This document shows, piece after piece, positions 1 to 64,000 of a stretch of DNA of 64,000 nucleotides. The DNA is from Patescibacteria group bacterium (lineage in GTDB: Bacteria; Patescibacteriota; Minisyncoccia; Phycocordibacterales; SBAW01), in the NCBI GenBank assembly GCA_016176685.1, contig JACOWS010000001.1, positions 11,577-75,576 of the forward strand. Direction: 5' to 3'. A program made the position numbers and the translations under genes. The notes below the pieces were generated by a model. That model was not told where the DNA came from, did no database searches, and worked only from the letters and a program-made list of their open reading frames with translations. Each line of letters opens with the position of its first letter. Within the stretch, counting starts at the first letter, position 1.

Positions 1-272
1 GCTCCCCTACGCGTCATAGCCTTGGTAGGCCGTTACCATACCAACTAGCTGATGCGACACAGGCCGCTCAAAAAGCGCATTGCTGCTTTACTCCCTCGAT
101 TGCTCTCGGGAGACTATCGGAAATTACCCCGTCTTTCGACGAGCTATGCCCGACTTTTCGGTGCGTACCTGCGTGTTACTACCTCGTCTGCCGGTTGTCC
201 CTTACGGGACCCCCTTGACTTGCATGCCTTATCCACGCCGCCAGCGTTCACCCTGAGCTAGGATCAAACTCT
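1..272 (-). rRNA. rrs: 16S rRNA, 5' portion (gene runs off window start)
   Basis: Reverse complement of 241-272 reads AGAGTTTGATCCTAGCTCAGGGTGAACGCTGGCGGCGTGG, the universal 16S 5' end. The rc of ~20-60 contains GCTAGTTGGTATGGTAACGGCCTACCAAGGC (E. coli ~240-270 region). Confidence 0.9.
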
Positions 273-592
273 GATTTAAGAGCGAAGCGATTAAATCATC
301 GCTCCACAATTTAGCTCGATTAGAACGGAACAAGAGAAAAATAACTTCTCTCTTGCTTGCCCTCCATAGCTTTACGCGACGGAGGGTGTGCCTTCCCCCG
401 GAAAAGAGAAAGGACTTCTTTTGCTTGCTTGCCCTCCTGCTTGCGTGTGTATGCAAACAAAAGAGCTGCCCTTCGTCCTTCGTAAAACTCAGGACTTAAG
501 GTCTTCGATGTGATCTGCCTCTCTACCCGCGTATTTTGCGGATAAAGAAGTTTTTATTCGTCCCTACGTCGCTAAAGCTTCGAAGGGCACAG

Positions 593-626
593 TGTTATCA
601 AAAAACAATGCCCGCCAGCGGCGGGT
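593..626 (-). terminator. Rho-independent terminator downstream of the kinase gene, upstream of the 16S leader
   Basis: On the minus strand, hairpin GACCCGCCGCTGGCGGGC followed by ATTGTTTTTTGA. Confidence 0.5.
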
Positions 627-726
627 CTCTAGAACAAGAGAGTATCCACCACTAAGCAGTCATGAAGGCCATTATAGCCGCCCACAAAAGGAAGTCAAGC
701 CCTTATTTTGCAAGCTTTTTTGGTCT

Positions 727-1281
727 CTATGGAGCTTGTTGGAGCGCCTTTTCTACCTGCACAAAAAGCTCTTCTGGCGTTCCATTGTTGATAAGTACAA
801 CCCCAGCCATAGCAATAACGGCTTTTAAGTTTTGTTTGTTTGGATCGTTCGATTCCATCTCGCGGTCCTCGTCTGCCTTAAATTTTTCAAAAGAAACGGC
901 GTCGGTCTCCGACGCCCTACCCACTATCCGTTTGTAGCGCGTGTTTATGTCGGCATCTACTGCCCAAAGCGTGGTGCTTTGCGATTTAAGATATTTTTCC
1001 TCGCCCACAGAGCGAATAGACTCGATGACGATATTATTTTTGGGATGAAGTTTTGCCTGCTTGAGGAGCTCCTCGACCAGATAATTGGGACCGTGCAGGG
1101 CGCGCAAATCGTTAGCAACCTGTGTCATAGTATCGCGGTTGACCGCCAGGCCGCGTTTGAGTATCTCCCCCGCAATGAAATTACGCACCGAAAGATACAT
1201 AAAATTATGTTTCTTTGCTAAGTACTGGGCCACCGTGCCTTTGCCCGCGCCGAGGGTTCCCGTAATGCCAATTATCATCAC
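727..1281 (-). CDS. P-loop nucleotide/nucleoside monophosphate kinase family protein (CoaE/Fap7/AK-like)
   Basis: N-terminal Walker A GITGTLGAGKGT and ~180 aa small-kinase architecture. The exact family is not resolvable by eye. Confidence 0.5.
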   Translation of the reverse strand: MMIIGITGTLGAGKGTVAQYLAKKHNFMYLSVRNFIAGEILKRGLAVNRDTMTQVANDLRALHGPNYLVEELLKQAKLHPKNNIVIESIRSVGEEKYLKSQSTTLWAVDADINTRYKRIVGRASETDAVSFEKFKADEDREMESNDPNKQNLKAVIAMAGVVLINNGTPEELFVQVEKALQQAP

Positions 1282-1289
1282 CTTTTATT

Positions 1290-2867
1290 CTACATCACCC
1301 GGAAGTTTTTGAACTGCCAGGGATCGGCGGCAGTATCTTCGGGAAACAGCGGGTCTTTGCGGGCGCGCAGTGGCGTCCAGTTGGTGTACTTGCCGTGCAC
1401 AATTCCCAGGTACGGGGTGGCAAGGTCGAGTATGCGGCGGAAATCAAGGTCCTCCGGCTCGACAATGCCCCGCCTCGGGTTCTCTAGCGTCCAAATAACC
1501 CCCGCCAGTGCACCCGCGGCTACCTGCATCACTGTGGCATTTTGGTGCGGCACCAGCTCGCGTGCTTGAGCGATGGAAAGGTCCGACCCGTACCAGTACG
1601 AGCGCTTTTTGTGGCCCATCAAGAGCACCCCGAGCTCGTCGGCGCCGCGTTCAATCTCGTCCATGAGAATCCGCTTCTTTTTTGGCTGCCGCCAGTTGTT
1701 ACCCGCATATTCGCGGAGGGACAGTACGGCATCGTCGCACGGATGGTACGCGTACATCATCGTGGGGCGATAGACAGCATTCCCTTGTTCGTCAAAAACC
1801 GTGTAGTAGTCGGCGGTTGTTATAGACTCATCGTGGGTAATCAAAAAGCCGTGGTACGGGCCCTCGCGCGGCGTCCAAGAGCGTACTGGCGTGAGTGCAC
1901 CGGGGCGGTCAAGATAAATTGCCGCTTTACGTCCTATTGTGTGCTCGTGCGCATCTTGGGGCAACTCTTTTTCATGCGTACCCCAACCAAGCTCAACCGG
2001 CTGTGTTGCTTCGCTCAAAAAGCCGTCCACCGACCAGGTGTTTACAAACTCATCCGGCTGTTTAGAGACAGGGGTATCCTGCGTGTCACGCTCGGCAGTT
2101 TGTATCACGCGGACTTTCAATGCCTGCATGAGGTTAGCCCACCCTGTTCGGTCGGTGGGAGTTCCAATCGCCGCAGCGCCATTGCCTACACTAAGTGCAA
2201 TATCAAGAAGCGCTGCTTTTATAAAGTGGGAGATAATCCCAGGGTTAGCGCCATGGTTAACAATGGCAGTTGAACCGTCTTTATATTTTTCTTTAAGCTT
2301 TAAAAACTCTTCTCGCTGTGCATAGTTGGTGCGCTGCTCGGGCGTAAGCGACGCGTCGAGCGAGAACCCCGGCCAGCGCTCGGTCGAGGTATCGACATAG
2401 AGCACATTATTCTTCTGGCACCACACAATCAAGTCGTTGGATGAGACTTCAACCGAAAGGTTAAGGAGGAAATCGCCTGCAGAGAGCTGTTTTTTAAACA
2501 CCGAGACGTAGTTGTCCTGCGTGAGCGTCTCGATGACAAACTCTATCCCAAACTGCTCGGCCACCGCCTTGCCGCGATCTTCTGACGCAATGATCCGCAT
2601 GCGCTCCGGCACTATGTCCGTATGGCGCAAGAGCATGGGGAGTATGCACTGTCCTATCGAGCCGCACCCGAGTATCAAGAGCTTGCCGGGAAATGGCACT
2701 TTGGTGTAGAGCTCTTTCTCTCCGGAAAAACCGTTTGCCCCGTTGGTAGCAACAGTAACCCCGGTTGCCAGGGTGTCAGTTTTGCCGTTTTGTTTTTTCT
2801 CCTCCATTTCAGAAATTTTTCCGTAACACTGTGTATTGTGCTCCTTACTATACAAAAAATAAAGCAA
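1290..2867 (-). CDS. hss: Homospermidine synthase (true start probably internal, ~2807)
   Basis: Blocks LILGCGSIGQ (NAD-binding), NLSVEVSSNDL...YVDTSTERWPGF, ERDTQ...FVNTWSVDGFLSEATQPVELGWGTHE, YRPTMMYAYHPCDDAVLSL and DPWQFKNF match recalled bacterial HSS along the whole length. Confidence 0.85.
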   Translation of the reverse strand: MLYFLYSKEHNTQCYGKISEMEEKKQNGKTDTLATGVTVATNGANGFSGEKELYTKVPFPGKLLILGCGSIGQCILPMLLRHTDIVPERMRIIASEDRGKAVAEQFGIEFVIETLTQDNYVSVFKKQLSAGDFLLNLSVEVSSNDLIVWCQKNNVLYVDTSTERWPGFSLDASLTPEQRTNYAQREEFLKLKEKYKDGSTAIVNHGANPGIISHFIKAALLDIALSVGNGAAAIGTPTDRTGWANLMQALKVRVIQTAERDTQDTPVSKQPDEFVNTWSVDGFLSEATQPVELGWGTHEKELPQDAHEHTIGRKAAIYLDRPGALTPVRSWTPREGPYHGFLITHDESITTADYYTVFDEQGNAVYRPTMMYAYHPCDDAVLSLREYAGNNWRQPKKKRILMDEIERGADELGVLLMGHKKRSYWYGSDLSIAQARELVPHQNATVMQVAAGALAGVIWTLENPRRGIVEPEDLDFRRILDLATPYLGIVHGKYTNWTPLRARKDPLFPEDTAADPWQFKNFRVM

Positions 2868-2911
2868 ATACTCACCCGAAGTGGGTATAACGATATCGGG
2901 ACAAAAATAAT

Positions 2912-3808
2912 TTACTTCCTCCTAAACTTTTCCCACACCACCAGCAAGGGGCTTGCAAGAAATATCGAGGAGTAGGTGCCGGCCACCATACCCACAATGA
3001 GGGTGAGCGCGAATGCGCGAGTGGAGTCGGGACCAAGGAAGTACAGCGCGAGCAATACAATGATGACGGTAAGAGAGGTATTGATTGAGCGGGCTATGGT
3101 CTGGGTAATGCTCCTGCCGACCACCTCGTCAAACTCCTCACGCTTGTGCTGTTCTGCATTGAGCGCAAGATTTTCGCGGATACGGTCAAAAATAACGATG
3201 GTGTCGTTGATAGAAATACCAAGTATGGTAAGCAGGGCTACGATAAACAGTGCGTCTACCTCGGCTCCAACAAAGTGTCCGAGCAGGGCAAACAGGCCGG
3301 TTGGAATAAGGATGTCATGCATGAGCGTTATGATTGCTACCACGCCATACTTCCACGAGGATATAGGTTTGGACACTCGGCGGAAGGCAAATGCGATAAA
3401 AAGTACGGTTGAGAGCGTGACGAGCGCAATGGCTATCCATGCCTTTTGTAAAAGCTCCGCTCCGATTATTGGCCCCACCGAGTTGTACTGGTCTTCATGC
3501 ATGGTGCCCAACGTCCCGAGTGCCTTCTCGAGGGATATTTTTTCATCATTGGTTAAGTCGCGCTGGCGAAGGAGGAACCCCGCTTCGCCCGTTGGTTGCA
3601 CCCGCACCTCGCCAAACCCAAGAGTGGAAACAGTTGCCCGCAGCGTTTCAACCGTCGGGCGCTCCCCACTGTAAGACACTTGCAGGAGCGAGCCGCCGGC
3701 AAGGTCAATGCCGGGCTTGAGCCCCCACGCCCCCAGTGCCGCAAGCGAGAGAACAATGGCCATCACCGGGAGGATAAAGAAGTATTTGATATTTTTGCTG
3801 ATATTCAT
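2912..3808 (-). CDS. secF: Protein translocase subunit SecF
   Basis: GIDLAGGS motif, 6-TM SecD/F-type topology, immediately downstream of secD. Confidence 0.9.
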   Translation of the reverse strand: MNISKNIKYFFILPVMAIVLSLAALGAWGLKPGIDLAGGSLLQVSYSGERPTVETLRATVSTLGFGEVRVQPTGEAGFLLRQRDLTNDEKISLEKALGTLGTMHEDQYNSVGPIIGAELLQKAWIAIALVTLSTVLFIAFAFRRVSKPISSWKYGVVAIITLMHDILIPTGLFALLGHFVGAEVDALFIVALLTILGISINDTIVIFDRIRENLALNAEQHKREEFDEVVGRSITQTIARSINTSLTVIIVLLALYFLGPDSTRAFALTLIVGMVAGTYSSIFLASPLLVVWEKFRRK

Positions 3809-3834
3809 GGTTCAATAGGATTCACCACAAGTAA

Positions 3835-5169
3835 TTATCTTAGCCCGCTATGCATAAAGAAACGGCCGAGCGGTGACTCTGTTTTGATGCCGAGCGCCAG
3901 TAAGAACGTGCGCGAGATAGTGATTGCGGAGAGCATCGAGACAAATACCCCCAACCCAAAAACCAGCGCAAAGCCCTTAATGAGCGAGGTGCCAAACCAA
4001 AACAGAATGACTGCCGCGATAATGTGCGTAATATTGGTGTCTCGTATCGCCAGCCATGCCCGCTTGAACCCTTCTCGTATTGCGTGCTCGGCCTTTGCTC
4101 CTGCGGCAAATTCCTCCTTCATCCGCTCGGCAATAAGGATGTTGGCATCAACTGCAAGGCCGACCGATAGGATAAACCCGGCGATACCCGCGGCGGTCAA
4201 AACTACCGGTATGAACTTAAACAAAACCAGCATAATCAAAATGTAAATAATGAGCGACGCAACTGCCACCACCCCCGGCAATCGATACCAAAGTATCAAA
4301 AAAAGCGCGAGCACAAAAAAGCCGATGGCCCCTGCGGTAACGCCGGCATTGAGCGCTTCGTCGCCGAGGGTGGCGCCTATAGTTTGCGTCGAGGATAGCG
4401 TGATAGGTACCGGAAGAGCGCCTAAGTTTAGATTGCGAACCAACTCCCTTGCCGACTCGGCCGAAAAGTTGCCAGAGATGATGGCGGTGCCGTTTGTAAT
4501 GTGGTCCTGTATCACCGGTGCAGAAATGAGCGCGCCGTCTAAGAATATAGCGAGCTGTTTGCCAACATTGACATCAGTAATATCGGCAAATAGCTTGGTG
4601 CCTTCTGCATTAAAATCAACGCGCACCGTTGGTTGATTGAGTGCGTACTGGTTGTTTCCAAACTCGAGCGCTGCGCGCGAAAGGAGCGCACCAGTGAGCC
4701 CGGTGTCGGCAAACGCTTCAGGGTTCGCTTGCGGTGAGTCTGTTGAACCAGGCTGCGTCGGCAACGTGAGATTATCTTCAAACCCGTCTTTAACCAGTTT
4801 AAAATCCAAGGTCGGAGTCTCTCCTATCATTTTGACCGCCTGATCTACATCGGTCACGCCTGGGAGTTCTACAATAAGCCGGTGCTCGCCCTGGCCAAAA
4901 GCGCCGCCCTGCTGTGTTTGCACCAATGGTTCACCAACGCCGAATGCGTTGACGCGTCGCTCGATAACCGCCTGCAATGCAGAAAGAGATTCGGCGACTT
5001 CGGCAGAATCTATTGTGCTTGTGTCGGCGCTGTACACCAAATGGGTGCCGCCGGAGAGGTCGAGTCCCAATTTAAACGCCCAATTTCCTGTTTGTGTCTT
5101 GTATGCAAAAAACCCCAACAACCCTGCGGTTAAGAGGATAGCAACCGCCCCGTAGCGAAGCCAAAACAT
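3835..5169 (-). CDS. secD: Protein translocase subunit SecD (start trimmed to M at MFWLRYGAV to avoid overlap with folD)
   Basis: LGLDLSGGTHLVY motif, large periplasmic domain, C-terminal TM bundle. The ORF-track N-terminus (to 5346) overlaps the folD 3' end and is non-SecD-like. Confidence 0.9.
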   Translation of the reverse strand: MFWLRYGAVAILLTAGLLGFFAYKTQTGNWAFKLGLDLSGGTHLVYSADTSTIDSAEVAESLSALQAVIERRVNAFGVGEPLVQTQQGGAFGQGEHRLIVELPGVTDVDQAVKMIGETPTLDFKLVKDGFEDNLTLPTQPGSTDSPQANPEAFADTGLTGALLSRAALEFGNNQYALNQPTVRVDFNAEGTKLFADITDVNVGKQLAIFLDGALISAPVIQDHITNGTAIISGNFSAESARELVRNLNLGALPVPITLSSTQTIGATLGDEALNAGVTAGAIGFFVLALFLILWYRLPGVVAVASLIIYILIMLVLFKFIPVVLTAAGIAGFILSVGLAVDANILIAERMKEEFAAGAKAEHAIREGFKRAWLAIRDTNITHIIAAVILFWFGTSLIKGFALVFGLGVFVSMLSAITISRTFLLALGIKTESPLGRFFMHSGLR

Positions 5170-5182
5170 GGGTTGCAGAGTA

Positions 5183-5980
5183 TCAAATAGTAGGCCCTTG
5201 GGCAAGGGCAAACAGGTTTTTGAAAAGCATAGCGACGGTAATAGGTCCCACGCCGCCGGGGACAGGGGTAAACACCGATGCCACATTGGCGCACGCGGGG
5301 TCGGCGTCGCCTGCCAACTTCCCCACAGCTTCCGAAGTACCTGCATCTATAAGCACAGTTCCCTGTTTGATCATATCGGGTGTAATCAGCCCCGGCTCGC
5401 CAGCTCCCAACACTACAATATCGGCATTTTTGAGTAATATCAGACGTCCGTCATGTTTTGTGACTACCTCCACGTCGGCACCAAGGTCGCGAAGAAGAAC
5501 AGCCGCAGGCGCCCCTACAAGCTTTCCAGCACCCACTACCACAGCTCTCGTATCTGCGTGAAGTTTAGCTTCATTCAGAAGATTTGCGTGTTGTAATATT
5601 TTTAACACCGCTCCTGCAACTGGTGGGAGAACAATAGCATTTTGCCCTAAACCATCGACATCTCTCTCCGGCTGGAGTGCCGCCACCATCTCATCCGCAT
5701 TAGGAATAGGCATCTGGATAATGACACCCGCCGTTGCCTTTGAAAGCCGCAGAACGGCATGTATGGCATCTGTCGTGGAGGAATCCTTGGCAAGCACCTC
5801 ACGCGACACATCTACGCGCAGTCGTTTTGCCGTGCGCTCTTTGATACGCACGAAGGAGTCGCTGGCGGCGTCTCCTGCACCCATCACAACACCTAGCCGC
5901 AATACCAGCGGCAAACTCGCCCGCTCTTTTTCGAGCTCCTGTAATATCTCCTCCGCTATTTTCTTGCCGTCCACAATCAT
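5183..5980 (-). CDS. folD: Bifunctional methylene-THF dehydrogenase/methenyl-THF cyclohydrolase
   Basis: MIVDGKKIA start, NAD(P)-binding VVGAGKLVGAPAA, PGGVGPITVAMLFKN C-terminal motif. Confidence 0.9.
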   Translation of the reverse strand: MIVDGKKIAEEILQELEKERASLPLVLRLGVVMGAGDAASDSFVRIKERTAKRLRVDVSREVLAKDSSTTDAIHAVLRLSKATAGVIIQMPIPNADEMVAALQPERDVDGLGQNAIVLPPVAGAVLKILQHANLLNEAKLHADTRAVVVGAGKLVGAPAAVLLRDLGADVEVVTKHDGRLILLKNADIVVLGAGEPGLITPDMIKQGTVLIDAGTSEAVGKLAGDADPACANVASVFTPVPGGVGPITVAMLFKNLFALAQGPTI

Positions 5981-7368
5981 GCATTACTTTTTATGAGCAG
6001 GCGGCGGATGGTTTTAAAAGTGATAAGTATATCAAGAACCAAAGAGCGATGTTTGAGATAGTACAGGTCGTAAGAAAGCTTCATTTTGGTCGCTTCAACA
6101 TCTGCGGCATGATGCGGGTCACCATGGTAGTACAACTGTGCCCAGCCAAAGAGCCCGGGTTTAATTAAGTTTCGCACACCATAGTATGGAATTTGCTTTT
6201 CATACTGCTCGACCAGCGAGGGCAACTCAAGCCGAGGACCTACCAGAGAAAGTTTTCCTTTCACCACATCCCAAAACTGCGGTAGCTCATCAAGTCGGCT
6301 CGCGCGCAAAAAGCGTCCAACCCGAGTGACCGTAAGGACAGTAGACCCGCCTGGCCCGTACTTGCCATGGTCGTTCCCCGACATGGTGCGGAACTTATGT
6401 ATCCGCACCGGCTCATTGTCTTGGCCAACGCGGTCTTGTGTAATAAAGGCAGGGCCTCCGTCATCGAGCTTGATAGCAAGTATAATAAATGGATAAAACA
6501 AAAGGGAAACAGAGCTGCCGACTAGCCCGCCTACAATGTCCATACCGCGCTTCACCGGGTCGTACAGTGTGTGCATGTAGCGCGACACATTGCGCGCCAG
6601 CCACTGCTCGTCTATCTGGCTAAGCGGCACGCGGCCGTAGATTTCTTCATAGAGCGTCAGTGCGTCGACGAAACGTACCCCCCGTGAGATGAAGTTATAG
6701 AGCTCGGGGAAGACCCTGGAGACACGGCTGTCGTCGAGGTCGGCAATGACAAAACGCACCCCTTGCCCATCTATAGCCCTTGTTACTAACGCGGCGACAG
6801 AGGGGTCGCTTGGTTTTATGGTTGCAACGACACGCGTTGGTGCGCGCGGGGCGTTGTTGAGGGCTACCAAGAGCTCGTTGACCTCTCTACCTTCTCCCAC
6901 CACTATCGCATTTTCTATTTTTTGTATCCCAAGCCATGGGAAAATAAATACCCGCCATACCAGGACAAACAAGAAAGAGGTGACGAGATAGATAAATAGG
7001 ATGGTCTTTGGCGCAATACCAAACAACGGTATAAAAAAGAAGAAGAGTGCCGCAATGGTAACGTTGATGGTCTGCCCTACCAAAAGCGTTACCGATAGTG
7101 CCCGTCTCGCAAAGATAATAGAGCGACTTTCGTACAGGCCTGCGACTATAAACACGCCGATCCACAGTAAAAAAAGAAAAGAGAAGGCAGACAAGTGAGA
7201 GGTAAACAGTTCCCACGAAGGCGCACTAAAGGTACGAAAAAAAAGGGATGCCCACAGTGCAAAAACAAAAGCGCACACGTCGCCCACAAACAAAACAAGC
7301 GGCCGAGCGCGAAAAGCGGTGGTCATATACAGATTGATATATAATACAACAAATAGTAAAATTCTCAA
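5977..7368 (-). CDS. Undecaprenyl-phosphate sugar phosphotransferase (bacterial sugar transferase, WbaP/WcaJ-like)
   Basis: N-terminal TM helices, then a C-terminal sugar-transferase domain with DIVGGLVG...PFIILAIKLDDGGPAFITQDRVG...RLDELPQFWDVVKGKLSLVGPR. Start may be the internal M (7326). Confidence 0.85.
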   Translation of the reverse strand: MRILLFVVLYINLYMTTAFRARPLVLFVGDVCAFVFALWASLFFRTFSAPSWELFTSHLSAFSFLFLLWIGVFIVAGLYESRSIIFARRALSVTLLVGQTINVTIAALFFFFIPLFGIAPKTILFIYLVTSFLFVLVWRVFIFPWLGIQKIENAIVVGEGREVNELLVALNNAPRAPTRVVATIKPSDPSVAALVTRAIDGQGVRFVIADLDDSRVSRVFPELYNFISRGVRFVDALTLYEEIYGRVPLSQIDEQWLARNVSRYMHTLYDPVKRGMDIVGGLVGSSVSLLFYPFIILAIKLDDGGPAFITQDRVGQDNEPVRIHKFRTMSGNDHGKYGPGGSTVLTVTRVGRFLRASRLDELPQFWDVVKGKLSLVGPRLELPSLVEQYEKQIPYYGVRNLIKPGLFGWAQLYYHGDPHHAADVEATKMKLSYDLYYLKHRSLVLDILITFKTIRRLLIKSNA

Positions 7369-7373
7369 GTTAC

Positions 7374-8363
7374 ATGCCGGCTACTCGCAAAAAAATACTC
7401 TACGTCATAACGAAGTCCAACTGGGGCGGCGCCCAGCGCTATGTCTTTGACCTGGCCACCCGCCTGCCCAAGGACCAATTCGACACGACCGTGGCATTGG
7501 GCGGTACCGGGCTATTGGCTCAAAAGTTACAAGAAGCCGGCACTATGATATATCATAATGCGTTTCTCGGCCGGGACATCTCCTTCGGCAAGGATCTAAA
7601 AAGTTTTTTTGAGTTGTGGAGACTGTTTAAAAAAGAAAAGCCTGACATAGTACACCTCAATTCTTCCAAGGCGGGAGGAATAGGTGCCTTGGCAGCACGG
7701 TTTGCCCAGGTGCCAAAAATTATTTTTACTGCGCATGGCTGGCCCTTTTTGGAAAAGAGAAACTTGTTTGCACGATCGAGTATATGGATTTTTTCCTGGA
7801 TTACAGCCATTCTTTCCCACACTACTATTGTGGTGTCCGACCACGACCTGCAGGTAGCGCAAAAAATGCCATTCATTGCAAAAAAAGTAACCCGTATTTA
7901 TAACGGTATTGATTTTGATTTTCCTCTCGGCTCGGCAGACATCGTTCGCCATTCTTTCCCAAAAGGAGTCCATATTACCGGCACAGTCGGAGAGTTAACA
8001 AGAAACAAAAATCAGATTGCGCTTATCGAGCAGGCAAAAAATGACCCCAAAATGTATGTAGCCATCGTTGGTGACGGTGAAGAACGTCTGAATTTGATTA
8101 AAAAAATAGAAGAATATGGGCTCAGGAGCCGAGTAAAGGTAATGGGATTTCAGTGGGCAAGCGGGGTATTACGCGGATTTGACACTTTTGCCCTACCTTC
8201 CCTCAAGGAAGGTCTTCCGTATGTGCTCATAGAAGCAAGGGCTTCCGGACTACCGATTATTGCAAACCGTGTAGGCGGCGTTGGCGAAATACTGGATAAA
8301 GACTTGAAAGAATTTTCTATAGAACAGATGCTCAAAAAAACCTTTGCGGTGTACTGTGCTTAG
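7374..8363 (+). CDS. Glycosyltransferase family 4 (GT-B, group 1)
   Basis: ILYVITKSNWGGAQRYV N-terminus and C-terminal E..GLPYVLIEARASGLPIIANRVGG motif. Divergent from the sugar-transferase gene. Confidence 0.8.
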   Translation: MPATRKKILYVITKSNWGGAQRYVFDLATRLPKDQFDTTVALGGTGLLAQKLQEAGTMIYHNAFLGRDISFGKDLKSFFELWRLFKKEKPDIVHLNSSKAGGIGALAARFAQVPKIIFTAHGWPFLEKRNLFARSSIWIFSWITAILSHTTIVVSDHDLQVAQKMPFIAKKVTRIYNGIDFDFPLGSADIVRHSFPKGVHITGTVGELTRNKNQIALIEQAKNDPKMYVAIVGDGEERLNLIKKIEEYGLRSRVKVMGFQWASGVLRGFDTFALPSLKEGLPYVLIEARASGLPIIANRVGGVGEILDKDLKEFSIEQMLKKTFAVYCA

Positions 8364-9502
8364 CTACCGTAACCGCTAAACTCTTTCTCATACGCTTCGC
8401 GGTGGGCCGCGTGCGAGTACCGCCGCATACCGGAAAGCATACCAAGCGCCAAAAACTCTGCCACGATGTGCGACCCACCGTAGCTCATAAAAGGTATGGT
8501 GGTGCCGGTCACCGGCAAGAGTCCAATGTTGATACCAACATGCAGTCCAAAATGCGCCAATAGATAGAACAGCACTCCAAGAGCAAACAAAGTCTCAAAG
8601 TTAGTGGCTCCTAGACCCGCCATGGCAATGATTCTGAAAAATAACAGACCATACAGAACAAACAAAAGACCAACGCCTATGAGCCCCCACTCTTCGGCAA
8701 ATGCCGCAAAAATAAAGTCGGTCTGATACTCGGGCAGGAAGCGCAGTTTGCTTTGTGTGCCGTAGGCGATACCTTTGCCGAGTAGTTGCCCCGAACCTAC
8801 CGCGACAGTCGACTGGTAGGCATTGTATCCGGCACCCTGGAGGTCTGTCATGGGATTTAAGAATGTGAGTATGCGCGTACGCTGGTACTCTTGAAAACCA
8901 AAAAACCACAAACCACCAAGTACTGCTAAGCCAAGCAAAAATATCGTGGCGAGATGCACACGTGATATGCCAGACACCAGCACCATCCCCAACCAAATGA
9001 GAAATACGATAATCGCTGAACCAAAATCGGGCTGTAGTGCGACGAGTGCAAACACTACCAGCGCATACCCTCCAGAGAAAATGATGTGTCGTATGTTGCG
9101 TATTTCGATGTGCCGCCGGGAAAAGTATTTAGCCAGCACTATAATAAGTGCAATTTTGACAAACTCGATGGGCTGAAAGGCAAACGGCCCGATATCGAAC
9201 CAGCTTTTGGCACCCTGAGTTGCATTCCCAACGACCACAAGAAGCACCAGCGGCACGAGTAGTACGGCGTATATTCCTCCCGCAACTCCGCTACGCCGCA
9301 AGAAACGCCAGTCTATGAAGGCGGTAATAAAAAAAACTGTCACCCCAAGCCCTACCCATGCCATTTGTTTAGCCACTAGTGGATCGACTCCTTGAAAAGA
9401 GTTCATGGTTAGGAGTCCCAGCCCGCACAGCGCAATGGCAGCGGAAAACGAGACCCAGTCGACGGCACTTTTTTTAAGCCCTACAAAAGGAATAGAGGCC
9501 AT
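8360..9502 (-). CDS. SEDS family peptidoglycan polymerase (RodA/FtsW)
   Basis: Ten-TM protein with PEYQTDFIFAAFAEEWGLIG and IPFMSYGGS motifs. Confidence 0.85.
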   Translation of the reverse strand: MASIPFVGLKKSAVDWVSFSAAIALCGLGLLTMNSFQGVDPLVAKQMAWVGLGVTVFFITAFIDWRFLRRSGVAGGIYAVLLVPLVLLVVVGNATQGAKSWFDIGPFAFQPIEFVKIALIIVLAKYFSRRHIEIRNIRHIIFSGGYALVVFALVALQPDFGSAIIVFLIWLGMVLVSGISRVHLATIFLLGLAVLGGLWFFGFQEYQRTRILTFLNPMTDLQGAGYNAYQSTVAVGSGQLLGKGIAYGTQSKLRFLPEYQTDFIFAAFAEEWGLIGVGLLFVLYGLLFFRIIAMAGLGATNFETLFALGVLFYLLAHFGLHVGINIGLLPVTGTTIPFMSYGGSHIVAEFLALGMLSGMRRYSHAAHREAYEKEFSGYGS

Positions 9503-10258
9503 TTAAAAAGAAGGGAGTATGGTTATCTCCGCCCGCACAATGTCTGAAATGCCGCCCGACCACGTGAGCACTATTGGTTGTGATGATTTGCGTGGTATAC
9601 GGTTAATGGTGCTTTTCGACGCAGCGCGGGCAGTGCCATATTGGTCAAAAAGGACTCCGACCACCGTTACCCGAGGAGAGTCCTTGAGTGTATCGTTCAC
9701 TAGTGTGGCCGAGAGGCGCGAGCCGTCTCTACTTAGCAGTTGGTCGGCCACATGTACCGGCACCACCGCGTCTGCCAACACCCTGCTCCATGAAGCGACG
9801 GTAGAGAAAGAAAATTGAGTACGAGCAACCACACGATTGCCGACATCGATGTTTGGCTCGACCACCGCGATGGTGCGCACCGGCGGCAGGTCTATGACAC
9901 CGGTTTTTTCCACAATCAAAAGATTTTTGTCGTCAAAAAGTTGGAATGAGTAGGAGACCGCGCGTGCACCCGCGCCCGGATTTTGATTTTGCACGTATGC
10001 GGCCGCCGTGTAGGCGCGTTGGCCCACCTTAAACGCGCGCGACCACAACACCACCGGCGCGTGCACAGTGTCTTGGCACAAAAGCGCACACGGCCCCCCG
10101 CAGTCAGCCCCCGTCTCTCCGCCATTTTGTCTTTTATCAAAACACGTAGCTTCGGTCGAAAAGAGCGCTTGCCAGGCGATTATGCTTAGAAATACCGCGG
10201 CCACAGCCGCCACGGCGTAGTACAAAATCTGCCGGCGCACACTCCATTTCAGTGCCAT
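9503..10258 (-). CDS. Hypothetical membrane-anchored protein, Cys-rich N-terminal segment
   Basis: One N-terminal TM helix, then CFDKRQNGGETGADCGGPCALLC and a ~200-aa extracytoplasmic region. No recognisable family. Confidence 0.5.
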   Translation of the reverse strand: MALKWSVRRQILYYAVAAVAAVFLSIIAWQALFSTEATCFDKRQNGGETGADCGGPCALLCQDTVHAPVVLWSRAFKVGQRAYTAAAYVQNQNPGAGARAVSYSFQLFDDKNLLIVEKTGVIDLPPVRTIAVVEPNIDVGNRVVARTQFSFSTVASWSRVLADAVVPVHVADQLLSRDGSRLSATLVNDTLKDSPRVTVVGVLFDQYGTARAASKSTINRIPRKSSQPIVLTWSGGISDIVRAEITILPSF

Positions 10259-10308
10259 ACCCTATATAGTAGCAAAGCAAAAGGGTTTTTGCGCAGCTTT
10301 TTAGACCC

Positions 10309-10433
10309 TCTGTTCTGGCGGCTAGCTACTCTCGCCTCCTGTGACAGAGACTACCATCGCCACTAGTGAGCTTAACTTCTGAGTTCGGGAAGAGATCAGG
10401 TGTGACCTCACCGTTGAGCCACCAAAACAGAAT
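10309..10433 (-). rRNA. rrf: 5S rRNA
   Basis: The rc contains CCCGAACTCAGAAGTTAAGC...GAGAGTAG. Terminal helix TTCTGTTTTGGTGGC / GCCGCCAGAACAGA. Confidence 0.85.
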
Positions 10434-10539
10434 GCCTAAATGCAGGTATAAATTTCCAATCCCTCGACTAAGCCTCGGGATTTCGCCGCGATAAAATCGC
10501 GACTCAACAACAAATTATTGCGATGCTCAAACCTCCAGT

Positions 10540-14175
<3,636 letters not shown>

Positions 14176-14455
14176 GCCCGACCAGAATGATTCTGGCGAG
14201 TTTGTGAAAGAAAAGGAAGTTTGAGAACCGCAATAATTTGTTGTTATTACTTTATTTTTACCTGCCCACCTACACACCCACAAAAGACCCACATTGGAAG
14301 TGGTTGTGTGATGGAATTATATTGTCAAAGTGCTTCGCACCTACGACAGAGTAAGAAACAAAAAACCCGCTCTTCGCGGGACAATTGGCAACAAGGAAGT
14401 CGCCTGCTATCGCCGCAATTTCGCTTGGTTAGTGGTTACCATATCTGTACTAGCC

Positions 14456-14484
14456 AGTGTATAGGAAGTGTCTGCGAGTGTCAA
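14456..14484 (-). promoter_or_regulatory. Candidate sigma70-type promoter for the 23S-5S transcription unit
   Basis: Minus strand reads TTGACA-17 nt-TACACT, ~275 nt upstream of the 23S 5' end. Confidence 0.3.
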
Positions 14485-14489
14485 ATAGC

Positions 14490-14519
14490 AAAAAACCGCC
14501 TATAAAGGGCGGTTTTTTG
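14490..14519. terminator. Bidirectional intrinsic terminator
   Basis: AAAAAACCGCCTATAAAGGGCGGTTTTTTGC: a perfect hairpin flanked by A-run and T-run, directly downstream of the 14539..15231 gene. Confidence 0.7.
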
Positions 14520-14538
14520 CTATAGGTGAGTAAGAGAA

Positions 14539-15231
14539 TTATCCGCGGCGATGGTTCATCTGCTCGCGAGTCTTTTCTATCATACGGCTTGCGGCCTCCT
14601 GGCCTCCCAAGCCAAATGACAAACCAAATGCAAGCGAGAGCGCTACCACCAGCCCGGTGAAGAGCGTTTGCAAGTATACCGCGGCAATGCCCACCTGTGA
14701 GAGTGCGACGATAATCGCAAAACCCCATATAGCCCAGCGTGCCGCCTGTCCGGCCAAGCCGGCCGAGTGGATGCCCGCCGCGCGTGCGGCACCAACCACT
14801 AGCCCTTGCACTACCTCGGCGATAACCGCCGCGACCAACAATATAAGGACCGCGACTATAACCGCCGGGAGGAACGATACTACGATTTGGTTAAGGAAGA
14901 GAGTAACCGCAGTAAGGCCCATCACTTGGAGCGAGGCCATCAGGAACACGATGATGATAAACCATTTTACCAACTCGCCAAGGAAGACGCCCGAGTCGAG
15001 GTTGTACCCCGCGCGCTGCACCACCTCCTCGATCCCGGTAGACTTCAGTGCCTGGTCTACTTTTATCGCCCGGATTGCTTGTGCAATGATGCGCCCCAAA
15101 AGCGCACCGATGAACCAGCCGATGACAAAAATAATAATTGCAAACAGAAAGTTCGGGATGAAATTAACGGTGCTTTGCAGAAGGTTTGTAAACGACTGCT
15201 GGAGCACCTCAACCCATGTCTGTACGATCAT
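14539..15231 (-). CDS. Membrane protein with conserved TM-helix repeats (MscS-related TM_helix family)
   Basis: Multiple helices with recurring GxxxGxxIAQAI-like repeats (FIGALLGRIIAQAI, VVGAARAAGI). Confidence 0.55.
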   Translation of the reverse strand: MIVQTWVEVLQQSFTNLLQSTVNFIPNFLFAIIIFVIGWFIGALLGRIIAQAIRAIKVDQALKSTGIEEVVQRAGYNLDSGVFLGELVKWFIIIVFLMASLQVMGLTAVTLFLNQIVVSFLPAVIVAVLILLVAAVIAEVVQGLVVGAARAAGIHSAGLAGQAARWAIWGFAIIVALSQVGIAAVYLQTLFTGLVVALSLAFGLSFGLGGQEAASRMIEKTREQMNHRRG

Positions 15232-15397
15232 ATTACTAAAAGGCTACAAGGAGCCGTTAAACGTATAATTCGACCCCTTAATTGTAACAACGTACAGGAG
15301 GCATAAACAGGCTCCTGTGGATAGCGAAATAGCTTATAGGGATTAGGTTTTGGGTTGTAGCAACCTACTCGCTCCTTATTTTCTATCACCTACAACC

Positions 15398-16027
15398 TTA
15401 TTTCAGTCCTATGTCGAGCTTGTCGAAGATGATGCGATGGGAATAGTCAAACACGTCGCGCACCAGATGGTCGTTCATGTTAAGACGGTATAGGAATTCC
15501 TCGGTTGATAGGTATGCGTACCGTAGCTCTTTTCCCATCTGCGACTCAAGCACGCGCACATTATTTTTAAGCTTGCGGTCCTGTATGCGCTCACCCACCA
15601 CAAAGAGGTCGAGTATGCTGTTCCACTCGCCTAAAAAAATGCCGGCAATGACTATAAGTTTTATTGCCCCTGCCTGCCGGACGCGGCTGTACACCTCTTC
15701 GCTCTGCGCGGGGGCGTTGAGAAACAAATTTTGGAGCGCGGTAAGGTAGGGAAAGCCGCCATTGAGTGTGTAGTGTTTGCCCCTGCCGCGCGCCGCGCGC
15801 GTGGTAAGTTTGATGCGAGTAAACGCAGTGAGTTCGCGGCGCGCCTCGGCGGAGGAAATTCGCGCGCGGGCCGCGACCTCGTCGAGAGTAAAAGTGTCGG
15901 ACGGGTTTAACAGGAAAAGGCGCAGGAGCTTTACCCGTGCAGCGCTTCCGAATAGTTTTCCGAGTGTGTCAGACATACCGCAAATACAGACAACGGTCAC
16001 TGGCCATTCTATGCGAACTTCTCCCAT
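15398..16027 (-). CDS. Hypothetical protein with N-terminal winged-helix HTH
   Basis: LGKLFGSAARVKLLRLFLLNP...FTLDEVAARARIS resembles an ArsR/wHTH segment; the C-terminal domain is unknown. A GGAGG RBS lies 9 nt upstream of the ATG at 16027. Confidence 0.55.
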   Translation of the reverse strand: MGEVRIEWPVTVVCICGMSDTLGKLFGSAARVKLLRLFLLNPSDTFTLDEVAARARISSAEARRELTAFTRIKLTTRAARGRGKHYTLNGGFPYLTALQNLFLNAPAQSEEVYSRVRQAGAIKLIVIAGIFLGEWNSILDLFVVGERIQDRKLKNNVRVLESQMGKELRYAYLSTEEFLYRLNMNDHLVRDVFDYSHRIIFDKLDIGLK

Positions 16028-16032
16028 AACGC

Positions 16033-16128
16033 AAAACCTCCGGCCCGGGCCGGAGGTTTTGCTAAAAACGTTGTCTCTTATGTAAGCTCTTATCCCTCGG
16101 ATGCCTCGGGATCTCGCTAAAGTAGCAG
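16033..16128 (-). terminator. Hairpin cluster / terminator downstream of rplL
   Basis: Perfect palindrome AAAACCTCCGGCCCGGGCCGGAGGTTTT (16033-16060), plus CTAAAGTAGCAGAGCTACTTTAG at the rplL stop. Confidence 0.5.
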
Positions 16129-16130
16129 AG

Positions 16131-16499
16131 CTACTTTAGCTCGACCTTGCCTCCAGCCGCTTCAATCGCCTTCTTGATAGCCTCGGCCTCCTCCTTCTTC
16201 ATCCCCTCTTTGAGAACCGTCGGGGTGGCATCAACGAGGTCTTTGGCCTCTTTTAGCCCCAAACCAAGCGCGTCTTTGACCGCCTTGATAACCTGCACCT
16301 TAGCTGCGCCGGCGTCGGTTAGATGTACGTTGAACGAGGTCTTCTCCTCGCCCGCCGCCGCACCGCCCGCCGCCGGAGCCGCCGCGACTGCTGCGGCCGA
16401 GACGCCCCAATGCGCCTCAAGCGCCTTGACCATCTCGTGGAGCTCCAGGACCGACATTTTTTCGACTTGGTCTACAATACCTTTAAATTTCTCATCCAT
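16131..16499 (-). CDS. rplL: 50S ribosomal protein L7/L12
   Basis: N-terminal dimerisation segment, Ala/Gly/Glu hinge, C-terminal [24 protein letters not shown]. Confidence 0.95.
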
Positions 16500-16528
16500 A
16501 TAATTAGTTAACTTACTGCAAAACGTTT

Positions 16529-17047
16529 CTATTTATTTTGTTCAGCTCTCGCATTAAGTACCATGGCGAATCGCTGCAAGGGGCTGTTAATGAGCTGTAC
16601 AAACTGCGCTCGCAAACTATCTAATCCCGGGATAGCGGCGATGGAAGTTATCTCCTCTTTGCCGACGAACTTTCCGCCAAAGACGCCGCCTGCAAACGCC
16701 AGGTGCTCGCCAAACTTTTTGACAAACACGGCAAGCTCGCGCGCGGGAGCAAGTTCGTCGCTTTTTGTATTGTCCGCCGATAAATCGGTGGGTGCCCAGG
16801 CAAGCGCTATCTCGCCCTCCAACTTAGGCGCGGTACCCTGGAATTTTGCTTCCTCAAGGCCGCGGCGTATAAGAGACTTCTTTGCCACGGTGTATCCGAT
16901 GTCCTCTGCGCGCAGTGCTTTGCGCATTTCGGTTGCCTCGGCAACCGTGAGCCCCTTAAAGTTTGCAAAAACGAGCGTTTTTGCCTTCTTGGCAATTTCG
17001 CTTACTTTTGCGACTACCTCTTCTTTCTTCTGTCTGGTGATAGCCAT
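16529..17047 (-). CDS. rplJ: 50S ribosomal protein L10
   Basis: [12 protein letters not shown]...[21 protein letters not shown], typical L10. Immediately upstream of rplL. Confidence 0.95.
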
Positions 17048-17165
17048 TTTTGAAATAAAAATAGCCTGCTAAACAGGCCTCGGAGTCGACCGACTCGGCA
17101 GGAGTTCTTTTGTATTAACTCCCTCGATTACTCTCGGGATTCCTGCTGTCTTCGTGGCACTGTGG
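17048..17165 (-). promoter_or_regulatory. Putative rplJ (L10) autoregulatory leader
   Basis: ~115-nt structured 5' UTR (GCCTGCTAAACAGGC hairpin, CTCCCTCGATTACTCTCGGGA...). Its position matches the L10 leader, which in other bacteria mimics the L10(L12) binding site on 23S. Confidence 0.35.
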
Positions 17166-17299
17166 GACTAATTTATCGCGGATGCGCCACCGAGTCAAGG
17201 TTGCGGTCTGGCGCACTTATGTACGATGCGGTCACCATCACACCAAAAGCAACGCCGATAATTACCACAAAACCGAAGAAGAAATGGAAGAAGGTCTTA

Positions 17300-17983
17300 T
17301 TAAACATCTCTTCTATTATACTCTATTCCCAAGGACTCCCCTTGGAAGCCCTTGAACTCCTTAAGCATCTCCTCGACACTTTCGAGTGCGGAGACATCGG
17401 TGGGCAATGCGTCTTTGGTAAGGATAACTTCTTCCTTCCGCCCGGCGTGGAAGTAGTCCTCGTAGCTCGAATAGCTAAAGCGTTTTATGAAAGCAACTGC
17501 GCCCGCAACATCAGTCAAACCATTTTCTTTCCAGCTAGACTCAAATAAATCAAGAGGGTTAAGGTGTACATACGAAAATAGCCACCTAAAATAGTCGTCG
17601 CTGTCTACGCGCCTTGCCCGAAACGGCTTACAAAACAACCCCCCGCTTCTTTTGTACTTTTGGTTAAAGTACATCGAGTGGGCGGTCAAAAGCCGGCCCA
17701 AAAATCTGCTAGCTCCTCCTTTTTGATCCTCCCGAACAATAAGGTGAAAATGATTTGGCATGAGCGAGTACGCTAAAATACTCAAAATACGCTGTCCCAC
17801 TTCACTTTCCAAGGGCGACCCTTGTATATCCTTATATACTAATGGTTTTTTGCCGTTACAAAGATGTAACAGACTTTGGAAGCGTTTCCAGTCAGTATCT
17901 TCTTGAAAGATTGAGCGCTTTTCGACCCCACGATTGTAGATGTGATAAAAATCGCCGGGGATAAATGCAAATTTCCTTTGCAT
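17300..17983 (-). CDS. IS200/IS605-family Y1 (HUH) transposase / REP-associated tyrosine transposase-like
   Basis: YHIYNRGVEKRSIF...AYSLMPNHFHLIV (HuH motif)...YKRSGGLF matches the Y1_Tnp (IS200-like) fold. Confidence 0.8.
   Translation of the reverse strand: MQRKFAFIPGDFYHIYNRGVEKRSIFQEDTDWKRFQSLLHLCNGKKPLVYKDIQGSPLESEVGQRILSILAYSLMPNHFHLIVREDQKGGASRFLGRLLTAHSMYFNQKYKRSGGLFCKPFRARRVDSDDYFRWLFSYVHLNPLDLFESSWKENGLTDVAGAVAFIKRFSYSSYEDYFHAGRKEEVILTKDALPTDVSALESVEEMLKEFKGFQGESLGIEYNRRDV
17326..17345. repeat. REP-like palindrome CCAAGG-ACTCC-CCTTGG
   Basis: Inverted repeat at the 3' end of the transposase gene. Confidence 0.6.
17808..17826. repeat. REP-like palindrome CAAGGG-CGA-CCCTTG
   Basis: Inverted repeat sharing the CCAAGGG/CCCTTGG core. 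Confidence 0.6.
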
Positions 17984-18013
17984 TTATGCATTATATCAAA
18001 CAAACAAAAGCTT

Positions 18014-18038
18014 TCCAAGGGTCGCCCTTGGAAAGGGG
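18014..18038. repeat. REP-like palindrome TTCCAAGGG-TCG-CCCTTGGAA
   Basis: 9-bp-stem inverted repeat just upstream of the transposase start, with the same core. Confidence 0.6.
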
Positions 18039-18040
18039 TT

Positions 18041-18610
18041 TTACAGGGAGGAGGATTGAGAGGAATAGTAGTTTGCTTTGGCCTCATCGTGGAGAAAGTT
18101 TTGGTACAAGTCGGCAAGATTGCTGTAGGCAACGGGAGAGGCGGGCCACTGTTTGGTGACATAGAGCCAAATGGTTTCGGCGCCACGGTAGTCGCCGCCT
18201 ATTTTGTGGAGAATGGCCACGTTCATCCATGCGTCGAAGTTCAGGTTGTTTTTGTCGAGCAGTGCCACATCTGCCGCAAGTTTTGTCTCAATTACCTCGC
18301 GCACGTCTTTTGCGACCGATTCAGCATATATGACAGGCGCGCGGTAGTCTGGGGGCGGTATGCTTGGGCTTGGAGAAACGGGGATCTCCGTAATGGTGTA
18401 GTCGCCGCCGGTGGTAGACGCTGTGACTCCGTTTTGAGTAGCCGCGGTATCATCCAACGACACCGAGCCGGCAGTCTCTGGGTTTGCCTGCCTATAGTAG
18501 ATATAACCGCCTAACAACAGCGCCAGGACAAGGAGCGTTACAAGTAAGTTGCGCTGTGCGGGAGATAGTTGCATAGGAATTAGCATAGCACAAAAATACA
18601 AAAACCCCAC
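18041..18610 (-). CDS. Hypothetical membrane-anchored protein (Pro/Ser-rich linker, C-terminal globular domain)
   Basis: N-terminal TM (LLVTLLVLALLLGGYIYY), then a low-complexity linker and a ~90-aa C-terminal domain. Start may be the internal M. Confidence 0.5.
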   Translation of the reverse strand: MGFLYFCAMLIPMQLSPAQRNLLVTLLVLALLLGGYIYYRQANPETAGSVSLDDTAATQNGVTASTTGGDYTITEIPVSPSPSIPPPDYRAPVIYAESVAKDVREVIETKLAADVALLDKNNLNFDAWMNVAILHKIGGDYRGAETIWLYVTKQWPASPVAYSNLADLYQNFLHDEAKANYYSSQSSSL

Positions 18611-18720
18611 TCGTAATGAGTGGGGTTTTTGCTTGCCCGTCCGTAGCCTTGTGGCAAAGGAGGGCTTGCAACTGTTGTCGCCAGCTGCACTAACTCAAGA
18701 TGTGAGTTAGATGAGCGAGA

Positions 18721-21700
18721 TTAGAATCCGCTCGAAGGAAGACCCGAGACGTAGTACCCATCGAACCAGTCAAGAGCCTGAATGCCTGGCGTCGTAGACG
18801 CGTTGTCAGACCATACGAAGTTCTTGGTGGTTGAGGTAGCGTACCCGAGGGATGCACTCTGTGTTGCGCCGACAGTCGCAGCTTTGTTGGCGTTTGTCCC
18901 GGCAACCTGGGTTGAGGTTGCGGCATCGCCCATAATCGTTGCGTTGACACTCCAGACAGTTGCCGCAGAAGCCGGCGCCACGTCACCCTCGACCACAAAG
19001 TAGGTCGTACCGGTGAACGAGTAAGGCGTCGTCTGAATGAAGCTTACGGTCGGAGCGGCGATGTCGAGCAAACCGCCTAGCGCTGCGGTACCGCCGAACT
19101 GACCGCCGGTGGTGCCCGAGACGTTTGCCGGGCCAGAACCGTAGTCGCTGGTGTACGCGTAGAGCTTGAGGTTGGTCACGCTTGCAGATGAGGTCGCGAG
19201 CTTAACCGACACTTCGTAGAGACTTATCGGACCAGCACTGTTTGCCGTGACGGTGAATTTCTTCAGCGTCTGGGCAGTGCCGTTACACGACGTGGTGTTG
19301 GTGCATTGGGTTCCAGCGTTGGAGACTACCGGGTAGCTCTTGTACATCTGGATGCCCGCTACGCCCGCCGTCGCGCCCGACTGGATAGTCGTACCCGAAG
19401 ACTGGCCGGTGCCCTCTGCGTTGAGCGGGTCAACCTTGACGACATCGCCCACGCCGCCGTCCTCACTAACGCCAATGTTGGCGAGGTCAGCTTTGACCGT
19501 GAGGAGCTTGTCGGAGTCCTTCGGCAGTGTAATTGAGAGTGCCGAGGAAGTAGCCGATGTGTTGGTACCGGTGAAAGAAACCGTACCCACCAGTGTCGAG
19601 CCGTCGTAGAGGTAGACCTGGGTTAGGTCGGAGACACCGCCGTTAGTAGAGCCTCCACCCGTCAGGGCTTTTGAGAGCGTGTTACCGCTGTTGGTGAGAG
19701 TAAGCCCCAGCTTGGTGAGCGTTATCGGCTCATTGGTAGCGCGGAGCTTTATAACGCCTACCGTAACGCCAGTCGAACCCGCCGTCACCAGTTTGTAGGA
19801 GGGGGACGAAGAGTCAACCGTAACAGTGACAGAACCTGCACCCATAGTCATGGTGCCGCCCGTTGCGTTGCCGAAGGTCTCTGTGATAGAGCCGCCGGAG
19901 GTAACACCGGTTGCCGACCAGTTGGCCGCGCTGGTGCTAATGCTTGCAACAAGCGAGTCTGTAACAGCAGTTACTGCAGATGAGATGTTGCATTTAAGAC
20001 CGAGTGTCTTGATCGTACCCTTCGCTATAGTCATCGAGTTGTCGAAGGTGTAGGTCGTTGCCGAGCCGCTCGCCGCAAGCGTTGATGGCACATTGGAGCC
20101 CGTGTTGAGCGGTGTGGTGCCGTCAAAGACCTGGCACGTGTTGAGCTCGCCGATGACCATCGTGGTCAAGGTAAGGATGATGGGCACCGAAGAGATGCGT
20201 ACATCCTCGCCCGACTGCGAGGCATCAAGCTGGAGGTTTGCCAAGAGGATACCCTGGCCACCTCCCACGACGGTTTGCGAAGATGGAGAGGTCGAGAGCG
20301 AGACAACGAGTGCCGCCGCCTTGATTGTCATCGTGTTCATCGCGAAGACGCCTGTCGAGATGGTGATGGTGTTGCCCGTAACCTGGCCGGTTACGCCACT
20401 CCACGAAGACGGGGTGGTAGAAACAATAACCGTTGAGTTATTGCTTGCGCCGGAAGGAATTTTACCCTTGACGGTGTAGATGTGGCGTCCGGTCGGGAAG
20501 GTAATAGTGTCGGTGAAGGTAACGGTACAGGTGGTGGTGCAGGTTGACGCTTCGTCAACCGGGCCAGCGACTACGACGCCGTTTTCATCAACAATCGAGA
20601 TCGAGGTGAGAACCCCACTCATGTCGGAGGAAGTTGCTATCGTAATCGGAAGGGAAGTGACGGAAACCGCCTCACCCTTGAAGTCCGTTACGAAGCCGCC
20701 CAAGACCTGGTTCGGAACATTCGCCGCAATGTTTTGCGCGGCGACCTCCGTTGCCTTGCCTATGGTCGTTACCGTACCTGCGTTGATGGTTGTTGCATAG
20801 CCGTCAAACCATGGCTGGTAGGTGCCGGAAGGCGCGATACCGTAGCCGTAGGTCTGGCCAACAAAGTAGACGTCTGTCACTTTGTCGATGTCGAAGTCAA
20901 CCGTGCGCGAAGCAGAGTTGCTGCCGACGAGGTCTGCCATGTTGTAGAGGTCAATCGAGTTGCCCTTGGCGATAAAGAGACCGCCTGGGAATACCGTGGT
21001 GTAGTACTTGCCGTCGGAAGAAACGGTCGTCGGATACGACGTGCCGTCTACAACGGAGACTACATTTGCAAGGTCAACCGAGCTTGCGGTGCCCACCTGG
21101 CGCCAGCGAACGCTGTAGAGCCGGAGGTCTTCTGCGGAGCCGGCGGTGAAGCGCAGGCCCGAAACGCGCACGCCTGTGTCGCCAATGTTCTTCGATTGGG
21201 TTGAACCCGGGTCAAAAGAAGACGTGGTGGTCGAGACAGAGCCAAGCGTCAGGGTCGTGTTGATAGTGTGGCTTGCACCAACTATCGGGAGCGAACCTGC
21301 AACCGGCGCGCTGGAGTTTATCGCCACAATCTTGAGCGAAACGACTTGACCGTTGTTGCCTGTTGCGGTCGAAGAGATGTTGCCTGCAACCGTGAGTGAC
21401 TTTGTTTCGCCCGGGTTAAGGGTGAAGCCGTCTAAGCTGGCCTGGTGGTTGCTGTTCAGTGTCTTTGCAGTACCGAGCTGAAGAGCACCGCTGTCAACCA
21501 AGACGACGCCGCTGAAGTTGCTGTCAACGCCGAGCCCTGTGCGCTCGATAGTGACACTGTTGACGGTAACCGCGGCCGCCGTGTTGTTCGTCACCATAAA
21601 GTTGGTGAACGGAAGGCGGTTGGAACCCAAGGGTGCCAGCGCGTTGCTCGGCTGTGCCGTTGCGGAAACCGTAATGCCGGGGCCCGTCGGAGTGACCGGG

Positions 21701-22224
21701 CCGGGGCCTGGGGTAACTACCGTGCCGCACACCGCAGAAATCTGCGCGCGGGTCTTAGAACCAACATAGCCAGCGATAGGCGTAATGTTGTACTTAGTTT
21801 GGAACTTCATGACCGCCGCCTTGGTGGCAGGGCCGAAGAATTGCGTCTCACTGCCGGGAGAGCCTGCGCCGGAGACTGCAACCATGGTGTCAGCGGATCC
21901 GTTAAGGAACTGCTGAAGGGCCAAGACATCAGCGCCAGTCGCGTTCTGCTCTAGGTCGCGAGAAAGCGCGGGGCATGCGCCGCCGGTACCTGTGCCGGTA
22001 CCAGTACCGGAAGTCGGCTGGCCGAGGAGCGATGCTTGCACATTCGCGATAGTGGTTGCATCAGCACCGAAGGACTGAAGCAGAGAAACTATCGAGCTGA
22101 TTTGTGCCGATGTCAGCGCCGCCTGTGCCGGGGCTACTGCAAACGCACCAAAAGCAAGTGCGGCTGCAACAGCAACACCAGCCGCCAGACCGACGATTCG
22201 TGTAGAACTGTGAGTAATAGTCAT
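18721..22224 (-). CDS. Giant secreted/surface protein with peptidoglycan-binding domain (PG_binding_1-like) and Thr/Ser/Gly/Val-rich beta-repeats
   Basis: Start set at MTITHSSTRIVGLAAGVAVAAALAFGAFAVAPAQA (signal peptide). The N-terminal domain LSRDLEQNATGADVLALQQFLN...FFGPATKAAVMKFQTKYNI matches the PG-binding fold. The remaining >1000 aa are nearly devoid of charged residues. Confidence 0.8.
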   Translation of the reverse strand: MTITHSSTRIVGLAAGVAVAAALAFGAFAVAPAQAALTSAQISSIVSLLQSFGADATTIANVQASLLGQPTSGTGTGTGTGGACPALSRDLEQNATGADVLALQQFLNGSADTMVAVSGAGSPGSETQFFGPATKAAVMKFQTKYNITPIAGYVGSKTRAQISAVCGTVVTPGPGPVTPTGPGITVSATAQPSNALAPLGSNRLPFTNFMVTNNTAAAVTVNSVTIERTGLGVDSNFSGVVLVDSGALQLGTAKTLNSNHQASLDGFTLNPGETKSLTVAGNISSTATGNNGQVVSLKIVAINSSAPVAGSLPIVGASHTINTTLTLGSVSTTTSSFDPGSTQSKNIGDTGVRVSGLRFTAGSAEDLRLYSVRWRQVGTASSVDLANVVSVVDGTSYPTTVSSDGKYYTTVFPGGLFIAKGNSIDLYNMADLVGSNSASRTVDFDIDKVTDVYFVGQTYGYGIAPSGTYQPWFDGYATTINAGTVTTIGKATEVAAQNIAANVPNQVLGGFVTDFKGEAVSVTSLPITIATSSDMSGVLTSISIVDENGVVVAGPVDEASTCTTTCTVTFTDTITFPTGRHIYTVKGKIPSGASNNSTVIVSTTPSSWSGVTGQVTGNTITISTGVFAMNTMTIKAAALVVSLSTSPSSQTVVGGGQGILLANLQLDASQSGEDVRISSVPIILTLTTMVIGELNTCQVFDGTTPLNTGSNVPSTLAASGSATTYTFDNSMTIAKGTIKTLGLKCNISSAVTAVTDSLVASISTSAANWSATGVTSGGSITETFGNATGGTMTMGAGSVTVTVDSSSPSYKLVTAGSTGVTVGVIKLRATNEPITLTKLGLTLTNSGNTLSKALTGGGSTNGGVSDLTQVYLYDGSTLVGTVSFTGTNTSATSSALSITLPKDSDKLLTVKADLANIGVSEDGGVGDVVKVDPLNAEGTGQSSGTTIQSGATAGVAGIQMYKSYPVVSNAGTQCTNTTSCNGTAQTLKKFTVTANSAGPISLYEVSVKLATSSASVTNLKLYAYTSDYGSGPANVSGTTGGQFGGTAALGGLLDIAAPTVSFIQTTPYSFTGTTYFVVEGDVAPASAATVWSVNATIMGDAATSTQVAGTNANKAATVGATQSASLGYATSTTKNFVWSDNASTTPGIQALDWFDGYYVSGLPSSGF

Positions 22225-22753
22225 AACCTTGATAATTGTCGAACGAATAAATTTACTAATAACGAATTGATAATCGAACCTATCTACCTGCCCTGCTCTC
22301 CGTTGCACGGCCCTATCAAAGGGCTGGCAAAGTAGATTCGGAGCGTTGGTAGCAAAAGAGGGATGGGGGAAGTCAGCCGTGCGCAACCGTAGAGGGACAA
22401 GGAATTTCTGTAAGTAACGTATCTACTACTGTAGACGTTCTAAGCAATGCCTGCTTACAGCGCCTTCAATAGTTTTTGCTTATTAAATTGTCAACGAACC
22501 ACGAGCTACATGGGCTACCAGAAATTGCCCCGCGGTCTTGTGCAGCCGCTAGCAACAATTATATGGTACATACCGATAACGCGGTAAAAACGCCTGTGGA
22601 TAAGCGGGAAAGCCAAAAAAGGAAATAAACCCTATTTGGGGCCTTTATCCTGCCTGTTCACAGCAGGGTCAAGGTATACCATATTAGACGTGGAGTCAAC
22701 GTATATAGTAAGGTACCTGAAATAGTAAAAAACACATAAAAACAGCTTGTCAA

Positions 22754-23485
22754 CTACGCTGGAGTATAGGTGCTCCAACGCCTCTCTCCCACCTTGCGCA
22801 CAAAACCCTGCGCAATAAGGTGAGTGAGTTCCCGCTGTATGGTCTTTTCGCTACAGTCGCGTACCTCGGACACTATGTCACGTACAGAAACACTCTTTTT
22901 CTCTCTAACGAGCTGTAAAATCTTTTCCATCCTCGAGTTTTGTCCTTTAGATTGTCCGTTTTTGTCTCTTATGTCTTTTACAATAATATGTCCTTTACTG
23001 TCCTTTATCTGGCGGGTAGGTTGAGAAAGGCCGAGATTTTGCATACGAGTGACGAGTTCTTCCGGCTCGGAAGAGTGTATTTCTGGCACTAAAAAGTCGT
23101 CTACAGATAGAAATGGCGACGGTTGGGTACTTGCGGCTATCTTGCGTATTATTTGTTCGTACTCACCGACCAAAACCTTTGCATTGTCGTCATGTATGTG
23201 TCCCTGTGTTGCTTGGATGCGCAGTAGAGAAATAGCACAGAACAGGTCTGCAAGAAGCATTCCGGGAGTTGCCTCCCCGGCGGCACAATACGCGATGGTT
23301 TGCGGAATTTGTGTCGCCGATTGTGCCAACTGGTCAAGGTCATGGGTGGGGGATTGCGATGCTATAAGGCAGATGGCATGGGCGATTTTTTCAGACTTAA
23401 GATAACAAAAATACCAATCGTAGCGTCCTTTAAAAAGACTTGAATGTACTGCTTTTTCATGGAAATCAGGGATTTTTTCAGACAT
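22754..23485 (-). CDS. Hypothetical regulator with C-terminal winged-helix HTH
   Basis: C-terminus ILQLVREKKSVSVRDIVSEVRDCSEKTIQRELTHLIAQGFVRKVG is a DeoR/wHTH-like module. The N-terminal ~160 aa are unassigned. Confidence 0.5.
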   Translation of the reverse strand: MSEKIPDFHEKAVHSSLFKGRYDWYFCYLKSEKIAHAICLIASQSPTHDLDQLAQSATQIPQTIAYCAAGEATPGMLLADLFCAISLLRIQATQGHIHDDNAKVLVGEYEQIIRKIAASTQPSPFLSVDDFLVPEIHSSEPEELVTRMQNLGLSQPTRQIKDSKGHIIVKDIRDKNGQSKGQNSRMEKILQLVREKKSVSVRDIVSEVRDCSEKTIQRELTHLIAQGFVRKVGERRWSTYTPA

Positions 23486-23493
23486 ATTTGTCT

Positions 23494-23545
23494 TTTATTT
23501 GTCTTTAAGTGTCCTTGAAGATTTATGCGACACTTAAGGACAAAA
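23494..23545. promoter_or_regulatory. Inverted-repeat operator candidate between the divergent HTH gene and ftsK
   Basis: TTAAGTGTC (23505-23513) and GACACTTAA (23529-23537) are 9-bp arms separated by ~15 bp, inside the 61-bp divergent intergenic region. Confidence 0.3.
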
Positions 23546-23546
23546 G

Positions 23547-25805
23547 GTGTCTTTTAGAGTAGCGCTTGTTGTGTGCGCACGCAAGCAGTTGTCCACATGC
23601 TATTATGTGTGTGCAATGACGCGTAAAAAAAATGGTAAAAACAACCGCGAGTACCACCTACTCCACTCGCTCCCCGACCACACCAAAAAAGCAATAATAG
23701 TAGTGGTGCTGGTTATTTTAGGGATATTTCTTACCTTGGCCGCTTTTGGCGGGGCTGGCGTTGCTGGAGGCGATGCGTATCGGTTCCTTGCATCCTTGCT
23801 TGGCGTCGGCTATTTTTTGCTCCCATTACTATTCTTCCTCCTTGCGGGGGGCGCTCTGCGCGAAGAGTGGATAGGGTTTACCCCGCTCAAACTTATTGCG
23901 AGCGGCATTTTTATAGTCGCAGGGCTTGGGTTTATCAGCTCCGCAAGCGGCAGAGGAGGGCTCCTTGGCACAAGTATTGCCGGCCCGCTTGAGCGTTACT
24001 TCGACCTCTACGCAACACTGATTGCGCTCGGCGGGCTCTCTCTTATATCGCTACTGATTATACTCGAAGGCGGGCTCCCTATGGATACGCTACGCGCAGT
24101 CAAACAGGCATTCCAAAAACTACTCCCGAGGAAATTGGCAGGGGAGCCCACACTCAGCGGTTTTGCCTTGGGTGACGAACAAAAAGAGGAAGAGGGGCCC
24201 GGCGAAGAGGACGTGGGAGATGAGATGCCGGAACCGACCATGGGTACCCCGACGCATGCCGCCCTGCGCAGTACCGCTTCGGTAGGGCTCAAGACGTTGC
24301 TGGGCACTTATACGCCGCCGCCGCTTTCTTTGCTTGAGCGCGACCGCGGCCGGCCGGGCGTGGGCGACATCAAAGCGAACGCAAACATTATCAAGCGCAC
24401 CTTGGCCAACTTCGGCATTGTGGTTGAGCTGGATGAAATTTCTATCGGCCCTTCGGTAACACGCTATGCTATAAAACCAGCGGAGGGTGTGCGTCTGCAA
24501 AAAATAGTTTCTCTACAAACAAATCTGGAACTGGCGCTCGCCGCGCACCCGGTGCGCATCGAGGCACCTATCCCCGGGAAATCACTCGTCGGTATCGAGG
24601 TCCCTAACTCATCAAAAGTAACCGTTGGGTTGGGAACGCTTTTGGAAACGCCGGAGTTCGCCGAGTCACAAAAACCACTGGTGGTGGCGCTTGGGCGCGA
24701 CATTGCCGGAGGTTCCCACTTTGGCAACCTTGCCAAGATGCCGCACGCGCTCATTGCCGGCGCAACCGGCTCGGGCAAGTCGGTTACCATACACGCGTTC
24801 ATCACCAGCTTGCTGTACCGTTGCGGGCCGCAACAGCTACGCTTTATCATGATAGACCCTAAGCGAGTGGAGTTGACGACCTACAACCGTATACCACACC
24901 TCTTGACCCCCGTTATCACGGACGCAAAGCGCACCATTGCGGCACTGCGCTGGGCGGGCAAAGAGATGGAGCGCCGCTACAATATCCTTGAAGAGGCGCG
25001 TGTGCGCGACATTGCTTCCTACCATGAGAACATTCTTGCACCGTCGCTTGCGCGGTTAAAAAAGCGCGGCGGGCCGGAAGAGGGAGAGGGCGCCCCCGAG
25101 ACCATGCCCTACATTGTAATTATCATAGACGAGCTGGCCGACATCATGCACGCATACCCCAGGGAGCTTGAGGCTGCGGTGGTGCGTTTGGCACAGATGA
25201 GCCGCGCGGTGGGCATACACCTTATACTTTCTACCCAGCGACCGAGCGTCAATGTTATAACCGGGCTTATTAAAGCCAACATCCCTGCGCGCATCGCTCT
25301 GCAAGTGGCAAGCCAGATAGACTCGCGCACCATACTCGACGGCGGCGGCGCAGAAAAACTGCTGGGCGCGGGCGACATGCTCTACCTCTCCGGCGATATG
25401 GGAAAGCCAATACGGCTCCAGAGCGCTTTTATCGGCGAGGCGGAGGTAAAGAAGGTAACCGAGTACATTGCGCAACATAACGAGCCGGAGTTGCCGGTTG
25501 CTATGGATGCTCAACAAGTATACCCAACCGGGAGCGAGGGTTTGGGCGTCGGGAGCGAAGATGATGGCGACATAGATGACGACCTGTACGAAGCTTCTCG
25601 CCTTGCGGTCATAGAGGTCGGCAAGGCCTCGACCTCCTACCTACAACGCAAATTACGAGTCGGGTACTCTCGCGCGGCGCGTATTATGGACCTGCTTGAA
25701 GAGCGCGGAGTTATAGGCGCTCAAGACGGGTCTAAACCTCGCGAGGTTCTCGAAAAAACAGGAAAAACTGCGGCAGAAGAGATGTCTGACCGAGCGGAGT
25801 TATGA
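23547..25805 (+). CDS. ftsK: DNA translocase FtsK/SpoIIIE
   Basis: N-terminal TM segments, acidic linker, motor domain with Walker A GATGSGKSV, IIIDELADIM (Walker B), and a C-terminal gamma winged-helix YLQRKLRVGYSRAARIMDLLEERG. Confidence 0.95.
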   Translation: MSFRVALVVCARKQLSTCYYVCAMTRKKNGKNNREYHLLHSLPDHTKKAIIVVVLVILGIFLTLAAFGGAGVAGGDAYRFLASLLGVGYFLLPLLFFLLAGGALREEWIGFTPLKLIASGIFIVAGLGFISSASGRGGLLGTSIAGPLERYFDLYATLIALGGLSLISLLIILEGGLPMDTLRAVKQAFQKLLPRKLAGEPTLSGFALGDEQKEEEGPGEEDVGDEMPEPTMGTPTHAALRSTASVGLKTLLGTYTPPPLSLLERDRGRPGVGDIKANANIIKRTLANFGIVVELDEISIGPSVTRYAIKPAEGVRLQKIVSLQTNLELALAAHPVRIEAPIPGKSLVGIEVPNSSKVTVGLGTLLETPEFAESQKPLVVALGRDIAGGSHFGNLAKMPHALIAGATGSGKSVTIHAFITSLLYRCGPQQLRFIMIDPKRVELTTYNRIPHLLTPVITDAKRTIAALRWAGKEMERRYNILEEARVRDIASYHENILAPSLARLKKRGGPEEGEGAPETMPYIVIIIDELADIMHAYPRELEAAVVRLAQMSRAVGIHLILSTQRPSVNVITGLIKANIPARIALQVASQIDSRTILDGGGAEKLLGAGDMLYLSGDMGKPIRLQSAFIGEAEVKKVTEYIAQHNEPELPVAMDAQQVYPTGSEGLGVGSEDDGDIDDDLYEASRLAVIEVGKASTSYLQRKLRVGYSRAARIMDLLEERGVIGAQDGSKPREVLEKTGKTAAEEMSDRAEL

Positions 25806-26176
25806 GTGCGATTTTCCTGCCGCGCGGATTTTTGCTCCTACTGGCGGCTCTGCTTATCATGGGCGCCGTTGGATACGGGCTGTTTGAAGCGAGGCGGATT
25901 CTTGCCGGACCGCACATCACTATACATGAGCCCCAAGATGGGAGCGCGCTATCCACCAGAGGAGCGGTTGTCCTTTCTGGCACGGCGCGCAACATCTCTT
26001 TCCTGACGATAAACGACAAACCGGCGCTCACCGACGAGCGAGGGCATTTTGCACAAATACTTACACCGACCGCCGGATATGCTATATTCACCGTCGCGGC
26101 GACCGACCGTTTTGGGCGCCGGATGTCCCGTTCGGTCCGCTTTACTGTTTTAAATTATTGTCCTATATATGGGTAA
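25802..26176 (+). CDS. Hypothetical small membrane-anchored protein
   Basis: Overlaps the ftsK stop (ATGA) and recA start. One N-terminal TM helix plus a ~95-aa domain. Confidence 0.5.
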
Positions 26177-27278
26177 CACTGCTTCCGCCCAAGGCGGTTC
26201 GGCCTCGGGCCGAAAGGAAAAGAAAGTCGCGAGCGCGGCATCCCAGGGTGGCGCCGCTATAGACGCCGCCATCCGCGAGATAAAGACCAAGTTTGGCGAC
26301 GAAGCGATAATGAAGTTGGGCGATACCGCCAGAGTTGACGTTGACGCGATACCCTCCGGCTCTATCGGGCTCGACTGGGCGCTGGGCATCGGGGGCTACC
26401 CGCGCGGCCGCATTTTAGAAATTTTTGGCCCGGAGTCGTCCGGCAAAACAACGCTATCGCTCCACGCCATTGCCGAGGCGCAAAAGCGCGGCGGAGTGTG
26501 CGCGTTTATCGACGCCGAGCACGCGCTTGACCCGGAGTACGCAAAAAAAATAGGGGTCAAAATTGCGGACCTGCTGGTGTCACAACCGGACACCGGCGAG
26601 CAGGCGCTCGAGATAGTGGAGTCTTTGGTACGCTCCGGCAAGATAGATATTATCGTTATAGACTCGGTAGCCGCACTGACGCCAAAAGACGAAATAGAGG
26701 GGGACATGGGGCAGAGTCATATGGGGAAGCAGGCGCGCTTGATGTCCCAGGCGCTCCGCAAACTGACCGGCATCGTATCCAAGTCCAAAACAGTGGTCAT
26801 TTTTATCAACCAGATCCGCATGCAAATCGGCGTTATGTTTGGCAACCCGGAAACCACCACGGGAGGGAAGGCGTTGAAGTTTTATACTTCCGCGCGGCTC
26901 GACATCCGACGTATTGCACAAATTAAAAAAGGAGAAGAGGTGGTGGGCGGACGCCATCGCGTTAAGGTGGTAAAGAACAAAGTCGCCGCACCATTCCGCG
27001 CGGTAGAGTTTGACCTGCTTTACAACGAAGGAATATCTCGGGAGGGCGAGCTTATAGCGCTCGGAGAACGCCTAGGAGTTATCCACAAGTCAGGTTCTTC
27101 GTACTCGTACGGTGAAGAAAAGCTTGGCCGTGGCTACGATGCAACCCGCACTACCCTTCGTGAAAATAAGAAGGTTGCAAACGACATACTAAAGGAGATA
27201 CGTAAGTGTTTGAGCGAAGGCGGCTCAAGCGACAAGCGCCCGGGTAAAGAGGAACCGGCGGATGTCGAAAAGGAGTGA
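26169..27278 (+). CDS. recA: Recombinase RecA
   Basis: [10 protein letters not shown] Walker A, VIDSVAAL, and the canonical RecA core. A ~30-aa Ala/Gly/Ser N-terminal extension is present. Confidence 0.95.
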
Positions 27279-27548
27279 GGCGAGCGCCGCTCCACCAAAA
27301 ACCAGCGCCACTTGCACCGCAAGTGTCGTACTGACAATAGCGCTAGCGAAAAACACGGCAACACCCCCTACCCCGCTTTGCGAGACCGCAACCAGGTTTT
27401 GCACGACATGAGGCAGTGAGGCGAGCATAGCTACGCCAACCAGTGAAAACACCAACACGTAGAACTCGAGCGCCACTCGACTCACGAGCGCTCTCGCCGT
27501 GTAGATAAGAACCACGCATGCCATAACCCGACGTTCTATATTACTCAT
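27225..27548 (-). CDS. Small membrane protein, candidate anti-sigma factor
   Basis: 107 aa with 3 predicted TM helices. Its start overlaps the ECF sigma stop (ATGA-type coupling); its 3' end overlaps the recA 3' end convergently. Confidence 0.4.
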
Positions 27549-28135
27549 ATATTTGTATTGATAGTCTGATAAACTTTTTTAAACTCCTTTTTTGCGCGAT
27601 GGACCCGTGTTTTTATCGCTCCTACCGAAACTCCCTCCTCCTGCGCCATCTCCTCTTGTAACTTCCCTTCTATAAAGAAGTGCGTGAGCGCGCGGGCAAA
27701 TGGTGCCGGCATGCGAGAAAGTACCGAGGCCACCACATCCATAATTTCCTTTTTTTCAAACTGGCGAAGGTTCTTGTCTGGGATAAGCGCCCAGATTTCC
27801 TCATCAAGCATCTGCCCCACCCTGCCCTCTCGTTTGCGCTTGGCATAGTGAGTAAGCGCCGTGTTTATGAGGATACGATACCCCCAGGAAGAAAAAGAGG
27901 CCCCCTCCTGTTTTTTAAACTTCCCGGCGTTGAGATATATCTTGGTAAATACCTCTTGCACAATATCCTCCGCCGCCTCCTGCTCCCGTACTATAGAGCG
28001 CGCCTTGCGCAGAAACGGCTCCTCAAACCGACGTACCAGGACAGCAAAAAGTGACGGGTGCGATATGGATGCGGTAAGGATGTCCTCGTCAGAGCGTTCT
28101 TCCTTTTGCACCTCAATCCTTAGGTAATTACTCAT
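27545..28135 (-). CDS. ECF-type RNA polymerase sigma factor (sigma-70 family, group 4)
   Basis: Region 2 EDIVQEVFTKIYLNAGKF...SFSSWGYRILINTALTHY and region 4 LSRMPAPFARALTHFFIEGKLQEEMAQEEGVSVGAIKTRVHRAKKEFKK. Confidence 0.85.
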   Translation of the reverse strand: MSNYLRIEVQKEERSDEDILTASISHPSLFAVLVRRFEEPFLRKARSIVREQEAAEDIVQEVFTKIYLNAGKFKKQEGASFSSWGYRILINTALTHYAKRKREGRVGQMLDEEIWALIPDKNLRQFEKKEIMDVVASVLSRMPAPFARALTHFFIEGKLQEEMAQEEGVSVGAIKTRVHRAKKEFKKVYQTINTNI

Positions 28136-28200
28136 GCCTCCACTTTACACTATTCCCTATACATATATTTACAACTCGAGACGGCGGCCATTGGTTTCTG

Positions 28201-28650
28201 GTGTATGCTGGTGCTATGAAAGTCCGTCCCTGGACTTATACGTTGCCGGTATTGAGTGTATGTTTCTTAATCCTTGGTTTTATTTCCATCGTCGGCATCA
28301 TTGGCCACTGGCATTTTGGCCAAGATATTCCGTGGCTTTTTGCCGCCTATGCGGCAATGAACCTGTTACTTGGCGTCGGGTTTTGGAAACGGGAGCGGTG
28401 GGTGCTTACCGCGGTGGGGCTCAACTGGGCGGCCTACACTACGCTCTACTTCGGATTGTGGGTGTGGGGTGGCGATGTAAATCTGATGCGAGTAACTGTG
28501 AGTACCGCGGTTGCGGGTGGAATCTGGGGACTAGTATACTTACATAGGCGGTATTTGGTCGATACGCGCTTACAAATAGTAGGTGCCGCTTTCTTTATCA
28601 TATGGATATTTGTGTATAGCCTTACGCTATTTACAAGTATTGTACTATAA
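28201..28650 (+). CDS. Hypothetical 4-TM membrane protein
   Basis: Divergent from the ECF sigma gene. Four hydrophobic helices and no known motif. Confidence 0.5.
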   Translation: MYAGAMKVRPWTYTLPVLSVCFLILGFISIVGIIGHWHFGQDIPWLFAAYAAMNLLLGVGFWKRERWVLTAVGLNWAAYTTLYFGLWVWGGDVNLMRVTVSTAVAGGIWGLVYLHRRYLVDTRLQIVGAAFFIIWIFVYSLTLFTSIVL

Positions 28651-28655
28651 ACTAT

Positions 28656-29471
28656 ATGTTTAATAATCCGACGATGCGTTTTTTATCACAGACGGTTTTG
28701 GTGTTATTGCTGGTTTCGCTAATTTTCACCCCCACCTATGAGGTGGCGCAGGCCGGCCCAGTCGCTTTGGTGATTGCAGCGGTGGTGGTTATAGGCGCTG
28801 GCGCTGTGGCAGCAACTGATTACTTCACCTGTACTATTAATATCTTATGGGGTTGCGGCGGCGGTAAAGATGGCGGAGGCGACTCTAACACAGGAGTACC
28901 ACTTGTGGAGTATAAAAAAGGCAAACCTACCCCACTTCAAACAGATAAAGTAGTTGAAGACGGCACACCCTGTTACTCCCTCGGCAATATCTGCGGCGCT
29001 CGCAATAAGGGCACGATGCAGGGCGGGGTATGCACTGCGGTGACTCCTCAAGATAGTATTTGCTGCTCAAGCGCGCCAAACGCCTGCGGTTTGGTAAACT
29101 ACGCTCCCCCGGGGAGTGCAGGATCTTGTGCGGATGCGCAAATTGACTCGCCGCCCAACAGTCTGTGCGAAGCTCCGTCTATTTCCGACACTTCTGCCTC
29201 GCTCTCACCAAACCCCGGCTTTTATGCAGACCCGAGTTTGGTTAGACTAAATAGCATCACCACCTTGTATTGGGATGTGCTAAATGCCACTGCATGCTCG
29301 CTCTCCGGCGGCGGTCTTAACCTCCCCGGCCTTACTCCCCGCAACCAAGCAAACTCAAACCCCATTACACAGGCGACGGAATTTACACTCACCTGCGAAA
29401 ATGGCGAGGGCGGGCCAACAGCTTCTGCCACTGCGCGAGTGACCATTATACCTGTCTACCAGGAAATTTAG
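28656..29471 (+). CDS. Secreted cysteine-rich hypothetical protein
   Basis: N-terminal signal/TM, then a CxxxxxxWGCGGG Gly/Cys-rich region with ~16 Cys in total. No known family. Confidence 0.5.
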   Translation: MFNNPTMRFLSQTVLVLLLVSLIFTPTYEVAQAGPVALVIAAVVVIGAGAVAATDYFTCTINILWGCGGGKDGGGDSNTGVPLVEYKKGKPTPLQTDKVVEDGTPCYSLGNICGARNKGTMQGGVCTAVTPQDSICCSSAPNACGLVNYAPPGSAGSCADAQIDSPPNSLCEAPSISDTSASLSPNPGFYADPSLVRLNSITTLYWDVLNATACSLSGGGLNLPGLTPRNQANSNPITQATEFTLTCENGEGGPTASATARVTIIPVYQEI

Positions 29472-31008
29472 AGAGGAATCTAGCACGCCACGCAAGAAGC
29501 AGAATGCCGGCGACGAAAAGCGTTACCGGTAGGTTGCCAAAACGCGCGTAGAGCGTTTGGTGTGCGGGGCGCACCAGTACACTGCCCAAGAGCACCCCGC
29601 CTTGGCCTTGGCGCATCCATGCGGCAATGGAGCCATCGGCGTTTATAATAGCCGATGGGCCGAGCAGAGCCGCTCGCACCACCGGGATATCGTTTTCAAC
29701 CGCACGGTACTGCGCGGCGCGCACGCTAAACTCGCTTGCTACACCATCTGCAAACATGGCCTCCGACCCGATTGCGACAATTATAGAAGCGGAGGCCGCC
29801 TCGGCGCGCGCGCGAGATGCGCGATGGACTTCAGAACACACCAGGCCGCCAATAGACACACCGCCTACCATAACCGGAGCGCTCTTCCCGACCGAGATGT
29901 CAAAAGGCATAGAGTAAAGCCCGATGCTCCGCGCCCAGTTTGGCGTGTAATCCATAAACGGCACGAGAGATTCTTTTTGCGCTTCCCCAATGAGTCCTCG
30001 CTCTCCCCAGAACTGAAATCCGGTATATACGGACTCTCCCCTTTTTACATTGTTCCAGGTCGTCAGTGCGCTACTCTCTGGCACGCGAGAGGTAATCCAG
30101 CTAGAGAGAAGCTCATACCCTTCCGATACCGTTCCGGTGGCTATTGAGTCCGGATATATAACTAGGTCGGGAGCCGGCAAACCGACCTCTGCCAAGTAAT
30201 GGTCAAATTGAGGAAACGAAATGGTTCCGTCTGTGTTTGTTGCGGCAGTGGTGCGCTCGGCCAGCGAAGCAACCTGCAGTGTCGCTATAGAAAAACTTTT
30301 TGCTTCTCCTCTGATGCGCGCTAGATACCATTGGTTCCCCGCCCACAGGAGTACGAGCGCCGCTAGCACGATACCGACGGGGCGGGCGATACGCACGGCG
30401 CTTGGTGTATTCCTCACGAGGGATATTTCTGCCAAGGCCGCGTTGGCCCATGCGATTATAAACGATACAAAAAGCGCGCCGCCGACGCTCGCGAGGCTCA
30501 TAAGGGGCAGGAGCGCGGTGCCGGCGTGCGAGAGAGTCATAAGGTAGTACCCGCCCACGGGAAATTGCGCCACGTGCTCTATAGTCACATAGAGCGCCGC
30601 CGCGCAAAGCGTGTTGAGTATCATCGAACGTCCTCTGAGTACAGAGACCCCCAGCGCCCACAAACCAAACAAGGTCCCGTAGATAAGCGTGGCGGCCACC
30701 ACTCCCCCGTACTGTATTGCCGCAACAAAAAACTGCGTTGCGGGAAGCCAGTGGAATTGCACCACCAGGAGAAACGACACTTCAAGCGCCACCATACCGC
30801 CCGCAATAAATCCGGAAAGAAATACAAGGCGTTTCGGAACTCCCGCCGCGGCTACAAGATACAGCGGCAGGAGCGCCACAAAAAATAAAAGAGGAAGATA
30901 AAACGGATAGAAAGTGAGCATGAGTAGAGCTCCGGAGAAAACAGCACACAGGTACCAGCGCCTCTCACAAAAATCCATATAACAATAGTATAACTCGACA
31001 GAATCCAT
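29446..31008 (-). CDS. lnt: Apolipoprotein N-acyltransferase
   Basis: N-terminal multi-TM domain plus a C-terminal carbon-nitrogen hydrolase domain with catalytic Cys in GGLVCSE. Length and topology are typical of Lnt. Confidence 0.75.
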   Translation of the reverse strand: MDSVELYYCYMDFCERRWYLCAVFSGALLMLTFYPFYLPLLFFVALLPLYLVAAAGVPKRLVFLSGFIAGGMVALEVSFLLVVQFHWLPATQFFVAAIQYGGVVAATLIYGTLFGLWALGVSVLRGRSMILNTLCAAALYVTIEHVAQFPVGGYYLMTLSHAGTALLPLMSLASVGGALFVSFIIAWANAALAEISLVRNTPSAVRIARPVGIVLAALVLLWAGNQWYLARIRGEAKSFSIATLQVASLAERTTAATNTDGTISFPQFDHYLAEVGLPAPDLVIYPDSIATGTVSEGYELLSSWITSRVPESSALTTWNNVKRGESVYTGFQFWGERGLIGEAQKESLVPFMDYTPNWARSIGLYSMPFDISVGKSAPVMVGGVSIGGLVCSEVHRASRARAEAASASIIVAIGSEAMFADGVASEFSVRAAQYRAVENDIPVVRAALLGPSAIINADGSIAAWMRQGQGGVLLGSVLVRPAHQTLYARFGNLPVTLFVAGILLLAWRARFLSKFPGRQV

Positions 31009-31028
31009 TTTTTAGCTAGAATGCTTGC

Positions 31029-31598
31029 ATGCTTGAATACAATGAGATTTTGCCTAAAAAAATTATATTGCTCAGCGGCGAACCGTACGAGGTCTTGGAC
31101 GCGCACGTCTTTCGCAAACAGCAGCGCAAGCCGGTAAACCAGACCAAACTGCGCCATCTTATTACCGGCCGCGTTACCGAGCAGTCGTTCCACGGCTCGG
31201 AAAAAGTGGCGGAGGCGGACCTTTCAACCAAAGCGATAAAGTATATTTACAACAACCGCGGCGCGTGGTGGTTTTGCCTGCCAAACAACCCGGCAGGACG
31301 CTTTGAATTGTCGGCGGAGACGGTTGGCGCACAAGGGCAATTTTTGAAACCGAACACCGTGGTCGACGCACTGGTGTTTGATGAGAAAATAATTGCCTTG
31401 CGTGTACCTATCAAAGTAGAGCTTATCGTTAAAGAGGCGCCGCCCGCAGTGCGCGGCAACACCGCCCAGGGCGGCTCCAAGCAGATTGTCTTGGAAACGG
31501 GTGCCGCTATAAACGCCCCTTTGTTTGTAAACGAAGGCGACACAGTGCGGGTAAATACGGAGACAGGCACCTACGTGGAAAGAGTAGATAAAAAATAA
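31029..31598 (+). CDS. efp: Elongation factor P
   Basis: Three-domain EF-P; conserved VFRKQQRKP..TKLRHL loop region. Confidence 0.9.
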   Translation: MLEYNEILPKKIILLSGEPYEVLDAHVFRKQQRKPVNQTKLRHLITGRVTEQSFHGSEKVAEADLSTKAIKYIYNNRGAWWFCLPNNPAGRFELSAETVGAQGQFLKPNTVVDALVFDEKIIALRVPIKVELIVKEAPPAVRGNTAQGGSKQIVLETGAAINAPLFVNEGDTVRVNTETGTYVERVDKK

Positions 31599-31613
31599 AC
31601 GGTGGTTAAAACA

Positions 31614-31684
31614 AAAAGTTCTGAAAAAAGAGAGTAGGACTTGGCCTAGCGGCCCGGAGCGCTCTCTTTTTTCAGAACTTTTTG
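31614..31684. terminator. Long bidirectional hairpin terminator between efp (+) and rpsR (-)
   Basis: AAAAAGTTCTGAAAAAAGAGAG ... CTCTCTTTTTTCAGAACTTTTTG: a ~22-bp inverted repeat. Confidence 0.7.
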
Positions 31685-31740
31685 AGAAAACTATTATCGA
31701 ACAATGTAAGGCTAAACCGTTTTACGGTCGCCCGATAATC

Positions 31741-31938
31741 CTATCGGATTATGTAGGGCAAGAGCGCCAGGTAGCGTGCGCGTTTTATAGCTTGCGAAAG
31801 CGCGCGCTGGTTTGCCGCGGAAAGGCCGGTGCGGCGGCGCGGCATAATTTTGCCGTGCGGGTTAAGAAAGCGCTTGAGCGTCTCAATATCTTTGTAGTCT
31901 ATTCCTTGGAGCTGTGTTCCGTATAACTCGCTTTGCAT
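31741..31938 (-). CDS. rpsR: 30S ribosomal protein S18
   Basis: [50 protein letters not shown]. Confidence 0.95.
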
Positions 31939-31967
31939 AAATTTTCTTTTTTATTTTCTAGATAAAT

Positions 31968-32423
31968 TTAGAAGGGTATGTCGTCAGGGTTAATATCCTC
32001 CTGCGGGTACTCTATGGCGTCTTCTTTTGGTGCTCGTTGCGGGGTTTCGGCGTCGCTCTGTGTCGCACGCCCCGTTCCAGACGCCGAGGCCCCGCTCCCG
32101 CGCGGTCCAAATTGCACGCGCTCGGCAACCACCTCGGTGCGATACTGCTTGCCTTTCTCGGGGCTTTCCCACGTGCGGGTCTGGATGCGCCCCTCTATAA
32201 ACGCCGAGCTACCCTTTTTGAGATACTGCGCGGAAGTCTCGGCTTGGCGGCCAAACACGACAATGTTGTGGAACTCGGTCGCCTCTTGTTTGGTACCGTC
32301 GGCCTTGGAAAAAACGCGGTTCGTCGCCAGCCCAAACGAGCATACACTGCCGCCCGAAGGTAGCGAGCGCAACTCCGGGTCGCGGGTGAGGTTGCCAAAA
32401 AGAAATACTTTGTTGATGTACAT
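31968..32423 (-). CDS. ssb: Single-stranded DNA-binding protein
   Basis: OB fold MYINKVFLFGNLTRDPELR...TEFHNIVVFGRQAE, plus an acidic C-terminal tail DINPDDIPF. Confidence 0.95.
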   Translation of the reverse strand: MYINKVFLFGNLTRDPELRSLPSGGSVCSFGLATNRVFSKADGTKQEATEFHNIVVFGRQAETSAQYLKKGSSAFIEGRIQTRTWESPEKGKQYRTEVVAERVQFGPRGSGASASGTGRATQSDAETPQRAPKEDAIEYPQEDINPDDIPF

Positions 32424-32429
32424 AGCCGT

Positions 32430-33011
32430 TTAAGAGACAAGCGCCTCGATGCTCTTTTCAAGCTCTTCTTCCGACACCTCACCGCCCTTTTCGGGCATTG
32501 CGGTCGGTTTTTGTATAGTCTCGCCCTCGAGCCGGTCGGAGGTAAACACTGCTCGGCGCGGCGTTGCATCTTCTCGTACTGTTTGTATCAAAAGGTAGCG
32601 CAAAATGTTTTTGTCTCCACGTAGCAAAGTTTCAAGCGCGGCAATGTGCTCGCGCTCTGTGGCAAACTTGACCCAGCCAAAATAGCTTTCTGAAAACTTT
32701 TCCCGCTTGCCGGACAGGGCGCGCTCGATGGTGTACGCAAGCATCATCTTTACCGGAAACTGCTCGGTGATTATTTCTGCATCGCCAAGGCCGAGTTCGG
32801 CGCGGATAGCTTCCACCACGCCTGCCACTCCCGCCTCTTCTACCGTAGGCACGACATGGAACCCAACCTCGTATACCGGGCGTTGGTCTTTACTCTGCTT
32901 CGCTTGGGATGATACCTCAGCTTCGGCATGCGACATTTCTGCCATGCGCGCATCGTAGCACAAGGTCCTTCGCCCCGCAAGACGTTCACACCTTAAAAAC
33001 TTTTTGTGCAT
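32430..33011 (-). CDS. rpsF: 30S ribosomal protein S6 with N- and C-terminal extensions (start likely ~32945)
   Basis: Core YEVGFHVVP...KFSESYFGWVKFATEREHIAALETLLRGDKNILRYLLIQT. Conserved rpsF-ssb-rpsR order. Confidence 0.85.
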   Translation of the reverse strand: MHKKFLRCERLAGRRTLCYDARMAEMSHAEAEVSSQAKQSKDQRPVYEVGFHVVPTVEEAGVAGVVEAIRAELGLGDAEIITEQFPVKMMLAYTIERALSGKREKFSESYFGWVKFATEREHIAALETLLRGDKNILRYLLIQTVREDATPRRAVFTSDRLEGETIQKPTAMPEKGGEVSEEELEKSIEALVS

Positions 33012-33861
33012 TAGCGAGGGTTTGCTTTTGTATTTCTTTACTCGTTAACGACTTAACAATAGCGATTTTTTGGGCGACGTGTTCAACATATACCGGCTCG
33101 TTGCGTTTGCCGCGGTATGGTACCGGCGCGGCGAAAGGCGCATCGGTTTCTACCAACATCCGCTCGAGCGGACATACGCGGATAGACTCGTCGTACACGT
33201 CGGTGTAGGTAATAGGCCCGGGGAATGAAAGGTAACAACCCAAGTTTACATACTTCTGTGCCAACTCGCCCGAACCGGTAAAAAAATGAATAATCACCGA
33301 CACCTTCTTATTCTCTAATTCTGCAGAATATGAGAATAGTATTTCGAGCATATCGTCGTGAGCACTTTTTGTATTCGCGGTTCTCTGCTGAGAATCGCGG
33401 CAATGTATAATGAGCGGTTTTTTTATTTTTAAAGCGAGTGCAATTTGTTTTTCAAACCGCTCTTTTTGCCTCGCCCGTTCGGCCGCGGCCGAGGGCACCG
33501 TCCTCTCTTCCAATGTGCCGCCAGAGCGGAAGTAGTCCAGCCCGCACTCCCCAATAGCGACCACCCTTGGGTGGCGCGCGAGATCCTCATACTTTGATAT
33601 ATCAAAGTGTAGGGGGGTCGCCCGCCCCAAGTCCTTTGAAGGGTCATTGGGGTGTAGACCGACAGACGCCCACAAAAAATCGTGCTTTTCTGCAAGGGCT
33701 ATCCCCGCCCTACTTGTTTCCAGGTCGGTTCCCACCACCACGGCACCCATGTTCCTCTCTTGCATACGCGCCAGTACTTCGGCGAGATCTTTCTCGTACT
33801 GCGGCAGCTGCAGGTGGCAATGTGCGTCAAACAATTCCATATAACATACCAACATTCTCAA
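32986..33861 (-). CDS. tatD: TatD-family metal-dependent DNase/hydrolase (start likely MELFDAHCHL at ~33840)
   Basis: FDAHCHL ... GLHP ... GECGLD motifs. Confidence 0.85.
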   Translation of the reverse strand: MRMLVCYMELFDAHCHLQLPQYEKDLAEVLARMQERNMGAVVVGTDLETSRAGIALAEKHDFLWASVGLHPNDPSKDLGRATPLHFDISKYEDLARHPRVVAIGECGLDYFRSGGTLEERTVPSAAAERARQKERFEKQIALALKIKKPLIIHCRDSQQRTANTKSAHDDMLEILFSYSAELENKKVSVIIHFFTGSGELAQKYVNLGCYLSFPGPITYTDVYDESIRVCPLERMLVETDAPFAAPVPYRGKRNEPVYVEHVAQKIAIVKSLTSKEIQKQTLANAQKVFKV

Positions 33862-33874
33862 GTATGTGAGGATG

Positions 33875-35311
33875 TTATTCTTTGCGTGGGAAGAGGGTTG
33901 TGGGTTTTTTGTCAGTGATGACAGCTTCTTTTATTTTTTTGCTTGTTTCCGGCATAAATGGCTCGAGCATTTGGCCAATGCCTAACAACTCTCGGGTAAG
34001 GTCAAAAATAAGTTTTTTGCCCGCCTCGGGGTCGGATTTTACCAGTTTAAATGGCTCGGTGGCGGTTATTTTTTGGTCAAGCAATTGCACATGGCGAAAC
34101 GCTTCGTCGATGGCATGGTTTATTTCAAAGCGTTCAAACGCGTCTGTATAGTTTTTAGAGAAGTCGGCTGACTCGGGTTTGGTGCCACCTTCTAAATGGT
34201 CTTCAGCGAGCTTCATAATGCGGGCAACCAAGTTGCCCAACCCGTTGGCCAGGTTGGCATTGTATATTTCCTTAAAATGCTCGCGTGTTATATCTCCATC
34301 TTCAAACGGATTAATGTGACGAGTGAGATAATAACGCAGCGCATCAACGCCATATTCTGCAAGCAGTTCTTCCGGGTCTATAACATTGCCTAGTGTCTTA
34401 GACATTTTTTTACCGCCGGATGTTACAAAGCCGTGTACCAGCAGCATTGCGGGGAGCGGAAGTTTCGCCGAGAGAAGCATCGCCGGCCAAATGGCGGCAT
34501 GGAAGCGCAAAATATCTTTACCAAGCACATGTATGCCTGGCCAGAACTTCTGGTACAGCGCGTCGTCGCGCCCATAACCCAGGGCGGTAACGTAGTTTGA
34601 AAGTGCGTCGCACCACACATACATAACTTGTGAGTCGTCCCCGGGTACTGGGATGCCCAAACCAGGCGGCCAGTCGGTCTTGCGTGGCCTGGAGAAGCTC
34701 ACATCTTCAAGCCCGGAAGAAATGAAGGAGAGTATTTCATTACGACGTGTCTCCGGGATTATCTTGAGTGCGCCCGATGCTATTTTTTCTTTTAGAGTAT
34801 CTGCATACCTTGAAAGTTTAAAAAAATAATTTTCTTCTTTTATCTTTTCAGGCGCTGTGGCATGGTCGGGGCATTTACCATCTACCAAGTCTTTTTCGGT
34901 TACAAAGGCCTCATGTCCAACACAATAGAGCCCTTCATATTCTTTTTTATATATATCTCCAGCATCTACCAGCTTTTTCCACAGTAACTGAGCCCCGGGC
35001 CAGTGTGCCTGCTGGTCGGTTGTGCGAATAAACTGGTCGTAGGAAATACCGAGTTCTGCATAAAGACCCTTAAAAGTTGAGACAATATCATCAAGAAATG
35101 CAATCGGGTCTTCACCGACCTTGCGCGCGGCATCTACCATTTTCTGCGTATTCTCGTCAGACCCAGTGAGAAAATATGTCTCCTGCCCCATTAACCGTCT
35201 GTAGCGGACCAGAGTGTCGCTTATGGTAGTGGTATATGCATGACCAAGATGCAGCTTGGCATTGGGGTAGAAGATCGGGGTCGTGAGGTAAAACGGTTTT
35301 TTTTCCGACAT
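33875..35311 (-). CDS. metG: Methionyl-tRNA synthetase (short form, no C-terminal tRNA-binding domain)
   Basis: PIFYPNAKLHLGHAYTT (HIGH-type) and KMSKTLGNVIDP (KMSKS). Confidence 0.95.
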   Translation of the reverse strand: MSEKKPFYLTTPIFYPNAKLHLGHAYTTTISDTLVRYRRLMGQETYFLTGSDENTQKMVDAARKVGEDPIAFLDDIVSTFKGLYAELGISYDQFIRTTDQQAHWPGAQLLWKKLVDAGDIYKKEYEGLYCVGHEAFVTEKDLVDGKCPDHATAPEKIKEENYFFKLSRYADTLKEKIASGALKIIPETRRNEILSFISSGLEDVSFSRPRKTDWPPGLGIPVPGDDSQVMYVWCDALSNYVTALGYGRDDALYQKFWPGIHVLGKDILRFHAAIWPAMLLSAKLPLPAMLLVHGFVTSGGKKMSKTLGNVIDPEELLAEYGVDALRYYLTRHINPFEDGDITREHFKEIYNANLANGLGNLVARIMKLAEDHLEGGTKPESADFSKNYTDAFERFEINHAIDEAFRHVQLLDQKITATEPFKLVKSDPEAGKKLIFDLTRELLGIGQMLEPFMPETSKKIKEAVITDKKPTTLFPRKE

Positions 35312-35319
35312 GGTAGACC

Positions 35320-36432
35320 TTATGCTTCCTCTTTTTCTTGTGCAAGCCCACCGGCATGGCGGGCGAGCTGTTGGGCCAGAGCCCGCGACTTTTTCTTGTC
35401 AATATCATTTACAAACTCTTGTATGGCGCCGGCAATGGGCACCGAGAGAAGGACGCCCAGAAAGCCGACGAGTTTAAATCCAACCAAAAGCGCCAATATA
35501 ACTAACAGGGGCGGCACGCCAACCACCTTTTTTACCACCACGGGGTAAATGAGGTGCGCCTCGAACTGCTGTACCACAACATAAAGCCCGGCGACCAACA
35601 GCGCCATGGTGGGCCCGCCGGCCGCGAACCCAAGCGCCACCGCAGGTATTGCGGCAAGTATCTGCCCAAACACCGGGATAAGCTCAAACAGGGCCGCCAA
35701 CACCGCAAGCAACAGCGCGTGCGGCACATCCAGTATAGTAAGCCCCAGGTATAGCAACACCCCCACTATAGCCGCAAGGATTATCTGCCCCTGCATCCAC
35801 TTGCCTATTTTTTGTTGCGAACGCTTCCATAGCTCCAATACATACGCCTGCTCTTTTACCGGCGTTACCACGCGCAGAAAGTCATCAACTCCTGTTTCTT
35901 GCACGGAAAAGTAGAAAGAAAAAACGACCACCAGTACGAACGAAGTTACCCCGCCAAAGAACGCGGATAGGGTGGTAAAAACACCGCCGGTCGTGTCGGC
36001 CAGCGTTTTGGAAACGCTGCGCAAAAGTTCCGCCGAGGAAAGAGTGTCCCCCGCATTACTCCACGGCAAGAGTCCGTGTGTTGCGTCGGAAATGGAAATA
36101 TTTAGCGCGGCGACGGTGTTTGGCAGGCTGGCAAGGAAGGTGGCGGCGTCTTCCAGAATAGGCGGGATGAAGAAAAACAGTACGCCAAAAAATATACCGG
36201 CAACCAGGGCGTACATAAAAACCACCGACAACAGTCGTGCAAAACCGTGACGAGTGAAAAAAAGGATTGCTGGCTCCATTGCCGAGGCAATGACCACCGC
36301 CGCAAGCACCACCAAGACCAGGTCCCGCAGGTAAAAGAGGAGTCCCAACAGGAGCACGAGAAGTATGGCTGCAATAATGCTCCCCGGCGATATGGAGATA
36401 TTAAAATGCCGGTCGTTCATACGGCCTATCAT
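35320..36432 (-). CDS. AI-2E family transporter (UPF0118/PerM-like)
   Basis: 8-TM protein with the characteristic YVVVQQFEAHLIYPVVVKKVVGVPPLLVILALL C-terminal region. Confidence 0.8.
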   Translation of the reverse strand: MIGRMNDRHFNISISPGSIIAAILLVLLLGLLFYLRDLVLVVLAAVVIASAMEPAILFFTRHGFARLLSVVFMYALVAGIFFGVLFFFIPPILEDAATFLASLPNTVAALNISISDATHGLLPWSNAGDTLSSAELLRSVSKTLADTTGGVFTTLSAFFGGVTSFVLVVVFSFYFSVQETGVDDFLRVVTPVKEQAYVLELWKRSQQKIGKWMQGQIILAAIVGVLLYLGLTILDVPHALLLAVLAALFELIPVFGQILAAIPAVALGFAAGGPTMALLVAGLYVVVQQFEAHLIYPVVVKKVVGVPPLLVILALLVGFKLVGFLGVLLSVPIAGAIQEFVNDIDKKKSRALAQQLARHAGGLAQEKEEA

Positions 36433-36452
36433 AGCATACGGGGTGGCGCCTC

Positions 36453-37757
36453 TTACGCGGCGAGCAGGGCGGAGAGTTTTGCGCCAAGCTCAATGCCTGG
36501 CACGCGCTCCTGCTCTCCGGTATCGCGGTCGCGCACAGTGACCGTGTCATCTTCAAGCGTTTCAAAGTCTACCGTGATGCACCACGGCGTGCCTATCTCG
36601 TCTTGCCGGCGATAGCGCTTACCGATATTGCCGTTGTCGTCCCACATCACCTGCGGTATTTCTTTTTTGAGCGCCTGATAGACTTCGCGTGCTTTTGCCA
36701 CAAGCTCCGGCTTGTTTTTGAGGAGAGGAAACACGGCGGCTTTAACGGGAGCTATGGCAGATTTCAACTTAAGGTACGTACGCTTTTCTCCCCCAAGCTC
36801 GTCTTCCGTATACGCGCTTGCGAGCACTGCAAGCACCGTGCGGCCAAGACCGAAAGTGGGCTCAATAACATGCGGAACAAATTTAGACCCGTCTTCTTCT
36901 GCATATTGCATATCTACTCCTGATTTTTCCATATGTTTAGAAAGGTCGTAGTTGGTGCGGTAGGCCAACCCATAGAGCTCTTTGCGACCGAATGGAAAAT
37001 CAAATTCGAAATCGATGGTGCGCTTGGAGTAGTGTGCGCGCTCATCCTCTGGAACATTTAGCTCATGCACCGAGTCTTTTTTGATGCCTACAGATTCTAT
37101 CCACCCCCACATTTCATTACGCCAATACTCAAACCATTTCTCCCACTCTGCCTCATTCACAAAATATTCAAACTCCATAAGGTCAAACTCTCGTACGCGG
37201 AAAAGGAAATCTCGCGGAGCGATTTCGTTTCGAAATGCCTTGCCACTTTGCGCGATGCCAAATGGTAGTTTGGGGTGAAAAGAGTCGATAATATTTTTAA
37301 AATTGACGAACATCCCTTGCGCTATTTCTCCACGAAGGTATCCACGCGAGGCACCGACGGTGCTCCCCAAGTCAACAGGAAAAAGCAGGTTAAACATTTT
37401 TGGCTTGCCAAGTTTGCCTTTGCACTCTGGGCAGTGCTCGCCTTCTACCTGGTCGGAGCGAAAGCGGTGTTTACACTTTGCACACTCAACCATCGGGTCG
37501 GTAAACCCCTCAAGATGCCCGCTTGCCGCCCATACCACCTCTGGCATAACAATACTGGAGTCGAGCCCATACATGTCATCACGAGAGCTGACAAATTGCC
37601 GCCACCACAGGTTTTCAATATTTTTTTTAAGCGCAACGCCAAGCGGTCCGTAGTCCCACGTGCCGGCAAGCCCGCCGTAAATTTCCGAACCCTGGTATAC
37701 AAACCCCCTGCGCTTGCACAGCGAAACAATTTTTTCCATTAAGTCAGTTTCTGTCAT
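36453..37757 (-). CDS. glyS: Glycyl-tRNA synthetase, dimeric eukaryote/archaeal type
   Basis: GFVYQGSEIYGGLAGTWDYGPLG N-terminus and class II motifs. Single-chain ~430-aa form rather than glyQ/glyS. Confidence 0.9.
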   Translation of the reverse strand: MTETDLMEKIVSLCKRRGFVYQGSEIYGGLAGTWDYGPLGVALKKNIENLWWRQFVSSRDDMYGLDSSIVMPEVVWAASGHLEGFTDPMVECAKCKHRFRSDQVEGEHCPECKGKLGKPKMFNLLFPVDLGSTVGASRGYLRGEIAQGMFVNFKNIIDSFHPKLPFGIAQSGKAFRNEIAPRDFLFRVREFDLMEFEYFVNEAEWEKWFEYWRNEMWGWIESVGIKKDSVHELNVPEDERAHYSKRTIDFEFDFPFGRKELYGLAYRTNYDLSKHMEKSGVDMQYAEEDGSKFVPHVIEPTFGLGRTVLAVLASAYTEDELGGEKRTYLKLKSAIAPVKAAVFPLLKNKPELVAKAREVYQALKKEIPQVMWDDNGNIGKRYRRQDEIGTPWCITVDFETLEDDTVTVRDRDTGEQERVPGIELGAKLSALLAA

Positions 37758-37771
37758 AAAGTCCTGTTTTA

Positions 37772-39715
37772 CTATTTCGGGGCGACGATGTCCATGCCGC
37801 TAACAAAACCACTCTCCCCCGCTACGCTGGTGGTGGGGGCTGGGGCGCTCGCCTGCACAGCCACCTGGGCAAACCGGTCTTGGCCAGAAAGGAGTGTACC
37901 TCCGGTGAGCAAAGGTGCGGTACCTACCTGGCTGGTGCTGGGTGTAAATCGTACTTGGAAGGCCGCCTGGTTTTGCGCGAGCGTGTACCCAGTCCCCGCC
38001 TTTATATCGCCAATAGTCCAGCGCACGGTGCGGCTAGCACTGTCGTAGGTAAGGTTGTTGCCCGGCTGTGCCGCCACAAACTCAATGTACGGCGGCAGTA
38101 CGGTTGAAACGCTCGCATTGGCAACGGTGTTGGTTGGGTTTTTAACCGTCCACATAATAGTGTAAGTGGTTGGCGACTCCGCGCGCGGCGGCATAGGGCC
38201 GCTGTTTACAAACGGACCGGTAAAATGCCGCGCCTCTGCCAAAAGCGATAAGACCGAGGCCAGCCGTACCTCGGCCGACGCAACAGAGGACACTGTCTCC
38301 GACGCTCCACCATCCCCTACCCTGGTGCCCTTCACGGTTAAATTAAGCTCGATGGTCGGGTTAGTTATCAGCACATTATTTGCACCAGGAAGGAGCGAGC
38401 TGAAGGAAAATTGCAGCGCTCCGCCCCCACCAGGCGGCACTTGCGCCAACGTCGGCTCCTGGTCCTTTGTCCAAATGATAGAAGAGTTTGCCGACTGGTA
38501 AAATCCGTTTACCGCACTTATAGAATTTCCGTCGAGCGCCGGCCCAGCAAACGACAATGCTAGTTCTAGGTTGGCGACCGAGTCAGGTAGATTATTTTTC
38601 CAGGTCACCACTCCTTTGATCCCCGCACCCGGCACAACCGCGATTGCCTTGCCACTCTGTCCGGCAACTGAAATGGTGCCGGAAATGAATGGTAGACGCA
38701 CGGTGAGTGTCTGCGGCACCTCAAGAAATGGCACCGTAACGTGCGGGTCGGTGGCATCGGTATTGGACCCGACCAGAAAGCGAAATATGCGCTCGTCGCC
38801 GTCTTGCCCGTCTATCGTTCCCACAATATGGATAGTTTTTGTGGAGCCGGGAGCCATGGTGCCAAGCATCCACAAGGTGCTGCCGCCAGCCGCCGCTTTC
38901 GGACTCGTACTTACTGGAGAAAAACCAAACGGGTACCGTGCCTCAACCGCAACCGTTGCAATGGAGGTAGGTGCATTTGCGCGCACCTCGATGTCGATAG
39001 GAAATTGTTCGCCTGCGACTGCCTCCGCTGGGACACGTACTGTGAGAGACACCGGGGAGGAACCTATAACAAAACTCTGCTCAATCTTTTTTTGGAACAC
39101 CGCATTTGACCCGGCAACGCTGTACTCAAGGGTTACTAGCACTTTTTCTTGGGCACCTTCATTGCCATAGAAGAGCCCGGAGACAGTGCGTTTTATCTGC
39201 TCTCCGGACGCAATGGTGCCAATGGAGATTCTCTCGTGCGCTAAGGGCTCCGTAGGGTCGACGGGACTGCGCGTATCTCCAGGATAGTCGACAACCAGAT
39301 CCACCAACTGGAGAGCTGTCTGGTTTCGGTTTTGCACCAGTATCTGGAATGACGCTTCTTTTCCGCCGTCTACAAGAGACGGCGCGACAATTTCTATGTC
39401 GATATTTTGAGGGGAGATCAGATTTCCTCCGCCAAAAAACATAAAAGCCGCCACGGCGCTTGCCCCAACAAAAAAGAGCATGGAGGATATAAGAAATGTT
39501 CGCGCTACCGATCGTGTTTTTTTTGCCATAGGTATAGGTGTTTCAATAGAGATATCTTCTGACTCGCCCCTGGCGTGGACGTCGCTCCAGGCGGTCGGGA
39601 CTGACGACTCTTTTTTGGAAAGCGCGGTTCTCTCCTCCCCAACGTCTGTCTTTGCCGTGCGGTCATAGAGGCGCCCTTTGAGCCGCTCTACGGCATCTTT
39701 TTCGTCCCTTTCCAT
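37772..39715 (-). CDS. Hypothetical large membrane-anchored extracytoplasmic protein
   Basis: Charged N-terminal cytoplasmic ~70 aa, one TM (FLISSMLFFVGASAVAAFMFF), then ~560 aa of beta-rich Thr/Ser/Gly/Val sequence. Confidence 0.6.
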   Translation of the reverse strand: MERDEKDAVERLKGRLYDRTAKTDVGEERTALSKKESSVPTAWSDVHARGESEDISIETPIPMAKKTRSVARTFLISSMLFFVGASAVAAFMFFGGGNLISPQNIDIEIVAPSLVDGGKEASFQILVQNRNQTALQLVDLVVDYPGDTRSPVDPTEPLAHERISIGTIASGEQIKRTVSGLFYGNEGAQEKVLVTLEYSVAGSNAVFQKKIEQSFVIGSSPVSLTVRVPAEAVAGEQFPIDIEVRANAPTSIATVAVEARYPFGFSPVSTSPKAAAGGSTLWMLGTMAPGSTKTIHIVGTIDGQDGDERIFRFLVGSNTDATDPHVTVPFLEVPQTLTVRLPFISGTISVAGQSGKAIAVVPGAGIKGVVTWKNNLPDSVANLELALSFAGPALDGNSISAVNGFYQSANSSIIWTKDQEPTLAQVPPGGGGALQFSFSSLLPGANNVLITNPTIELNLTVKGTRVGDGGASETVSSVASAEVRLASVLSLLAEARHFTGPFVNSGPMPPRAESPTTYTIMWTVKNPTNTVANASVSTVLPPYIEFVAAQPGNNLTYDSASRTVRWTIGDIKAGTGYTLAQNQAAFQVRFTPSTSQVGTAPLLTGGTLLSGQDRFAQVAVQASAPAPTTSVAGESGFVSGMDIVAPK

Positions 39716-39738
39716 TGTGCTCTAGTATAGCAGACGGC

Positions 39739-40320
39739 CTAGAGCCCTGTGGCGCCGAGCGACTCGTTTATGCTGCGCACCAAGGTGGCACGGGCTTTGA
39801 GCGCGCGCGCGGCAAGTTCCCTGCCAAACTCGTCGCTTACCACAAACGGAGACAGTTCCGGAGTATTCGGCAAGTATCCCAAATGCGACAGTATCCTTAA
39901 CACCAGCACGCACTCAAGCGCGTCTTCTTGCGATTGCGTTTGTGCTTGTACCAGCGCGGCAAGTCCGCGGAGCACGGTTTGGTAGAGCGCGGGCATGGGT
40001 TCTTCTCCGTTTATGAGCCGTAGCAAAAGTCGTGTTGCTCGCGCGGCGATGTGGCGGCGGGCGACGACCGGCGCAAGGTACGCACTGGACATCTGCTCCG
40101 CCCCCACCAGTTTCCACTCGTATTTGCCGCGTATGAGCGAAAATGTTCCACGAGATAGCGGCTCGAGCCCGTAGCGCAACTTCGACTTTTCGGCGCGCGC
40201 ACTGCGCGCAAGCGCACGCACTAATCCAAGCTCCTCTGTTAGGATAACCGCCAGCACGTTGGCCTCGCCCACCCCGCGTTTTTGTAGCACTATTCCGTCA
40301 GTGACAAAAAGAGTGTGCAT
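39739..40320 (-). CDS. recO: DNA repair protein RecO (compact form)
   Basis: N-terminal OB fold TDGIVLQKRGVGEANVLAVILTEELGLVRALARSA, then a helical domain. Confidence 0.7.
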   Translation of the reverse strand: MHTLFVTDGIVLQKRGVGEANVLAVILTEELGLVRALARSARAEKSKLRYGLEPLSRGTFSLIRGKYEWKLVGAEQMSSAYLAPVVARRHIAARATRLLLRLINGEEPMPALYQTVLRGLAALVQAQTQSQEDALECVLVLRILSHLGYLPNTPELSPFVVSDEFGRELAARALKARATLVRSINESLGATGL

Positions 40321-40326
40321 ACAAAA

Positions 40327-43300
40327 CTATGCGCTTTCACGCACGACAATAGTAAGCTCTGCAAGACCCGTCTCGTTCATGAGTGTCGCCTTGTGTACTT
40401 GGGCTACCGACTCTTCCTCAGTACTTACCATCAGCGTGTAAGCAGGCCGGTCGCCGATAGAAAGCTTTTTCTCTTTGCGCCATGATTGGATGCGCCGCGC
40501 CAGGTCGCGGAGCATTCCCTCTTCCTTAAGCGCCTGGCTAATGTTTGTGTCGAGGATAAACGAAGTTTCGCTAGGGCCTTTTCTCTGCTCGAACACTATT
40601 TCTTTCACATTGATTTCGTCGGCAAGAATATCCAAAAACTCTTGAGGGAGGGGCGGGCCATCATGCATAATGGAAAGTTTCGCGAGCGGTTGCCGTATTT
40701 TTATACCCGCATCTTCTCGCTGTTTAAGAGCAACCGTTGAAAAGCTGCGTATCAACGACATATCGGCTAGCACTTCCTGGTCGATAGGGAGCGCTTCCGG
40801 CCAGTTTGCAAGATGCACGCTTTCGCACTCGCCATCGACTCCGCGATATATACTTTCCGCAATAAATGGCATGAGGGGTGCCGTAAGTCGCGCAAAGGTG
40901 TCGAGAACCTCTTTTTGCACCGCGAGCGTGTACTGCGCATCTCTGTCATCTGGTGCCTGCCTTGCGCGCTCGCGCGAGCGTCGTACATACCACGTGGAGT
41001 AGTCGTCTATGCAAGCGCGCAGAGCGCGGCAGGCGTCCGGCATATTATACGCATCAAACGCGGCAGTAACTCTTTGCACCGTCTCTCCCACACGGGAACG
41101 TATCCAGCGGTCAAGTACGTGCACACTCTCCCCCGCCCTTGCGGTGCCGTCGTACTGCTCTTTATACAATTCAAAAAACTGGTACGAATTCCACAGCATG
41201 CCGACCACGCGATTGTGTACCTCGCGCACATCTTCGTCGCGGAACTGCAGGTCTTCCGAGCGCATAACCACGCTTCCCATAAGATAAAACCTATAGGCAT
41301 CGGCGCCAAACTGCCCCAGTAGCACGAGCGGGTCTGTGTAATTTCCCTTCGACTTAGAAAGTTTGGCCCCGTCTGCGGCTAACAGGTTGCCGGTTGAGAC
41401 AACCGCGTTAAATGACCGCTTGCCAAACAGCGCGACACTTGCCGCCAGCATGTAGTAAAACCAGGTGCGCGTTTGGCCGATGTACTCGGCTATAAAGTCC
41501 GCCGGGTATCCTTTGGGGAAAAGTCCAAACCAGCGCTCCGGGTCTACGGTTGAACGGTCTCTTGGGTATCCAACCGAAGAGGTGGGCATGGTCCCCGACT
41601 CTACCCAGCAGTCCACCACCTCTGGAATGCGTTCATACTGCCGCCCATTCCTATCCTCCAGCACCATCTCGTCTAGGTAGGGACGGTGCAGGTCAACTTC
41701 AAAGTCTTTGTCGTGCGGATACGGTATAAAAGAAAATGGATGCCACTGCCCAACCCGAAGCGGCGTGTCGTGGGTACGCTGTGTTACTTCTACAAGAGGA
41801 GTATGGGCGGCCATCTCGATCATCAGCCAGGCAGGGGTGCCATGCGTCACTATAAGTATGCGCTTGTTAGTGTAGCGGCGCTCTATTTCAAAAAGAAATT
41901 CTCCAACACGACGGCGCACGTGCAGATAATTTTCTCCATGCAACACCGTAGTGTTAAATTTGTCGGAAAGCGTGGCAAACAGCGCCTCCCACTCGGGTAT
42001 CGCCGCTCCGTCTTTTTCTCCAAACTGCACTTCGGTCAAACGCTCGTCTGTCATAACAGCCGACTCTGGCAATCCCAACTCCTTTCGCACTATATGCGCG
42101 GTTTCTTGCGCACGTGTCAGCGGGGAGGCAACTATCAGGTCGATTTTCTCTCGCAAAAGTGCGCGTGCCGCAGAGTGGACTCCCGCTCTGCCTTCCGCCG
42201 TTAGATGATTTTCTACGTCGTTGGAAGAGTTTACAAAGCCATCCGCATTGCTACGCGCCCCACCATGGCGCATAACAACATAGTGATTACCGGACTTCTT
42301 TGCTTTTGAGAGCAGTTCTTCAACCGAGCCTATGACCATCAGTTTGCTGCCCCCCCTCTCCTTCCAAATAGGCAAAGGTGAGGCCCAAAAACGGTTACGG
42401 GATATGGTCCAGTCAGGCGCTCCTTCAATAATATTTTTAAAACGCCCGTGTTTGAGATGCTCGGGCACCCAGTTGATTTTTTTGTTTTCCCTGAGCATCC
42501 GCCTCTTTATCTTTTGTATGTTGATAAACCACGAGGCGACCGCGTTGTAGATGAGCGCCGTCCCGCAACGCCAGCAGTGCGGGTAAGAGTGGGTGTGATG
42601 CTCTCTTTTAAACAGGAGGAGGCGGCGTTCTAAATCTTCTTTAATTGCCTTTTCCGATTTCTTTATATACTCGCCGCGCACCAATGCCGGTGCCGTGTCG
42701 TTGTAGGTGCCGTTCGGGTTGAGCAACTGCACCATGGGGAGCCCCTCCTTCTGCCCAAGAGCATAGTCGTCTTCGCCGTACATCACTGCGGTGTGCACAA
42801 TGCCGGTGCCCTCCTCGGTGTTTACAAAATCCGCCGCATACACTTTATATGACTTGTTTGAGTGTAGCGCCGGCACGTCAAACAGCGGCTCATACTCTGC
42901 CCCTACAAGTTGGCGACCAAGAAGCGAAGTTGCAGCTTCTTGAGCAAAAGTCTGGGGGCTACCCGAGGACTTTTGTGAGAGAAGCTGCAGTGTAGCGGCT
43001 CTATCTTTTGCCACCACTAAATACTCACCGTTTTGCTCGACGAGCACGTAGGGGATATCGGCACCCACCGCGAGCGCCACGTTGCCGGGCAGGGTCCACG
43101 GGGTGGTGGTCCAAGCAAGTAGATAGGTATGGTCGGGGAGATTATATTTTTTTGGATTCTTTACCTTTAGCTTTACCGTTACCGCCTCTTCGGTAACATC
43201 TTTGTAGGTATTGTCTGCGGCAATCTCGGCCTTGGCGAGCGGCGTTTCGCAATGCGGACAGTATAGTAATACCTTTCGTCCTTCATACAGAAGTTTTTTG

Positions 43301-43797
43301 TGGTGTAGTCTTTGCAGAGCCCACCAAACACTCTCGACGTAGGAGTTGTCCATTGTCTTGTAGGAGTTTTTGAAGTCAACCCAGCGGCCAACGCGGTCGA
43401 CATACTTTTCCCACTCGCGTTCGAACTCAAAGACAGAGTCGCGCGCCGCATCGTTAAAAGTGTCGACGCCTATTGCAAGAATATCTTTTTTGTTCTTGAG
43501 GCCGAGCTTTTTCTCGACCAAGTTTTCTATCGGCAGGCCATGGCAGTCCCATCCCCATCGCCGCGGCACGCGCCAACCGCGCATGGTTTTGTAACGCGGA
43601 ACAACATCTTTGATGATGGAGGAAAGCAGCGAGCCGTGGTGCGGGAGCCCCGTGGCAAACGGCGGCCCGTCGTAAAAGATAAAATCGCCTTTGGGCGCGG
43701 GCTTTTCAAGCGACTTTTCAAAAATCCGACTCTTTTGCCAGAAGGCCAAAACCTCCTCCTCGCGCTTGGCTGTTTCGCTTTTTTCTGTTTCGGACAT
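40327..43797 (-). CDS. ileS: Isoleucyl-tRNA synthetase (type-2-like) carrying an inserted histidine-phosphatase (PGAM-like) domain
   Basis: DGPPFATGLPHHGS (HIGH region), TTPWTLPGN editing-domain signature, NRFWASPLPIW, DLHRPYLDE, CWVESGTMP and KLSKSKGNYTDP (KMSKS) are all present. Residues ~503-690 (nt ~41728-42291) form an inserted RHG...SPLTRAQETA...DERLTEVQFGE...THG domain. Confidence 0.9.
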   Translation of the reverse strand: MSETEKSETAKREEEVLAFWQKSRIFEKSLEKPAPKGDFIFYDGPPFATGLPHHGSLLSSIIKDVVPRYKTMRGWRVPRRWGWDCHGLPIENLVEKKLGLKNKKDILAIGVDTFNDAARDSVFEFEREWEKYVDRVGRWVDFKNSYKTMDNSYVESVWWALQRLHHKKLLYEGRKVLLYCPHCETPLAKAEIAADNTYKDVTEEAVTVKLKVKNPKKYNLPDHTYLLAWTTTPWTLPGNVALAVGADIPYVLVEQNGEYLVVAKDRAATLQLLSQKSSGSPQTFAQEAATSLLGRQLVGAEYEPLFDVPALHSNKSYKVYAADFVNTEEGTGIVHTAVMYGEDDYALGQKEGLPMVQLLNPNGTYNDTAPALVRGEYIKKSEKAIKEDLERRLLLFKREHHTHSYPHCWRCGTALIYNAVASWFINIQKIKRRMLRENKKINWVPEHLKHGRFKNIIEGAPDWTISRNRFWASPLPIWKERGGSKLMVIGSVEELLSKAKKSGNHYVVMRHGGARSNADGFVNSSNDVENHLTAEGRAGVHSAARALLREKIDLIVASPLTRAQETAHIVRKELGLPESAVMTDERLTEVQFGEKDGAAIPEWEALFATLSDKFNTTVLHGENYLHVRRRVGEFLFEIERRYTNKRILIVTHGTPAWLMIEMAAHTPLVEVTQRTHDTPLRVGQWHPFSFIPYPHDKDFEVDLHRPYLDEMVLEDRNGRQYERIPEVVDCWVESGTMPTSSVGYPRDRSTVDPERWFGLFPKGYPADFIAEYIGQTRTWFYYMLAASVALFGKRSFNAVVSTGNLLAADGAKLSKSKGNYTDPLVLLGQFGADAYRFYLMGSVVMRSEDLQFRDEDVREVHNRVVGMLWNSYQFFELYKEQYDGTARAGESVHVLDRWIRSRVGETVQRVTAAFDAYNMPDACRALRACIDDYSTWYVRRSRERARQAPDDRDAQYTLAVQKEVLDTFARLTAPLMPFIAESIYRGVDGECESVHLANWPEALPIDQEVLADMSLIRSFSTVALKQREDAGIKIRQPLAKLSIMHDGPPLPQEFLDILADEINVKEIVFEQRKGPSETSFILDTNISQALKEEGMLRDLARRIQSWRKEKKLSIGDRPAYTLMVSTEEESVAQVHKATLMNETGLAELTIVVRESA

Positions 43798-43835
43798 ATT
43801 GAAAAACTATAACATCAGTAGTGTTTTTCCGCTCC

Positions 43836-45464
43836 TTACATTTCCTCGGGTGCCGGGATGCCGAGCACCCAAAGGCCCTTAGTGAGTGTTTGCTCCACCG
43901 CTCTAACCAAGTCAAGCGCGTGGTCGGCGACGGTACCATCCACAATAACGCGCTCGGCGGCGTACCAACTGTTAAACAAAGAGGCCAGCTCGGTAAGGTA
44001 GGTAACGACATAGTGCGGCTCCATCTCTTGCGCCGCGCGCGCCACTGCGGCGGGGAAATGTATTAGCAGACGCTCGAGTACATTCCGCTCTTGGAGCGGT
44101 AGAAGTCGGCGCTCCGGGCCGCTAGGCCAAGTCTTACCGACTTCTACCGCTCCAAGAGCTTCACTAGCACCAAGATTCTTTGCTTTGCGCAGGAGTGCGC
44201 GCGCCCGCACCAGCGCATACTGCACATACGGCCCCGAGTCGCCCGCAAGCGAAAGTGATCTTACCGGGTCAAAGATTATATCTTTACCGCTACTCGATTT
44301 AAGCACCGTGTACTTTATCGCTCCAACGGCGACGTCCTCACGCCCGCGCGCCGCTTTGGTCAAATCCTTAAGCAGAGACTCTCCCGTTATGACATTGCCC
44401 TTGCGAGAAGACATTTTTGAATCAGCAAATCGCATCATGCCGTGCGATATGTGCATAGTTTTAGCGGCGATACGTTTGAGCTCTGTAATATGCGCCGCGG
44501 CTGCAAGCACTACTTTAAAATACTCGCTTTGCTCGTTTGCCGTTATGCTTATGGAGGTATCAAGGTCAATGGCACTTTTGAGCTTCAATAACCCGAGCTC
44601 CTTGGCCTCGTATGTCGGCAATCCTTGTGAGGTCAAGAATACTCTGGTGTGCAATCCTTCTTCTTCTCCACGGAATACGCGCGCGCCATCGCTCTCCACA
44701 AACAGCTCTGGATTATCTGTAACAATCGCCGTACCGAGCGGTGTCGCCTCGCTTTCAAAAAAGTATGTATCAAACTTCGTACCAAGCATTTTGTACAGTG
44801 CTTCAAAATGCTCCAGTGAGGTTGTTCTGCCCTCGTCGTACAGCTTATTTATTTCTTCGTCGCTCTTTTCGTACACTTTTTTGTTTATCTCATCTATATC
44901 CTGTTTGTGCGTATCATACTGTTCGCTTCCGTACACATATGCCTCGCCCCAGTGGGCACTCGGTTTTTGCATCTTGCCCCACATTGCCTTCGCCACATGG
45001 AGCCCCACGTCGCCTTGGTAGTTGGCGCGCACCATTGCGGCGCCGGAGTACTCAAGCAACCGCGCAATGCTCTCGCCTATAGCATTGCTCATTAAGTGCC
45101 CTATGTGGAACTCTTTAAACGGATTGGGGTCGGTGTACTCGACCATTACTGTCTTACTTCCATATAGGGAAGTGCGTCCCCACAGAGGATCTGACGCGGC
45201 GCTTTTTACCTCCTTCTGTATTGCTTCGCGCGAGAGAAAGAAGTTTATAAACTTCCCCACCACCTCCACTTTTTCAACGCCATCTATGTTGAGCTTTGCC
45301 GCAAGATCATTCGCGTCCACCTTGGCCATGAGTGCGGCGTTGGTAGCGTAGTCGCCATGTCGCATGTCGCGCGGCCGCTCAACCACAAAAAATACATCCT
45401 CCGCCCCCAGTGTGGCCAGGGCCTCTCGCACCGCCTCCTCAATCTTCTCGCATACCATACGCAT
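43836..45464 (-). CDS. argS: Arginyl-tRNA synthetase
   Basis: N-terminal RPRDMRHGDYATNAALMAK, HIGH-like FHIGHLMSNAIG, and the DALR anticodon-binding domain at the C-terminus. Confidence 0.95.
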   Translation of the reverse strand: MRMVCEKIEEAVREALATLGAEDVFFVVERPRDMRHGDYATNAALMAKVDANDLAAKLNIDGVEKVEVVGKFINFFLSREAIQKEVKSAASDPLWGRTSLYGSKTVMVEYTDPNPFKEFHIGHLMSNAIGESIARLLEYSGAAMVRANYQGDVGLHVAKAMWGKMQKPSAHWGEAYVYGSEQYDTHKQDIDEINKKVYEKSDEEINKLYDEGRTTSLEHFEALYKMLGTKFDTYFFESEATPLGTAIVTDNPELFVESDGARVFRGEEEGLHTRVFLTSQGLPTYEAKELGLLKLKSAIDLDTSISITANEQSEYFKVVLAAAAHITELKRIAAKTMHISHGMMRFADSKMSSRKGNVITGESLLKDLTKAARGREDVAVGAIKYTVLKSSSGKDIIFDPVRSLSLAGDSGPYVQYALVRARALLRKAKNLGASEALGAVEVGKTWPSGPERRLLPLQERNVLERLLIHFPAAVARAAQEMEPHYVVTYLTELASLFNSWYAAERVIVDGTVADHALDLVRAVEQTLTKGLWVLGIPAPEEM

Positions 45465-45469
45465 TACAG

Positions 45470-45888
45470 TAGCAGAAGAGTTAACCTATAAAAAGTAGAA
45501 GGCCCCACCATTGTTGGACAAGGTGGGGCCGCGGATTTAAGGAGGAATCCGGAACCTCGGGGCCTGCTTGGGTTCAATGGGGCGGTTCAGCTTCTTGGTG
45601 AACCTTCACCCTACAAGCAAACCGGCCACCGCCGGGCAATCAGGTCCTGAAAGTGACCTGGCCGGCAGCGATCGACGTCGAATTGGCCTGGCCGGGCATG
45701 ACGAGGACATTGGATGCCGGCGACCTTGGCGATACGAACGAAAAAACGATTTTCAATACGCCGTTCACGGCGAACTCCCAAAGAGCTTGCGCATCGTACC
45801 CTCCTTTGGTTGGTTGATGCATAGAGCAATATATACCCCCGCTTTAAACTTGTCAACCTGTTGTACAGCTCCAGAAAGTGACCTGATT
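45470..45888 (-). ncRNA. Candidate structured non-coding RNA / leader upstream of argS (class undetermined)
   Basis: ~420 nt with no credible ORF. Dense GC-rich hairpins (GCCGGGCAATCAGGTCCTGAAAGTGACCTGGCCGGC, GCCGGGCATGACGAGGACATTGGATGCCGGC). The minus-strand end carries hairpin GGCCCCACC-TTGTCCAACAA-GGTGGGGCC followed by TTCTACTTTTTAT (intrinsic terminator, 45485-45530). Confidence 0.3.
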
Positions 45889-47007
45889 TTAAAGCGTTTT
45901 TGTCGAAAGTGTAGGTGGCATTTGGCTTTGTGTTACCGTAAAGGAAATGCGGCCTATGAGCACGCCGCTTCGCGTTTCTACATTGCAGCGCCAGCGTCCG
46001 GGGGTGATTGATGATTTTAAGCTAAAACCGCGATAGCCGCCCGTCCGCCCGCCGGATATGGCAAAGGAGACGCGCGAACGCTCCTGCCACGCACTCGCCG
46101 CCTCGTTGTATTGCTCCCATACGTGGATTACGGGAGTCTTGAGCCCTGTCGGCGCAAAAATGGATGAAAAGCAGTAGGCAGTTGGATTGCTTTTAAGCAA
46201 GGCGGAGGAGTCGAGCGTAAAAGTGCCCGACGTATCGTGCCAAAAGGCAAACCAGGCCGGGTTTTCATACGTCGCGGTGTAGTCGCTACCGGAGCGACTT
46301 ATCGAGTGGTACACGCCTACCGCCTTGAGCGACAACGGTACCGGAGGGATGATATTAAAAAAGTAGAGTGTGTTGAAAAAGATAAAAATCCCTACAACCA
46401 CCGCAGACACTTCTATAAACTGTCGGTCACGGGCACGACCTCGCAGTACGGTAAAATATATTAAATAGAGAAACCCCGCTATCAGTATCAGACTAAACAC
46501 CCCGCTTGCAACAAACACCCACACCCCGATCGAGTGCAGGATAAATGTTGGTACCGCAATGATAAGGTAGGTTAAGAGGAGTATATAGTAGACACCGATG
46601 TTGAAGCGCAGCGTTTCGTAACGGCTACGCAAAAACTCGTTTCCCACCAGCATGGCGCCCAAGAGTGCGATAAAAAGCGCACTGCCTACCAAAGTGCCGC
46701 TTCTACCATAGAGTACAAAGAGGTTGCTTGCTAAGCCGCCAAAACAAAACTGTAGCACAACAAGAAGGAAGAGCGGCGACGCTACAGACTCTGTGCCCGC
46801 TTGCCGGCGCACACGCAGGTTAAGCGCGATGATACATCCGCCGGCGACAATGAGGTACAAAAGGAGCAGTAAGTTGTTTTGTACACTGTCGGGGCGGTCG
46901 GCTATAATGAGGTCAAACACAAAACCGACCAGGAGTGCAACTGCGGCAAGACGCCGCTCCCACCTATTCCACAGTGATAGCCCGTGCTCGTATAGCGTCT
47001 GAAACAT
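45889..47007 (-). CDS. Hypothetical polytopic membrane protein with C-terminal extracytoplasmic domain
   Basis: ~7 TM helices in the first 230 aa, then a ~140-aa soluble domain. Confidence 0.55.
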   Translation of the reverse strand: MFQTLYEHGLSLWNRWERRLAAVALLVGFVFDLIIADRPDSVQNNLLLLLYLIVAGGCIIALNLRVRRQAGTESVASPLFLLVVLQFCFGGLASNLFVLYGRSGTLVGSALFIALLGAMLVGNEFLRSRYETLRFNIGVYYILLLTYLIIAVPTFILHSIGVWVFVASGVFSLILIAGFLYLIYFTVLRGRARDRQFIEVSAVVVGIFIFFNTLYFFNIIPPVPLSLKAVGVYHSISRSGSDYTATYENPAWFAFWHDTSGTFTLDSSALLKSNPTAYCFSSIFAPTGLKTPVIHVWEQYNEAASAWQERSRVSFAISGGRTGGYRGFSLKSSITPGRWRCNVETRSGVLIGRISFTVTQSQMPPTLSTKTL

Positions 47008-47172
47008 GATTCTATTGTACTAAAAATATCGCAGTCCAGCGGCTCGGTAAACTACACGGCTATGTTAATCCAACGCCACGTGCGCCCATGGCGCGGTATA
47101 GTCAAAGTGGCAAACCTATAACTCAACCGTAAAATCCCAAGTAACAAATAATCATCCCATAGGATGTCTACG

Positions 47173-47745
47173 CTATACCAATCCGAATAGAATCCGAAGG
47201 GGTTTGTCAAACTCGACTCTGTCCGCAATAACATACAGCACTTCTTTCCCTATTTTGAAATCGGTCTTTAGAAGCGTTATGAGATCTTCGCAATCATACG
47301 GATACACCCACACGCTGTCTTGAAGCCGTACAAAACCGAGCGATACCAGAGCTGCGCGAATCCTTGTCCTTACCGCTCTGCGCCGCTCGGGAATATCAAA
47401 CACCAACATGCGCCATTTGCCATCCCAGCGTTTCGGCTTCTTGGGCGCAAGCTTCCCCTCGCCCAGTAGCGCTGCATACCGCTCCCCTTTTGGCGTAAGC
47501 CAAGCTCTCTTCTTGCCACCTTCCTCTACAAGCGCAATATACCCGGCGGTAACAAGACGCGAGAACGAGGATTTTAGTTGGTATCTCCGCTGTTTTAGAT
47601 ATTTCGTGCGGCCCAAGGTGCCGAGCAGGTTTGGGACAAGCACTGCCAGAGCAATCCCGCCAGACACCGCCGCAGCAGAGATAATAGCCGAGTTGATCTT
47701 GCTCTTTCTTATTTGTACTTTTACCGACTTCTCTAGCACTCCCAT
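47173..47745 (-). CDS. PaaX-like protein: N-terminal wHTH plus C-terminal Cas2-like domain
   Basis: C-terminus WRMLVFDIPERRRAVRTRIRAALVSLGFVRLQDSVWVYP has the Cas2/PaaX_C beta-alpha-beta pattern with a conserved Asp. The N-terminal half has a hydrophobic helix and a wHTH-like LTPKGERY segment. Confidence 0.5.
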   Translation of the reverse strand: MGVLEKSVKVQIRKSKINSAIISAAAVSGGIALAVLVPNLLGTLGRTKYLKQRRYQLKSSFSRLVTAGYIALVEEGGKKRAWLTPKGERYAALLGEGKLAPKKPKRWDGKWRMLVFDIPERRRAVRTRIRAALVSLGFVRLQDSVWVYPYDCEDLITLLKTDFKIGKEVLYVIADRVEFDKPLRILFGLV

Positions 47746-47822
47746 AGGTATACTATAACACTCCTATAGGAAAATTGTAATGTACCTTCGAACTTTGAGC
47801 TACGTATTATATTGTCAAATTT

Positions 47823-49085
47823 CTATACGAACGAATCGGTAATTGGGTGGGCTTGGGCAAGTGCCTTAACCTCGCTGTTGATTGTGGTAAGTATGACCTT
47901 GTCGGCGCGGCCTTGGAGTGCCATGAGCATAAGCTCTGCCACGCGCGCGCTTTCTTTCTCTTTAAAACCGCGTGTGGTTATAGCCGGGGTGCCAAAACGG
48001 ATGCCGGAGGGGTCCATGGGGCTGCGCGTGTCGTTTGCAATGACATTTTTGTTGAGCGTAATGCCCGCGCGGTCCAAGACCTCCTCGGCCTCTTTCCCGG
48101 GGATGCCGAGCGAGCCAAACACGTCTGCAAGGATAAGGTGATTGCTGGTCCCGCCCGCTATCATCCGCACCTTGCCCGCACGGAACACTGCCTCCATCGC
48201 TTTGGCGTTTTTAAGAATCTGGGCGGTATACGTTTTGAAGTTTGGATGGAGTGCCTCGCCAAAGGCAACCGCCTTCGCCGCAATGACGTGCATCAAGGGT
48301 CCGCCTTGGAGCCCAGGAAACACCGCTTTATCTACCTTTTTTGCAATCTCTTCGCTCTCGCGAATGAGGATTAGCCCGCCGCGCGGCCCTCGCAGTGTTT
48401 TGTGTGTGGTTGAGGTCATCACGTCAAAGCCAAAGTCAAAGGGGTTTTTGGCCGCACCCCCGGCAATGAGCCCTGCGATGTGGGCGATATCTATCACGCT
48501 GTAGGCGCCGACCTCGCGGGCAATGTCGACAAACTTCTGGTAGTCGAGCTCGCGGCTATAGGCGGAGAAACCAGCGAGCACAATTTTTGGCTTGTGCTTT
48601 TTGGCGGTGGCACGCATCTCGTCGTAGTCTATTTCTCCTGTCTCAACATTTTTCATCTGATAGCGCACAAAATTGAAGAACTTGGTGATGTAGGTAACCG
48701 GGTGGCCGTGGGTCAGGTGCCCGCCGTGGGAAAGGTCCATGCCAAGCAGGGTGTCGCCGGGGTTAAGAAGCGCAAAGTACATCGCGATGTTGGCATTGGC
48801 CCCGGAGTGCGGTTGTACGTTGGCAAAGCGCGCGCCAAACAGTTTTTTAGCGCGCTCGATGGCGGCAACCTCGGCCATGTCGGTAAACGGCTGCCCGCCA
48901 TAGTAGCGCTTGCCCGGGTATCCTTCCGAGTACTTGTTGGTCAAAATAGAGCCCTGCGCCTCGCGCACTGCCTTACTCACGTAGTTTTCCGAAGGAATTA
49001 GTTCCAACCCGTCGCGCTCGCGCTCCTCCTCACCCCACAGCGCCGTGTACACCTCCTTGTCTTGTTTTTTTATAAAGTCGTACAT
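47823..49085 (-). CDS. glyA: Serine hydroxymethyltransferase
   Basis: LELIPSENYVS, GYPGKRYYGG, and PLP-lysine region TTHKTLRGPRGG. Confidence 0.95.
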   Translation of the reverse strand: MYDFIKKQDKEVYTALWGEEERERDGLELIPSENYVSKAVREAQGSILTNKYSEGYPGKRYYGGQPFTDMAEVAAIERAKKLFGARFANVQPHSGANANIAMYFALLNPGDTLLGMDLSHGGHLTHGHPVTYITKFFNFVRYQMKNVETGEIDYDEMRATAKKHKPKIVLAGFSAYSRELDYQKFVDIAREVGAYSVIDIAHIAGLIAGGAAKNPFDFGFDVMTSTTHKTLRGPRGGLILIRESEEIAKKVDKAVFPGLQGGPLMHVIAAKAVAFGEALHPNFKTYTAQILKNAKAMEAVFRAGKVRMIAGGTSNHLILADVFGSLGIPGKEAEEVLDRAGITLNKNVIANDTRSPMDPSGIRFGTPAITTRGFKEKESARVAELMLMALQGRADKVILTTINSEVKALAQAHPITDSFV

Positions 49086-49086
49086 A

Positions 49087-49704
49087 TTACAATACTGATG
49101 CTACTGCCTTTTTTACTTCCTGCCAAACCGCTTCCAGCGGCTGGTCGGCATTAATTATAAAATGTCGGCCAAGTTCGCCTATGTGTTTTTTATAACCGTC
49201 ATGCACCCGCTTATGGAATGTCAGTTGCTCAACATCAAAACGATTCATCCCTTCTGCACGGCGGCCCGCTCGCTTAATGCCAACCTGTGGAGTGACGTCA
49301 AGCAGTAAGTATACATCTGGAATATATTTTTCTACGATAAAAGTGCTCACGTCGCGCAAAAAAGGTAAATATTCTTGCCGCTCGCGGCCATATATTTGAT
49401 ACGCTATTGTGGAAAGTCCAAACCGGTTTGATACGACATTTTTTCCACTCGTTAATGCAGGAGCAATAACTTCTGCCATCAGTTGCGCTCGAGCAGCCAA
49501 AAACAGCAAGAGTTCCGACCGTACATCCATATCGGTAGACTCTTTTGCGAGCAGGAGTTCGCGTATATGCTCACCTATTTTGGTTCCACCGGGTTCGCGG
49601 GTATATACCACCTCCGGGTAAAGACTTTTTAAACGTTCGATGTGTGTATCCTTGCCGGAACCCTCTCCACCTTCAAATACAACGAATGTTCCCCTCTTGT
49701 CCAT
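49087..49704 (-). CDS. tmk: Thymidylate kinase
   Basis: FVVFEGGEGSGKDT P-loop, and REPGGT plus a DRF-like core. Confidence 0.9.
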   Translation of the reverse strand: MDKRGTFVVFEGGEGSGKDTHIERLKSLYPEVVYTREPGGTKIGEHIRELLLAKESTDMDVRSELLLFLAARAQLMAEVIAPALTSGKNVVSNRFGLSTIAYQIYGRERQEYLPFLRDVSTFIVEKYIPDVYLLLDVTPQVGIKRAGRRAEGMNRFDVEQLTFHKRVHDGYKKHIGELGRHFIINADQPLEAVWQEVKKAVASVL

Positions 49705-49751
49705 ATGGCTATGCTTTCCTCATATGCTACAGTATCAGAAACAAAAATCCT

Positions 49752-50429
49752 ATGGCATTTTCAGACAAGAAAATACTTGAAGCAATGAAAGAAGGTTCTA
49801 TCGTAATAGAGCCGTTTAGGAAGGAAAACCTCGCTACCTCAAGCTACGATGTCACGCTCGGTGAGCACTTTTTCCGCGAACAGCCGACCAAGTACAATCA
49901 CAGTCTCTACAATATATGGAGCAGAGCGCACATGGAGCACGTGTGGGGAGCTCATAAGGTCGAACGGGCAGTGCGGGCGAAGGAAGCATTCGCGAAATAT
50001 AATTTTGAGTGGGAAGGTATCAGCCGTAAGGACAGAGTGATAATTCTGCGCCCTGGTGAGACTATTCTTGCACACACCAACGAATTTATCGGTGGGCGCA
50101 GACACATCACCACCATGATGAAGGCACGCTCCTCCTTGGGTCGCAATTTTATCGAGGTATGCAAATGCGCTGGGTGGGGCGATGTGGGCTATATCAACCG
50201 CTGGACGATGGAGATAACCAACAACTCCAAAAATTACATTATTCCGCTTGTGGTCGGCCGCCGCATCGCGCAGATTATCTTTTTTGAAACAGGGCCGATC
50301 CTCAAGACCGACTACACCAAAAGCGGCAAATACCAGTCCACCGACTCCGTGGCCCAGCTCAAAAAGAGCTGGAAGCCCGACCTGATGCTTCCACGCCTCT
50401 ACCTTGACCGCGATATAAAAAAGAAATAG
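49752..50429 (+). CDS. dcd: dCTP deaminase (dUTPase-fold)
   Basis: Start set at MAFSDKKILEAMKEGSIVIEP. ILRPGETILAHTNEFIGGRRHITTMMKARSSLGRNFI...IPLVVGRRIAQIIFFE aligns with the Dcd core. The longer ORF-track N-terminus overlaps tmk and is rejected. Confidence 0.85.
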   Translation: MAFSDKKILEAMKEGSIVIEPFRKENLATSSYDVTLGEHFFREQPTKYNHSLYNIWSRAHMEHVWGAHKVERAVRAKEAFAKYNFEWEGISRKDRVIILRPGETILAHTNEFIGGRRHITTMMKARSSLGRNFIEVCKCAGWGDVGYINRWTMEITNNSKNYIIPLVVGRRIAQIIFFETGPILKTDYTKSGKYQSTDSVAQLKKSWKPDLMLPRLYLDRDIKKK

Positions 50430-50466
50430 AGTTCGAATAGTTGTTCTACATATAAGGATCACGCGC

Positions 50467-51294
50467 ATGCAGACCTACAACGATGTACTCGACAGGATAA
50501 TGAGAGAGGGTATCGACCGCGTTGGCCGCAATGCCACCACTCGCGCTCTTTTTGCCATACAAATGCGCTTCAAGATGTCGGACGGCTTTCCCGCTGTCAC
50601 CACTAAAAAGCTCGCGTTTAAGGCTATGAAGGCGGAGTTGTTGTGGTTTCTTGAAGGCAGTGGTGACGACAACCGGCTTAAGGAAATCACCGGTACGGAA
50701 AAAACTATTTGGACCGACAACGCGCGGGCCGACTACTGGAAACCAAAAGCAAAATTTGACGGCGACCTTGGTCGTATCTATGGCGTACAGTGGCGTAGTT
50801 GGCAAGGGCCGGGCGGCAAAAAAGTCGACCAAATAAAAGAGGCCGTCGACAAGATAAAAAATAACCCCGCTGACCGTCGTATTATCGTCACTGCCTGGAA
50901 CCCGGGCGAGATCGACCAAATGGCCCTGCCTCCTTGCCATATGCTTTTTCAATTCTTCGTTGCGGACGGAAAGCTTTCCCTCCACATGATCCAGCGCAGC
51001 TGCGACATGTTCTTGGGTGTGCCGTTTAACATCGCCTCTTACTCTCTCTTGCTCCACATGATGGCACAGGTAACGGGCACGGTTGCAGAAGAGTGCATAA
51101 TTACCTTCAACGATGCGCATATATACCACGAGCACTTCGACGCGGTGAAGGAGCAGCTTTCTCGTAAGCCTATGCCTCTACCGCAATTGTGGCTCAACCA
51201 GGAGGTTAAAGACATCGATACATTCAAGATGGATGACATCCGGCTCGAGTACTACCAAAGCTACCCTGCCATCCCTGCAAAAATGATCGTCTAG
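50467..51294 (+). CDS. thyA: Thymidylate synthase (ThyA, folate-dependent)
   Basis: Catalytic Cys in LPPCHMLFQFFV, with RRIIVTAWNPGE and DMFLGVPFNIASYSLL. Confidence 0.95.
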   Translation: MQTYNDVLDRIMREGIDRVGRNATTRALFAIQMRFKMSDGFPAVTTKKLAFKAMKAELLWFLEGSGDDNRLKEITGTEKTIWTDNARADYWKPKAKFDGDLGRIYGVQWRSWQGPGGKKVDQIKEAVDKIKNNPADRRIIVTAWNPGEIDQMALPPCHMLFQFFVADGKLSLHMIQRSCDMFLGVPFNIASYSLLLHMMAQVTGTVAEECIITFNDAHIYHEHFDAVKEQLSRKPMPLPQLWLNQEVKDIDTFKMDDIRLEYYQSYPAIPAKMIV

Positions 51295-51296
51295 AT

Positions 51297-51806
51297 ATGG
51301 CAAGAGCAAAGGTAAGTATCGTCGTAGCGCTCGGGAAAGACCGCGGCATCGGCAAAGACGGGCAGCTGCTGTGGCACATACCCGAGGACCTCAAGCGCTT
51401 CAAACTGCTCACTATGGGCCATCCGGTGATAATGGGCAGGAAGACGTTTGAGTCTATTGTCGCCGTACTTGGCAAAGCGCTTCCCGGACGTACTAACATA
51501 GTTGTTACACGCTCCTCGACTCTGCTCGGAGTGGACGATCCAAACGTAGTTATTGTTCATTCGTTAGAAGAAGCGATACAAAAAGCGAGTGAGGTTGACC
51601 AAAAAGAGATTTTTGTCGTCGGCGGCGCACAAATTTACGAGCAAGCTCTACCGCTGGCCTACAAAATGTATCTAACGCTCGTGGACGACGAGAAGGAGAG
51701 TGACGCCTACTTCCCTCCCTATGAGCATCTGTTTACCAAAAAACTCTCGGAAGAAATCCGAGAGCATGATGGACTTAGATATAGGTGGATTGATTTGGAG
51801 ACATAA
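51297..51806 (+). CDS. folA: Dihydrofolate reductase
   Basis: IVVALGKDRGIGKDGQLLWHIPEDLKRFK, GRKTFESI, VVGGAQIY. Confidence 0.9.
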   Translation: MARAKVSIVVALGKDRGIGKDGQLLWHIPEDLKRFKLLTMGHPVIMGRKTFESIVAVLGKALPGRTNIVVTRSSTLLGVDDPNVVIVHSLEEAIQKASEVDQKEIFVVGGAQIYEQALPLAYKMYLTLVDDEKESDAYFPPYEHLFTKKLSEEIREHDGLRYRWIDLET

Positions 51807-51934
51807 AACTGCTTTACTAAGTCCTGAAAGGAGTAGCACACATGTCCAGGCGCAAAAAACTACAGCTGTGGTGGAAGTTCGAATTCATGAACTTTTGGCA
51901 TGGCATTCTGGGTTTCTGAACCCGAAACGAACAC

Positions 51935-51973
51935 GTCCGCGCCGAGTAAATCGGCGCGGACGAATTTCTTTTA
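51935..51973 (+). terminator. Intrinsic terminator downstream of folA
   Basis: GTCCGCGCCGA-GTAAA-TCGGCGCGGAC followed by GAATTTCTTTT. Confidence 0.7.
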
Positions 51974-51983
51974 GAATTTAGCT

Positions 51984-52406
51984 TTACTTCACATCCACAC
52001 CCATACTTCGGGCGGAGCCGGCAACCACTTTTACAGCTTGTTCAATATTGTCGGTGTTGAGGTCGGGCATTTTGCGCTGTGCAATTTCTTTTGCCTGCGC
52101 CTTGGTAAGGGTACCTATTTTTTCAGTATTTGGCTTGCCGCTCCCCTTTTCTTTGCCGAGCGCCTTCAAAATCAAACCGGAGACTGGCGGAGTTTTGAGT
52201 ATAAAGTCATAGGAACGGTCCTCGTAGACGGTGATTTCCGCCGGGACCATGTCGCCCTTCATCTCTTTGCTGGCCTCGTTAAACTTCTTTACAAACTCGC
52301 CGATGTTGACGCCCGCAGGGCCCAACACCTGGCCCATGGCAGGGGTCAGCGTTGCGGCGCCTCCGGCCGCTACTATTTTTATCTTTTTTACTATCTTTTT
52401 AGCCAT
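51984..52406 (-). CDS. rplK: 50S ribosomal protein L11
   Basis: KIVAAGGAATLTPAMGQVLGPAGVNIGEF and PPVSGLILKALG motifs. Downstream of nusG. Confidence 0.95.
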   Translation of the reverse strand: MAKKIVKKIKIVAAGGAATLTPAMGQVLGPAGVNIGEFVKKFNEASKEMKGDMVPAEITVYEDRSYDFILKTPPVSGLILKALGKEKGSGKPNTEKIGTLTKAQAKEIAQRKMPDLNTDNIEQAVKVVAGSARSMGVDVK

Positions 52407-52493
52407 ACTGTTCGTGAGTTATATACTTTCTTATCGTTCGGGTCAATCCCTCCCAAAGCCTCGGGATGAAGGAATTTATAGTCGCTTTGCTTC

Positions 52494-53045
52494 TTAAATT
52501 CTCTTCACCTGCAAAAAATCAAGCTCAACCGGCGTTTCGCGGCCAAACATAGACACCAACACCTTTACCTTGCCGCGCGCCTCGTCTACCTCGCCCACCT
52601 TGCCGTCGAGCTCTTTAAACGGCCCGTCGACAATAGTAACCGAGTCGCCTACGGTCAAGTCTATTGTGTGGCGGATGGAACCTTCGCTCGCCTGCATGCG
52701 GCCCAACAGTTCGTCCACCTCCGACTGTTTAAGCGGTACCGGGTTGACGCCGGACCCCACAAAGCCGGTGACACGCGGGGTGTTGCGCACCACGTACCAC
52801 GACTGGTCGTCGACTATCATTTCTACCAGCACGTAGCCGGGGTAAACTTTTTCCTCCTCCTCGACGCGGCGGCCGCCTTTAATCTTGACCGTATGCTCGG
52901 TAGGCACCACCACCTGGAACACTTTGTCGGAAAGGCTCAGCGACTCTATGCGCTGGCGCAAGTTGCGTGCCACCGCATTTTCATACCCGGCATAGGTATG
53001 TATCGCATACCATGCCCGGCCCACACTGGTATCTTGTTTTGACAT
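52494..53045 (-). CDS. nusG: Transcription termination/antitermination factor NusG
   Basis: WYAIHTYAGYENAV (NGN domain) and C-terminal KOW GDSVTIVDGPFKELDGKVGEVD. Confidence 0.95.
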   Translation of the reverse strand: MSKQDTSVGRAWYAIHTYAGYENAVARNLRQRIESLSLSDKVFQVVVPTEHTVKIKGGRRVEEEEKVYPGYVLVEMIVDDQSWYVVRNTPRVTGFVGSGVNPVPLKQSEVDELLGRMQASEGSIRHTIDLTVGDSVTIVDGPFKELDGKVGEVDEARGKVKVLVSMFGRETPVELDFLQVKRI

Positions 53046-53060
53046 AAAAAATATAAGGAG

Positions 53061-53231
53061 TTAGATAACCCGCTCGATAATGGTGGTAAAGATGTAGTCC
53101 CACAGCCCCAAATAAGAAGCGGTCGCAAGCGACACCAGGATAACCACCAGGGTGTACACCGCCGTTTGGCGGCGGCTTGGCCAGGACACGTGCTTCATCT
53201 CTGCACGGACGTCTTTGATATATTGCAACAT
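53061..53231 (-). CDS. secE: Preprotein translocase subunit SecE (short form; start at internal M MLQYIKD)
   Basis: 56 aa with a single C-terminal TM helix, RAEMKHVSWPSRRQT, conserved secE-nusG-rplK order. The longer ORF would run through the upstream terminator. Confidence 0.8.
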   Translation of the reverse strand: MLQYIKDVRAEMKHVSWPSRRQTAVYTLVVILVSLATASYLGLWDYIFTTIIERVI

Positions 53232-53254
53232 AAAAATGATTCCTAAGAAAAAAC

Positions 53255-53285
53255 CCCCGCAGGGGCTTTTTACAGAGTACCGTAT
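53255..53285. terminator. Bidirectional intrinsic terminator
   Basis: AAAAAACCCCCGCAGGGGCTTTTTAC between the SIMPL-domain gene and secE. Confidence 0.6.
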
Positions 53286-53399
53286 AGTCTCCACAAAATC
53301 AAGGCCCCAAGAGGGCGGGGATTTTCTTGGCTAGAAAATCTCCCTAGTTCCTCGGGCCGTCGCCCTGCGCACCCTCTTGAAACCTTGATTTTGCTTCGG

Positions 53400-54206
53400 T
53401 TATCTAATTTCGTAGGTTATAGAGACGTCGGAGGTGACTTTGTTTTGGCCGGTCGAGATTTCGGGGGCTGCCACTGGCATAGCGGCGGCACTACCACCTA
53501 TCCCCATTTCCATACCTTTGGCGTAGTATATCGGCCCGCCATAGCTGTTTTCGTTGAAGGAGACTACCCGCACCAGTCGCACGCCGAGCTCTTTGGCAAG
53601 CGCCTGCGCCTTTTGCTTTGCATCGGCTATGGCTTTGTCGCGTGCCTGTGCCTGCACATTGTCTGGGTCGTCAAAGGTAAAGGTAAGTCCAGAAACTTCG
53701 GTGGCGCCCTTGCCGCCCACGCCGGCCAAGAGTTCGCCCGCCTTGGCGGTATCACGAACTTTTATGGTTGTGGTTTGGCGCACCTCGTAGCCCTTAAGCA
53801 CCTGCTTGCCTGGTGTACACGGGTATGCAACGCACACTATCTGCTGGTACTCGTATTGCGGGTAAATAGAGTAGTCGCTAGTTTGAATGTCTTTCTTGTC
53901 GATGCCAGCCCCCTCTAGATAGCTCTCGATGGCATTGATCTTTTTTGTGGCATCCGCCTGCGCCTCGGCTACCGTTGTTTTCTCCGACACCACGCTAAAG
54001 GTAAAAGTGGCGATGTCCGGCACCGCTAACACCTCGCCGTGGCCGCTGATATATATCGTGTTGGTAGCCTGGAGTCCCGCTCCTATGTAGCGAAGGCCCG
54101 CGATGCCAGCCACTGATTGCACGCCCAAAAACAGCGCTAGAAGTGCTACCGCCGCTAATGCCGCTTTACGCAACTTTTCGCCCTTCGCCCCTTCAAATAT
54201 ATCCAT
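53400..54206 (-). CDS. SIMPL-domain (DUF541, BP26/OMP28-like) secreted protein
   Basis: N-terminal signal/TM, then the bipartite SIMPL pattern (GHGEVLAVPDIATFTFSV...KAIADAKQKAQALAKELGVRLVRVVSFNE). Confidence 0.7.
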   Translation of the reverse strand: MDIFEGAKGEKLRKAALAAVALLALFLGVQSVAGIAGLRYIGAGLQATNTIYISGHGEVLAVPDIATFTFSVVSEKTTVAEAQADATKKINAIESYLEGAGIDKKDIQTSDYSIYPQYEYQQIVCVAYPCTPGKQVLKGYEVRQTTTIKVRDTAKAGELLAGVGGKGATEVSGLTFTFDDPDNVQAQARDKAIADAKQKAQALAKELGVRLVRVVSFNENSYGGPIYYAKGMEMGIGGSAAAMPVAAPEISTGQNKVTSDVSITYEIR

Positions 54207-54289
54207 ATATACTTATTAAAAAATTAATACTAACCTTTGCTTCGCTCACTATAGACGGCTCGGCAACGCTTTTATTACCGAACATTATA

Positions 54290-54715
54290 TTAATTCTTTG
54301 TTTTAAGCAAATCGCGGATCTCTTCCAACAGACGCTCTTGCGCCGGCTTTTCGTATGTAGGGACTGGCTTTTGCTCTTCCTGGAACACTCGCTTGCGCGC
54401 AGCGGAGAACATTTTGAAAACGATAAATATGGAGAGTGATACCAAAAGGAAGTTAAATACCGATTGCAAAAATAACCCGTAGCCCAGCACCAGGTCTGGG
54501 CGCAGGTTGACCGCGAGTTCTTTAAAGTCCACACCGCCGGTTGCAAACCCCAAGAGCGGCGTAATAATGCCACCAACCAGCGCGTTTATAATGGCGGTAA
54601 AAGAGGTGCCGATAACCACCGCAATCGCAAGTTCAAACGCGTTGCCTTTGATTGCAAAACTCTTAAACTCCTTCATAAAACCGCGCGCTACACCGACAAA
54701 CTTTTCCCGAGACAT
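54290..54715 (-). CDS. mscL: Large-conductance mechanosensitive channel MscL (start at MSREKF)
   Basis: EFKSFAIKGNAFELAIAVVIGTSFTAIINALVGGIITP, typical MscL TM1. ~140 aa. Confidence 0.9.
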   Translation of the reverse strand: MSREKFVGVARGFMKEFKSFAIKGNAFELAIAVVIGTSFTAIINALVGGIITPLLGFATGGVDFKELAVNLRPDLVLGYGLFLQSVFNFLLVSLSIFIVFKMFSAARKRVFQEEQKPVPTYEKPAQERLLEEIRDLLKTKN

Positions 54716-54781
54716 GCGCGCATTGTAGCATGGGGCCAAACGTGATACGGTGCGGGCGGATAGAAAAAGGAGGAGTTTCCG

Positions 54782-55375
54782 ATGTCGCATCGCCGTCGAT
54801 ATATCGAGGCGATCGTTATCGCCTCGATTGCGTTTGTACTTGAGTTGTGGGGGTCAGGCTATACACACAGTGTCGCGCTGTGGGGCGACGCATGGCATGT
54901 GTTTGGCGACGGTTCAACACTGGCAACCGGCCTTGTGGCGCTTGAGTTGCGGGGCCGCGGCAAACCTGCCGGACACTGGGAGCTTACAACTTCTCTGCTC
55001 AACATACTGATACTACTAATTGCCGCCGCGCTACTGACACAGTGGGGGCTAACACTTCTCGAAAAACCAGTGCCCGTTTCCGGATATAGTCTCTTGGCCA
55101 TCGCAGGCATTGGCGCCTTGTGCAACTTGCGCCAGTGGTACCTCGCCCGCGGGCTTGGTGGCGCACACATGCACGAGCACACGCGCCTGGGGCAAGTACT
55201 CCACTTTGCCTCCGACTTTTTTGCGAGCATGGCGGTTATCGCGGGAGCCATAGGCATCTTGCTTGGCTACCCGCAGAGCGACGCAGTCGCGTCGCTCACA
55301 GTGGCGGCAATAATCCTTATATTTGTGGGGATGCTCGGCAAAGAGGTCTGGCACGCCCACCGTCGTCATCACTGA
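54782..55375 (+). CDS. Cation diffusion facilitator-like transporter, TM domain only
   Basis: 6 TM helices with the HxxxD-like WGDAWHVFGD motif in TM2 and a His-rich C-terminus (HAHRRHH). The cytoplasmic CTD is absent. Confidence 0.6.
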   Translation: MSHRRRYIEAIVIASIAFVLELWGSGYTHSVALWGDAWHVFGDGSTLATGLVALELRGRGKPAGHWELTTSLLNILILLIAAALLTQWGLTLLEKPVPVSGYSLLAIAGIGALCNLRQWYLARGLGGAHMHEHTRLGQVLHFASDFFASMAVIAGAIGILLGYPQSDAVASLTVAAIILIFVGMLGKEVWHAHRRHH

Positions 55376-55425
55376 TTCTTCCCTGCCCCGCGGCTTGCCG
55401 CGGGGTACCTTTTTTATCAACAGCA

Positions 55426-56085
55426 TTACCAACTTCGCTCCTTTCCTTGTTTCCAAAACTTGCCAGTTGGAACCTTTGAAATGGCTAGCTCAAATATATC
55501 TTTCGCCGGTTCCTCTGGGCTACGCGGGGCTTCTGCCCCACCCATGTCAGTCTTTACCCACCCCGGGTCTATTATAGATACCGTAATACTTTTTCCTTGA
55601 AGTCGTAAAGCAAGTGTTCGAGTATACATGCCTAATGCCGCTTTTGAGATTCGATATGCCGGCACATCGTCACTTGAGATGGTGGTAAGGGCTCCAGCTC
55701 CAGAACCAAGCGAAATAATGTGGCAGCCCTCTGCCAGCGCAGGTATAAGCCGCTCCGTAAGATCAATGGTGCCGATGAGATTTACTTCGAGAATCTTTCG
55801 TAGTGTCGATATCTCAACTGTAGCTCCGTTATGGTCTTCTTCCTTAGCGTAGATACCTGCATTGTTGACGAGAATATTGATTGGTTTATACGCCGAGATT
55901 TTTTCTGCGGCTTGAGCAATGCTCGTGTTGTCTGAAAGGTCTAATTGGACCCACTTTAAATTTTGGCGCTTCCAGCCGGTGTTGTTGGTTAAAGTGCCAA
56001 CGACTTCCCACCCAGCAGCCAAAAACTGCTCTGCTGTTGCCTTGCCAATACCACGGGTTGCTCCTGTAATAACCACTCGTTTCAT
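55426..56085 (-). CDS. Short-chain dehydrogenase/reductase (SDR)
   Basis: TGATRGIGKA (TGxxxGxG), NNAG, and catalytic YRISKAAL (YxxxK). Confidence 0.85.
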   Translation of the reverse strand: MKRVVITGATRGIGKATAEQFLAAGWEVVGTLTNNTGWKRQNLKWVQLDLSDNTSIAQAAEKISAYKPINILVNNAGIYAKEEDHNGATVEISTLRKILEVNLIGTIDLTERLIPALAEGCHIISLGSGAGALTTISSDDVPAYRISKAALGMYTRTLALRLQGKSITVSIIDPGWVKTDMGGAEAPRSPEEPAKDIFELAISKVPTGKFWKQGKERSW

Positions 56086-56114
56086 AAAAGCATAGTATCA
56101 AAACTTTTTATCGT

Positions 56115-56188
56115 GGGTGCCTACCCGGATTCGAACCGGGACATACAGCTCCACAAGCTGCAGTGCTGACCATTACACTATAGGCACC
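56115..56188 (-). tRNA. tRNA-His (GTG) with genomically encoded G-1
   Basis: rc: G-GTGCCTA-TAGTGTAATGGTCAGCACT-G-CAGC-TTGTGGA-GCTGT-ATGT-CCCGG-TTCGAAT-CCGGG-TAGGCAC-C. The extra 5' G pairs with discriminator C73. Anticodon loop TTGTGGA. Confidence 0.85.
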
Positions 56189-56218
56189 ATATAAACTCCT
56201 CTACGATAGCAGAGGTGC

Positions 56219-57220
56219 TTAGGGCGCGCTAGGTTCTTCGGCGAGTTCTCCAGTAGCCCGCCGTGAGGAAAGGTACGAGAGCCCGATAAATCCGAGGCCA
56301 ATAGAGGCAATAACAAACTCCGGCACGTGCACCACGAGCCCCGCAAGCATCGCCAAGGCCAAGCCAAACACCGCCCAGTGCGCGCCGTGCTCGAGGTAGC
56401 GCAGTGTAGCAAGAGTTTTTTTGCGCACCAGGTAGACCGTGAGCGTGCGGATAAAGTAGGCGCCGATGCCAAGCCCCACAGCGATGATGGGCAGCGAGGT
56501 GGTGAGCGCAAAGGCGCCGATAACTCCGTCGAGCGAAAAGGCCGAGTCCAAGACGTTCAGGTACACAAACAACATCGCCCCGGTGCGCACGGCGCCTTTT
56601 GCCTCGACCCCGAGCCCATGCGCAATACCCTCGGTCAGGGTAAAGAGGACGATACCGATGATGCCTGCGCGTAAAATGGTCTCAACCGAGCCATGCGCAA
56701 AAAAGGTGATACCAAACAAAAAGAGTAGCGCAAGCGCAATTTCTATCGCCTCGACCCTGCCCCATGTAACCAATCGCGACTCTATAACCTCAAACCAGTG
56801 CACCTTTTTGCTCTGGTTAAAGAAGTATTTAAGCGCCACCATAGCCAAAAAAATTCCGCCAAACGCTTTGATAGCCGTGTCGGCCGAGGTTAAAAGGCGC
56901 GAGTACTCCTCCGGGTTCCCCAGTGCGAGCGCGGTGATGGTAAAGGGCGAGACGAGCGCCACTATGCTGACAATAAGTATGGGCAACACCAGCCGCGTGC
57001 CAAAAACAGACAACAGGATGCCCCAGGTAAGGAAGCGCCTCTGCCACATCTGCGACATTTCCTCCAAGACCTTGGCGTTCACGACCGCGTTGTCAAAGGA
57101 GAGCGTGATTTCCAACACTACCAAGACGGCCGCCAACAGGAGCGCCCCGGTGCCGCCCCACCAGTACACTGCGGCAAGCACCGCAAAAGAAACAGCAATA
57201 GGGCCGACAAAAAGCTTCAT
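56219..57220 (-). CDS. terC: TerC-family integral membrane protein
   Basis: LSFDNAVVNAKVL, a repeated TerC signature, and ~9 TM helices. Start set at MKLFVGPIAV. Confidence 0.8.
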   Translation of the reverse strand: MKLFVGPIAVSFAVLAAVYWWGGTGALLLAAVLVVLEITLSFDNAVVNAKVLEEMSQMWQRRFLTWGILLSVFGTRLVLPILIVSIVALVSPFTITALALGNPEEYSRLLTSADTAIKAFGGIFLAMVALKYFFNQSKKVHWFEVIESRLVTWGRVEAIEIALALLFLFGITFFAHGSVETILRAGIIGIVLFTLTEGIAHGLGVEAKGAVRTGAMLFVYLNVLDSAFSLDGVIGAFALTTSLPIIAVGLGIGAYFIRTLTVYLVRKKTLATLRYLEHGAHWAVFGLALAMLAGLVVHVPEFVIASIGLGFIGLSYLSSRRATGELAEEPSAP

Positions 57221-57361
57221 CACATTACTATAACAGGTGCTGTAATTATACACTTTGCGCGAACTTTTTTCGAGCGGAAATTGGATGAATGAACCCAAGC
57301 CCCACGCACTGGCGAGTACGACAGCAACCCCGAAAGAAAAAACACTCCTTCTAATTAAAAA

Positions 57362-58861
57362 TCAAAAAATAGGCTGGTTCTCGACTGTCCGGCACTTCTC
57401 TGCCTTACAGCCCAATAACTTAGCAAAGGCCCAGTGGAGAGGCGCGACCAAATCGGGCCTCGTTGCAGCCAGGTTAGTAAGCTGCTCAGGATCAGCGACA
57501 TTATCGTACAGCTCCCGTTCTGCTGTTGCCGGGTAGTAGACATACGTATACCGGTCGGTCCGGATGCCATGGAAGTCAGGTGCTGGATCAAGGGCAAGCA
57601 TAATGTGGTCAATCCAGGTCAGTGGGTTATTCAGCGGTTGGACTCGCCAATGGTGGAGTAAATACGAACGGCGCGGCCACACAAGTTTTGTATTGCCTAA
57701 GAGTGACGCGAATGAACGGCCGTCGACAAAACTTGGAGGTGTAACACCTGCGATAGTAGCCAGGGTTGGTGCAATATCAATATCGCCAACCAACGCCGAT
57801 ACCTTGGCTGATGGCTTAACGTTTGGGCCGCGGATGATGAGTGGCAAGTGAATATCTACTTCGTAGGCTGTCACTTTGGTTGGGGGCCAGAGTCGATGCT
57901 GCCCAATATGGAAGCCATTGTCCGAACTGAACACAATGTAGGTGTTCGCAAGCACGTTACGCACTTCGAGAGTTGTGATGAGACGCTCAATCCCTCGATC
58001 AACGGCTTGTAATGTACGTAGTCGATCTGCATACAATTTGTCGCCGGATGCAATTTTCGTCGCATTCAAGAGTGGCAGGTTGCGCACCCAGGCCGGTTTA
58101 TCTGAAATATCGGGTTCATTAAAACTTGGTGTGCGGGGCACCTGAGCGTTGGGAAATAAATTTTTATCTTGTTCTGAGGGAATTGCCGGTTGATGCGGTG
58201 GGTACAAGTTCAGGTGTAAAAAGAACGGTTGCGTTGAGCTGGCTGCGGTTGCAATAAACGACTCAGCTTTACCAATGTAAACATCCGTTCCGTAATCAGA
58301 CAGGCCGCTGCCATATTCTACCAGCTGGCCATTCTCATTCAGGGTATAATTGTATTCGTTATAAGGTGTACCAGCGACCGCGCTATACCATTGGTCCCAG
58401 CCGGGCGGAATGTAGGTTGGCGACTGACCTTCAGGATAGCCATTTAAGTACTTACCTATATAGCCAGTCCGGTAGCCAGCATCATGCAGCCAGGTCGCAA
58501 CCGTGGAATTTTCAATTTTGTTTGCTAAGGCTGCCGCGTACCCCCCATTGACGCCTGAGTTATTTTTGACACCGGTATTGTGAGCATATTGTCCTCGCAG
58601 TAGGCTGGCCCGCGAGGGGCAACAAGCGGCATAGCTTGCATAGTAATGGTCAAAACTCGTACCCTTAGCAACGAGTAGCCGTTGGAGGTTTGGCATCATC
58701 GCTATGTCTGCGTAGGCGAGGTCATCGGTCAGAATGAAAAGAATGTTAGGCCGATCTTCCATGGCCTCAGTCGAACTAGAAAAGTTGCCAGCGTAGGAAA
58801 GCGTGGTTAGGCCGACAACGACGATTAAGAGAACGAGACTATTTCGGCTTCGACCCTCCAT
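57362..58861 (-). CDS. Sulfatase (arylsulfatase family) with signal peptide
   Basis: ILFILTDDLAYADI and CCPSRASLLRGQY (C-x-P-x-R formylglycine motif), with GKYLNGY metal-binding context. Confidence 0.85.
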   Translation of the reverse strand: MEGRSRNSLVLLIVVVGLTTLSYAGNFSSSTEAMEDRPNILFILTDDLAYADIAMMPNLQRLLVAKGTSFDHYYASYAACCPSRASLLRGQYAHNTGVKNNSGVNGGYAAALANKIENSTVATWLHDAGYRTGYIGKYLNGYPEGQSPTYIPPGWDQWYSAVAGTPYNEYNYTLNENGQLVEYGSGLSDYGTDVYIGKAESFIATAASSTQPFFLHLNLYPPHQPAIPSEQDKNLFPNAQVPRTPSFNEPDISDKPAWVRNLPLLNATKIASGDKLYADRLRTLQAVDRGIERLITTLEVRNVLANTYIVFSSDNGFHIGQHRLWPPTKVTAYEVDIHLPLIIRGPNVKPSAKVSALVGDIDIAPTLATIAGVTPPSFVDGRSFASLLGNTKLVWPRRSYLLHHWRVQPLNNPLTWIDHIMLALDPAPDFHGIRTDRYTYVYYPATAERELYDNVADPEQLTNLAATRPDLVAPLHWAFAKLLGCKAEKCRTVENQPIF

Positions 58862-58926
58862 GATTATTTTTTTGGAACTGCGTTTTTAACCAATCGTTAT
58901 TCTTAATTCAGACCTTGTATCTACTC

Positions 58927-59013
58927 TGGTGCCCGGGAGAGGACTCGAACCTCCACGCCCTTGCGGGCTTATCCACCTCAAGGATAAATGTCTACCAATT
59001 TCAACACCCGGGC
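58927..59013 (-). tRNA. tRNA-Leu (GAG), long variable arm, CCA encoded
   Basis: rc: GCCCGGG-TG-TTGAAATTGGTAGACA-TTTATCC-TTGAGGT-GGATAAG-CCCGCAAGGGCGTG-GAGGTTCGAGTCCTC-TCCCGGGC-ACCA. Confidence 0.85.
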
Positions 59014-59092
59014 ATTATAAATGCCATCCTACTATACGAAGCATTTACTCTATTTTCAAGAGTTCCAAGTATAAATACTAAAAAGCTGCTTG

Positions 59093-59587
59093 CTACTCTG
59101 CGGCAACCTCCTCTTTGTGTGCGGCCGGGGTGGTCACCACATCTTCCTCTGCTACTACGGCGACCGCCGGCTCAACTGCACGCGACTTGCGCATCTGGTG
59201 GCGCACCTCTTTGGCCGCCTTGCGGCGAACAAAGTACAGTTTTGCGCGGCGGGTGCGCGCGCGGCGCAGCACCTCTATAGAGTCAATGGTGGGCGAGTAG
59301 AGCGGAAATATTTTTTCCACCCCTACCCCGCTGGCAACCTTGCGCACGGTAACCATGGCGCCCGGCTCGGTGCCGTGTTTGACCGCCAAAACCAAACCCT
59401 CAAAGGCCTGGCGGCGGACATTTTTAGTCTCCACCTCCTTCTTGTTGGCTGCTTTGCCTATTTTGATTTCTTCAATTTTTTGCCATACGCGCACGGTGTC
59501 GCCCGCGCGCACCCCAAGGGCCGCGCGCTCTTTCATATCGACTGGCGATGTCGTAATTCCCGATTTCATGCAAAAAGACTGTACCAC
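59093..59587 (-). CDS. rplS: 50S ribosomal protein L19 with Ala/Glu/Val-rich C-terminal extension
   Basis: GDTVRVWQKI...RQAFEGLVLAVKHG...VTVRKVASGVGVEKIFPLYSPTIDSIEVLRRARTRRAKLYF. Confidence 0.9.
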   Translation of the reverse strand: MVQSFCMKSGITTSPVDMKERAALGVRAGDTVRVWQKIEEIKIGKAANKKEVETKNVRRQAFEGLVLAVKHGTEPGAMVTVRKVASGVGVEKIFPLYSPTIDSIEVLRRARTRRAKLYFVRRKAAKEVRHQMRKSRAVEPAVAVVAEEDVVTTPAAHKEEVAAE

Positions 59588-59631
59588 AGGAAGCCCTCAA
59601 CTCCAAGGCGACGCCTTGAGAGCCCTTTGAC

Positions 59632-60408
59632 TTAAGGCGTCGCCCTTAGTGCTTGTTCCGCCGCCGCGAAGTCCGGCGGCAGAGGCGCGGTAAAGGTCAT
59701 TTCTTTGCCGTCGGGGGCCACAAAGGAAAGATGCAGCGCGTGGAGCGCCAGGCGCGAAAAGCCAAAGAGCGCCGGGCGGCCGGGCGCGTAGAGAGCGTCG
59801 CCCACCACCGGGTGCTGCATTGCAGAAAAATGCACTCGTATCTGGTGCGTGCGCCCGGTCTGCGGAAATACTTCGACGTACGAGGCCTCGGCTCCTTTGG
59901 CAAGCACGCGGTACGCGGTGAGCGCGTCGCGCAACACCCCGTAGGGCGAGCGCGCCGAGCGCGGCCCCCTGCCCCCGCGCGCGCTGCCAACCGGCTTGTC
60001 TATGATGCCGCGCTCATCTTTGAGCGGGCCGTATACAAACGCGCGGTATACTTTTTTTACTTCCCTGTTTTTAAATTGCGCTTTCAAAAACTCGGCAGCC
60101 GCTTTTGTTTTCGCCACAACCAAGGCACCGCTCGTTTCCCTGTCGATGCGGTGGACAATATATATTTCCCCATATTTTTTTCTGAGCCACGCATCGAGCG
60201 CCGGGTAGTCGTGCACGCCATCCGGATGTACAATCATCCCCGCGGGTTTGTCTACCACCACCATGTCTCGGTCCTCAAACAAAATTGTTGGCTCCATGTT
60301 GATGGTTATAACACAAGTGGCCACAAGTCGACTTTGCTCGTCAGCAAAGTCGCTCGCGACCCCGGCTCGCGGTTTTGCAAATGCAAAACATCGCTGTGCC
60401 CTGCACAA
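59632..60408 (-). CDS. RluA-family pseudouridine synthase (likely start MEPTILF at ~60297)
   Basis: VVVDKPAGMIVHP and HRIDRETSGALVVAK (catalytic Asp) motifs. Confidence 0.85.
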   Translation of the reverse strand: MCRAQRCFAFAKPRAGVASDFADEQSRLVATCVITINMEPTILFEDRDMVVVDKPAGMIVHPDGVHDYPALDAWLRKKYGEIYIVHRIDRETSGALVVAKTKAAAEFLKAQFKNREVKKVYRAFVYGPLKDERGIIDKPVGSARGGRGPRSARSPYGVLRDALTAYRVLAKGAEASYVEVFPQTGRTHQIRVHFSAMQHPVVGDALYAPGRPALFGFSRLALHALHLSFVAPDGKEMTFTAPLPPDFAAAEQALRATP

Positions 60409-60449
60409 AAGACAGAAAACCTGCCGCAGGGCAGGTATTCTGTCTTTTG

Positions 60450-60522
60450 TGCACGCTGCAGGGCTCGAACCTGCGACCTACTCGGTGTAAACGAGTTGCT
60501 CTACCAACTGAGCTAAGCGTGC
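60450..60522 (-). tRNA. tRNA-Val (TAC)
   Basis: rc: GCACGCT-TA-GCTC-AGTTGGTA-GAGC-A-ACTCG-TTTACAC-CGAGT-AGGTC-GCAGG-TTCGAGC-CCTGC-AGCGTGC-A. Confidence 0.85.
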
Positions 60523-60560
60523 GTGCCCCGTCTCGGTCTCGAACCTGTGCCAGTGAGACA
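60523..60560 (-). other. tRNA 3'-end-like fragment (T-loop plus acceptor 3' strand only)
   Basis: rc: ...CAGGTTCGAGACCGAGACGGGGCAC. Shares GTGCCCC(N9)TCGAACCT spacing with the 3' end of tRNA-Arg at 61204-61234. No D-arm or anticodon arm is present. Confidence 0.3.
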
Positions 60561-60607
60561 CCGTAAGGACCGTTTAGAGAATTTTAGTGTAGCAGAGTTA
60601 GGCCTCT

Positions 60608-60640
60608 CGGTCAGGGCTCCGATACTTGACAAAAGTAAGT
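60608..60640 (+). promoter_or_regulatory. Near-consensus sigma70 promoter
   Basis: TTGACA-AAAGTAAGTATAAGGTG (17 nt)-TATTAT, ~95 nt upstream of the 60738 ORF, which has an AAGGAGAG Shine-Dalgarno. Confidence 0.55.
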
Positions 60641-60737
60641 ATAAGGTGTATTATTTACAAACCATCGCTTCGTTCTTCTTCAGTAGGTATGCGGGTTGCG
60701 ATGGTCCCGCGGATCCTACGAAAAAGGAGAGACTACC

Positions 60738-61094
60738 ATGCGTGAATTGATTCTCTGCCGCCCCGAACATGGCGGCAGCTGCCATCTGAATGAGGTCATG
60801 GACGACATGGTCAAACTCGCATCCAGACGCCTCAAGATCTATTACACATATGTCAGACTTGGACCCACGCGGTTCATTCTGCACACGACCTCGAAAGACA
60901 CTTATCTCAAGCTCGGACTCTTTTCCGAGAACGGCTTGCAGAATCTCGTGAACCTATTCGAGGAAGAGTTCGAAAAGGGCAAGTGCAACGAAATGCTCGT
61001 TGCCGAACCCGACAAGAATGGAGGACTGGTGGTGACCAGAATGATCAACGACATCAAGGACATCGTCACCTTTCACCTCTCTCCCGCCCACTAA
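60738..61094 (+). CDS. Small hypothetical protein (118 aa), strongly expressed islet gene
   Basis: ATG preceded by AAAAAGGAGAGACTACC. Flanked by tRNA-Val and tRNA-Arg. No recognisable family (MRELILCRPEHGGSCHLNEVMDDMV...). Confidence 0.55.
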   Translation: MRELILCRPEHGGSCHLNEVMDDMVKLASRRLKIYYTYVRLGPTRFILHTTSKDTYLKLGLFSENGLQNLVNLFEEEFEKGKCNEMLVAEPDKNGGLVVTRMINDIKDIVTFHLSPAH

Positions 61095-61102
61095 GCGCTG
61101 AC

Positions 61103-61150
61103 GCGCTTTCGCCCGCCCCAGTTTTCCGTACTGGGGCGGTTTGCTATTTG
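61103..61150 (+). terminator. Intrinsic terminator after the small ORF
   Basis: CGCCCCAG-TTTTCCGTA-CTGGGGCG followed by GTTTGCTATTTG. Confidence 0.6.
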
Positions 61151-61203
61151 ACTTCACAAAATAACTGTTACAACGAAGCGTCTCGGTCTATCTCACTACC
61201 ATG

Positions 61204-61275
61204 TGCCCCCGCGAGGAATCGAACCTCGATCTAGAGCTTAGAAGTCTCCTGTTCTGTCCGTTGAACTACAGGGGC
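61204..61275 (-). tRNA. tRNA, probable Arg (TCT)
   Basis: rc: GCCCCTG-TA-GTTC-AACGGACA-GAAC-A-GGAGA-CTTCTAA-GCTCT-AGAT-CGAGG-TTCGATT-CCTCG-CGGGGGC-A. The anticodon stem has one A-G mismatch, so isotype needs tRNAscan confirmation. Confidence 0.65.
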
Positions 61276-61901
61276 CTAGTCCATAGGCTTACGGCCGAGG
61301 GCAATAGGTGGAAGTGCACCATACCATAGTATACGGCTATTGCGAGAATGATAAGGGTAAACACTATAAGGTAGCGCTTCATAAGGGCGAGCGCCTGCAT
61401 GCCAAAGCGGTGCGTGAGATATACCACCAGCGAGATGCGCACCGCCCGCCCAACAAAAAACCCGACGATAAACGGCGGGAAAGAAACGCCCAAAAAGCCG
61501 GCGGCAAGTACCACCACCTTTTCCGGTATCAGAGAAAAGGCTATCAAAACCATGGTGAGAAACACCTTGTCTTGAAATAGCGCCTGCGTGCGCTCAAAAA
61601 CCTCGCCTAAGTGATAAAAATTGATGAGCGGCAGGCCGAGCTGGTTAAACAGTAAAAGCCCGACCAAGTAGCCGAGCCCCGCGCCTAAAACCGAAAACGG
61701 TATGGCAGTTGCAAGGTAGGTTTTCCACCGCGCGGGGTGCGCCAAGACAAGCGCGGTGAGGTAAATTTCCGGCGCAATGGGAAAAAAAATAGGGTCAGTG
61801 ATGGCGCAAAACGCCAACCAAAAAACAGCGTGCGGCCCCTGCGCAAGCAAAATAAACTTCTGCCACTGCACTTCCCACCACGCGAGTAGCCGCAGGCGCA
61901 T
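61266..61901 (-). CDS. DedA/YqaA-family (VTT domain) membrane protein
   Basis: 5-6 TM helices with the conserved segment FLGVSFPPFIVGFFVGRAVRISLVVYLTHRFG. The 3' end overlaps the tRNA 5' end by ~10 nt. Confidence 0.65.
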   Translation of the reverse strand: MRLRLLAWWEVQWQKFILLAQGPHAVFWLAFCAITDPIFFPIAPEIYLTALVLAHPARWKTYLATAIPFSVLGAGLGYLVGLLLFNQLGLPLINFYHLGEVFERTQALFQDKVFLTMVLIAFSLIPEKVVVLAAGFLGVSFPPFIVGFFVGRAVRISLVVYLTHRFGMQALALMKRYLIVFTLIILAIAVYYGMVHFHLLPSAVSLWTRPL

Positions 61902-61903
61902 AC

Positions 61904-62233
61904 CTAATGGGCGCGGCTCCCCGGCTCCCCTTTGGTCTCAAGCAATGCAAATGGCAACTCTCCGTCTCCGCCGACCGCAAGTATCATCGCCTGGCTCTCG
62001 AGCCCCATCATCTCTCGCGGTGATAAGTTGGTTATAAATGGGCACTTCTTCCCTACCAAAGTCTCCGGCTCAGGGAAATACTTGGCTATGCCCGAGAGCA
62101 CTTGGCGCTCTTCAGAGCCAAAATTTACACGCAATTTAAGGAGCTTGTCGCTCCCCTCTATTTTTTCGGCGCTCTTAATTTCGCCTATGCGGATTTCTAC
62201 CTTTTTAAGGTCGTCTATGCTAATTTGCTCCAT
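61904..62233 (-). CDS. tRNA-binding protein (CsaA/Trbp111/EMAP-II-like OB domain)
   Basis: IDDLKKVEIRIGEIKSAEKIEGSDKLLKLRVNFG...VLSGIAKYF matches the MetRS C-terminal-type tRNA-binding domain. Confidence 0.8.
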   Translation of the reverse strand: MEQISIDDLKKVEIRIGEIKSAEKIEGSDKLLKLRVNFGSEERQVLSGIAKYFPEPETLVGKKCPFITNLSPREMMGLESQAMILAVGGDGELPFALLETKGEPGSRAH

Positions 62234-62612
62234 GGTGTTTCATTTTGTCTAAATATGACTGCAAAATCAATGCGGCGGCGGATGCGTCGAGGCTTTTGCT
62301 CTCACCCTCCCGTGCAGCAGCGGCGCTGGTCATAAACTCCGGCTCGTATACCACCGGCACCTGTGCAAGCTCGGCGATGTCTTTTTTAAACTGCTCAATA
62401 TCTTCCATCAGCAAGTTTGGCTCGTTTTTAAAGTTGCGCGACTCACCAATGACGACGCTCTCCACCTTGTGTTTGCGCACAAGGTCGGAAACTTCCTGCA
62501 GCGCTTTGGGCCCCGCCGCTACAGTAGCAAGTGGAAAGGCAAGAACCCCCGTGTCGTCGGAAACGGCGACCCCGATGCGCTTGGTGCCGTAGTCTATACC
62601 TAAATATTTCAT
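62220..62612 (-). CDS. ruvX: Putative Holliday junction resolvase / pre-16S processing nuclease YqgF (RuvX)
   Basis: MKYLGIDYGTKRIGVAVSD N-terminus, with the RNase H-like fold. Confidence 0.85.
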   Translation of the reverse strand: MKYLGIDYGTKRIGVAVSDDTGVLAFPLATVAAGPKALQEVSDLVRKHKVESVVIGESRNFKNEPNLLMEDIEQFKKDIAELAQVPVVYEPEFMTSAAAAREGESKSLDASAAALILQSYLDKMKHHGAN

Positions 62613-62634
62613 GACGGTGACGATAGATTATTTA

Positions 62635-63057
62635 TTATGCATCCCAAAAATTCTTACCGGTTTTATGAGCTTCAAAGTATGTTGGAATCGTATTGAAAAG
62701 AGGTTCGGGCAATTTATCCATTTCGTACCAATCCCATCGTTCGATTTTGTCAGGCTCCATAATTTGCGGCTCGCCGCTTTTCCAATCAGCAATCAAACCA
62801 ATATCAACGTAGTGTTTTGGAGCGTAGTATTTCAAGTTAAGGAGACGTAAAAAGCGAATATTTTCAATCTCCATTCCTGTTTCTTCTTTAACTTCGCGTT
62901 TCGCACAACCTTCAAATGACTCCATATATTCCATGTGCCCACCCGGCCATGCATATTCGCCAGCACCATGTGAGCCCTTTCTTTTACCCAAAAGAACCTG
63001 GCCGTCTTTGACGATCATGACACCGATACCTACTTTTGGTCTTTGTTCTTGTTCCAT
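62635..63057 (-). CDS. NUDIX hydrolase
   Basis: Nudix box GGHMEYMESFEGCAKREVKEETGM (GX5EX7REUXEEXGU). Confidence 0.85.
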   Translation of the reverse strand: MEQEQRPKVGIGVMIVKDGQVLLGKRKGSHGAGEYAWPGGHMEYMESFEGCAKREVKEETGMEIENIRFLRLLNLKYYAPKHYVDIGLIADWKSGEPQIMEPDKIERWDWYEMDKLPEPLFNTIPTYFEAHKTGKNFWDA

Positions 63058-63145
63058 AGTTCGAACTCTTTCATGGTTCTTCTATTTTATCACTTTTTAA
63101 CTAAAGAAAAAATACTCCGAGAGGGATCACTTCTCGGAGTATTGC

Positions 63146-63634
63146 GTGTCTGCCACCAATATAGACAACCTCCCGTCTCTTTGTTATCGTGGGAGCGGAT
63201 TAGTCACTCGTGAGGAACAAAACATGGCTATGGGCAGGATGACTCTCACTGACTTCACAAGGTACCTCGTTTTCCTGTTGCAAAAGGACAATGCCGCGGT
63301 ACCGTGCAAAGACCAGCGTTTGTGGCACACACTGATGTATCAATTGAAAGAAGAAGCCGCCAACACCAGTGCACCGGCATGCGTGCAGGAGCTGTGGTTT
63401 GATTCTGACGATTCGTATCACAAATCGCCGGATGTCGCCCGCGTACTGCTGGCATTAAGTACCACAGGCGTGATTGAAGGTACCAGACAGCGGTACGAGG
63501 AGTGCAGATTGTCGGCTGTTGCAGCGGCAGCGCTGCAACGATACTTTTATGCTCTTGATGCGCCCACCAGGGAGTACCTGGAGGCGGCGGCTGTCAGGAC
63601 AAGAAAGAGGATCGAAGCGGCAAGCACTACGTAG
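63146..63634 (+). CDS. Hypothetical protein (start probably at MAMGRM ~63224)
   Basis: AGGAAC RBS before the internal ATG. No recognisable domain. Followed by a terminator. Confidence 0.45.
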   Translation: MSATNIDNLPSLCYRGSGLVTREEQNMAMGRMTLTDFTRYLVFLLQKDNAAVPCKDQRLWHTLMYQLKEEAANTSAPACVQELWFDSDDSYHKSPDVARVLLALSTTGVIEGTRQRYEECRLSAVAAAALQRYFYALDAPTREYLEAAAVRTRKRIEAASTT

Positions 63635-63683
63635 CCGCAACTTATGTTGAAATCACATTTTCAACCCGCGTCAAAGGCGCGGG

Positions 63684-63715
63684 TTTCTTGTTTTCATACA
63701 TAGTGATGTAACATA
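63684..63715 (+). terminator. Intrinsic terminator
   Basis: CCCGCG-TCAAAGG-CGCGGG followed by TTTCTTGTTTTC. Confidence 0.65.
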
Positions 63716-63725
63716 GCAACATGAG

Positions 63726-63810
63726 GGAGGGGTGGCAGAGAGGTCTAATGCACCGCACTTGAAATGCGGCGTACCGCAAGGTACCGTGAGTTCGAATCTC
63801 ACCCCCTCCG
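63726..63810 (+). tRNA. tRNA-Ser (TGA), long variable arm
   Basis: GGAGGGG-TG-GCAGAGAGGTCTAATGC-ACCGCA-CTTGAAA-TGCGGC-GTACCGCAAGGTACC-GTGAG-TTCGAAT-CTCAC-CCCCTCC-G. Confidence 0.85.
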
Positions 63811-63889
63811 CCTTCGCTCGCCGAAGCGGCGAGCTACGGCGGACACAGTCCGCCGTTAGCGAACCGCGAAGGAGAGATTCGCCAAAATT

Positions 63890-64000
63890 ATGTATTACGT
63901 CTACATTCTGAAATGCGCTGATGGAAAACCGTACACTGGTTGTACGGAAAACTTGGAAGAAAGATTAGAACGGCACAATAAAGGTTATGTTCCAGCTACA
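63890..64000 (+). CDS. GIY-YIG nuclease-family protein, N-terminal fragment (runs off window end)
   Basis: MYYVYILKCADGKPYTGCTENLEERLERHNKGYV is the classic GIY-YIG motif. Located immediately 3' of tRNA-Ser. Confidence 0.7.
   Translation, partial: MYYVYILKCADGKPYTGCTENLEERLERHNKGYVPAT

Follow-up and report, generated by a model that had tools for sequence, protein, structure and literature searches.

A Y1 HUH nuclease gene and its three related palindromes: a probable minimal REPtron/TIRtron-like module in a Patescibacteria genome

Results

A single Y1 HUH nuclease gene of the RAYT/TIRYT kind

The window (the whole 64-kb stretch of Patescibacteria DNA that was analysed) carries on its minus strand a 227-aa open reading frame at 17300..17983 (17983→17300), which was characterized from the ORF list, a Pfam match, an alignment of homologues and a structural model. 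The initial annotation of this DNA, which had recognized the HUH motif NHFHLIV in this ORF and had proposed a check against PF01797, was borne out on both points: the ORF matched Pfam PF01797 (Y1_Tnp) with 27.8 bits (cut-off 23), and H78-F-H80 (17744-17752) lies in NHFHLIV at residues 77-83. The catalytic Tyr138 (17570-17572) is part of YVHLNP, and the tail contains a YSSY motif at residues 171-174. Alignment of 35 homologues revealed invariant columns at Y13, H14, R18, G19, N77, H78, F79, H80, Y138, H140, N142, S172 and S173, while P143 of YVHLNP was conserved at 90% or more. The dN/dS of the gene against an orthologue of 89% identity was 0.13, and the gene is under purifying selection.

An AlphaFold model of the protein (pLDDT 89.6) had as its best fold match in the PDB 4ER8_A, the Escherichia coli RAYT bound to a REP hairpin (E 3e-5, TM 0.64 on the target), followed by 2xm3, 2a6m, 2f4f and 2vjv, which are ISDra2 and IS608 TnpA structures; a search with the Y1 family profile found no PDB relatives by sequence. 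The C-terminal tail of ~85 aa is helical in the model. A Pfam scan of the protein at E <= 0.1 returned Y1_Tnp alone, with no HTH-like domain in the tail (Bac_DnaA_C, HTH_23, HTH_28), and the score against the NCBIfam model REP_Tyr_transpos (NF047646) was 32.3 bits, below its 80-bit cut-off.

The motif Y...NP is characteristic of class 2 and Y...Q of IS200 (PMC6006769). Together with the fold match to 4ER8_A, the Y...NP motif supports the assignment of the protein as a RAYT-type Y1 HUH enzyme, as had been suggested, rather than an IS200-type one. On motif comparison, the closest subclass to the Y1 protein in the scheme of Quentin et al. (2018) is 2.1, which is described by NH[YF]H, Y[IV]HLNP, an SS tail and a length of ~238 aa (PMC6006769, Table 1). 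The ORF is predicted to encode an intact single-strand DNA nuclease/ligase, a class 2 Y1 HUH enzyme of the RAYT (TnpA-REP)/TIRYT kind.

Three related palindromes, two of them within the ORF

The three related palindromes that had been noted at this locus are real. The upstream palindrome (18011..18035; 18012-18033 in repeat family D1) reads CTTTCCAAGGG-CGA-CCCTTGGAAAG on the minus strand and forms a perfect 11-bp stem closed by a 3-nt loop. The internal palindrome (17806..17827) reads CAAGGG-TCG-CCCTTG on the sense strand and is in frame, supplying codons 53-59 (I-Q-G-S-P-L-E); in the AlphaFold model this segment lies in the loop that connects helix A with strand 2, ahead of the HUH motif. The 3' palindrome (17326..17347), CCAAGG-GGAGT-CCTTGG on the sense strand, encodes the C-terminal F-Q-G-E-S-L-G, with the stop codon coming immediately after it in orthologues (...FQGESLEK*, ...FQGVTLER* and ...FQGDSLE*). 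The hairpins had been thought to flank the ORF; this is correct for the upstream copy, but the other two lie inside the ORF. Gene and palindromes make up a unit of ~710 bp (18035 to 17326).

All three share the pattern CCAAGG-N5-CCTTGG (family D1). Allowing one mismatch or fewer, this pattern matched five times in the window against 0.17 expected, the Y1 palindromes accounting for three of the five, and TTCCAAGG-N5-CCTTGGAA with three mismatches or fewer matched four times against 0.37 expected, all three Y1 palindromes being among the matches. Folded as single-stranded DNA, the upstream, internal and 3' palindromes gave -11 kcal/mol (z -4.1), -5.0 kcal/mol (z -2.6) and -5.5 kcal/mol (z -2.4), respectively. 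The internal and upstream palindromes are 86% complementary over 29 nt (inverted repeat I1), and the loop of the internal copy is flipped relative to the upstream one.

Three nucleotides separate the stop of the preceding gene from the upstream palindrome; with CTTTTGTTTG coming after it, the palindrome resembles a terminator. The feet of the hairpins in the window read CCCTTTCC.., ATATA.. and GGCTTCC.., with no 5' GT[AG]G guide tetranucleotide, and in the locus alignments the sequence next to the stems showed no consistent guide or cleavage motif. The palindromes, being perfect and lacking the 5' GT[AG]G guide, do not account for a choice of strand.

The palindromes recur, with locus-specific arms, across Patescibacteria

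The comparison covered 83 Patescibacteria Y1 loci, with permuted loci as the control. One locus-specific hairpin arm was present both upstream and at the 3' end in 63 of the 83 loci, as compared with a mean of 4.3 and a maximum of 11 in permuted loci, which upholds the earlier suggestion of a REP-associated architecture. The modal position of the upstream copy places its inner arm ~47 nt before the ATG, and the 3' copy straddles the stop codon throughout the family, mostly from -5 to +15. At least 19 of the 83 loci had an internal in-frame copy near codon 53 (2.2 in permutations), in many loci at +156 to +159.

Codon usage in the internal copies followed the pairing. Gln was encoded by CAA in 15/15 cases and the Leu paired with it by TTG in 15/15, TTG making up 17% of background Leu codons; elsewhere Glu (GAA) was paired with Phe (TTC), and Lys (AAA) with Phe (TTT). 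Base pairing within the Y1 coding sequence is thus shown to be under selection, and the same covariation largely refutes a peptide-repeat origin of the intragenic copies.

The arms differ between genomes, and also between two paralogues in one genome (L045/L062; L034/L049). The loop was in the same or in the flipped orientation between copies in roughly equal numbers, which was predicted by no model considered. Palindrome copies occurred in tandem in four loci (L004, L005, L017 and L079), and distal copies were rare in relatives: their flanks (787 kb) contained 16, or ~1 per 50 kb, where the control gave 1.04. Family-wide, these data support the palindromes as putative cognate hairpins of the Y1 enzyme in a REPtron-like layout.

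A promoter-like site overlaps the upstream palindrome

A promoter-like site on the minus strand (17990..18018) consists of TTGGAA (18018-18013), a 17-nt spacer and TG-TATAAT (17995-17990), with 10/12 consensus matches and an extended TG. Its -35 box is supplied by the 3' arm of the upstream palindrome. The ATG comes 6 nt after the -10 box, implying a leaderless mRNA; across the family, a TAnnnT -10 box starting exactly at -12 was present in 58 of the 83 loci, and Shine-Dalgarno-like motifs in only four.

The Y1 start codon is itself spanned by an 11-bp perfect stem, ATAAATGCAAA / TTTGCATTTAT (17961..17987; I12), which gave -8.9 kcal/mol (z -3.8) when folded as single-stranded DNA. This start-codon palindrome is lineage-specific, with 7 bp retained in the 89% orthologue and none of it in more distant orthologues, and may hide the start of the leaderless Y1 mRNA. 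IS200 offers a parallel: its left-end hairpin can act as a terminator for transcription entering from outside, and another stem-loop covers the translation start.

No dispersed copies in the window

A criterion that detects distal copies elsewhere found no further Y1 palindromes in the 64 kb. Exact and degenerate patterns and a census of all hairpins likewise gave no REP-like enrichment, there being no recurrent palindrome family outside the Y1 gene. The proposal that the hairpins are dispersed as REP-like elements had drawn on a fourth, inverted-polarity copy at the junction of the folD 3' end and the secD start (5195-5208). That sequence is present, but it is unrelated to the Y1 palindromes: its arms are of opposite polarity, so that it would form a different hairpin, and its weak fold was no better than that of shuffled sequences (z -1.8). 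Separately, pattern matches at 48293 (inside glyA) and 59601 were within or near chance. As judged from the 64-kb window, the Y1 module has seeded no REP population in this genome.

The gene is a probable long-term resident of its neighbourhood

The Y1 gene had been taken for an element inserted beside an rplJ leader, and comparison with related genomes had been proposed as a way of defining its ends. The comparison found syntenic orthologues, contrary to such an insertion. Orthologues of 40-89% identity (89%, 61%, 58% and down to ~40%) keep the neighbourhood of surface protein, TPR, Y1, rplJL and MscS genes, and the same order was found in L004, L005, L008/L011 and 10 loci down to ~40% Y1 identity. 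Y1 and rplJ are adjacent in the window lineage because two genes that separate them in relatives are absent. An Rfam search (E <= 1) of the Y1-rplJ interval returned nothing, including no L10 leader, and no evidence was found for the suggested influence on rplJL expression.

The ORF was intact in 83/83 loci. The gene occurs once in the window, and near-identical copies were found neither within nor between genomes; no Y1 pair between species exceeded 78% identity among 83 species, and recent horizontal transfer and multicopy status were rejected on this basis. Single-copy status, the Y...NP motif in place of Y...Q and the long C-terminal tail are all contrary to the IS200/IS605 type first assigned. 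The GC content of the gene follows that of its host (r = 0.90); the offset is constant, at -8.6 points, and the gene is in every case richer in AT than its flanking DNA, a common trait of mobile DNA. In L093 the L10 protein is 76% identical, yet the Y1 protein in the same slot is just 37% identical and has a different palindrome, while in L091 and L094 the Y1 gene is missing from the slot. Inheritance of Y1 in Patescibacteria, where the family has more than 1,800 database proteins, appears to be mostly vertical but, given these exceptions, is not strictly so. The module is probably a long-term resident, and neither a recent insertion nor an active IS.

Discussion

We favour, with a probability of roughly 0.6, the view that the Y1 gene and its three palindromes are a minimal REPtron/TIRtron-like module with cognate hairpins and a long-term resident of the genome. 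In such a module, the Y1 enzyme would bind its hairpins where single-stranded or supercoiled DNA lets them form. At the promoter copy, this would repress transcription of the Y1 gene itself and, to judge by position, the module is probably autoregulated. Cleavage and strand transfer at the copies would keep the palindromes matched to one another and could occasionally duplicate hairpins, giving tandem arrays and, in relatives, rare distal copies. The internal copy may go back to a hairpin that entered a permissive surface loop in frame and was then retained as a third site. Points against the module view are the sub-threshold NCBIfam score, the lack of PDB relatives by sequence, the perfect palindromes without a GT[AG]G guide, the mixed loop orientations, the exceptions to vertical inheritance and the AT-richness of the gene.

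The module resembles RAYT/TnpA-REP REPtrons (E. coli YafM, PDB 4ER8; subclasses 2.2, 2.4, 2.5, 2.7 and 2.8; Quentin et al., 2018) in its Y1 HUH fold, for which 4ER8 is the best match, in its Y...NP motif, in being a single-copy and apparently largely vertical gene flanked by putative cognate hairpins that co-vary with the protein, and, in some relatives, in REPIN-like hairpin doublets and clusters beside the Y1 gene. It differs from them in having no 5' GT[AG]G guide and no REP population (none beyond its own three in the 64 kb, and ~1 per 50 kb in relatives), in a protein that falls below the NCBIfam RAYT equivalog cut-off, and in an upstream copy at a fixed place on the promoter. REPs in frame inside tnpA-REP genes are known for subclass 2.4 (PMC6006769); the internal copy here falls in the loop joining helix A to strand 2, ahead of the HUH motif, rather than in the HUH-Tyr interval. 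Perfect-palindrome REPs are recognized by their TnpA-REP (PMC8266576).

TIRYTs and their TIRtrons (Di Nocera et al., 2013), which correspond to TnpA-Y1 subclass 2.1 and to Bertels group 1, are also similar. Their size is ~220-240 aa (227 here), and on motif comparison the Y1 protein shares NHFH, YVHLNP and the invariant S172-S173. TIRtrons have flanking inverted repeats at fixed distances, which may overlap the 5' and 3' ends of the gene, may be self-complementary, and are absent or rare elsewhere in most genomes (PMC3733652); the Y1 palindromes likewise lie at fixed distances, with a mode of -47 and at the stop codon. They lack the GGGGWSAS motif that TIRtron repeats often contain, and the Y1 tail has no Pfam-detected HTH/DnaA-C-like domain. 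Quentin et al. found no REP-like hairpins in subclass 2.1 (PMC6006769), whereas short perfect hairpins are the rule in the Patescibacteria Y1 family. The family studied here comes from Patescibacteria, which the papers on TIRYTs and subclass 2.1 do not mention; neither Patescibacteria nor Parcubacteria occurs in PMC6006769.

Among the alternatives, the one that fares best, though we consider it unlikely, is that the palindromes act mainly in RNA, as a terminator or stabilizer of the upstream gene and as intragenic and 3' stem-loops for the stability or translation of Y1 mRNA, the protein being needed indirectly or not at all. The terminator-like upstream copy with its T-rich tail, and the 3' copy at the stop codon, the usual place of stabilizing stem-loops, are consistent with this, but the T-tail is not conserved in orthologues and the 3' copy has none. 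The upstream copy overlaps the -35 box and hence is not in the Y1 transcript. In the window, L004 and L011, the 3' copy retains G-T (G-U) pairs when read on the sense strand, in keeping with an RNA role; L031 and L045 have sense-strand A-C mismatches, however, and with both kinds of case there is no consistent strand bias. An RNA role also leaves unexplained why one genome-specific sequence occupies three sites beside a hairpin-binding nuclease.

Next in order of probability, and also doubtful, is a functional but very quiescent IS200-like IS, which would move as a single-strand circle with a strong site preference, the upstream and 3' palindromes serving as left and right subterminal hairpins. 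The module does share with IS200 (IS200/IS605 family, subclass 1.1) a unit of ~700 bp with one Y1 gene and hairpins near both ends and, like many IS, it has its promoter within the left end. The AT-richness of the gene relative to its flanks, the rare distal hairpin copies and, in close relatives, the presence/absence polymorphism and the substitution in this slot of a Y1 only 37% identical are in keeping with mobility. On the other hand, IS200 has a Y...Q motif, a ~150-aa core without a tail, multiple near-identical copies and imperfect, strand-discriminating hairpins, and the Y1 module has none of these: it combines Y...NP with a long C-terminal tail, is single-copy in the window without near-identical copies within or between genomes, and has perfect palindromes that give no discrimination of top and bottom strands. 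Synteny conserved down to ~40% identity, a dN/dS of 0.13, 83/83 intact ORFs and a conserved internal third copy that has no role in IS200 transposition also argue against it.

Improbable to a slightly greater degree is a self-contained system whose substrates lie only in and around its own gene. Acting on the hairpins at its promoter, within its gene and at its stop codon, the enzyme of such a system would regulate, copy-correct or flip its own locus, and might use incoming single-stranded DNA to replace the entire cassette in its chromosomal slot, with homing-like maintenance and without dispersing REPs. An exchange of this kind would explain how a close relative comes to have, in this slot, a 37%-identical allele whose hairpin differs. 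If true, the module would be a vertically persistent element with homing-like maintenance in minimal genomes.

That the palindromes are double-stranded operators of a separate dimeric transcription factor, or that the internal and C-terminal copies reflect a repeated peptide QGxxLE, is very improbable and largely refuted by the codon covariation: TCCAAGG-N5-CCTTGGA is shaped like a classical dimer operator and QGxPL is conserved as a peptide in the homologue alignment, but the central bases also stay paired (G..C, T..A), the arms of the three sites vary in concert within each genome, the internal residues vary (QG..L, EG..F, KG..F) while pairing is kept, with Leu as TTG in every case, and an operator within an ORF and at a stop codon has no evident use.

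The layout of the Y1 module recurs across tiny-genome Patescibacteria. The largest subclass of domesticated Y1 transposases (RAYTs and TIRYTs), 2.1, was reported to be hairpin-free. In the Patescibacteria family there are two or three putative cognate hairpins at fixed sites: on the -35 box of the promoter, in frame within a loop, and at the stop codon. This is far simpler than genomes with hundreds of REPs and would suit in vitro tests of recognition, autoregulation and strand transfer and, more broadly, the study of what domesticated Y1 transposases do in the cell. The family is also a clean case of overlapping constraints from protein coding and nucleic acid structure, and streamlined genomes of ~1 Mb keep such modules for long periods.

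A probable class 2 Y1 nuclease beside rplJL

Between 18.6 and 16.1 kb, five genes follow one another on the minus strand: a TPR-like membrane protein gene (18041..18610), the 227-aa Y1 HUH nuclease gene (Y1, 17300..17983), a 44-aa ORF encoding a single helix (17173..17307), rplJ (16529..17047) and rplL (16131..16499). The 227-aa ORF passed the 23-bit threshold of the Pfam Y1_Tnp profile (PF01797) with 27.8 bits, in agreement with the initial annotation; with the NCBIfam REP-associated tyrosine transposase model it reached only 32 bits against a cut-off of 80. More than 1,800 homologues of ∼220 aa came out of a protein search, and each taxon named by its sources was a Patescibacteria group. In an alignment of 35 homologues, Y13, H14, R18 and G19, the HUH motif N77-H78-F79-H80, Y138, H140 and N142 of the YxHxNP motif, and S172-S173 were invariant. 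The closest PDB match of the AlphaFold model (pLDDT 89.6) was 4er8_A, the Escherichia coli REP-associated tyrosine transposase with bound REP hairpin, followed by the ISDra2, IS608 and IS200 transposases. With the family profile, sequence alone recovered no relative among solved structures.

When its motifs NHFH, YVHLNP and SS and its length are set against the scheme of Quentin et al. (2018; PMC6006769), Y1 appears to belong to class 2, whose RAYT-type members carry Y...NP, and within it to subclass 2.1, the equivalent of the TIRYTs described by Di Nocera et al. (2013; PMC3733652). The IS200/IS605-type label first given to the element does not fit these features, as IS200 transposases carry Y...Q and are about 150 aa long.

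Palindromes upstream of, within and at the end of Y1

The three palindromes previously noted near Y1 proved real and related. The upstream copy (18011-18035) has a perfect 11-bp stem and a 3-nt loop, and folds as ssDNA at −11 kcal/mol (z −4.1). The other two lie within the Y1 ORF itself: the internal copy (17806-17827; −5.0 kcal/mol, z −2.6) spans codons 53-59 (IQGSPLE) and the 3′ copy (17326-17347; −5.5 kcal/mol, z −2.4) encodes the C-terminal FQGESLG. Allowing at most one mismatch, the 64 kb contain five matches to CCAAGG-N5-CCTTGG where 0.17 would be expected; the Y1 palindromes account for three of them.

The Y1 ORF of the window is eight codons longer (GIEYNRRDV*, 17300-17325) than orthologues ending in ...FQGESLEK*, apparently through a 1-nt change after CCTTGG, and the extension runs into the start of the small membrane ORF. 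Immediately upstream of rplJ, the latter (minus strand, 17173-17307) encodes a single-transmembrane protein (MFNKTFFHFFFGFVVIIGVAFGV...). Its overlap with the Y1 stop is 8 nt long, and a TATAAT box stands 7 nt ahead of its ATG; a homologous ORF of 41-53 aa precedes rplJ in the related loci L004, L005, L008 and L093. A strong terminator-like hairpin (18598-18632, minus strand; 15-bp stem and T-tail) separates the TPR gene from that of a 1221-aa PG-binding surface protein. Weak, sub-threshold Rfam leader matches (Leu, Thr, rnk) fall on it, probably owing to its terminator shape.

The palindrome is a family-wide, locus-specific feature

Orthologues carry a palindrome at the same three places, its sequence differing genome by genome: CCAAGG-GCGAC/GTCGC-CCTTGG in the window and L004, CCAAGG-TGACA-CCTTGG in L005 and CCAAGG-GCTCC/GGAGC-CCTTGG in L008. 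The survey was widened to 80 genome loci, with counts made over 83 loci. In 63 of the 83, an identical 6-nt arm was present both ahead of the ATG and at the 3′ end (permuted loci: mean 4.3, maximum 11), and in 19 it was also present inside the ORF (2.2 in permutations), with further internal cases found by inspection in L033, L036 and L067. Arms varied widely (CCAAGG, ACAAGG, GCAAGG, CATAGG, TAGAGG, CGGAGG, GCTAGG and others), differing even between two paralogues of one genome (L045 and L062). Positions were regular over the 83 loci: the upstream inner arm had its mode at −47, the internal copy lay at +156 to +159, and the 3′ copy spanned the stop codon, in most cases between −5 and +15. Same and flipped loop orientations between copies were about equally frequent.

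At the internal site the Gln codon was CAA in 15 of 15 cases and the paired Leu codon TTG in all 15, although TTG accounts for just 17% of Leu codons in the rest of these genes. A first residue Glu (GAA) is partnered by Phe (TTC), and a first residue Lys (AAA) by Phe (TTT) in L029 and L060; five other Lys cases have Leu-codon partners and keep little or no stem. The codon pairs covary, therefore amino acids change while base pairs are kept. This pattern indicates that selection at the site acts on pairing and not on the peptide.

The initial annotation also proposed REP-like dispersal. Within the 64-kb window no further copy was found under the criterion applied to relatives; a match at 48293 lies inside glyA, and in the supposed fourth copy at 5195 (folD 3′ end) the arms have the reverse polarity and the fold is unremarkable. 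A weak doublet of adjacent, inverted, imperfect palindromes resembling the Y1 hairpin core (TAAGGGCGACGCCTTA, CAAGGCGTCGCCTTG; 59601-59650) extends over the stop codon of a pseudouridine synthase gene (59632..60408, minus strand). Its occurrence is close to what chance would give, and it could be a diverged distal doublet. In relatives the palindromes are spread at a low level: 787 kb of flanking sequence contain 16 distal copies, and a control with arms taken from other loci gave 1.04. Tandem copies occur upstream of Y1 in L004, L005, L017 and L079. They number two in L004 (a 57-bp duplication that also doubles the −10 box), three in L005 and four in L017; six stand in L079 (9640-9975) as repeated REPIN- or BIME-like doublets, parted by a spacer with a terminator-like hairpin.

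The upstream palindrome overlaps a putative promoter

In the window, TTGGAA from the 3′ arm of the upstream palindrome is followed by a 17-nt spacer and TG-TATAAT, and the Y1 ATG starts 6 nt past this −10 box. Of the 83 family loci, 58 have TAnnnT beginning exactly at −12 and only four have a Shine-Dalgarno-like motif. Together, these sequence features point to leaderless Y1 mRNAs with the −35 box inside the palindrome. A palindrome on the promoter is the classic layout for a transposase that represses its own promoter, and by analogy Y1 may be autoregulated. The upstream palindrome is also terminator-like for the TPR gene; the T-tail that follows it is not kept in orthologues.

A further perfect 11-bp palindrome (17961-17987; −8.9 kcal/mol, z −3.8) spans the Y1 start codon. 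Seven base pairs are left in the 89% identical orthologue, and more distant orthologues lack the palindrome. It may block the start of a leaderless mRNA or be a by-product of the MQRKFAF codons.

Evidence that Y1 is a long resident

Y1 had been taken for an insertion next to rplJ. Its orthologues in L004 (89% identity), L005 (61%) and L008/L011 (58%) share the neighbourhood: a large PG-binding surface protein, the TPR protein, Y1, zero to three genes, the small membrane ORF, rplJ-rplL, a 209-aa protein and an MscS-like channel. About ten species-level loci keep it also, down to ∼40% Y1 identity. Relatives have two genes (∼200 and ∼610 aa) between Y1 and rplJ, and Y1 adjoins rplJ in the window lineage because these are absent. 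Y1 is under purifying selection (dN/dS 0.13, dS 0.40, against the 89% orthologue), its ORF is intact in all 83 non-redundant family members examined, no pair between species is more than 78% identical, and the window holds a single copy. These findings point to a long resident and not to a recent insertion. In every one of the 77 loci compared (L004-L090 and the window) the GC content of Y1 is below that of the 5-kb flanks, the mean difference being 8.6 points (0.446 against 0.534 in the window), and it correlates with host GC (r = 0.90).

Inheritance is not strictly vertical. In L091 and L094 (L10 84% and 74% identical) the 7 kb upstream of rplJ contain neither Y1 nor a family palindrome, so the gene has been lost or is sited elsewhere in some close relatives. 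L091 has instead a methyltransferase and a DUF1801 gene in this region. In L093 (SRR28154525 Logan contig, 3471-4214; L10 76%, MscS 70% identical), the Y1 in the same syntenic slot shares only 37% identity with that of the window. It has a palindrome of its own (CTAGGACGGTCCTGG) in all three places (upstream, internal and at the stop codon) and is flanked by 26-nt direct repeats. These features suggest hidden paralogy or replacement of the cassette.

Precedents and interpretation

A literature search found no paper describing this family in Patescibacteria, and the classification paper (PMC6006769) leaves the phylum unmentioned and reports subclass 2.1 without REP-like hairpins. Each element of the locus has, separately, a published precedent. 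REPs that are perfect palindromes have been published; TIRtrons likewise have flanking repeats overlapping the gene ends (PMC3733652); and tnpA-REP genes of subclass 2.4 likewise carry in-frame REPs, although these sit between HUH and Tyr whereas the internal copy of Y1 is at codons 53-59 (PMC6006769). We favour, with a probability of roughly 0.6, the reading that the locus is a minimal REPtron/TIRtron-like module, in which a domesticated class 2 Y1 nuclease has its cognate hairpins, two or three in number, on the promoter, in a permissive loop and at the stop codon.

What the first reader, a model, noticed from the sequence alone, without database searches (positions are those of the whole stretch)
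41700..42300. Isoleucyl-tRNA synthetase with a complete histidine-phosphatase (PGAM/SixA/CobC-like) domain inserted between the Rossmann-fold halves
Within the single continuous ileS ORF (40327..43797, -), the ~10-20-aa connector found in other IleRS between ...PIW-IGSVEEL and DLHRPYLDE...CWVESG is replaced by ~190 aa. This insert carries every hallmark of the histidine phosphatase branch-1 fold: RHGxxxxN (VMRHGGARSN); the substrate-binding SPLxRAxxTA (ASPLTRAQETAHIV); the acid/base region DERLTEVQFGE; and the second His in ILIVTHG. All catalytic residues are intact, so the domain is probably active rather than a decayed fusion. The flanking IleRS elements (HIGH-like HHGS, editing-domain TTPWTLPGN, KLSKS) are all present. 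I do not recall such a domain in any aaRS. A phosphatase built into the enzyme could act on a phosphorylated substrate, on an antibiotic-like inhibitor, or on tRNA-linked or nucleotide phosphates. This is speculation.
Basis: partly seen in the sequence, partly recalled or inferred. Interest (0 to 1): 0.85.

Follow-up and report, generated by a model that had tools for sequence, protein, structure and literature searches.

The report
Phosphatase domain nested inside isoleucyl-tRNA synthetase
The isoleucine-charging enzyme of this tiny-genome (Patescibacteria) bacterium carries a complete, apparently active phosphatase inserted in its catalytic body, relatives encode the same phosphatase as a separate gene just upstream of ileS, and I found no paper describing this pairing or its function.

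Summary

It is not a chimera. All 120 closest homologues (55-90% identity, independent assemblies) carry it. The catalytic residues R510, H511, R562, E589 and H652 are kept in at least 120 of 121.

New findings:
- The insert belongs to a dedicated subfamily (signature N-x-[YF]-[YF]-x-[LM]-RHG).
- In other Patescibacteria it is a separate ~190-aa gene in an argS-hisP-ileS arrangement: 57 of 80 metagenomic loci, against 9 fused.
- Peribacteria IleRS carry two copies.
- ValRS of Magasanikbacteria-like lineages carry it at two other loops, and one ValRS has four copies.

So this is a selected accessory phosphohydrolase tied to class Ia synthetases. Its substrate is unknown. Fold neighbours are small-molecule, nucleotide-like phosphatases (PspA, PhoE, CobC). 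I favour a nucleotide-type phosphomonoester linked to the aminoacylation cycle, but with low confidence. Nine literature searches, including a 96,219-sequence IleRS architecture survey, found no description. Verdict: new variant of a known kind.

The parts
40327..43797 (-). ileS: type-2 isoleucyl-tRNA synthetase, 1156 aa, single ORF (the end coordinate includes the stop codon)
   Evidence: AF2 full-length model pLDDT 88.2, pTM 0.79
41707..42291 (-). Whole insertion relative to insert-less IleRS2 (aa 503-697), equivalent to a complete stand-alone ~190-aa phosphatase
   Evidence: Break in the alignment to 8c8v; alignment with insert-less relatives; stand-alone homologues align end to end
41770..42279 (-). 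His_Phos_1 (PF00300) domain match, aa 507-676
42247..42270 (-). RHGGARSN: Arg510, nucleophile His511, Asn517
   Evidence: R510 in 120/121, H511 in 121/121, N517 in 116/121 homologues; sequence confirmed
42097..42126 (-). SPLTRAQETA: phosphate-binding Arg562
   Evidence: S558 and R562 in 121/121
42031..42048 (-). DERLTE: general acid Glu589
   Evidence: E589 in 121/121, D584 in 118, R586 in 119
41839..41850 (-). VTHG: second catalytic His652
   Evidence: H652 in 120/121
41923..42030 (-). Helical cap subdomain of the phosphatase (aa 590-625), variable
   Evidence: Secondary structure; deleted in 20 of 121 close homologues that keep the catalytic residues
42286..42372 (-). N-terminal half of IleRS CP3 (PIWKERGGSKLMVIGSVEELLSKAKKSGN), ending in the subfamily signature GN-x-Y
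41617..41706 (-). C-terminal half of CP3 (DFEVDLHRPYLDEMVLEDRNGRQYERIPEV) leading into the second Rossmann half (CWVESG)
   Evidence: D702-L-H-R-P-Y707 nearly invariant
43630..43641 (-). Non-canonical HIGH signature HHGS
41350..41364 (-). KMSKS signature (KLSKS)
43081..43107 (-). CP1 editing-domain motif TTPWTLPGN
43836..45464 (-). argS, directly upstream. In relatives the phosphatase gene sits between argS and ileS
   Evidence: Pfam; synteny
39739..40320 (-). recO, directly downstream; a conserved synteny partner

Best explanation
SHOWN. The insert is a genuine, ancient, catalytically intact histidine phosphatase of the small PspA/PhoE/CobC-like kind. It is nested in the CP3 subdomain of the housekeeping type-2 IleRS. 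It belongs to a dedicated IleRS-associated subfamily. That subfamily occurs either fused inside ileS or as a separate, tightly coupled gene in an argS-hisP-ileS translation operon. Related copies have been inserted repeatedly into IleRS and ValRS.

FROM FAMILY KNOWLEDGE. Chemistry: His511 attacks a phosphomonoester and forms a phospho-histidine intermediate. Arg510, Arg562 and His652 hold the phosphate. Glu589 protonates the leaving group, and water then releases Pi.

INFERRED, low confidence. The phosphatase is an accessory activity of the synthetase rather than an unrelated passenger. Its substrate is a small, nucleotide-type phosphomonoester tied to the aminoacylation and editing cycle. Candidates are an AMP-like 5'-phosphate or a phosphate on a terminal adenosine. 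Precise geometry does not seem required, because a separate gene, different loops and up to four copies all occur. It therefore probably works on a diffusible substrate, or one presented by a flexible end, near the enzyme.
For: - Domain identity and fold.
- Catalytic residues kept in at least 120/121 fused homologues, and in both copies of the two-copy Peribacteria IleRS and all four copies of the ValRS P0159.
- All 120 nearest IleRS have the domain.
- 39 of 80 GTDB species-representative IleRS2 loci have it. All first copies are at the same CP3 site. Six have a second copy ~15 aa downstream.
- Split form, from three samples. Five of eight stand-alone homologues checked lie next to ileS. Two Staskawiczbacteria loci have it. 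Of 80 metagenomic loci, 54 are immediately upstream of ileS, 3 have one intervening gene, 9 are fused and 4 lie after argS at a contig end. Synteny matches the window.
- ValRS: 32 of 120 relatives carry it, at two sites.
- Nearest characterised relatives act on base-ribose/ribitol-5'-phosphate-like or other small substrates: CobC, HFP, PhoE, PspA, and the RNase H/acid phosphatase domain.
- CP3 follows the CP2-3 linker that lines the tRNA A76 pocket (PMC7955072).
Against: - No substrate was tested. No coordinates were available, so the distance from His511 to either IleRS active site is unknown.
- AMP and PPi are products of all synthetases, so a by-product role does not explain the restriction to IleRS and ValRS.
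- Peribacteria, which carry two copies, already encode an inorganic pyrophosphatase (PMC4736985).
- Patescibacteria fuse housekeeping genes promiscuously: TsaC with Ogt, TruB, CPDase, NUDIX, GNAT or His_Phos. IleRS also hosts a RAYT transposase, a GNAT and a P-loop kinase-like insert. Fusion alone is therefore weak evidence of a shared pathway.
- Presence is patchy among closely related ValRS, and some ValRS copies have a degenerate RHG (VHS, AHG).
- The cap is dispensable in 20/121.
- The metagenome sample was seeded with ileS-adjacent examples, so its proportions are biased upward.
Confidence: 0.4

Rival explanations
1. tRNA 3'-end healing. The phosphatase removes a 2'/3'-phosphate or pyrophosphate from the terminal adenosine of tRNA, left by nucleases or installed by toxins. 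This restores a chargeable CCA end at the enzyme that uses it.
For: - The insert is in CP3, next to the CP2-3 linker that lines the A76 pocket.
- All insertion sites in IleRS and ValRS are in the catalytic body, none in the anticodon-binding or C-terminal domains.
- The operon is purely translational: IF3, L35, L20, ArgRS, IleRS.
- Patchy, accessory-like distribution in ValRS.
- TsaC in the same phylum is alternatively fused to 2H/CPDase domains or to His_Phos.
- The cap is lost in 20/121, which opens the active site.
Against: - I know of no branch-1 histidine phosphatase that acts on RNA ends (own knowledge).
- Fused domains are on average slightly acidic (net charge -2.6).
- Fold neighbours are capped small-molecule enzymes.
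- No PADLOC defence match.
- A general tRNA-end repair enzyme would not be expected to be specific to IleRS and ValRS.
Confidence: 0.17
2. Passenger enzyme. This is an ordinary broad-specificity or metabolic phosphatase (PhoE/PspA/CobC-like) with no mechanistic link to aminoacylation. It is fused or co-transcribed with an essential, highly expressed gene as part of genome streamlining, and tolerated because CP3 is a permissive surface loop.
For: - Promiscuous fusions of housekeeping genes in Patescibacteria.
- Other unrelated in-frame inserts in CPR IleRS.
- Several different insertion loops and multiple, divergent copies.
- Fold most like metabolite phosphatases.
- Two of the eight stand-alone relatives checked sit in sugar-metabolism or other contexts.
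Against: - A dedicated subfamily signature is shared by the fused and ileS-adjacent forms.
- The same association recurs in three formats and in two paralogous synthetases, but not with other neighbouring genes.
- The insert is retained in all 120 closest homologues with invariant catalytic residues and conserved junctions.
- Internal insertion is a much rarer event than end-to-end fusion, yet it happened repeatedly.
Confidence: 0.22
3. Protein phosphatase. The domain dephosphorylates the synthetase itself or a partner (pSer, pThr, pTyr, pHis or pArg). This would reverse inhibitory phosphorylation by a kinase or kinase toxin.
For: - A dedicated partner enzyme explains the specificity for IleRS and ValRS, and the fusion.
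- Cap-less variants exist.
Against:
- No kinase was seen in the conserved neighbourhood.
- Multiple copies are hard to explain under this model.
Confidence: 0.1
4. Non-catalytic structural or ligand-sensing module that replaced the CP3 zinc knuckle.
For: - The window clade has lost the CP3 CxxC...CxxC cysteines kept by relatives.
- Some ValRS copies have a degenerate RHG.
Against: - In IleRS every catalytic residue is essentially invariant across sequences that are otherwise only 55-90% identical.
- Several insert-bearing IleRS keep the zinc knuckle.
- The stand-alone form also exists.
Confidence: 0.05
5. Assembly chimera or frame error joining two genes.
For: None found.
Against: - Single uninterrupted ORF with even composition.
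- The same architecture appears in at least 120 clusters from NCBI, JGI, ENA and Logan assemblies and in 39 GTDB species representatives.
Confidence: 0.005

Closest known systems
Type-2 (eukaryote-like) IleRS, e.g. Priestia megaterium IleRS2 (PDB 8c8v) and Thermus thermophilus IleRS (1ile)
   Same: Whole-length homology (642 and 630 bits). Same catalytic core, CP1 editing domain, anticodon-binding domain and type-2 C-terminal domain (DUF5915).
   Different: 188 extra residues inside CP3. HIGH is HHGS. The CP3 zinc-knuckle cysteines are absent.
Small-molecule branch-1 histidine phosphatases: PspA (4ij5), glucosyl-3-phosphoglycerate phosphatase (6s2q), HFP (9mmh), PhoE (1h2e), CobC (6e4b)
   Different: Only 22-24% identity. 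All NCBIfam equivalog scores are far below cutoff. Those enzymes are free-standing and have defined metabolic substrates.
Bifunctional RNase H/acid phosphatase (NCBIfam NF005567; Rv2228c/SCO2299 type)
   Same: Best-scoring named His_Phos model for the insert (79 bits). A CobC-like phosphatase joined to a nucleic-acid enzyme.
   Different: End-to-end fusion, not nested. The partner is RNase H. The score is far below the 326-bit cutoff.
ileS_w_GNAT (NCBIfam NF040702): IleRS containing an N-acetyltransferase domain
   Same: A curated precedent for an IleRS that carries an additional enzyme domain.
   Different: Different added domain. The window protein scores 298 bits against a cutoff of 1999.
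CP1 editing domain of class Ia synthetases
   Same: Conceptually the same: a second hydrolytic domain nested in the connective polypeptide between the Rossmann halves.
   Different: Unrelated fold and chemistry (ester hydrolysis of mischarged tRNA). Universal rather than lineage-specific.
TFIIIC tau55 (Tfc7) histidine-phosphatase domain; MutT1 Nudix-His_Phos; PFK-2/FBPase-2
   Different: Different partners and lineages, and terminal rather than nested fusions.

Membership tests
Isoleucine--tRNA ligase (TIGR00392 equivalog), type 2 | Whole-protein score above the curated cutoff | tested here: met
   793.4 bits against 621.4
Isoleucine--tRNA ligase (TIGR00392 equivalog), type 2 | Class I signature HIGH (H-x-G-H) | tested here: inconclusive
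   HHGS: the first His and the Gly are kept, the fourth position is Ser. HxGS occurs in 105/121 close homologues. The catalytic consequence is unknown.
Isoleucine--tRNA ligase (TIGR00392 equivalog), type 2 | KMSKS loop | tested here: met
   KLSKS at aa 812-816
Isoleucine--tRNA ligase (TIGR00392 equivalog), type 2 | CP1 editing domain with the Thr-rich motif | tested here: met
   WTTTPWTLPGN invariant; matches to editing-domain structures 1wk8/1wny
Isoleucine--tRNA ligase (TIGR00392 equivalog), type 2 | Type-2 C-terminal organisation | tested here: met
   DUF5915 match. Best PDB matches are IleRS2 and eukaryotic IleRS; IleRS1 scores less than half as much.
Isoleucine--tRNA ligase (TIGR00392 equivalog), type 2 | Ile-tRNAIle synthesis activity | not testable with these tools
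   Needs an enzyme assay
Histidine phosphatase superfamily branch 1 (PF00300) | Score above the Pfam gathering threshold | tested here: met
   105 bits against 21.7, E=5e-30, profile positions 2-171 of 194
Histidine phosphatase superfamily branch 1 (PF00300) | RHG motif with nucleophilic His, two phosphate-binding Arg, second His, acid Glu | tested here: met
   R510, H511, R562, E589 and H652 are present and conserved in at least 120/121
Histidine phosphatase superfamily branch 1 (PF00300) | Alpha/beta fold of the family | tested here: met
Histidine phosphatase superfamily branch 1 (PF00300) | Phosphatase or mutase activity | not testable with these tools
   Needs an enzyme assay
Alpha-ribazole phosphatase CobC (TIGR03162) | Equivalog cutoff | tested here: not met
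   66.8 bits against 162.9
Phosphoserine phosphatase PspA (NF045917) | Equivalog cutoff | tested here: not met
dPGM (NF038349 and bacterial dPGM models) | Equivalog cutoff | tested here: not met
   69 bits against 225; the others score 26 bits or less
Phosphohistidine phosphatase SixA (TIGR00249) | Equivalog cutoff; cap-less minimal fold | tested here: not met
   35.2 bits against 74.5. The window domain has a cap.
Bifunctional RNase H/acid phosphatase (NF005567) | Equivalog cutoff; RNase H domain | tested here: not met
   79 bits against 326, phosphatase half only
ileS_w_GNAT (NF040702) | Cutoff; GNAT domain | tested here: not met
   298 bits against 1999; no GNAT match
Mupirocin-resistant IleRS MupA/MupB (NF000257/NF000258) | Exception-model cutoff | tested here: not met
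   620 and 639 bits against 1900
Proposed IleRS-associated His_Phos subfamily (defined here) | Signature N-x-[YF]-[YF]-x-[LM]-R-H-G at strand 1, plus location inside ileS CP3 or immediately upstream of ileS | tested here: met
   Window has GNHYVVMRHG (V in the second [YF] position). The consensus is GNxYFVMRHG in fused forms and NxYYxLRHG in stand-alone forms. Of 80 loci retrieved with this pattern, 66 are fused or have ileS within ~1.4 kb downstream.

The most novel reading that the evidence does not exclude
The nested (or operon-encoded) histidine phosphatase is a tRNA acceptor-end phosphatase. It would strip a 2'/3'-phosphate or pyrophosphate from A76. Such groups are left by ribotoxins or added by pyrophosphokinase toxins. 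The synthetase could then recharge damaged tRNA. That would be a built-in tRNA repair or immunity activity in a class I aminoacyl-tRNA synthetase, and to my knowledge the first RNA-end substrate for the branch-1 histidine-phosphatase fold.
Probability: 0.15. Interest if true: 0.9.

Novelty: new variant of a known kind. Interest (0 to 1): 0.68.

Why it matters
Aminoacyl-tRNA synthetases are among the best-studied enzymes. Apart from the editing domains, I know of no report of a conserved additional catalytic domain inside the catalytic body.

Here a phosphatase with an intact active site is coupled to IleRS, and in other lineages to ValRS, across a large part of the Patescibacteria. The coupling takes the form of a fusion, a double fusion or an adjacent gene. 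That pattern implies an unrecognised step that some organisms need alongside isoleucine or valine charging. It could be nucleotide housekeeping, tRNA-end repair or regulation.

The split and fused forms give a ready experimental system: wild type, His511 mutant, insert deletion, and separate proteins. If the phosphatase affects charging or fidelity, it adds a new accessory activity to class I synthetases. It would also give a functional handle on the poorly understood physiology of ultra-small symbiotic bacteria.

At the least, annotation pipelines currently label many of these proteins 'class I tRNA ligase family protein' or 'hypothetical protein'. They could instead name a defined bifunctional family.

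Tried and rejected
- Assembly artefact: rejected.
- Membership in CobC, PspA, dPGM, SixA, GpmB or RNase H/acid-phosphatase equivalogs: all below cutoff.
- Pyrophosphatase-substitute idea: weakened, because Peribacteria, which have two copies, encode an inorganic pyrophosphatase.
- The TsaC-His_Phos fusion (P0261) as evidence for a link to adenylate-forming enzymes: weakened. Patescibacterial TsaC is fused to many unrelated partners, and only 4 clusters carry His_Phos.
- RNA binding judged by bulk charge: fused domains are slightly acidic, so there is no support.
- Anti-phage defence link: PADLOC gave nothing meaningful. PHROGs gave only an unannotated His_Phos-like family.
- Other His_Phos copies in the window: none.
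- Geometry of the phosphatase site relative to the synthetic and editing sites: could not be measured, because the structure tool returns no coordinates or PAE.
- The AFDB fold library was not available.
- Single versus multiple origin of the inserts: my NJ trees are too rough to decide. They suggest Paceibacteria inserts form one group with the ileS-adjacent stand-alone genes, while both Peribacteria copies and the ValRS copies are separate. I treat this as a lead only.
- Nine literature searches and several full-text look-ups found no description. The library lacks most subscription-journal papers, so prior description cannot be excluded.
Full report
OBSERVATION

The window holds one uninterrupted ORF, 40327..43797 on the minus strand, encoding 1156 aa. 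Base composition shows no break across the insert.

- Pfam finds the class I synthetase core, the anticodon-binding domain and DUF5915. Between the two stretches of the core it finds His_Phos_1 at aa 507-676, with E=5e-30.
- NCBIfam calls the protein ileS: TIGR00392 scores 793 bits against a cutoff of 621.
- Against solved structures the protein is a type-2 IleRS. The best matches are P. megaterium IleRS2 (8c8v, 642 bits) and T. thermophilus IleRS (1ile, 630 bits).
- The alignment to 8c8v stops at query 506 = chain 481 and resumes at query 695 = chain 480. About 188 residues are therefore inserted with nothing removed.

WHERE IT SITS

Published domain borders place the site in the connective polypeptide between the Rossmann halves.

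- The PmIleRS2 catalytic core is residues 40-168 and 513-632 (PMC10485003).
- In yeast IleRS, CP2 is 420-458, CP3 is 459-526, and the second Rossmann half starts at 527. The CP2-3 linker ARDWNVSRNRYWG lines the pocket for the tRNA 3' end and reveromycin (PMC7955072).
- Query residue 495 aligns to yeast 488, so the insert lies inside CP3.
- The full-length AlphaFold model is confident: pLDDT 88.2 and pTM 0.79. Residues 471-730 all have block pLDDT of at least 86, including both junctions.
- No coordinates are returned, so I could not measure where the phosphatase site points.

NOT AN ARTEFACT, AND UNDER SELECTION

- All 120 best homologues carry PF00300. They are 55-90% identical and 1007-1205 aa long. 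They come from NCBI, JGI, ENA and Logan assemblies named Adlerbacteria, Kaiserbacteria, Paceibacterota and Minisyncoccia.
- The closest (90% identity) is from Candidatus Adlerbacteria, in the Parcubacteria group.
- In the 121-sequence alignment the catalytic residues are nearly invariant: R510 in 120, H511 in 121, N517 in 116, R562 in 121, E589 in 121 and H652 in 120. Surrounding positions vary freely.
- The domain-only model has pLDDT 95.3.
- Protein phosphatases of the family score lower: SixA 15.8, PGAM5 14.5 and Sts-2 14.0.
- No curated equivalog cutoff is met.

DISTRIBUTION

An exhaustive profile-free search with the insert alone found 6289 representatives at E<=1e-3 and 454 at E<=1e-10. 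Of the best 150, 104 have class Ia synthetase flanks and 31 look like free ~190-aa proteins.

Among 80 GTDB species-representative IleRS2 loci:
- 33 have one copy. These are Nomura-, Taylor- and Wolfebacteria, Minisyncoccia and Paceibacterota.
- 6 have two copies. These are Peribacteria and Peregrinibacteria.
- 41 have none. These include Magasanik-, Doudna-, Gottesman-, Uhr- and Falkowbacteria, Saccharimonadales, DPANN archaea and others.

The first copy is always at the same CP3 position. The second Peribacteria copy is about 15 residues downstream, at the tip of the hairpin that holds the zinc knuckle in other IleRS.

THE SAME DOMAIN IN ValRS

- Two representatives are ValRS.
- Of the 120 closest ValRS relatives of one of them, 32 carry His_Phos. 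It sits at two different sites: the CP3-equivalent site after PVWY, and a loop after DTWFSSGLWTFSTLGWP.
- These are interleaved with insert-less ValRS of high identity. A few copies have a degenerate RHG.
- One ValRS fragment has four intact copies at two sites.

THE SPLIT FORM (the most informative result)

- The free 189-aa homologue P0204 lies between argS and an insert-less type-2 ileS, with 1 nt between its stop and the ileS start. The gene order is IF3-L35-L20-ArgRS-HisP-IleRS-x-RecO-DUF11-class II synthetase. The window has the same order with the phosphatase inside ileS.
- Of eight free homologues checked, five are next to ileS, one contig is too short to tell, and two are elsewhere. 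A ninth, P0244, follows argS at a contig end.
- Two Staskawiczbacteria species representatives have the free gene overlapping the start of an insert-less ileS.
- A metagenome scan seeded with these free proteins returned 80 loci: 54 with the gene immediately upstream of ileS on the same strand, 3 with one gene between, 9 fused inside ileS, 4 after argS at a contig end, 5 after argS with no ileS in the sequence available, and 5 uninformative.
- The scan pattern, [NKG]-N-x-[YF]-[YF]-[LIA]-[LM]-RHG, is also the fused junction GN-x-YF-VM-RHG. The fused and free forms are therefore one subfamily.
- The sample is biased by its seed, so the proportions are upper estimates.

INTERPRETATION

What is shown: this is a dedicated, catalytically intact phosphatase genetically tied to IleRS, and in other lineages to ValRS, in three formats.

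What follows from family knowledge: a phospho-histidine mechanism acting on a phosphomonoester.

What is inferred: that it serves the synthetase, and what its substrate is.

- The nearest characterised relatives act on small substrates. Several of those are base-ribose/ribitol-5'-phosphates. My leading guess is therefore a nucleotide-type phosphate linked to the charging and editing cycle.
- Different loops, multiple copies and a separate gene all work. This argues against a rigid channel and for a diffusible or flexibly presented substrate.

Against this reading:
- AMP and PPi are common to all synthetases.
- Peribacteria already have a pyrophosphatase.
- Patescibacteria fuse housekeeping genes freely. 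Their IleRS also host a RAYT transposase, a GNAT and a kinase-like insert.
- No test here separates the tRNA-end, protein-phosphatase and passenger alternatives.

COMPARISON AND NOVELTY

The protein is a member of IleRS type 2 and of His_Phos branch 1. It is not a member of any named His_Phos equivalog, nor of the GNAT-containing IleRS family.

Nine full-text searches found no description. This includes a 2026 survey that annotated domain architectures of 96,219 IleRS, in which the word 'phosphatase' occurs zero times. The sequences are public and carry automatic Pfam or PhoE labels. The novelty therefore lies in recognising the family, its split and fused forms and its recurrence, not in the sequence itself. 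I rate it a new variant of a known kind: synthetases that acquire extra domains, and His_Phos multidomain enzymes.

Noticed in passing
window 43630-43641 (aa 53-56): The class I HIGH signature is HHGS. Among the 121 closest homologues, 105 have HxGS, 9 have HxGN and only 6 have canonical HxGH. Other Patescibacteria IleRS2 are mostly HYGH. Replacing the fourth His is unusual for IleRS and recalls the altered-motif IleRS2 described in PMC10485003.
   Followed up: partly
window 42286-42372 and 41617-41706 (CP3 halves): The window clade has lost the CxxC...CxxC zinc-knuckle cysteines of CP3. Insert-less relatives and several other insert-bearing IleRS keep them.
   Followed up: partly
window 41923-42030 (cap, aa 590-625); homologues P0015, P0027, P0034, P0037 and others: 20 of 121 close homologues have deleted the ~30-aa cap of the phosphatase while keeping all catalytic residues. 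This gives a SixA-like open site.
   Followed up: partly
window 1-279, 10313-10426, 11356-14171 (all minus strand): The rRNA genes are unlinked and in an odd order. 23S is followed by 5S, then about 10 kb of protein genes, then the 5' end of 16S at the window edge.
   Followed up: no
P0175 (IleRS, 1066 aa, JGI contig): An IleRS with an in-frame RAYT/IS200-like tyrosine transposase domain inside the editing domain, plus the CP3 His_Phos, plus a GNAT domain in the loop after the second Rossmann motif.
   Followed up: partly
P0212 (IleRS, 1395 aa): An IleRS with the CP3 His_Phos and an additional P-loop kinase-like insert (AAA_18/AAA_33, weak E-values) at aa 747-863. The kinase-plus-His_Phos pairing is reminiscent of PFK-2/FBPase-2 or end-healing enzymes.
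   Followed up: no
P0391-P0507 (homologues of P0261): Patescibacterial TsaC (t6A threonylcarbamoyl-AMP synthase) is fused to many different partners: most often the Ogt methyltransferase domain PF01035, also TruB, 2H/CPDase domains, NUDIX, GNAT, a DNA glycosylase, and His_Phos in 4 clusters.
   Followed up: no
P0159 (ValRS fragment, 1161 aa): A ValRS with four intact His_Phos domains: one after the editing domain and three in tandem at the CP3-equivalent site.
   Followed up: partly
L087:2682-5609 (minus strand): The ileS next to a stand-alone phosphatase gene is split into two ORFs (412+ aa and 554 aa) and lies tail to tail with the phosphatase gene. It may be a split gene or a frameshift.
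   Followed up: no
L083:3915-4361: In one split-form locus a NUDIX hydrolase gene lies between argS and the phosphatase gene. NUDIX plus His_Phos is the domain pair of mycobacterial MutT1.
   Followed up: no
window 18721-22386 (minus strand): A 1221-aa ORF whose only Pfam match is a peptidoglycan-binding domain. The rest is unannotated.
   Followed up: no
window 33875-45464: Four aminoacyl-tRNA synthetase genes lie within 12 kb on one strand, interleaved with recO, a DUF11 surface protein and an AI-2E transporter. They are ArgRS, IleRS, a class II synthetase with an HGTP anticodon domain, and MetRS.
   Followed up: no
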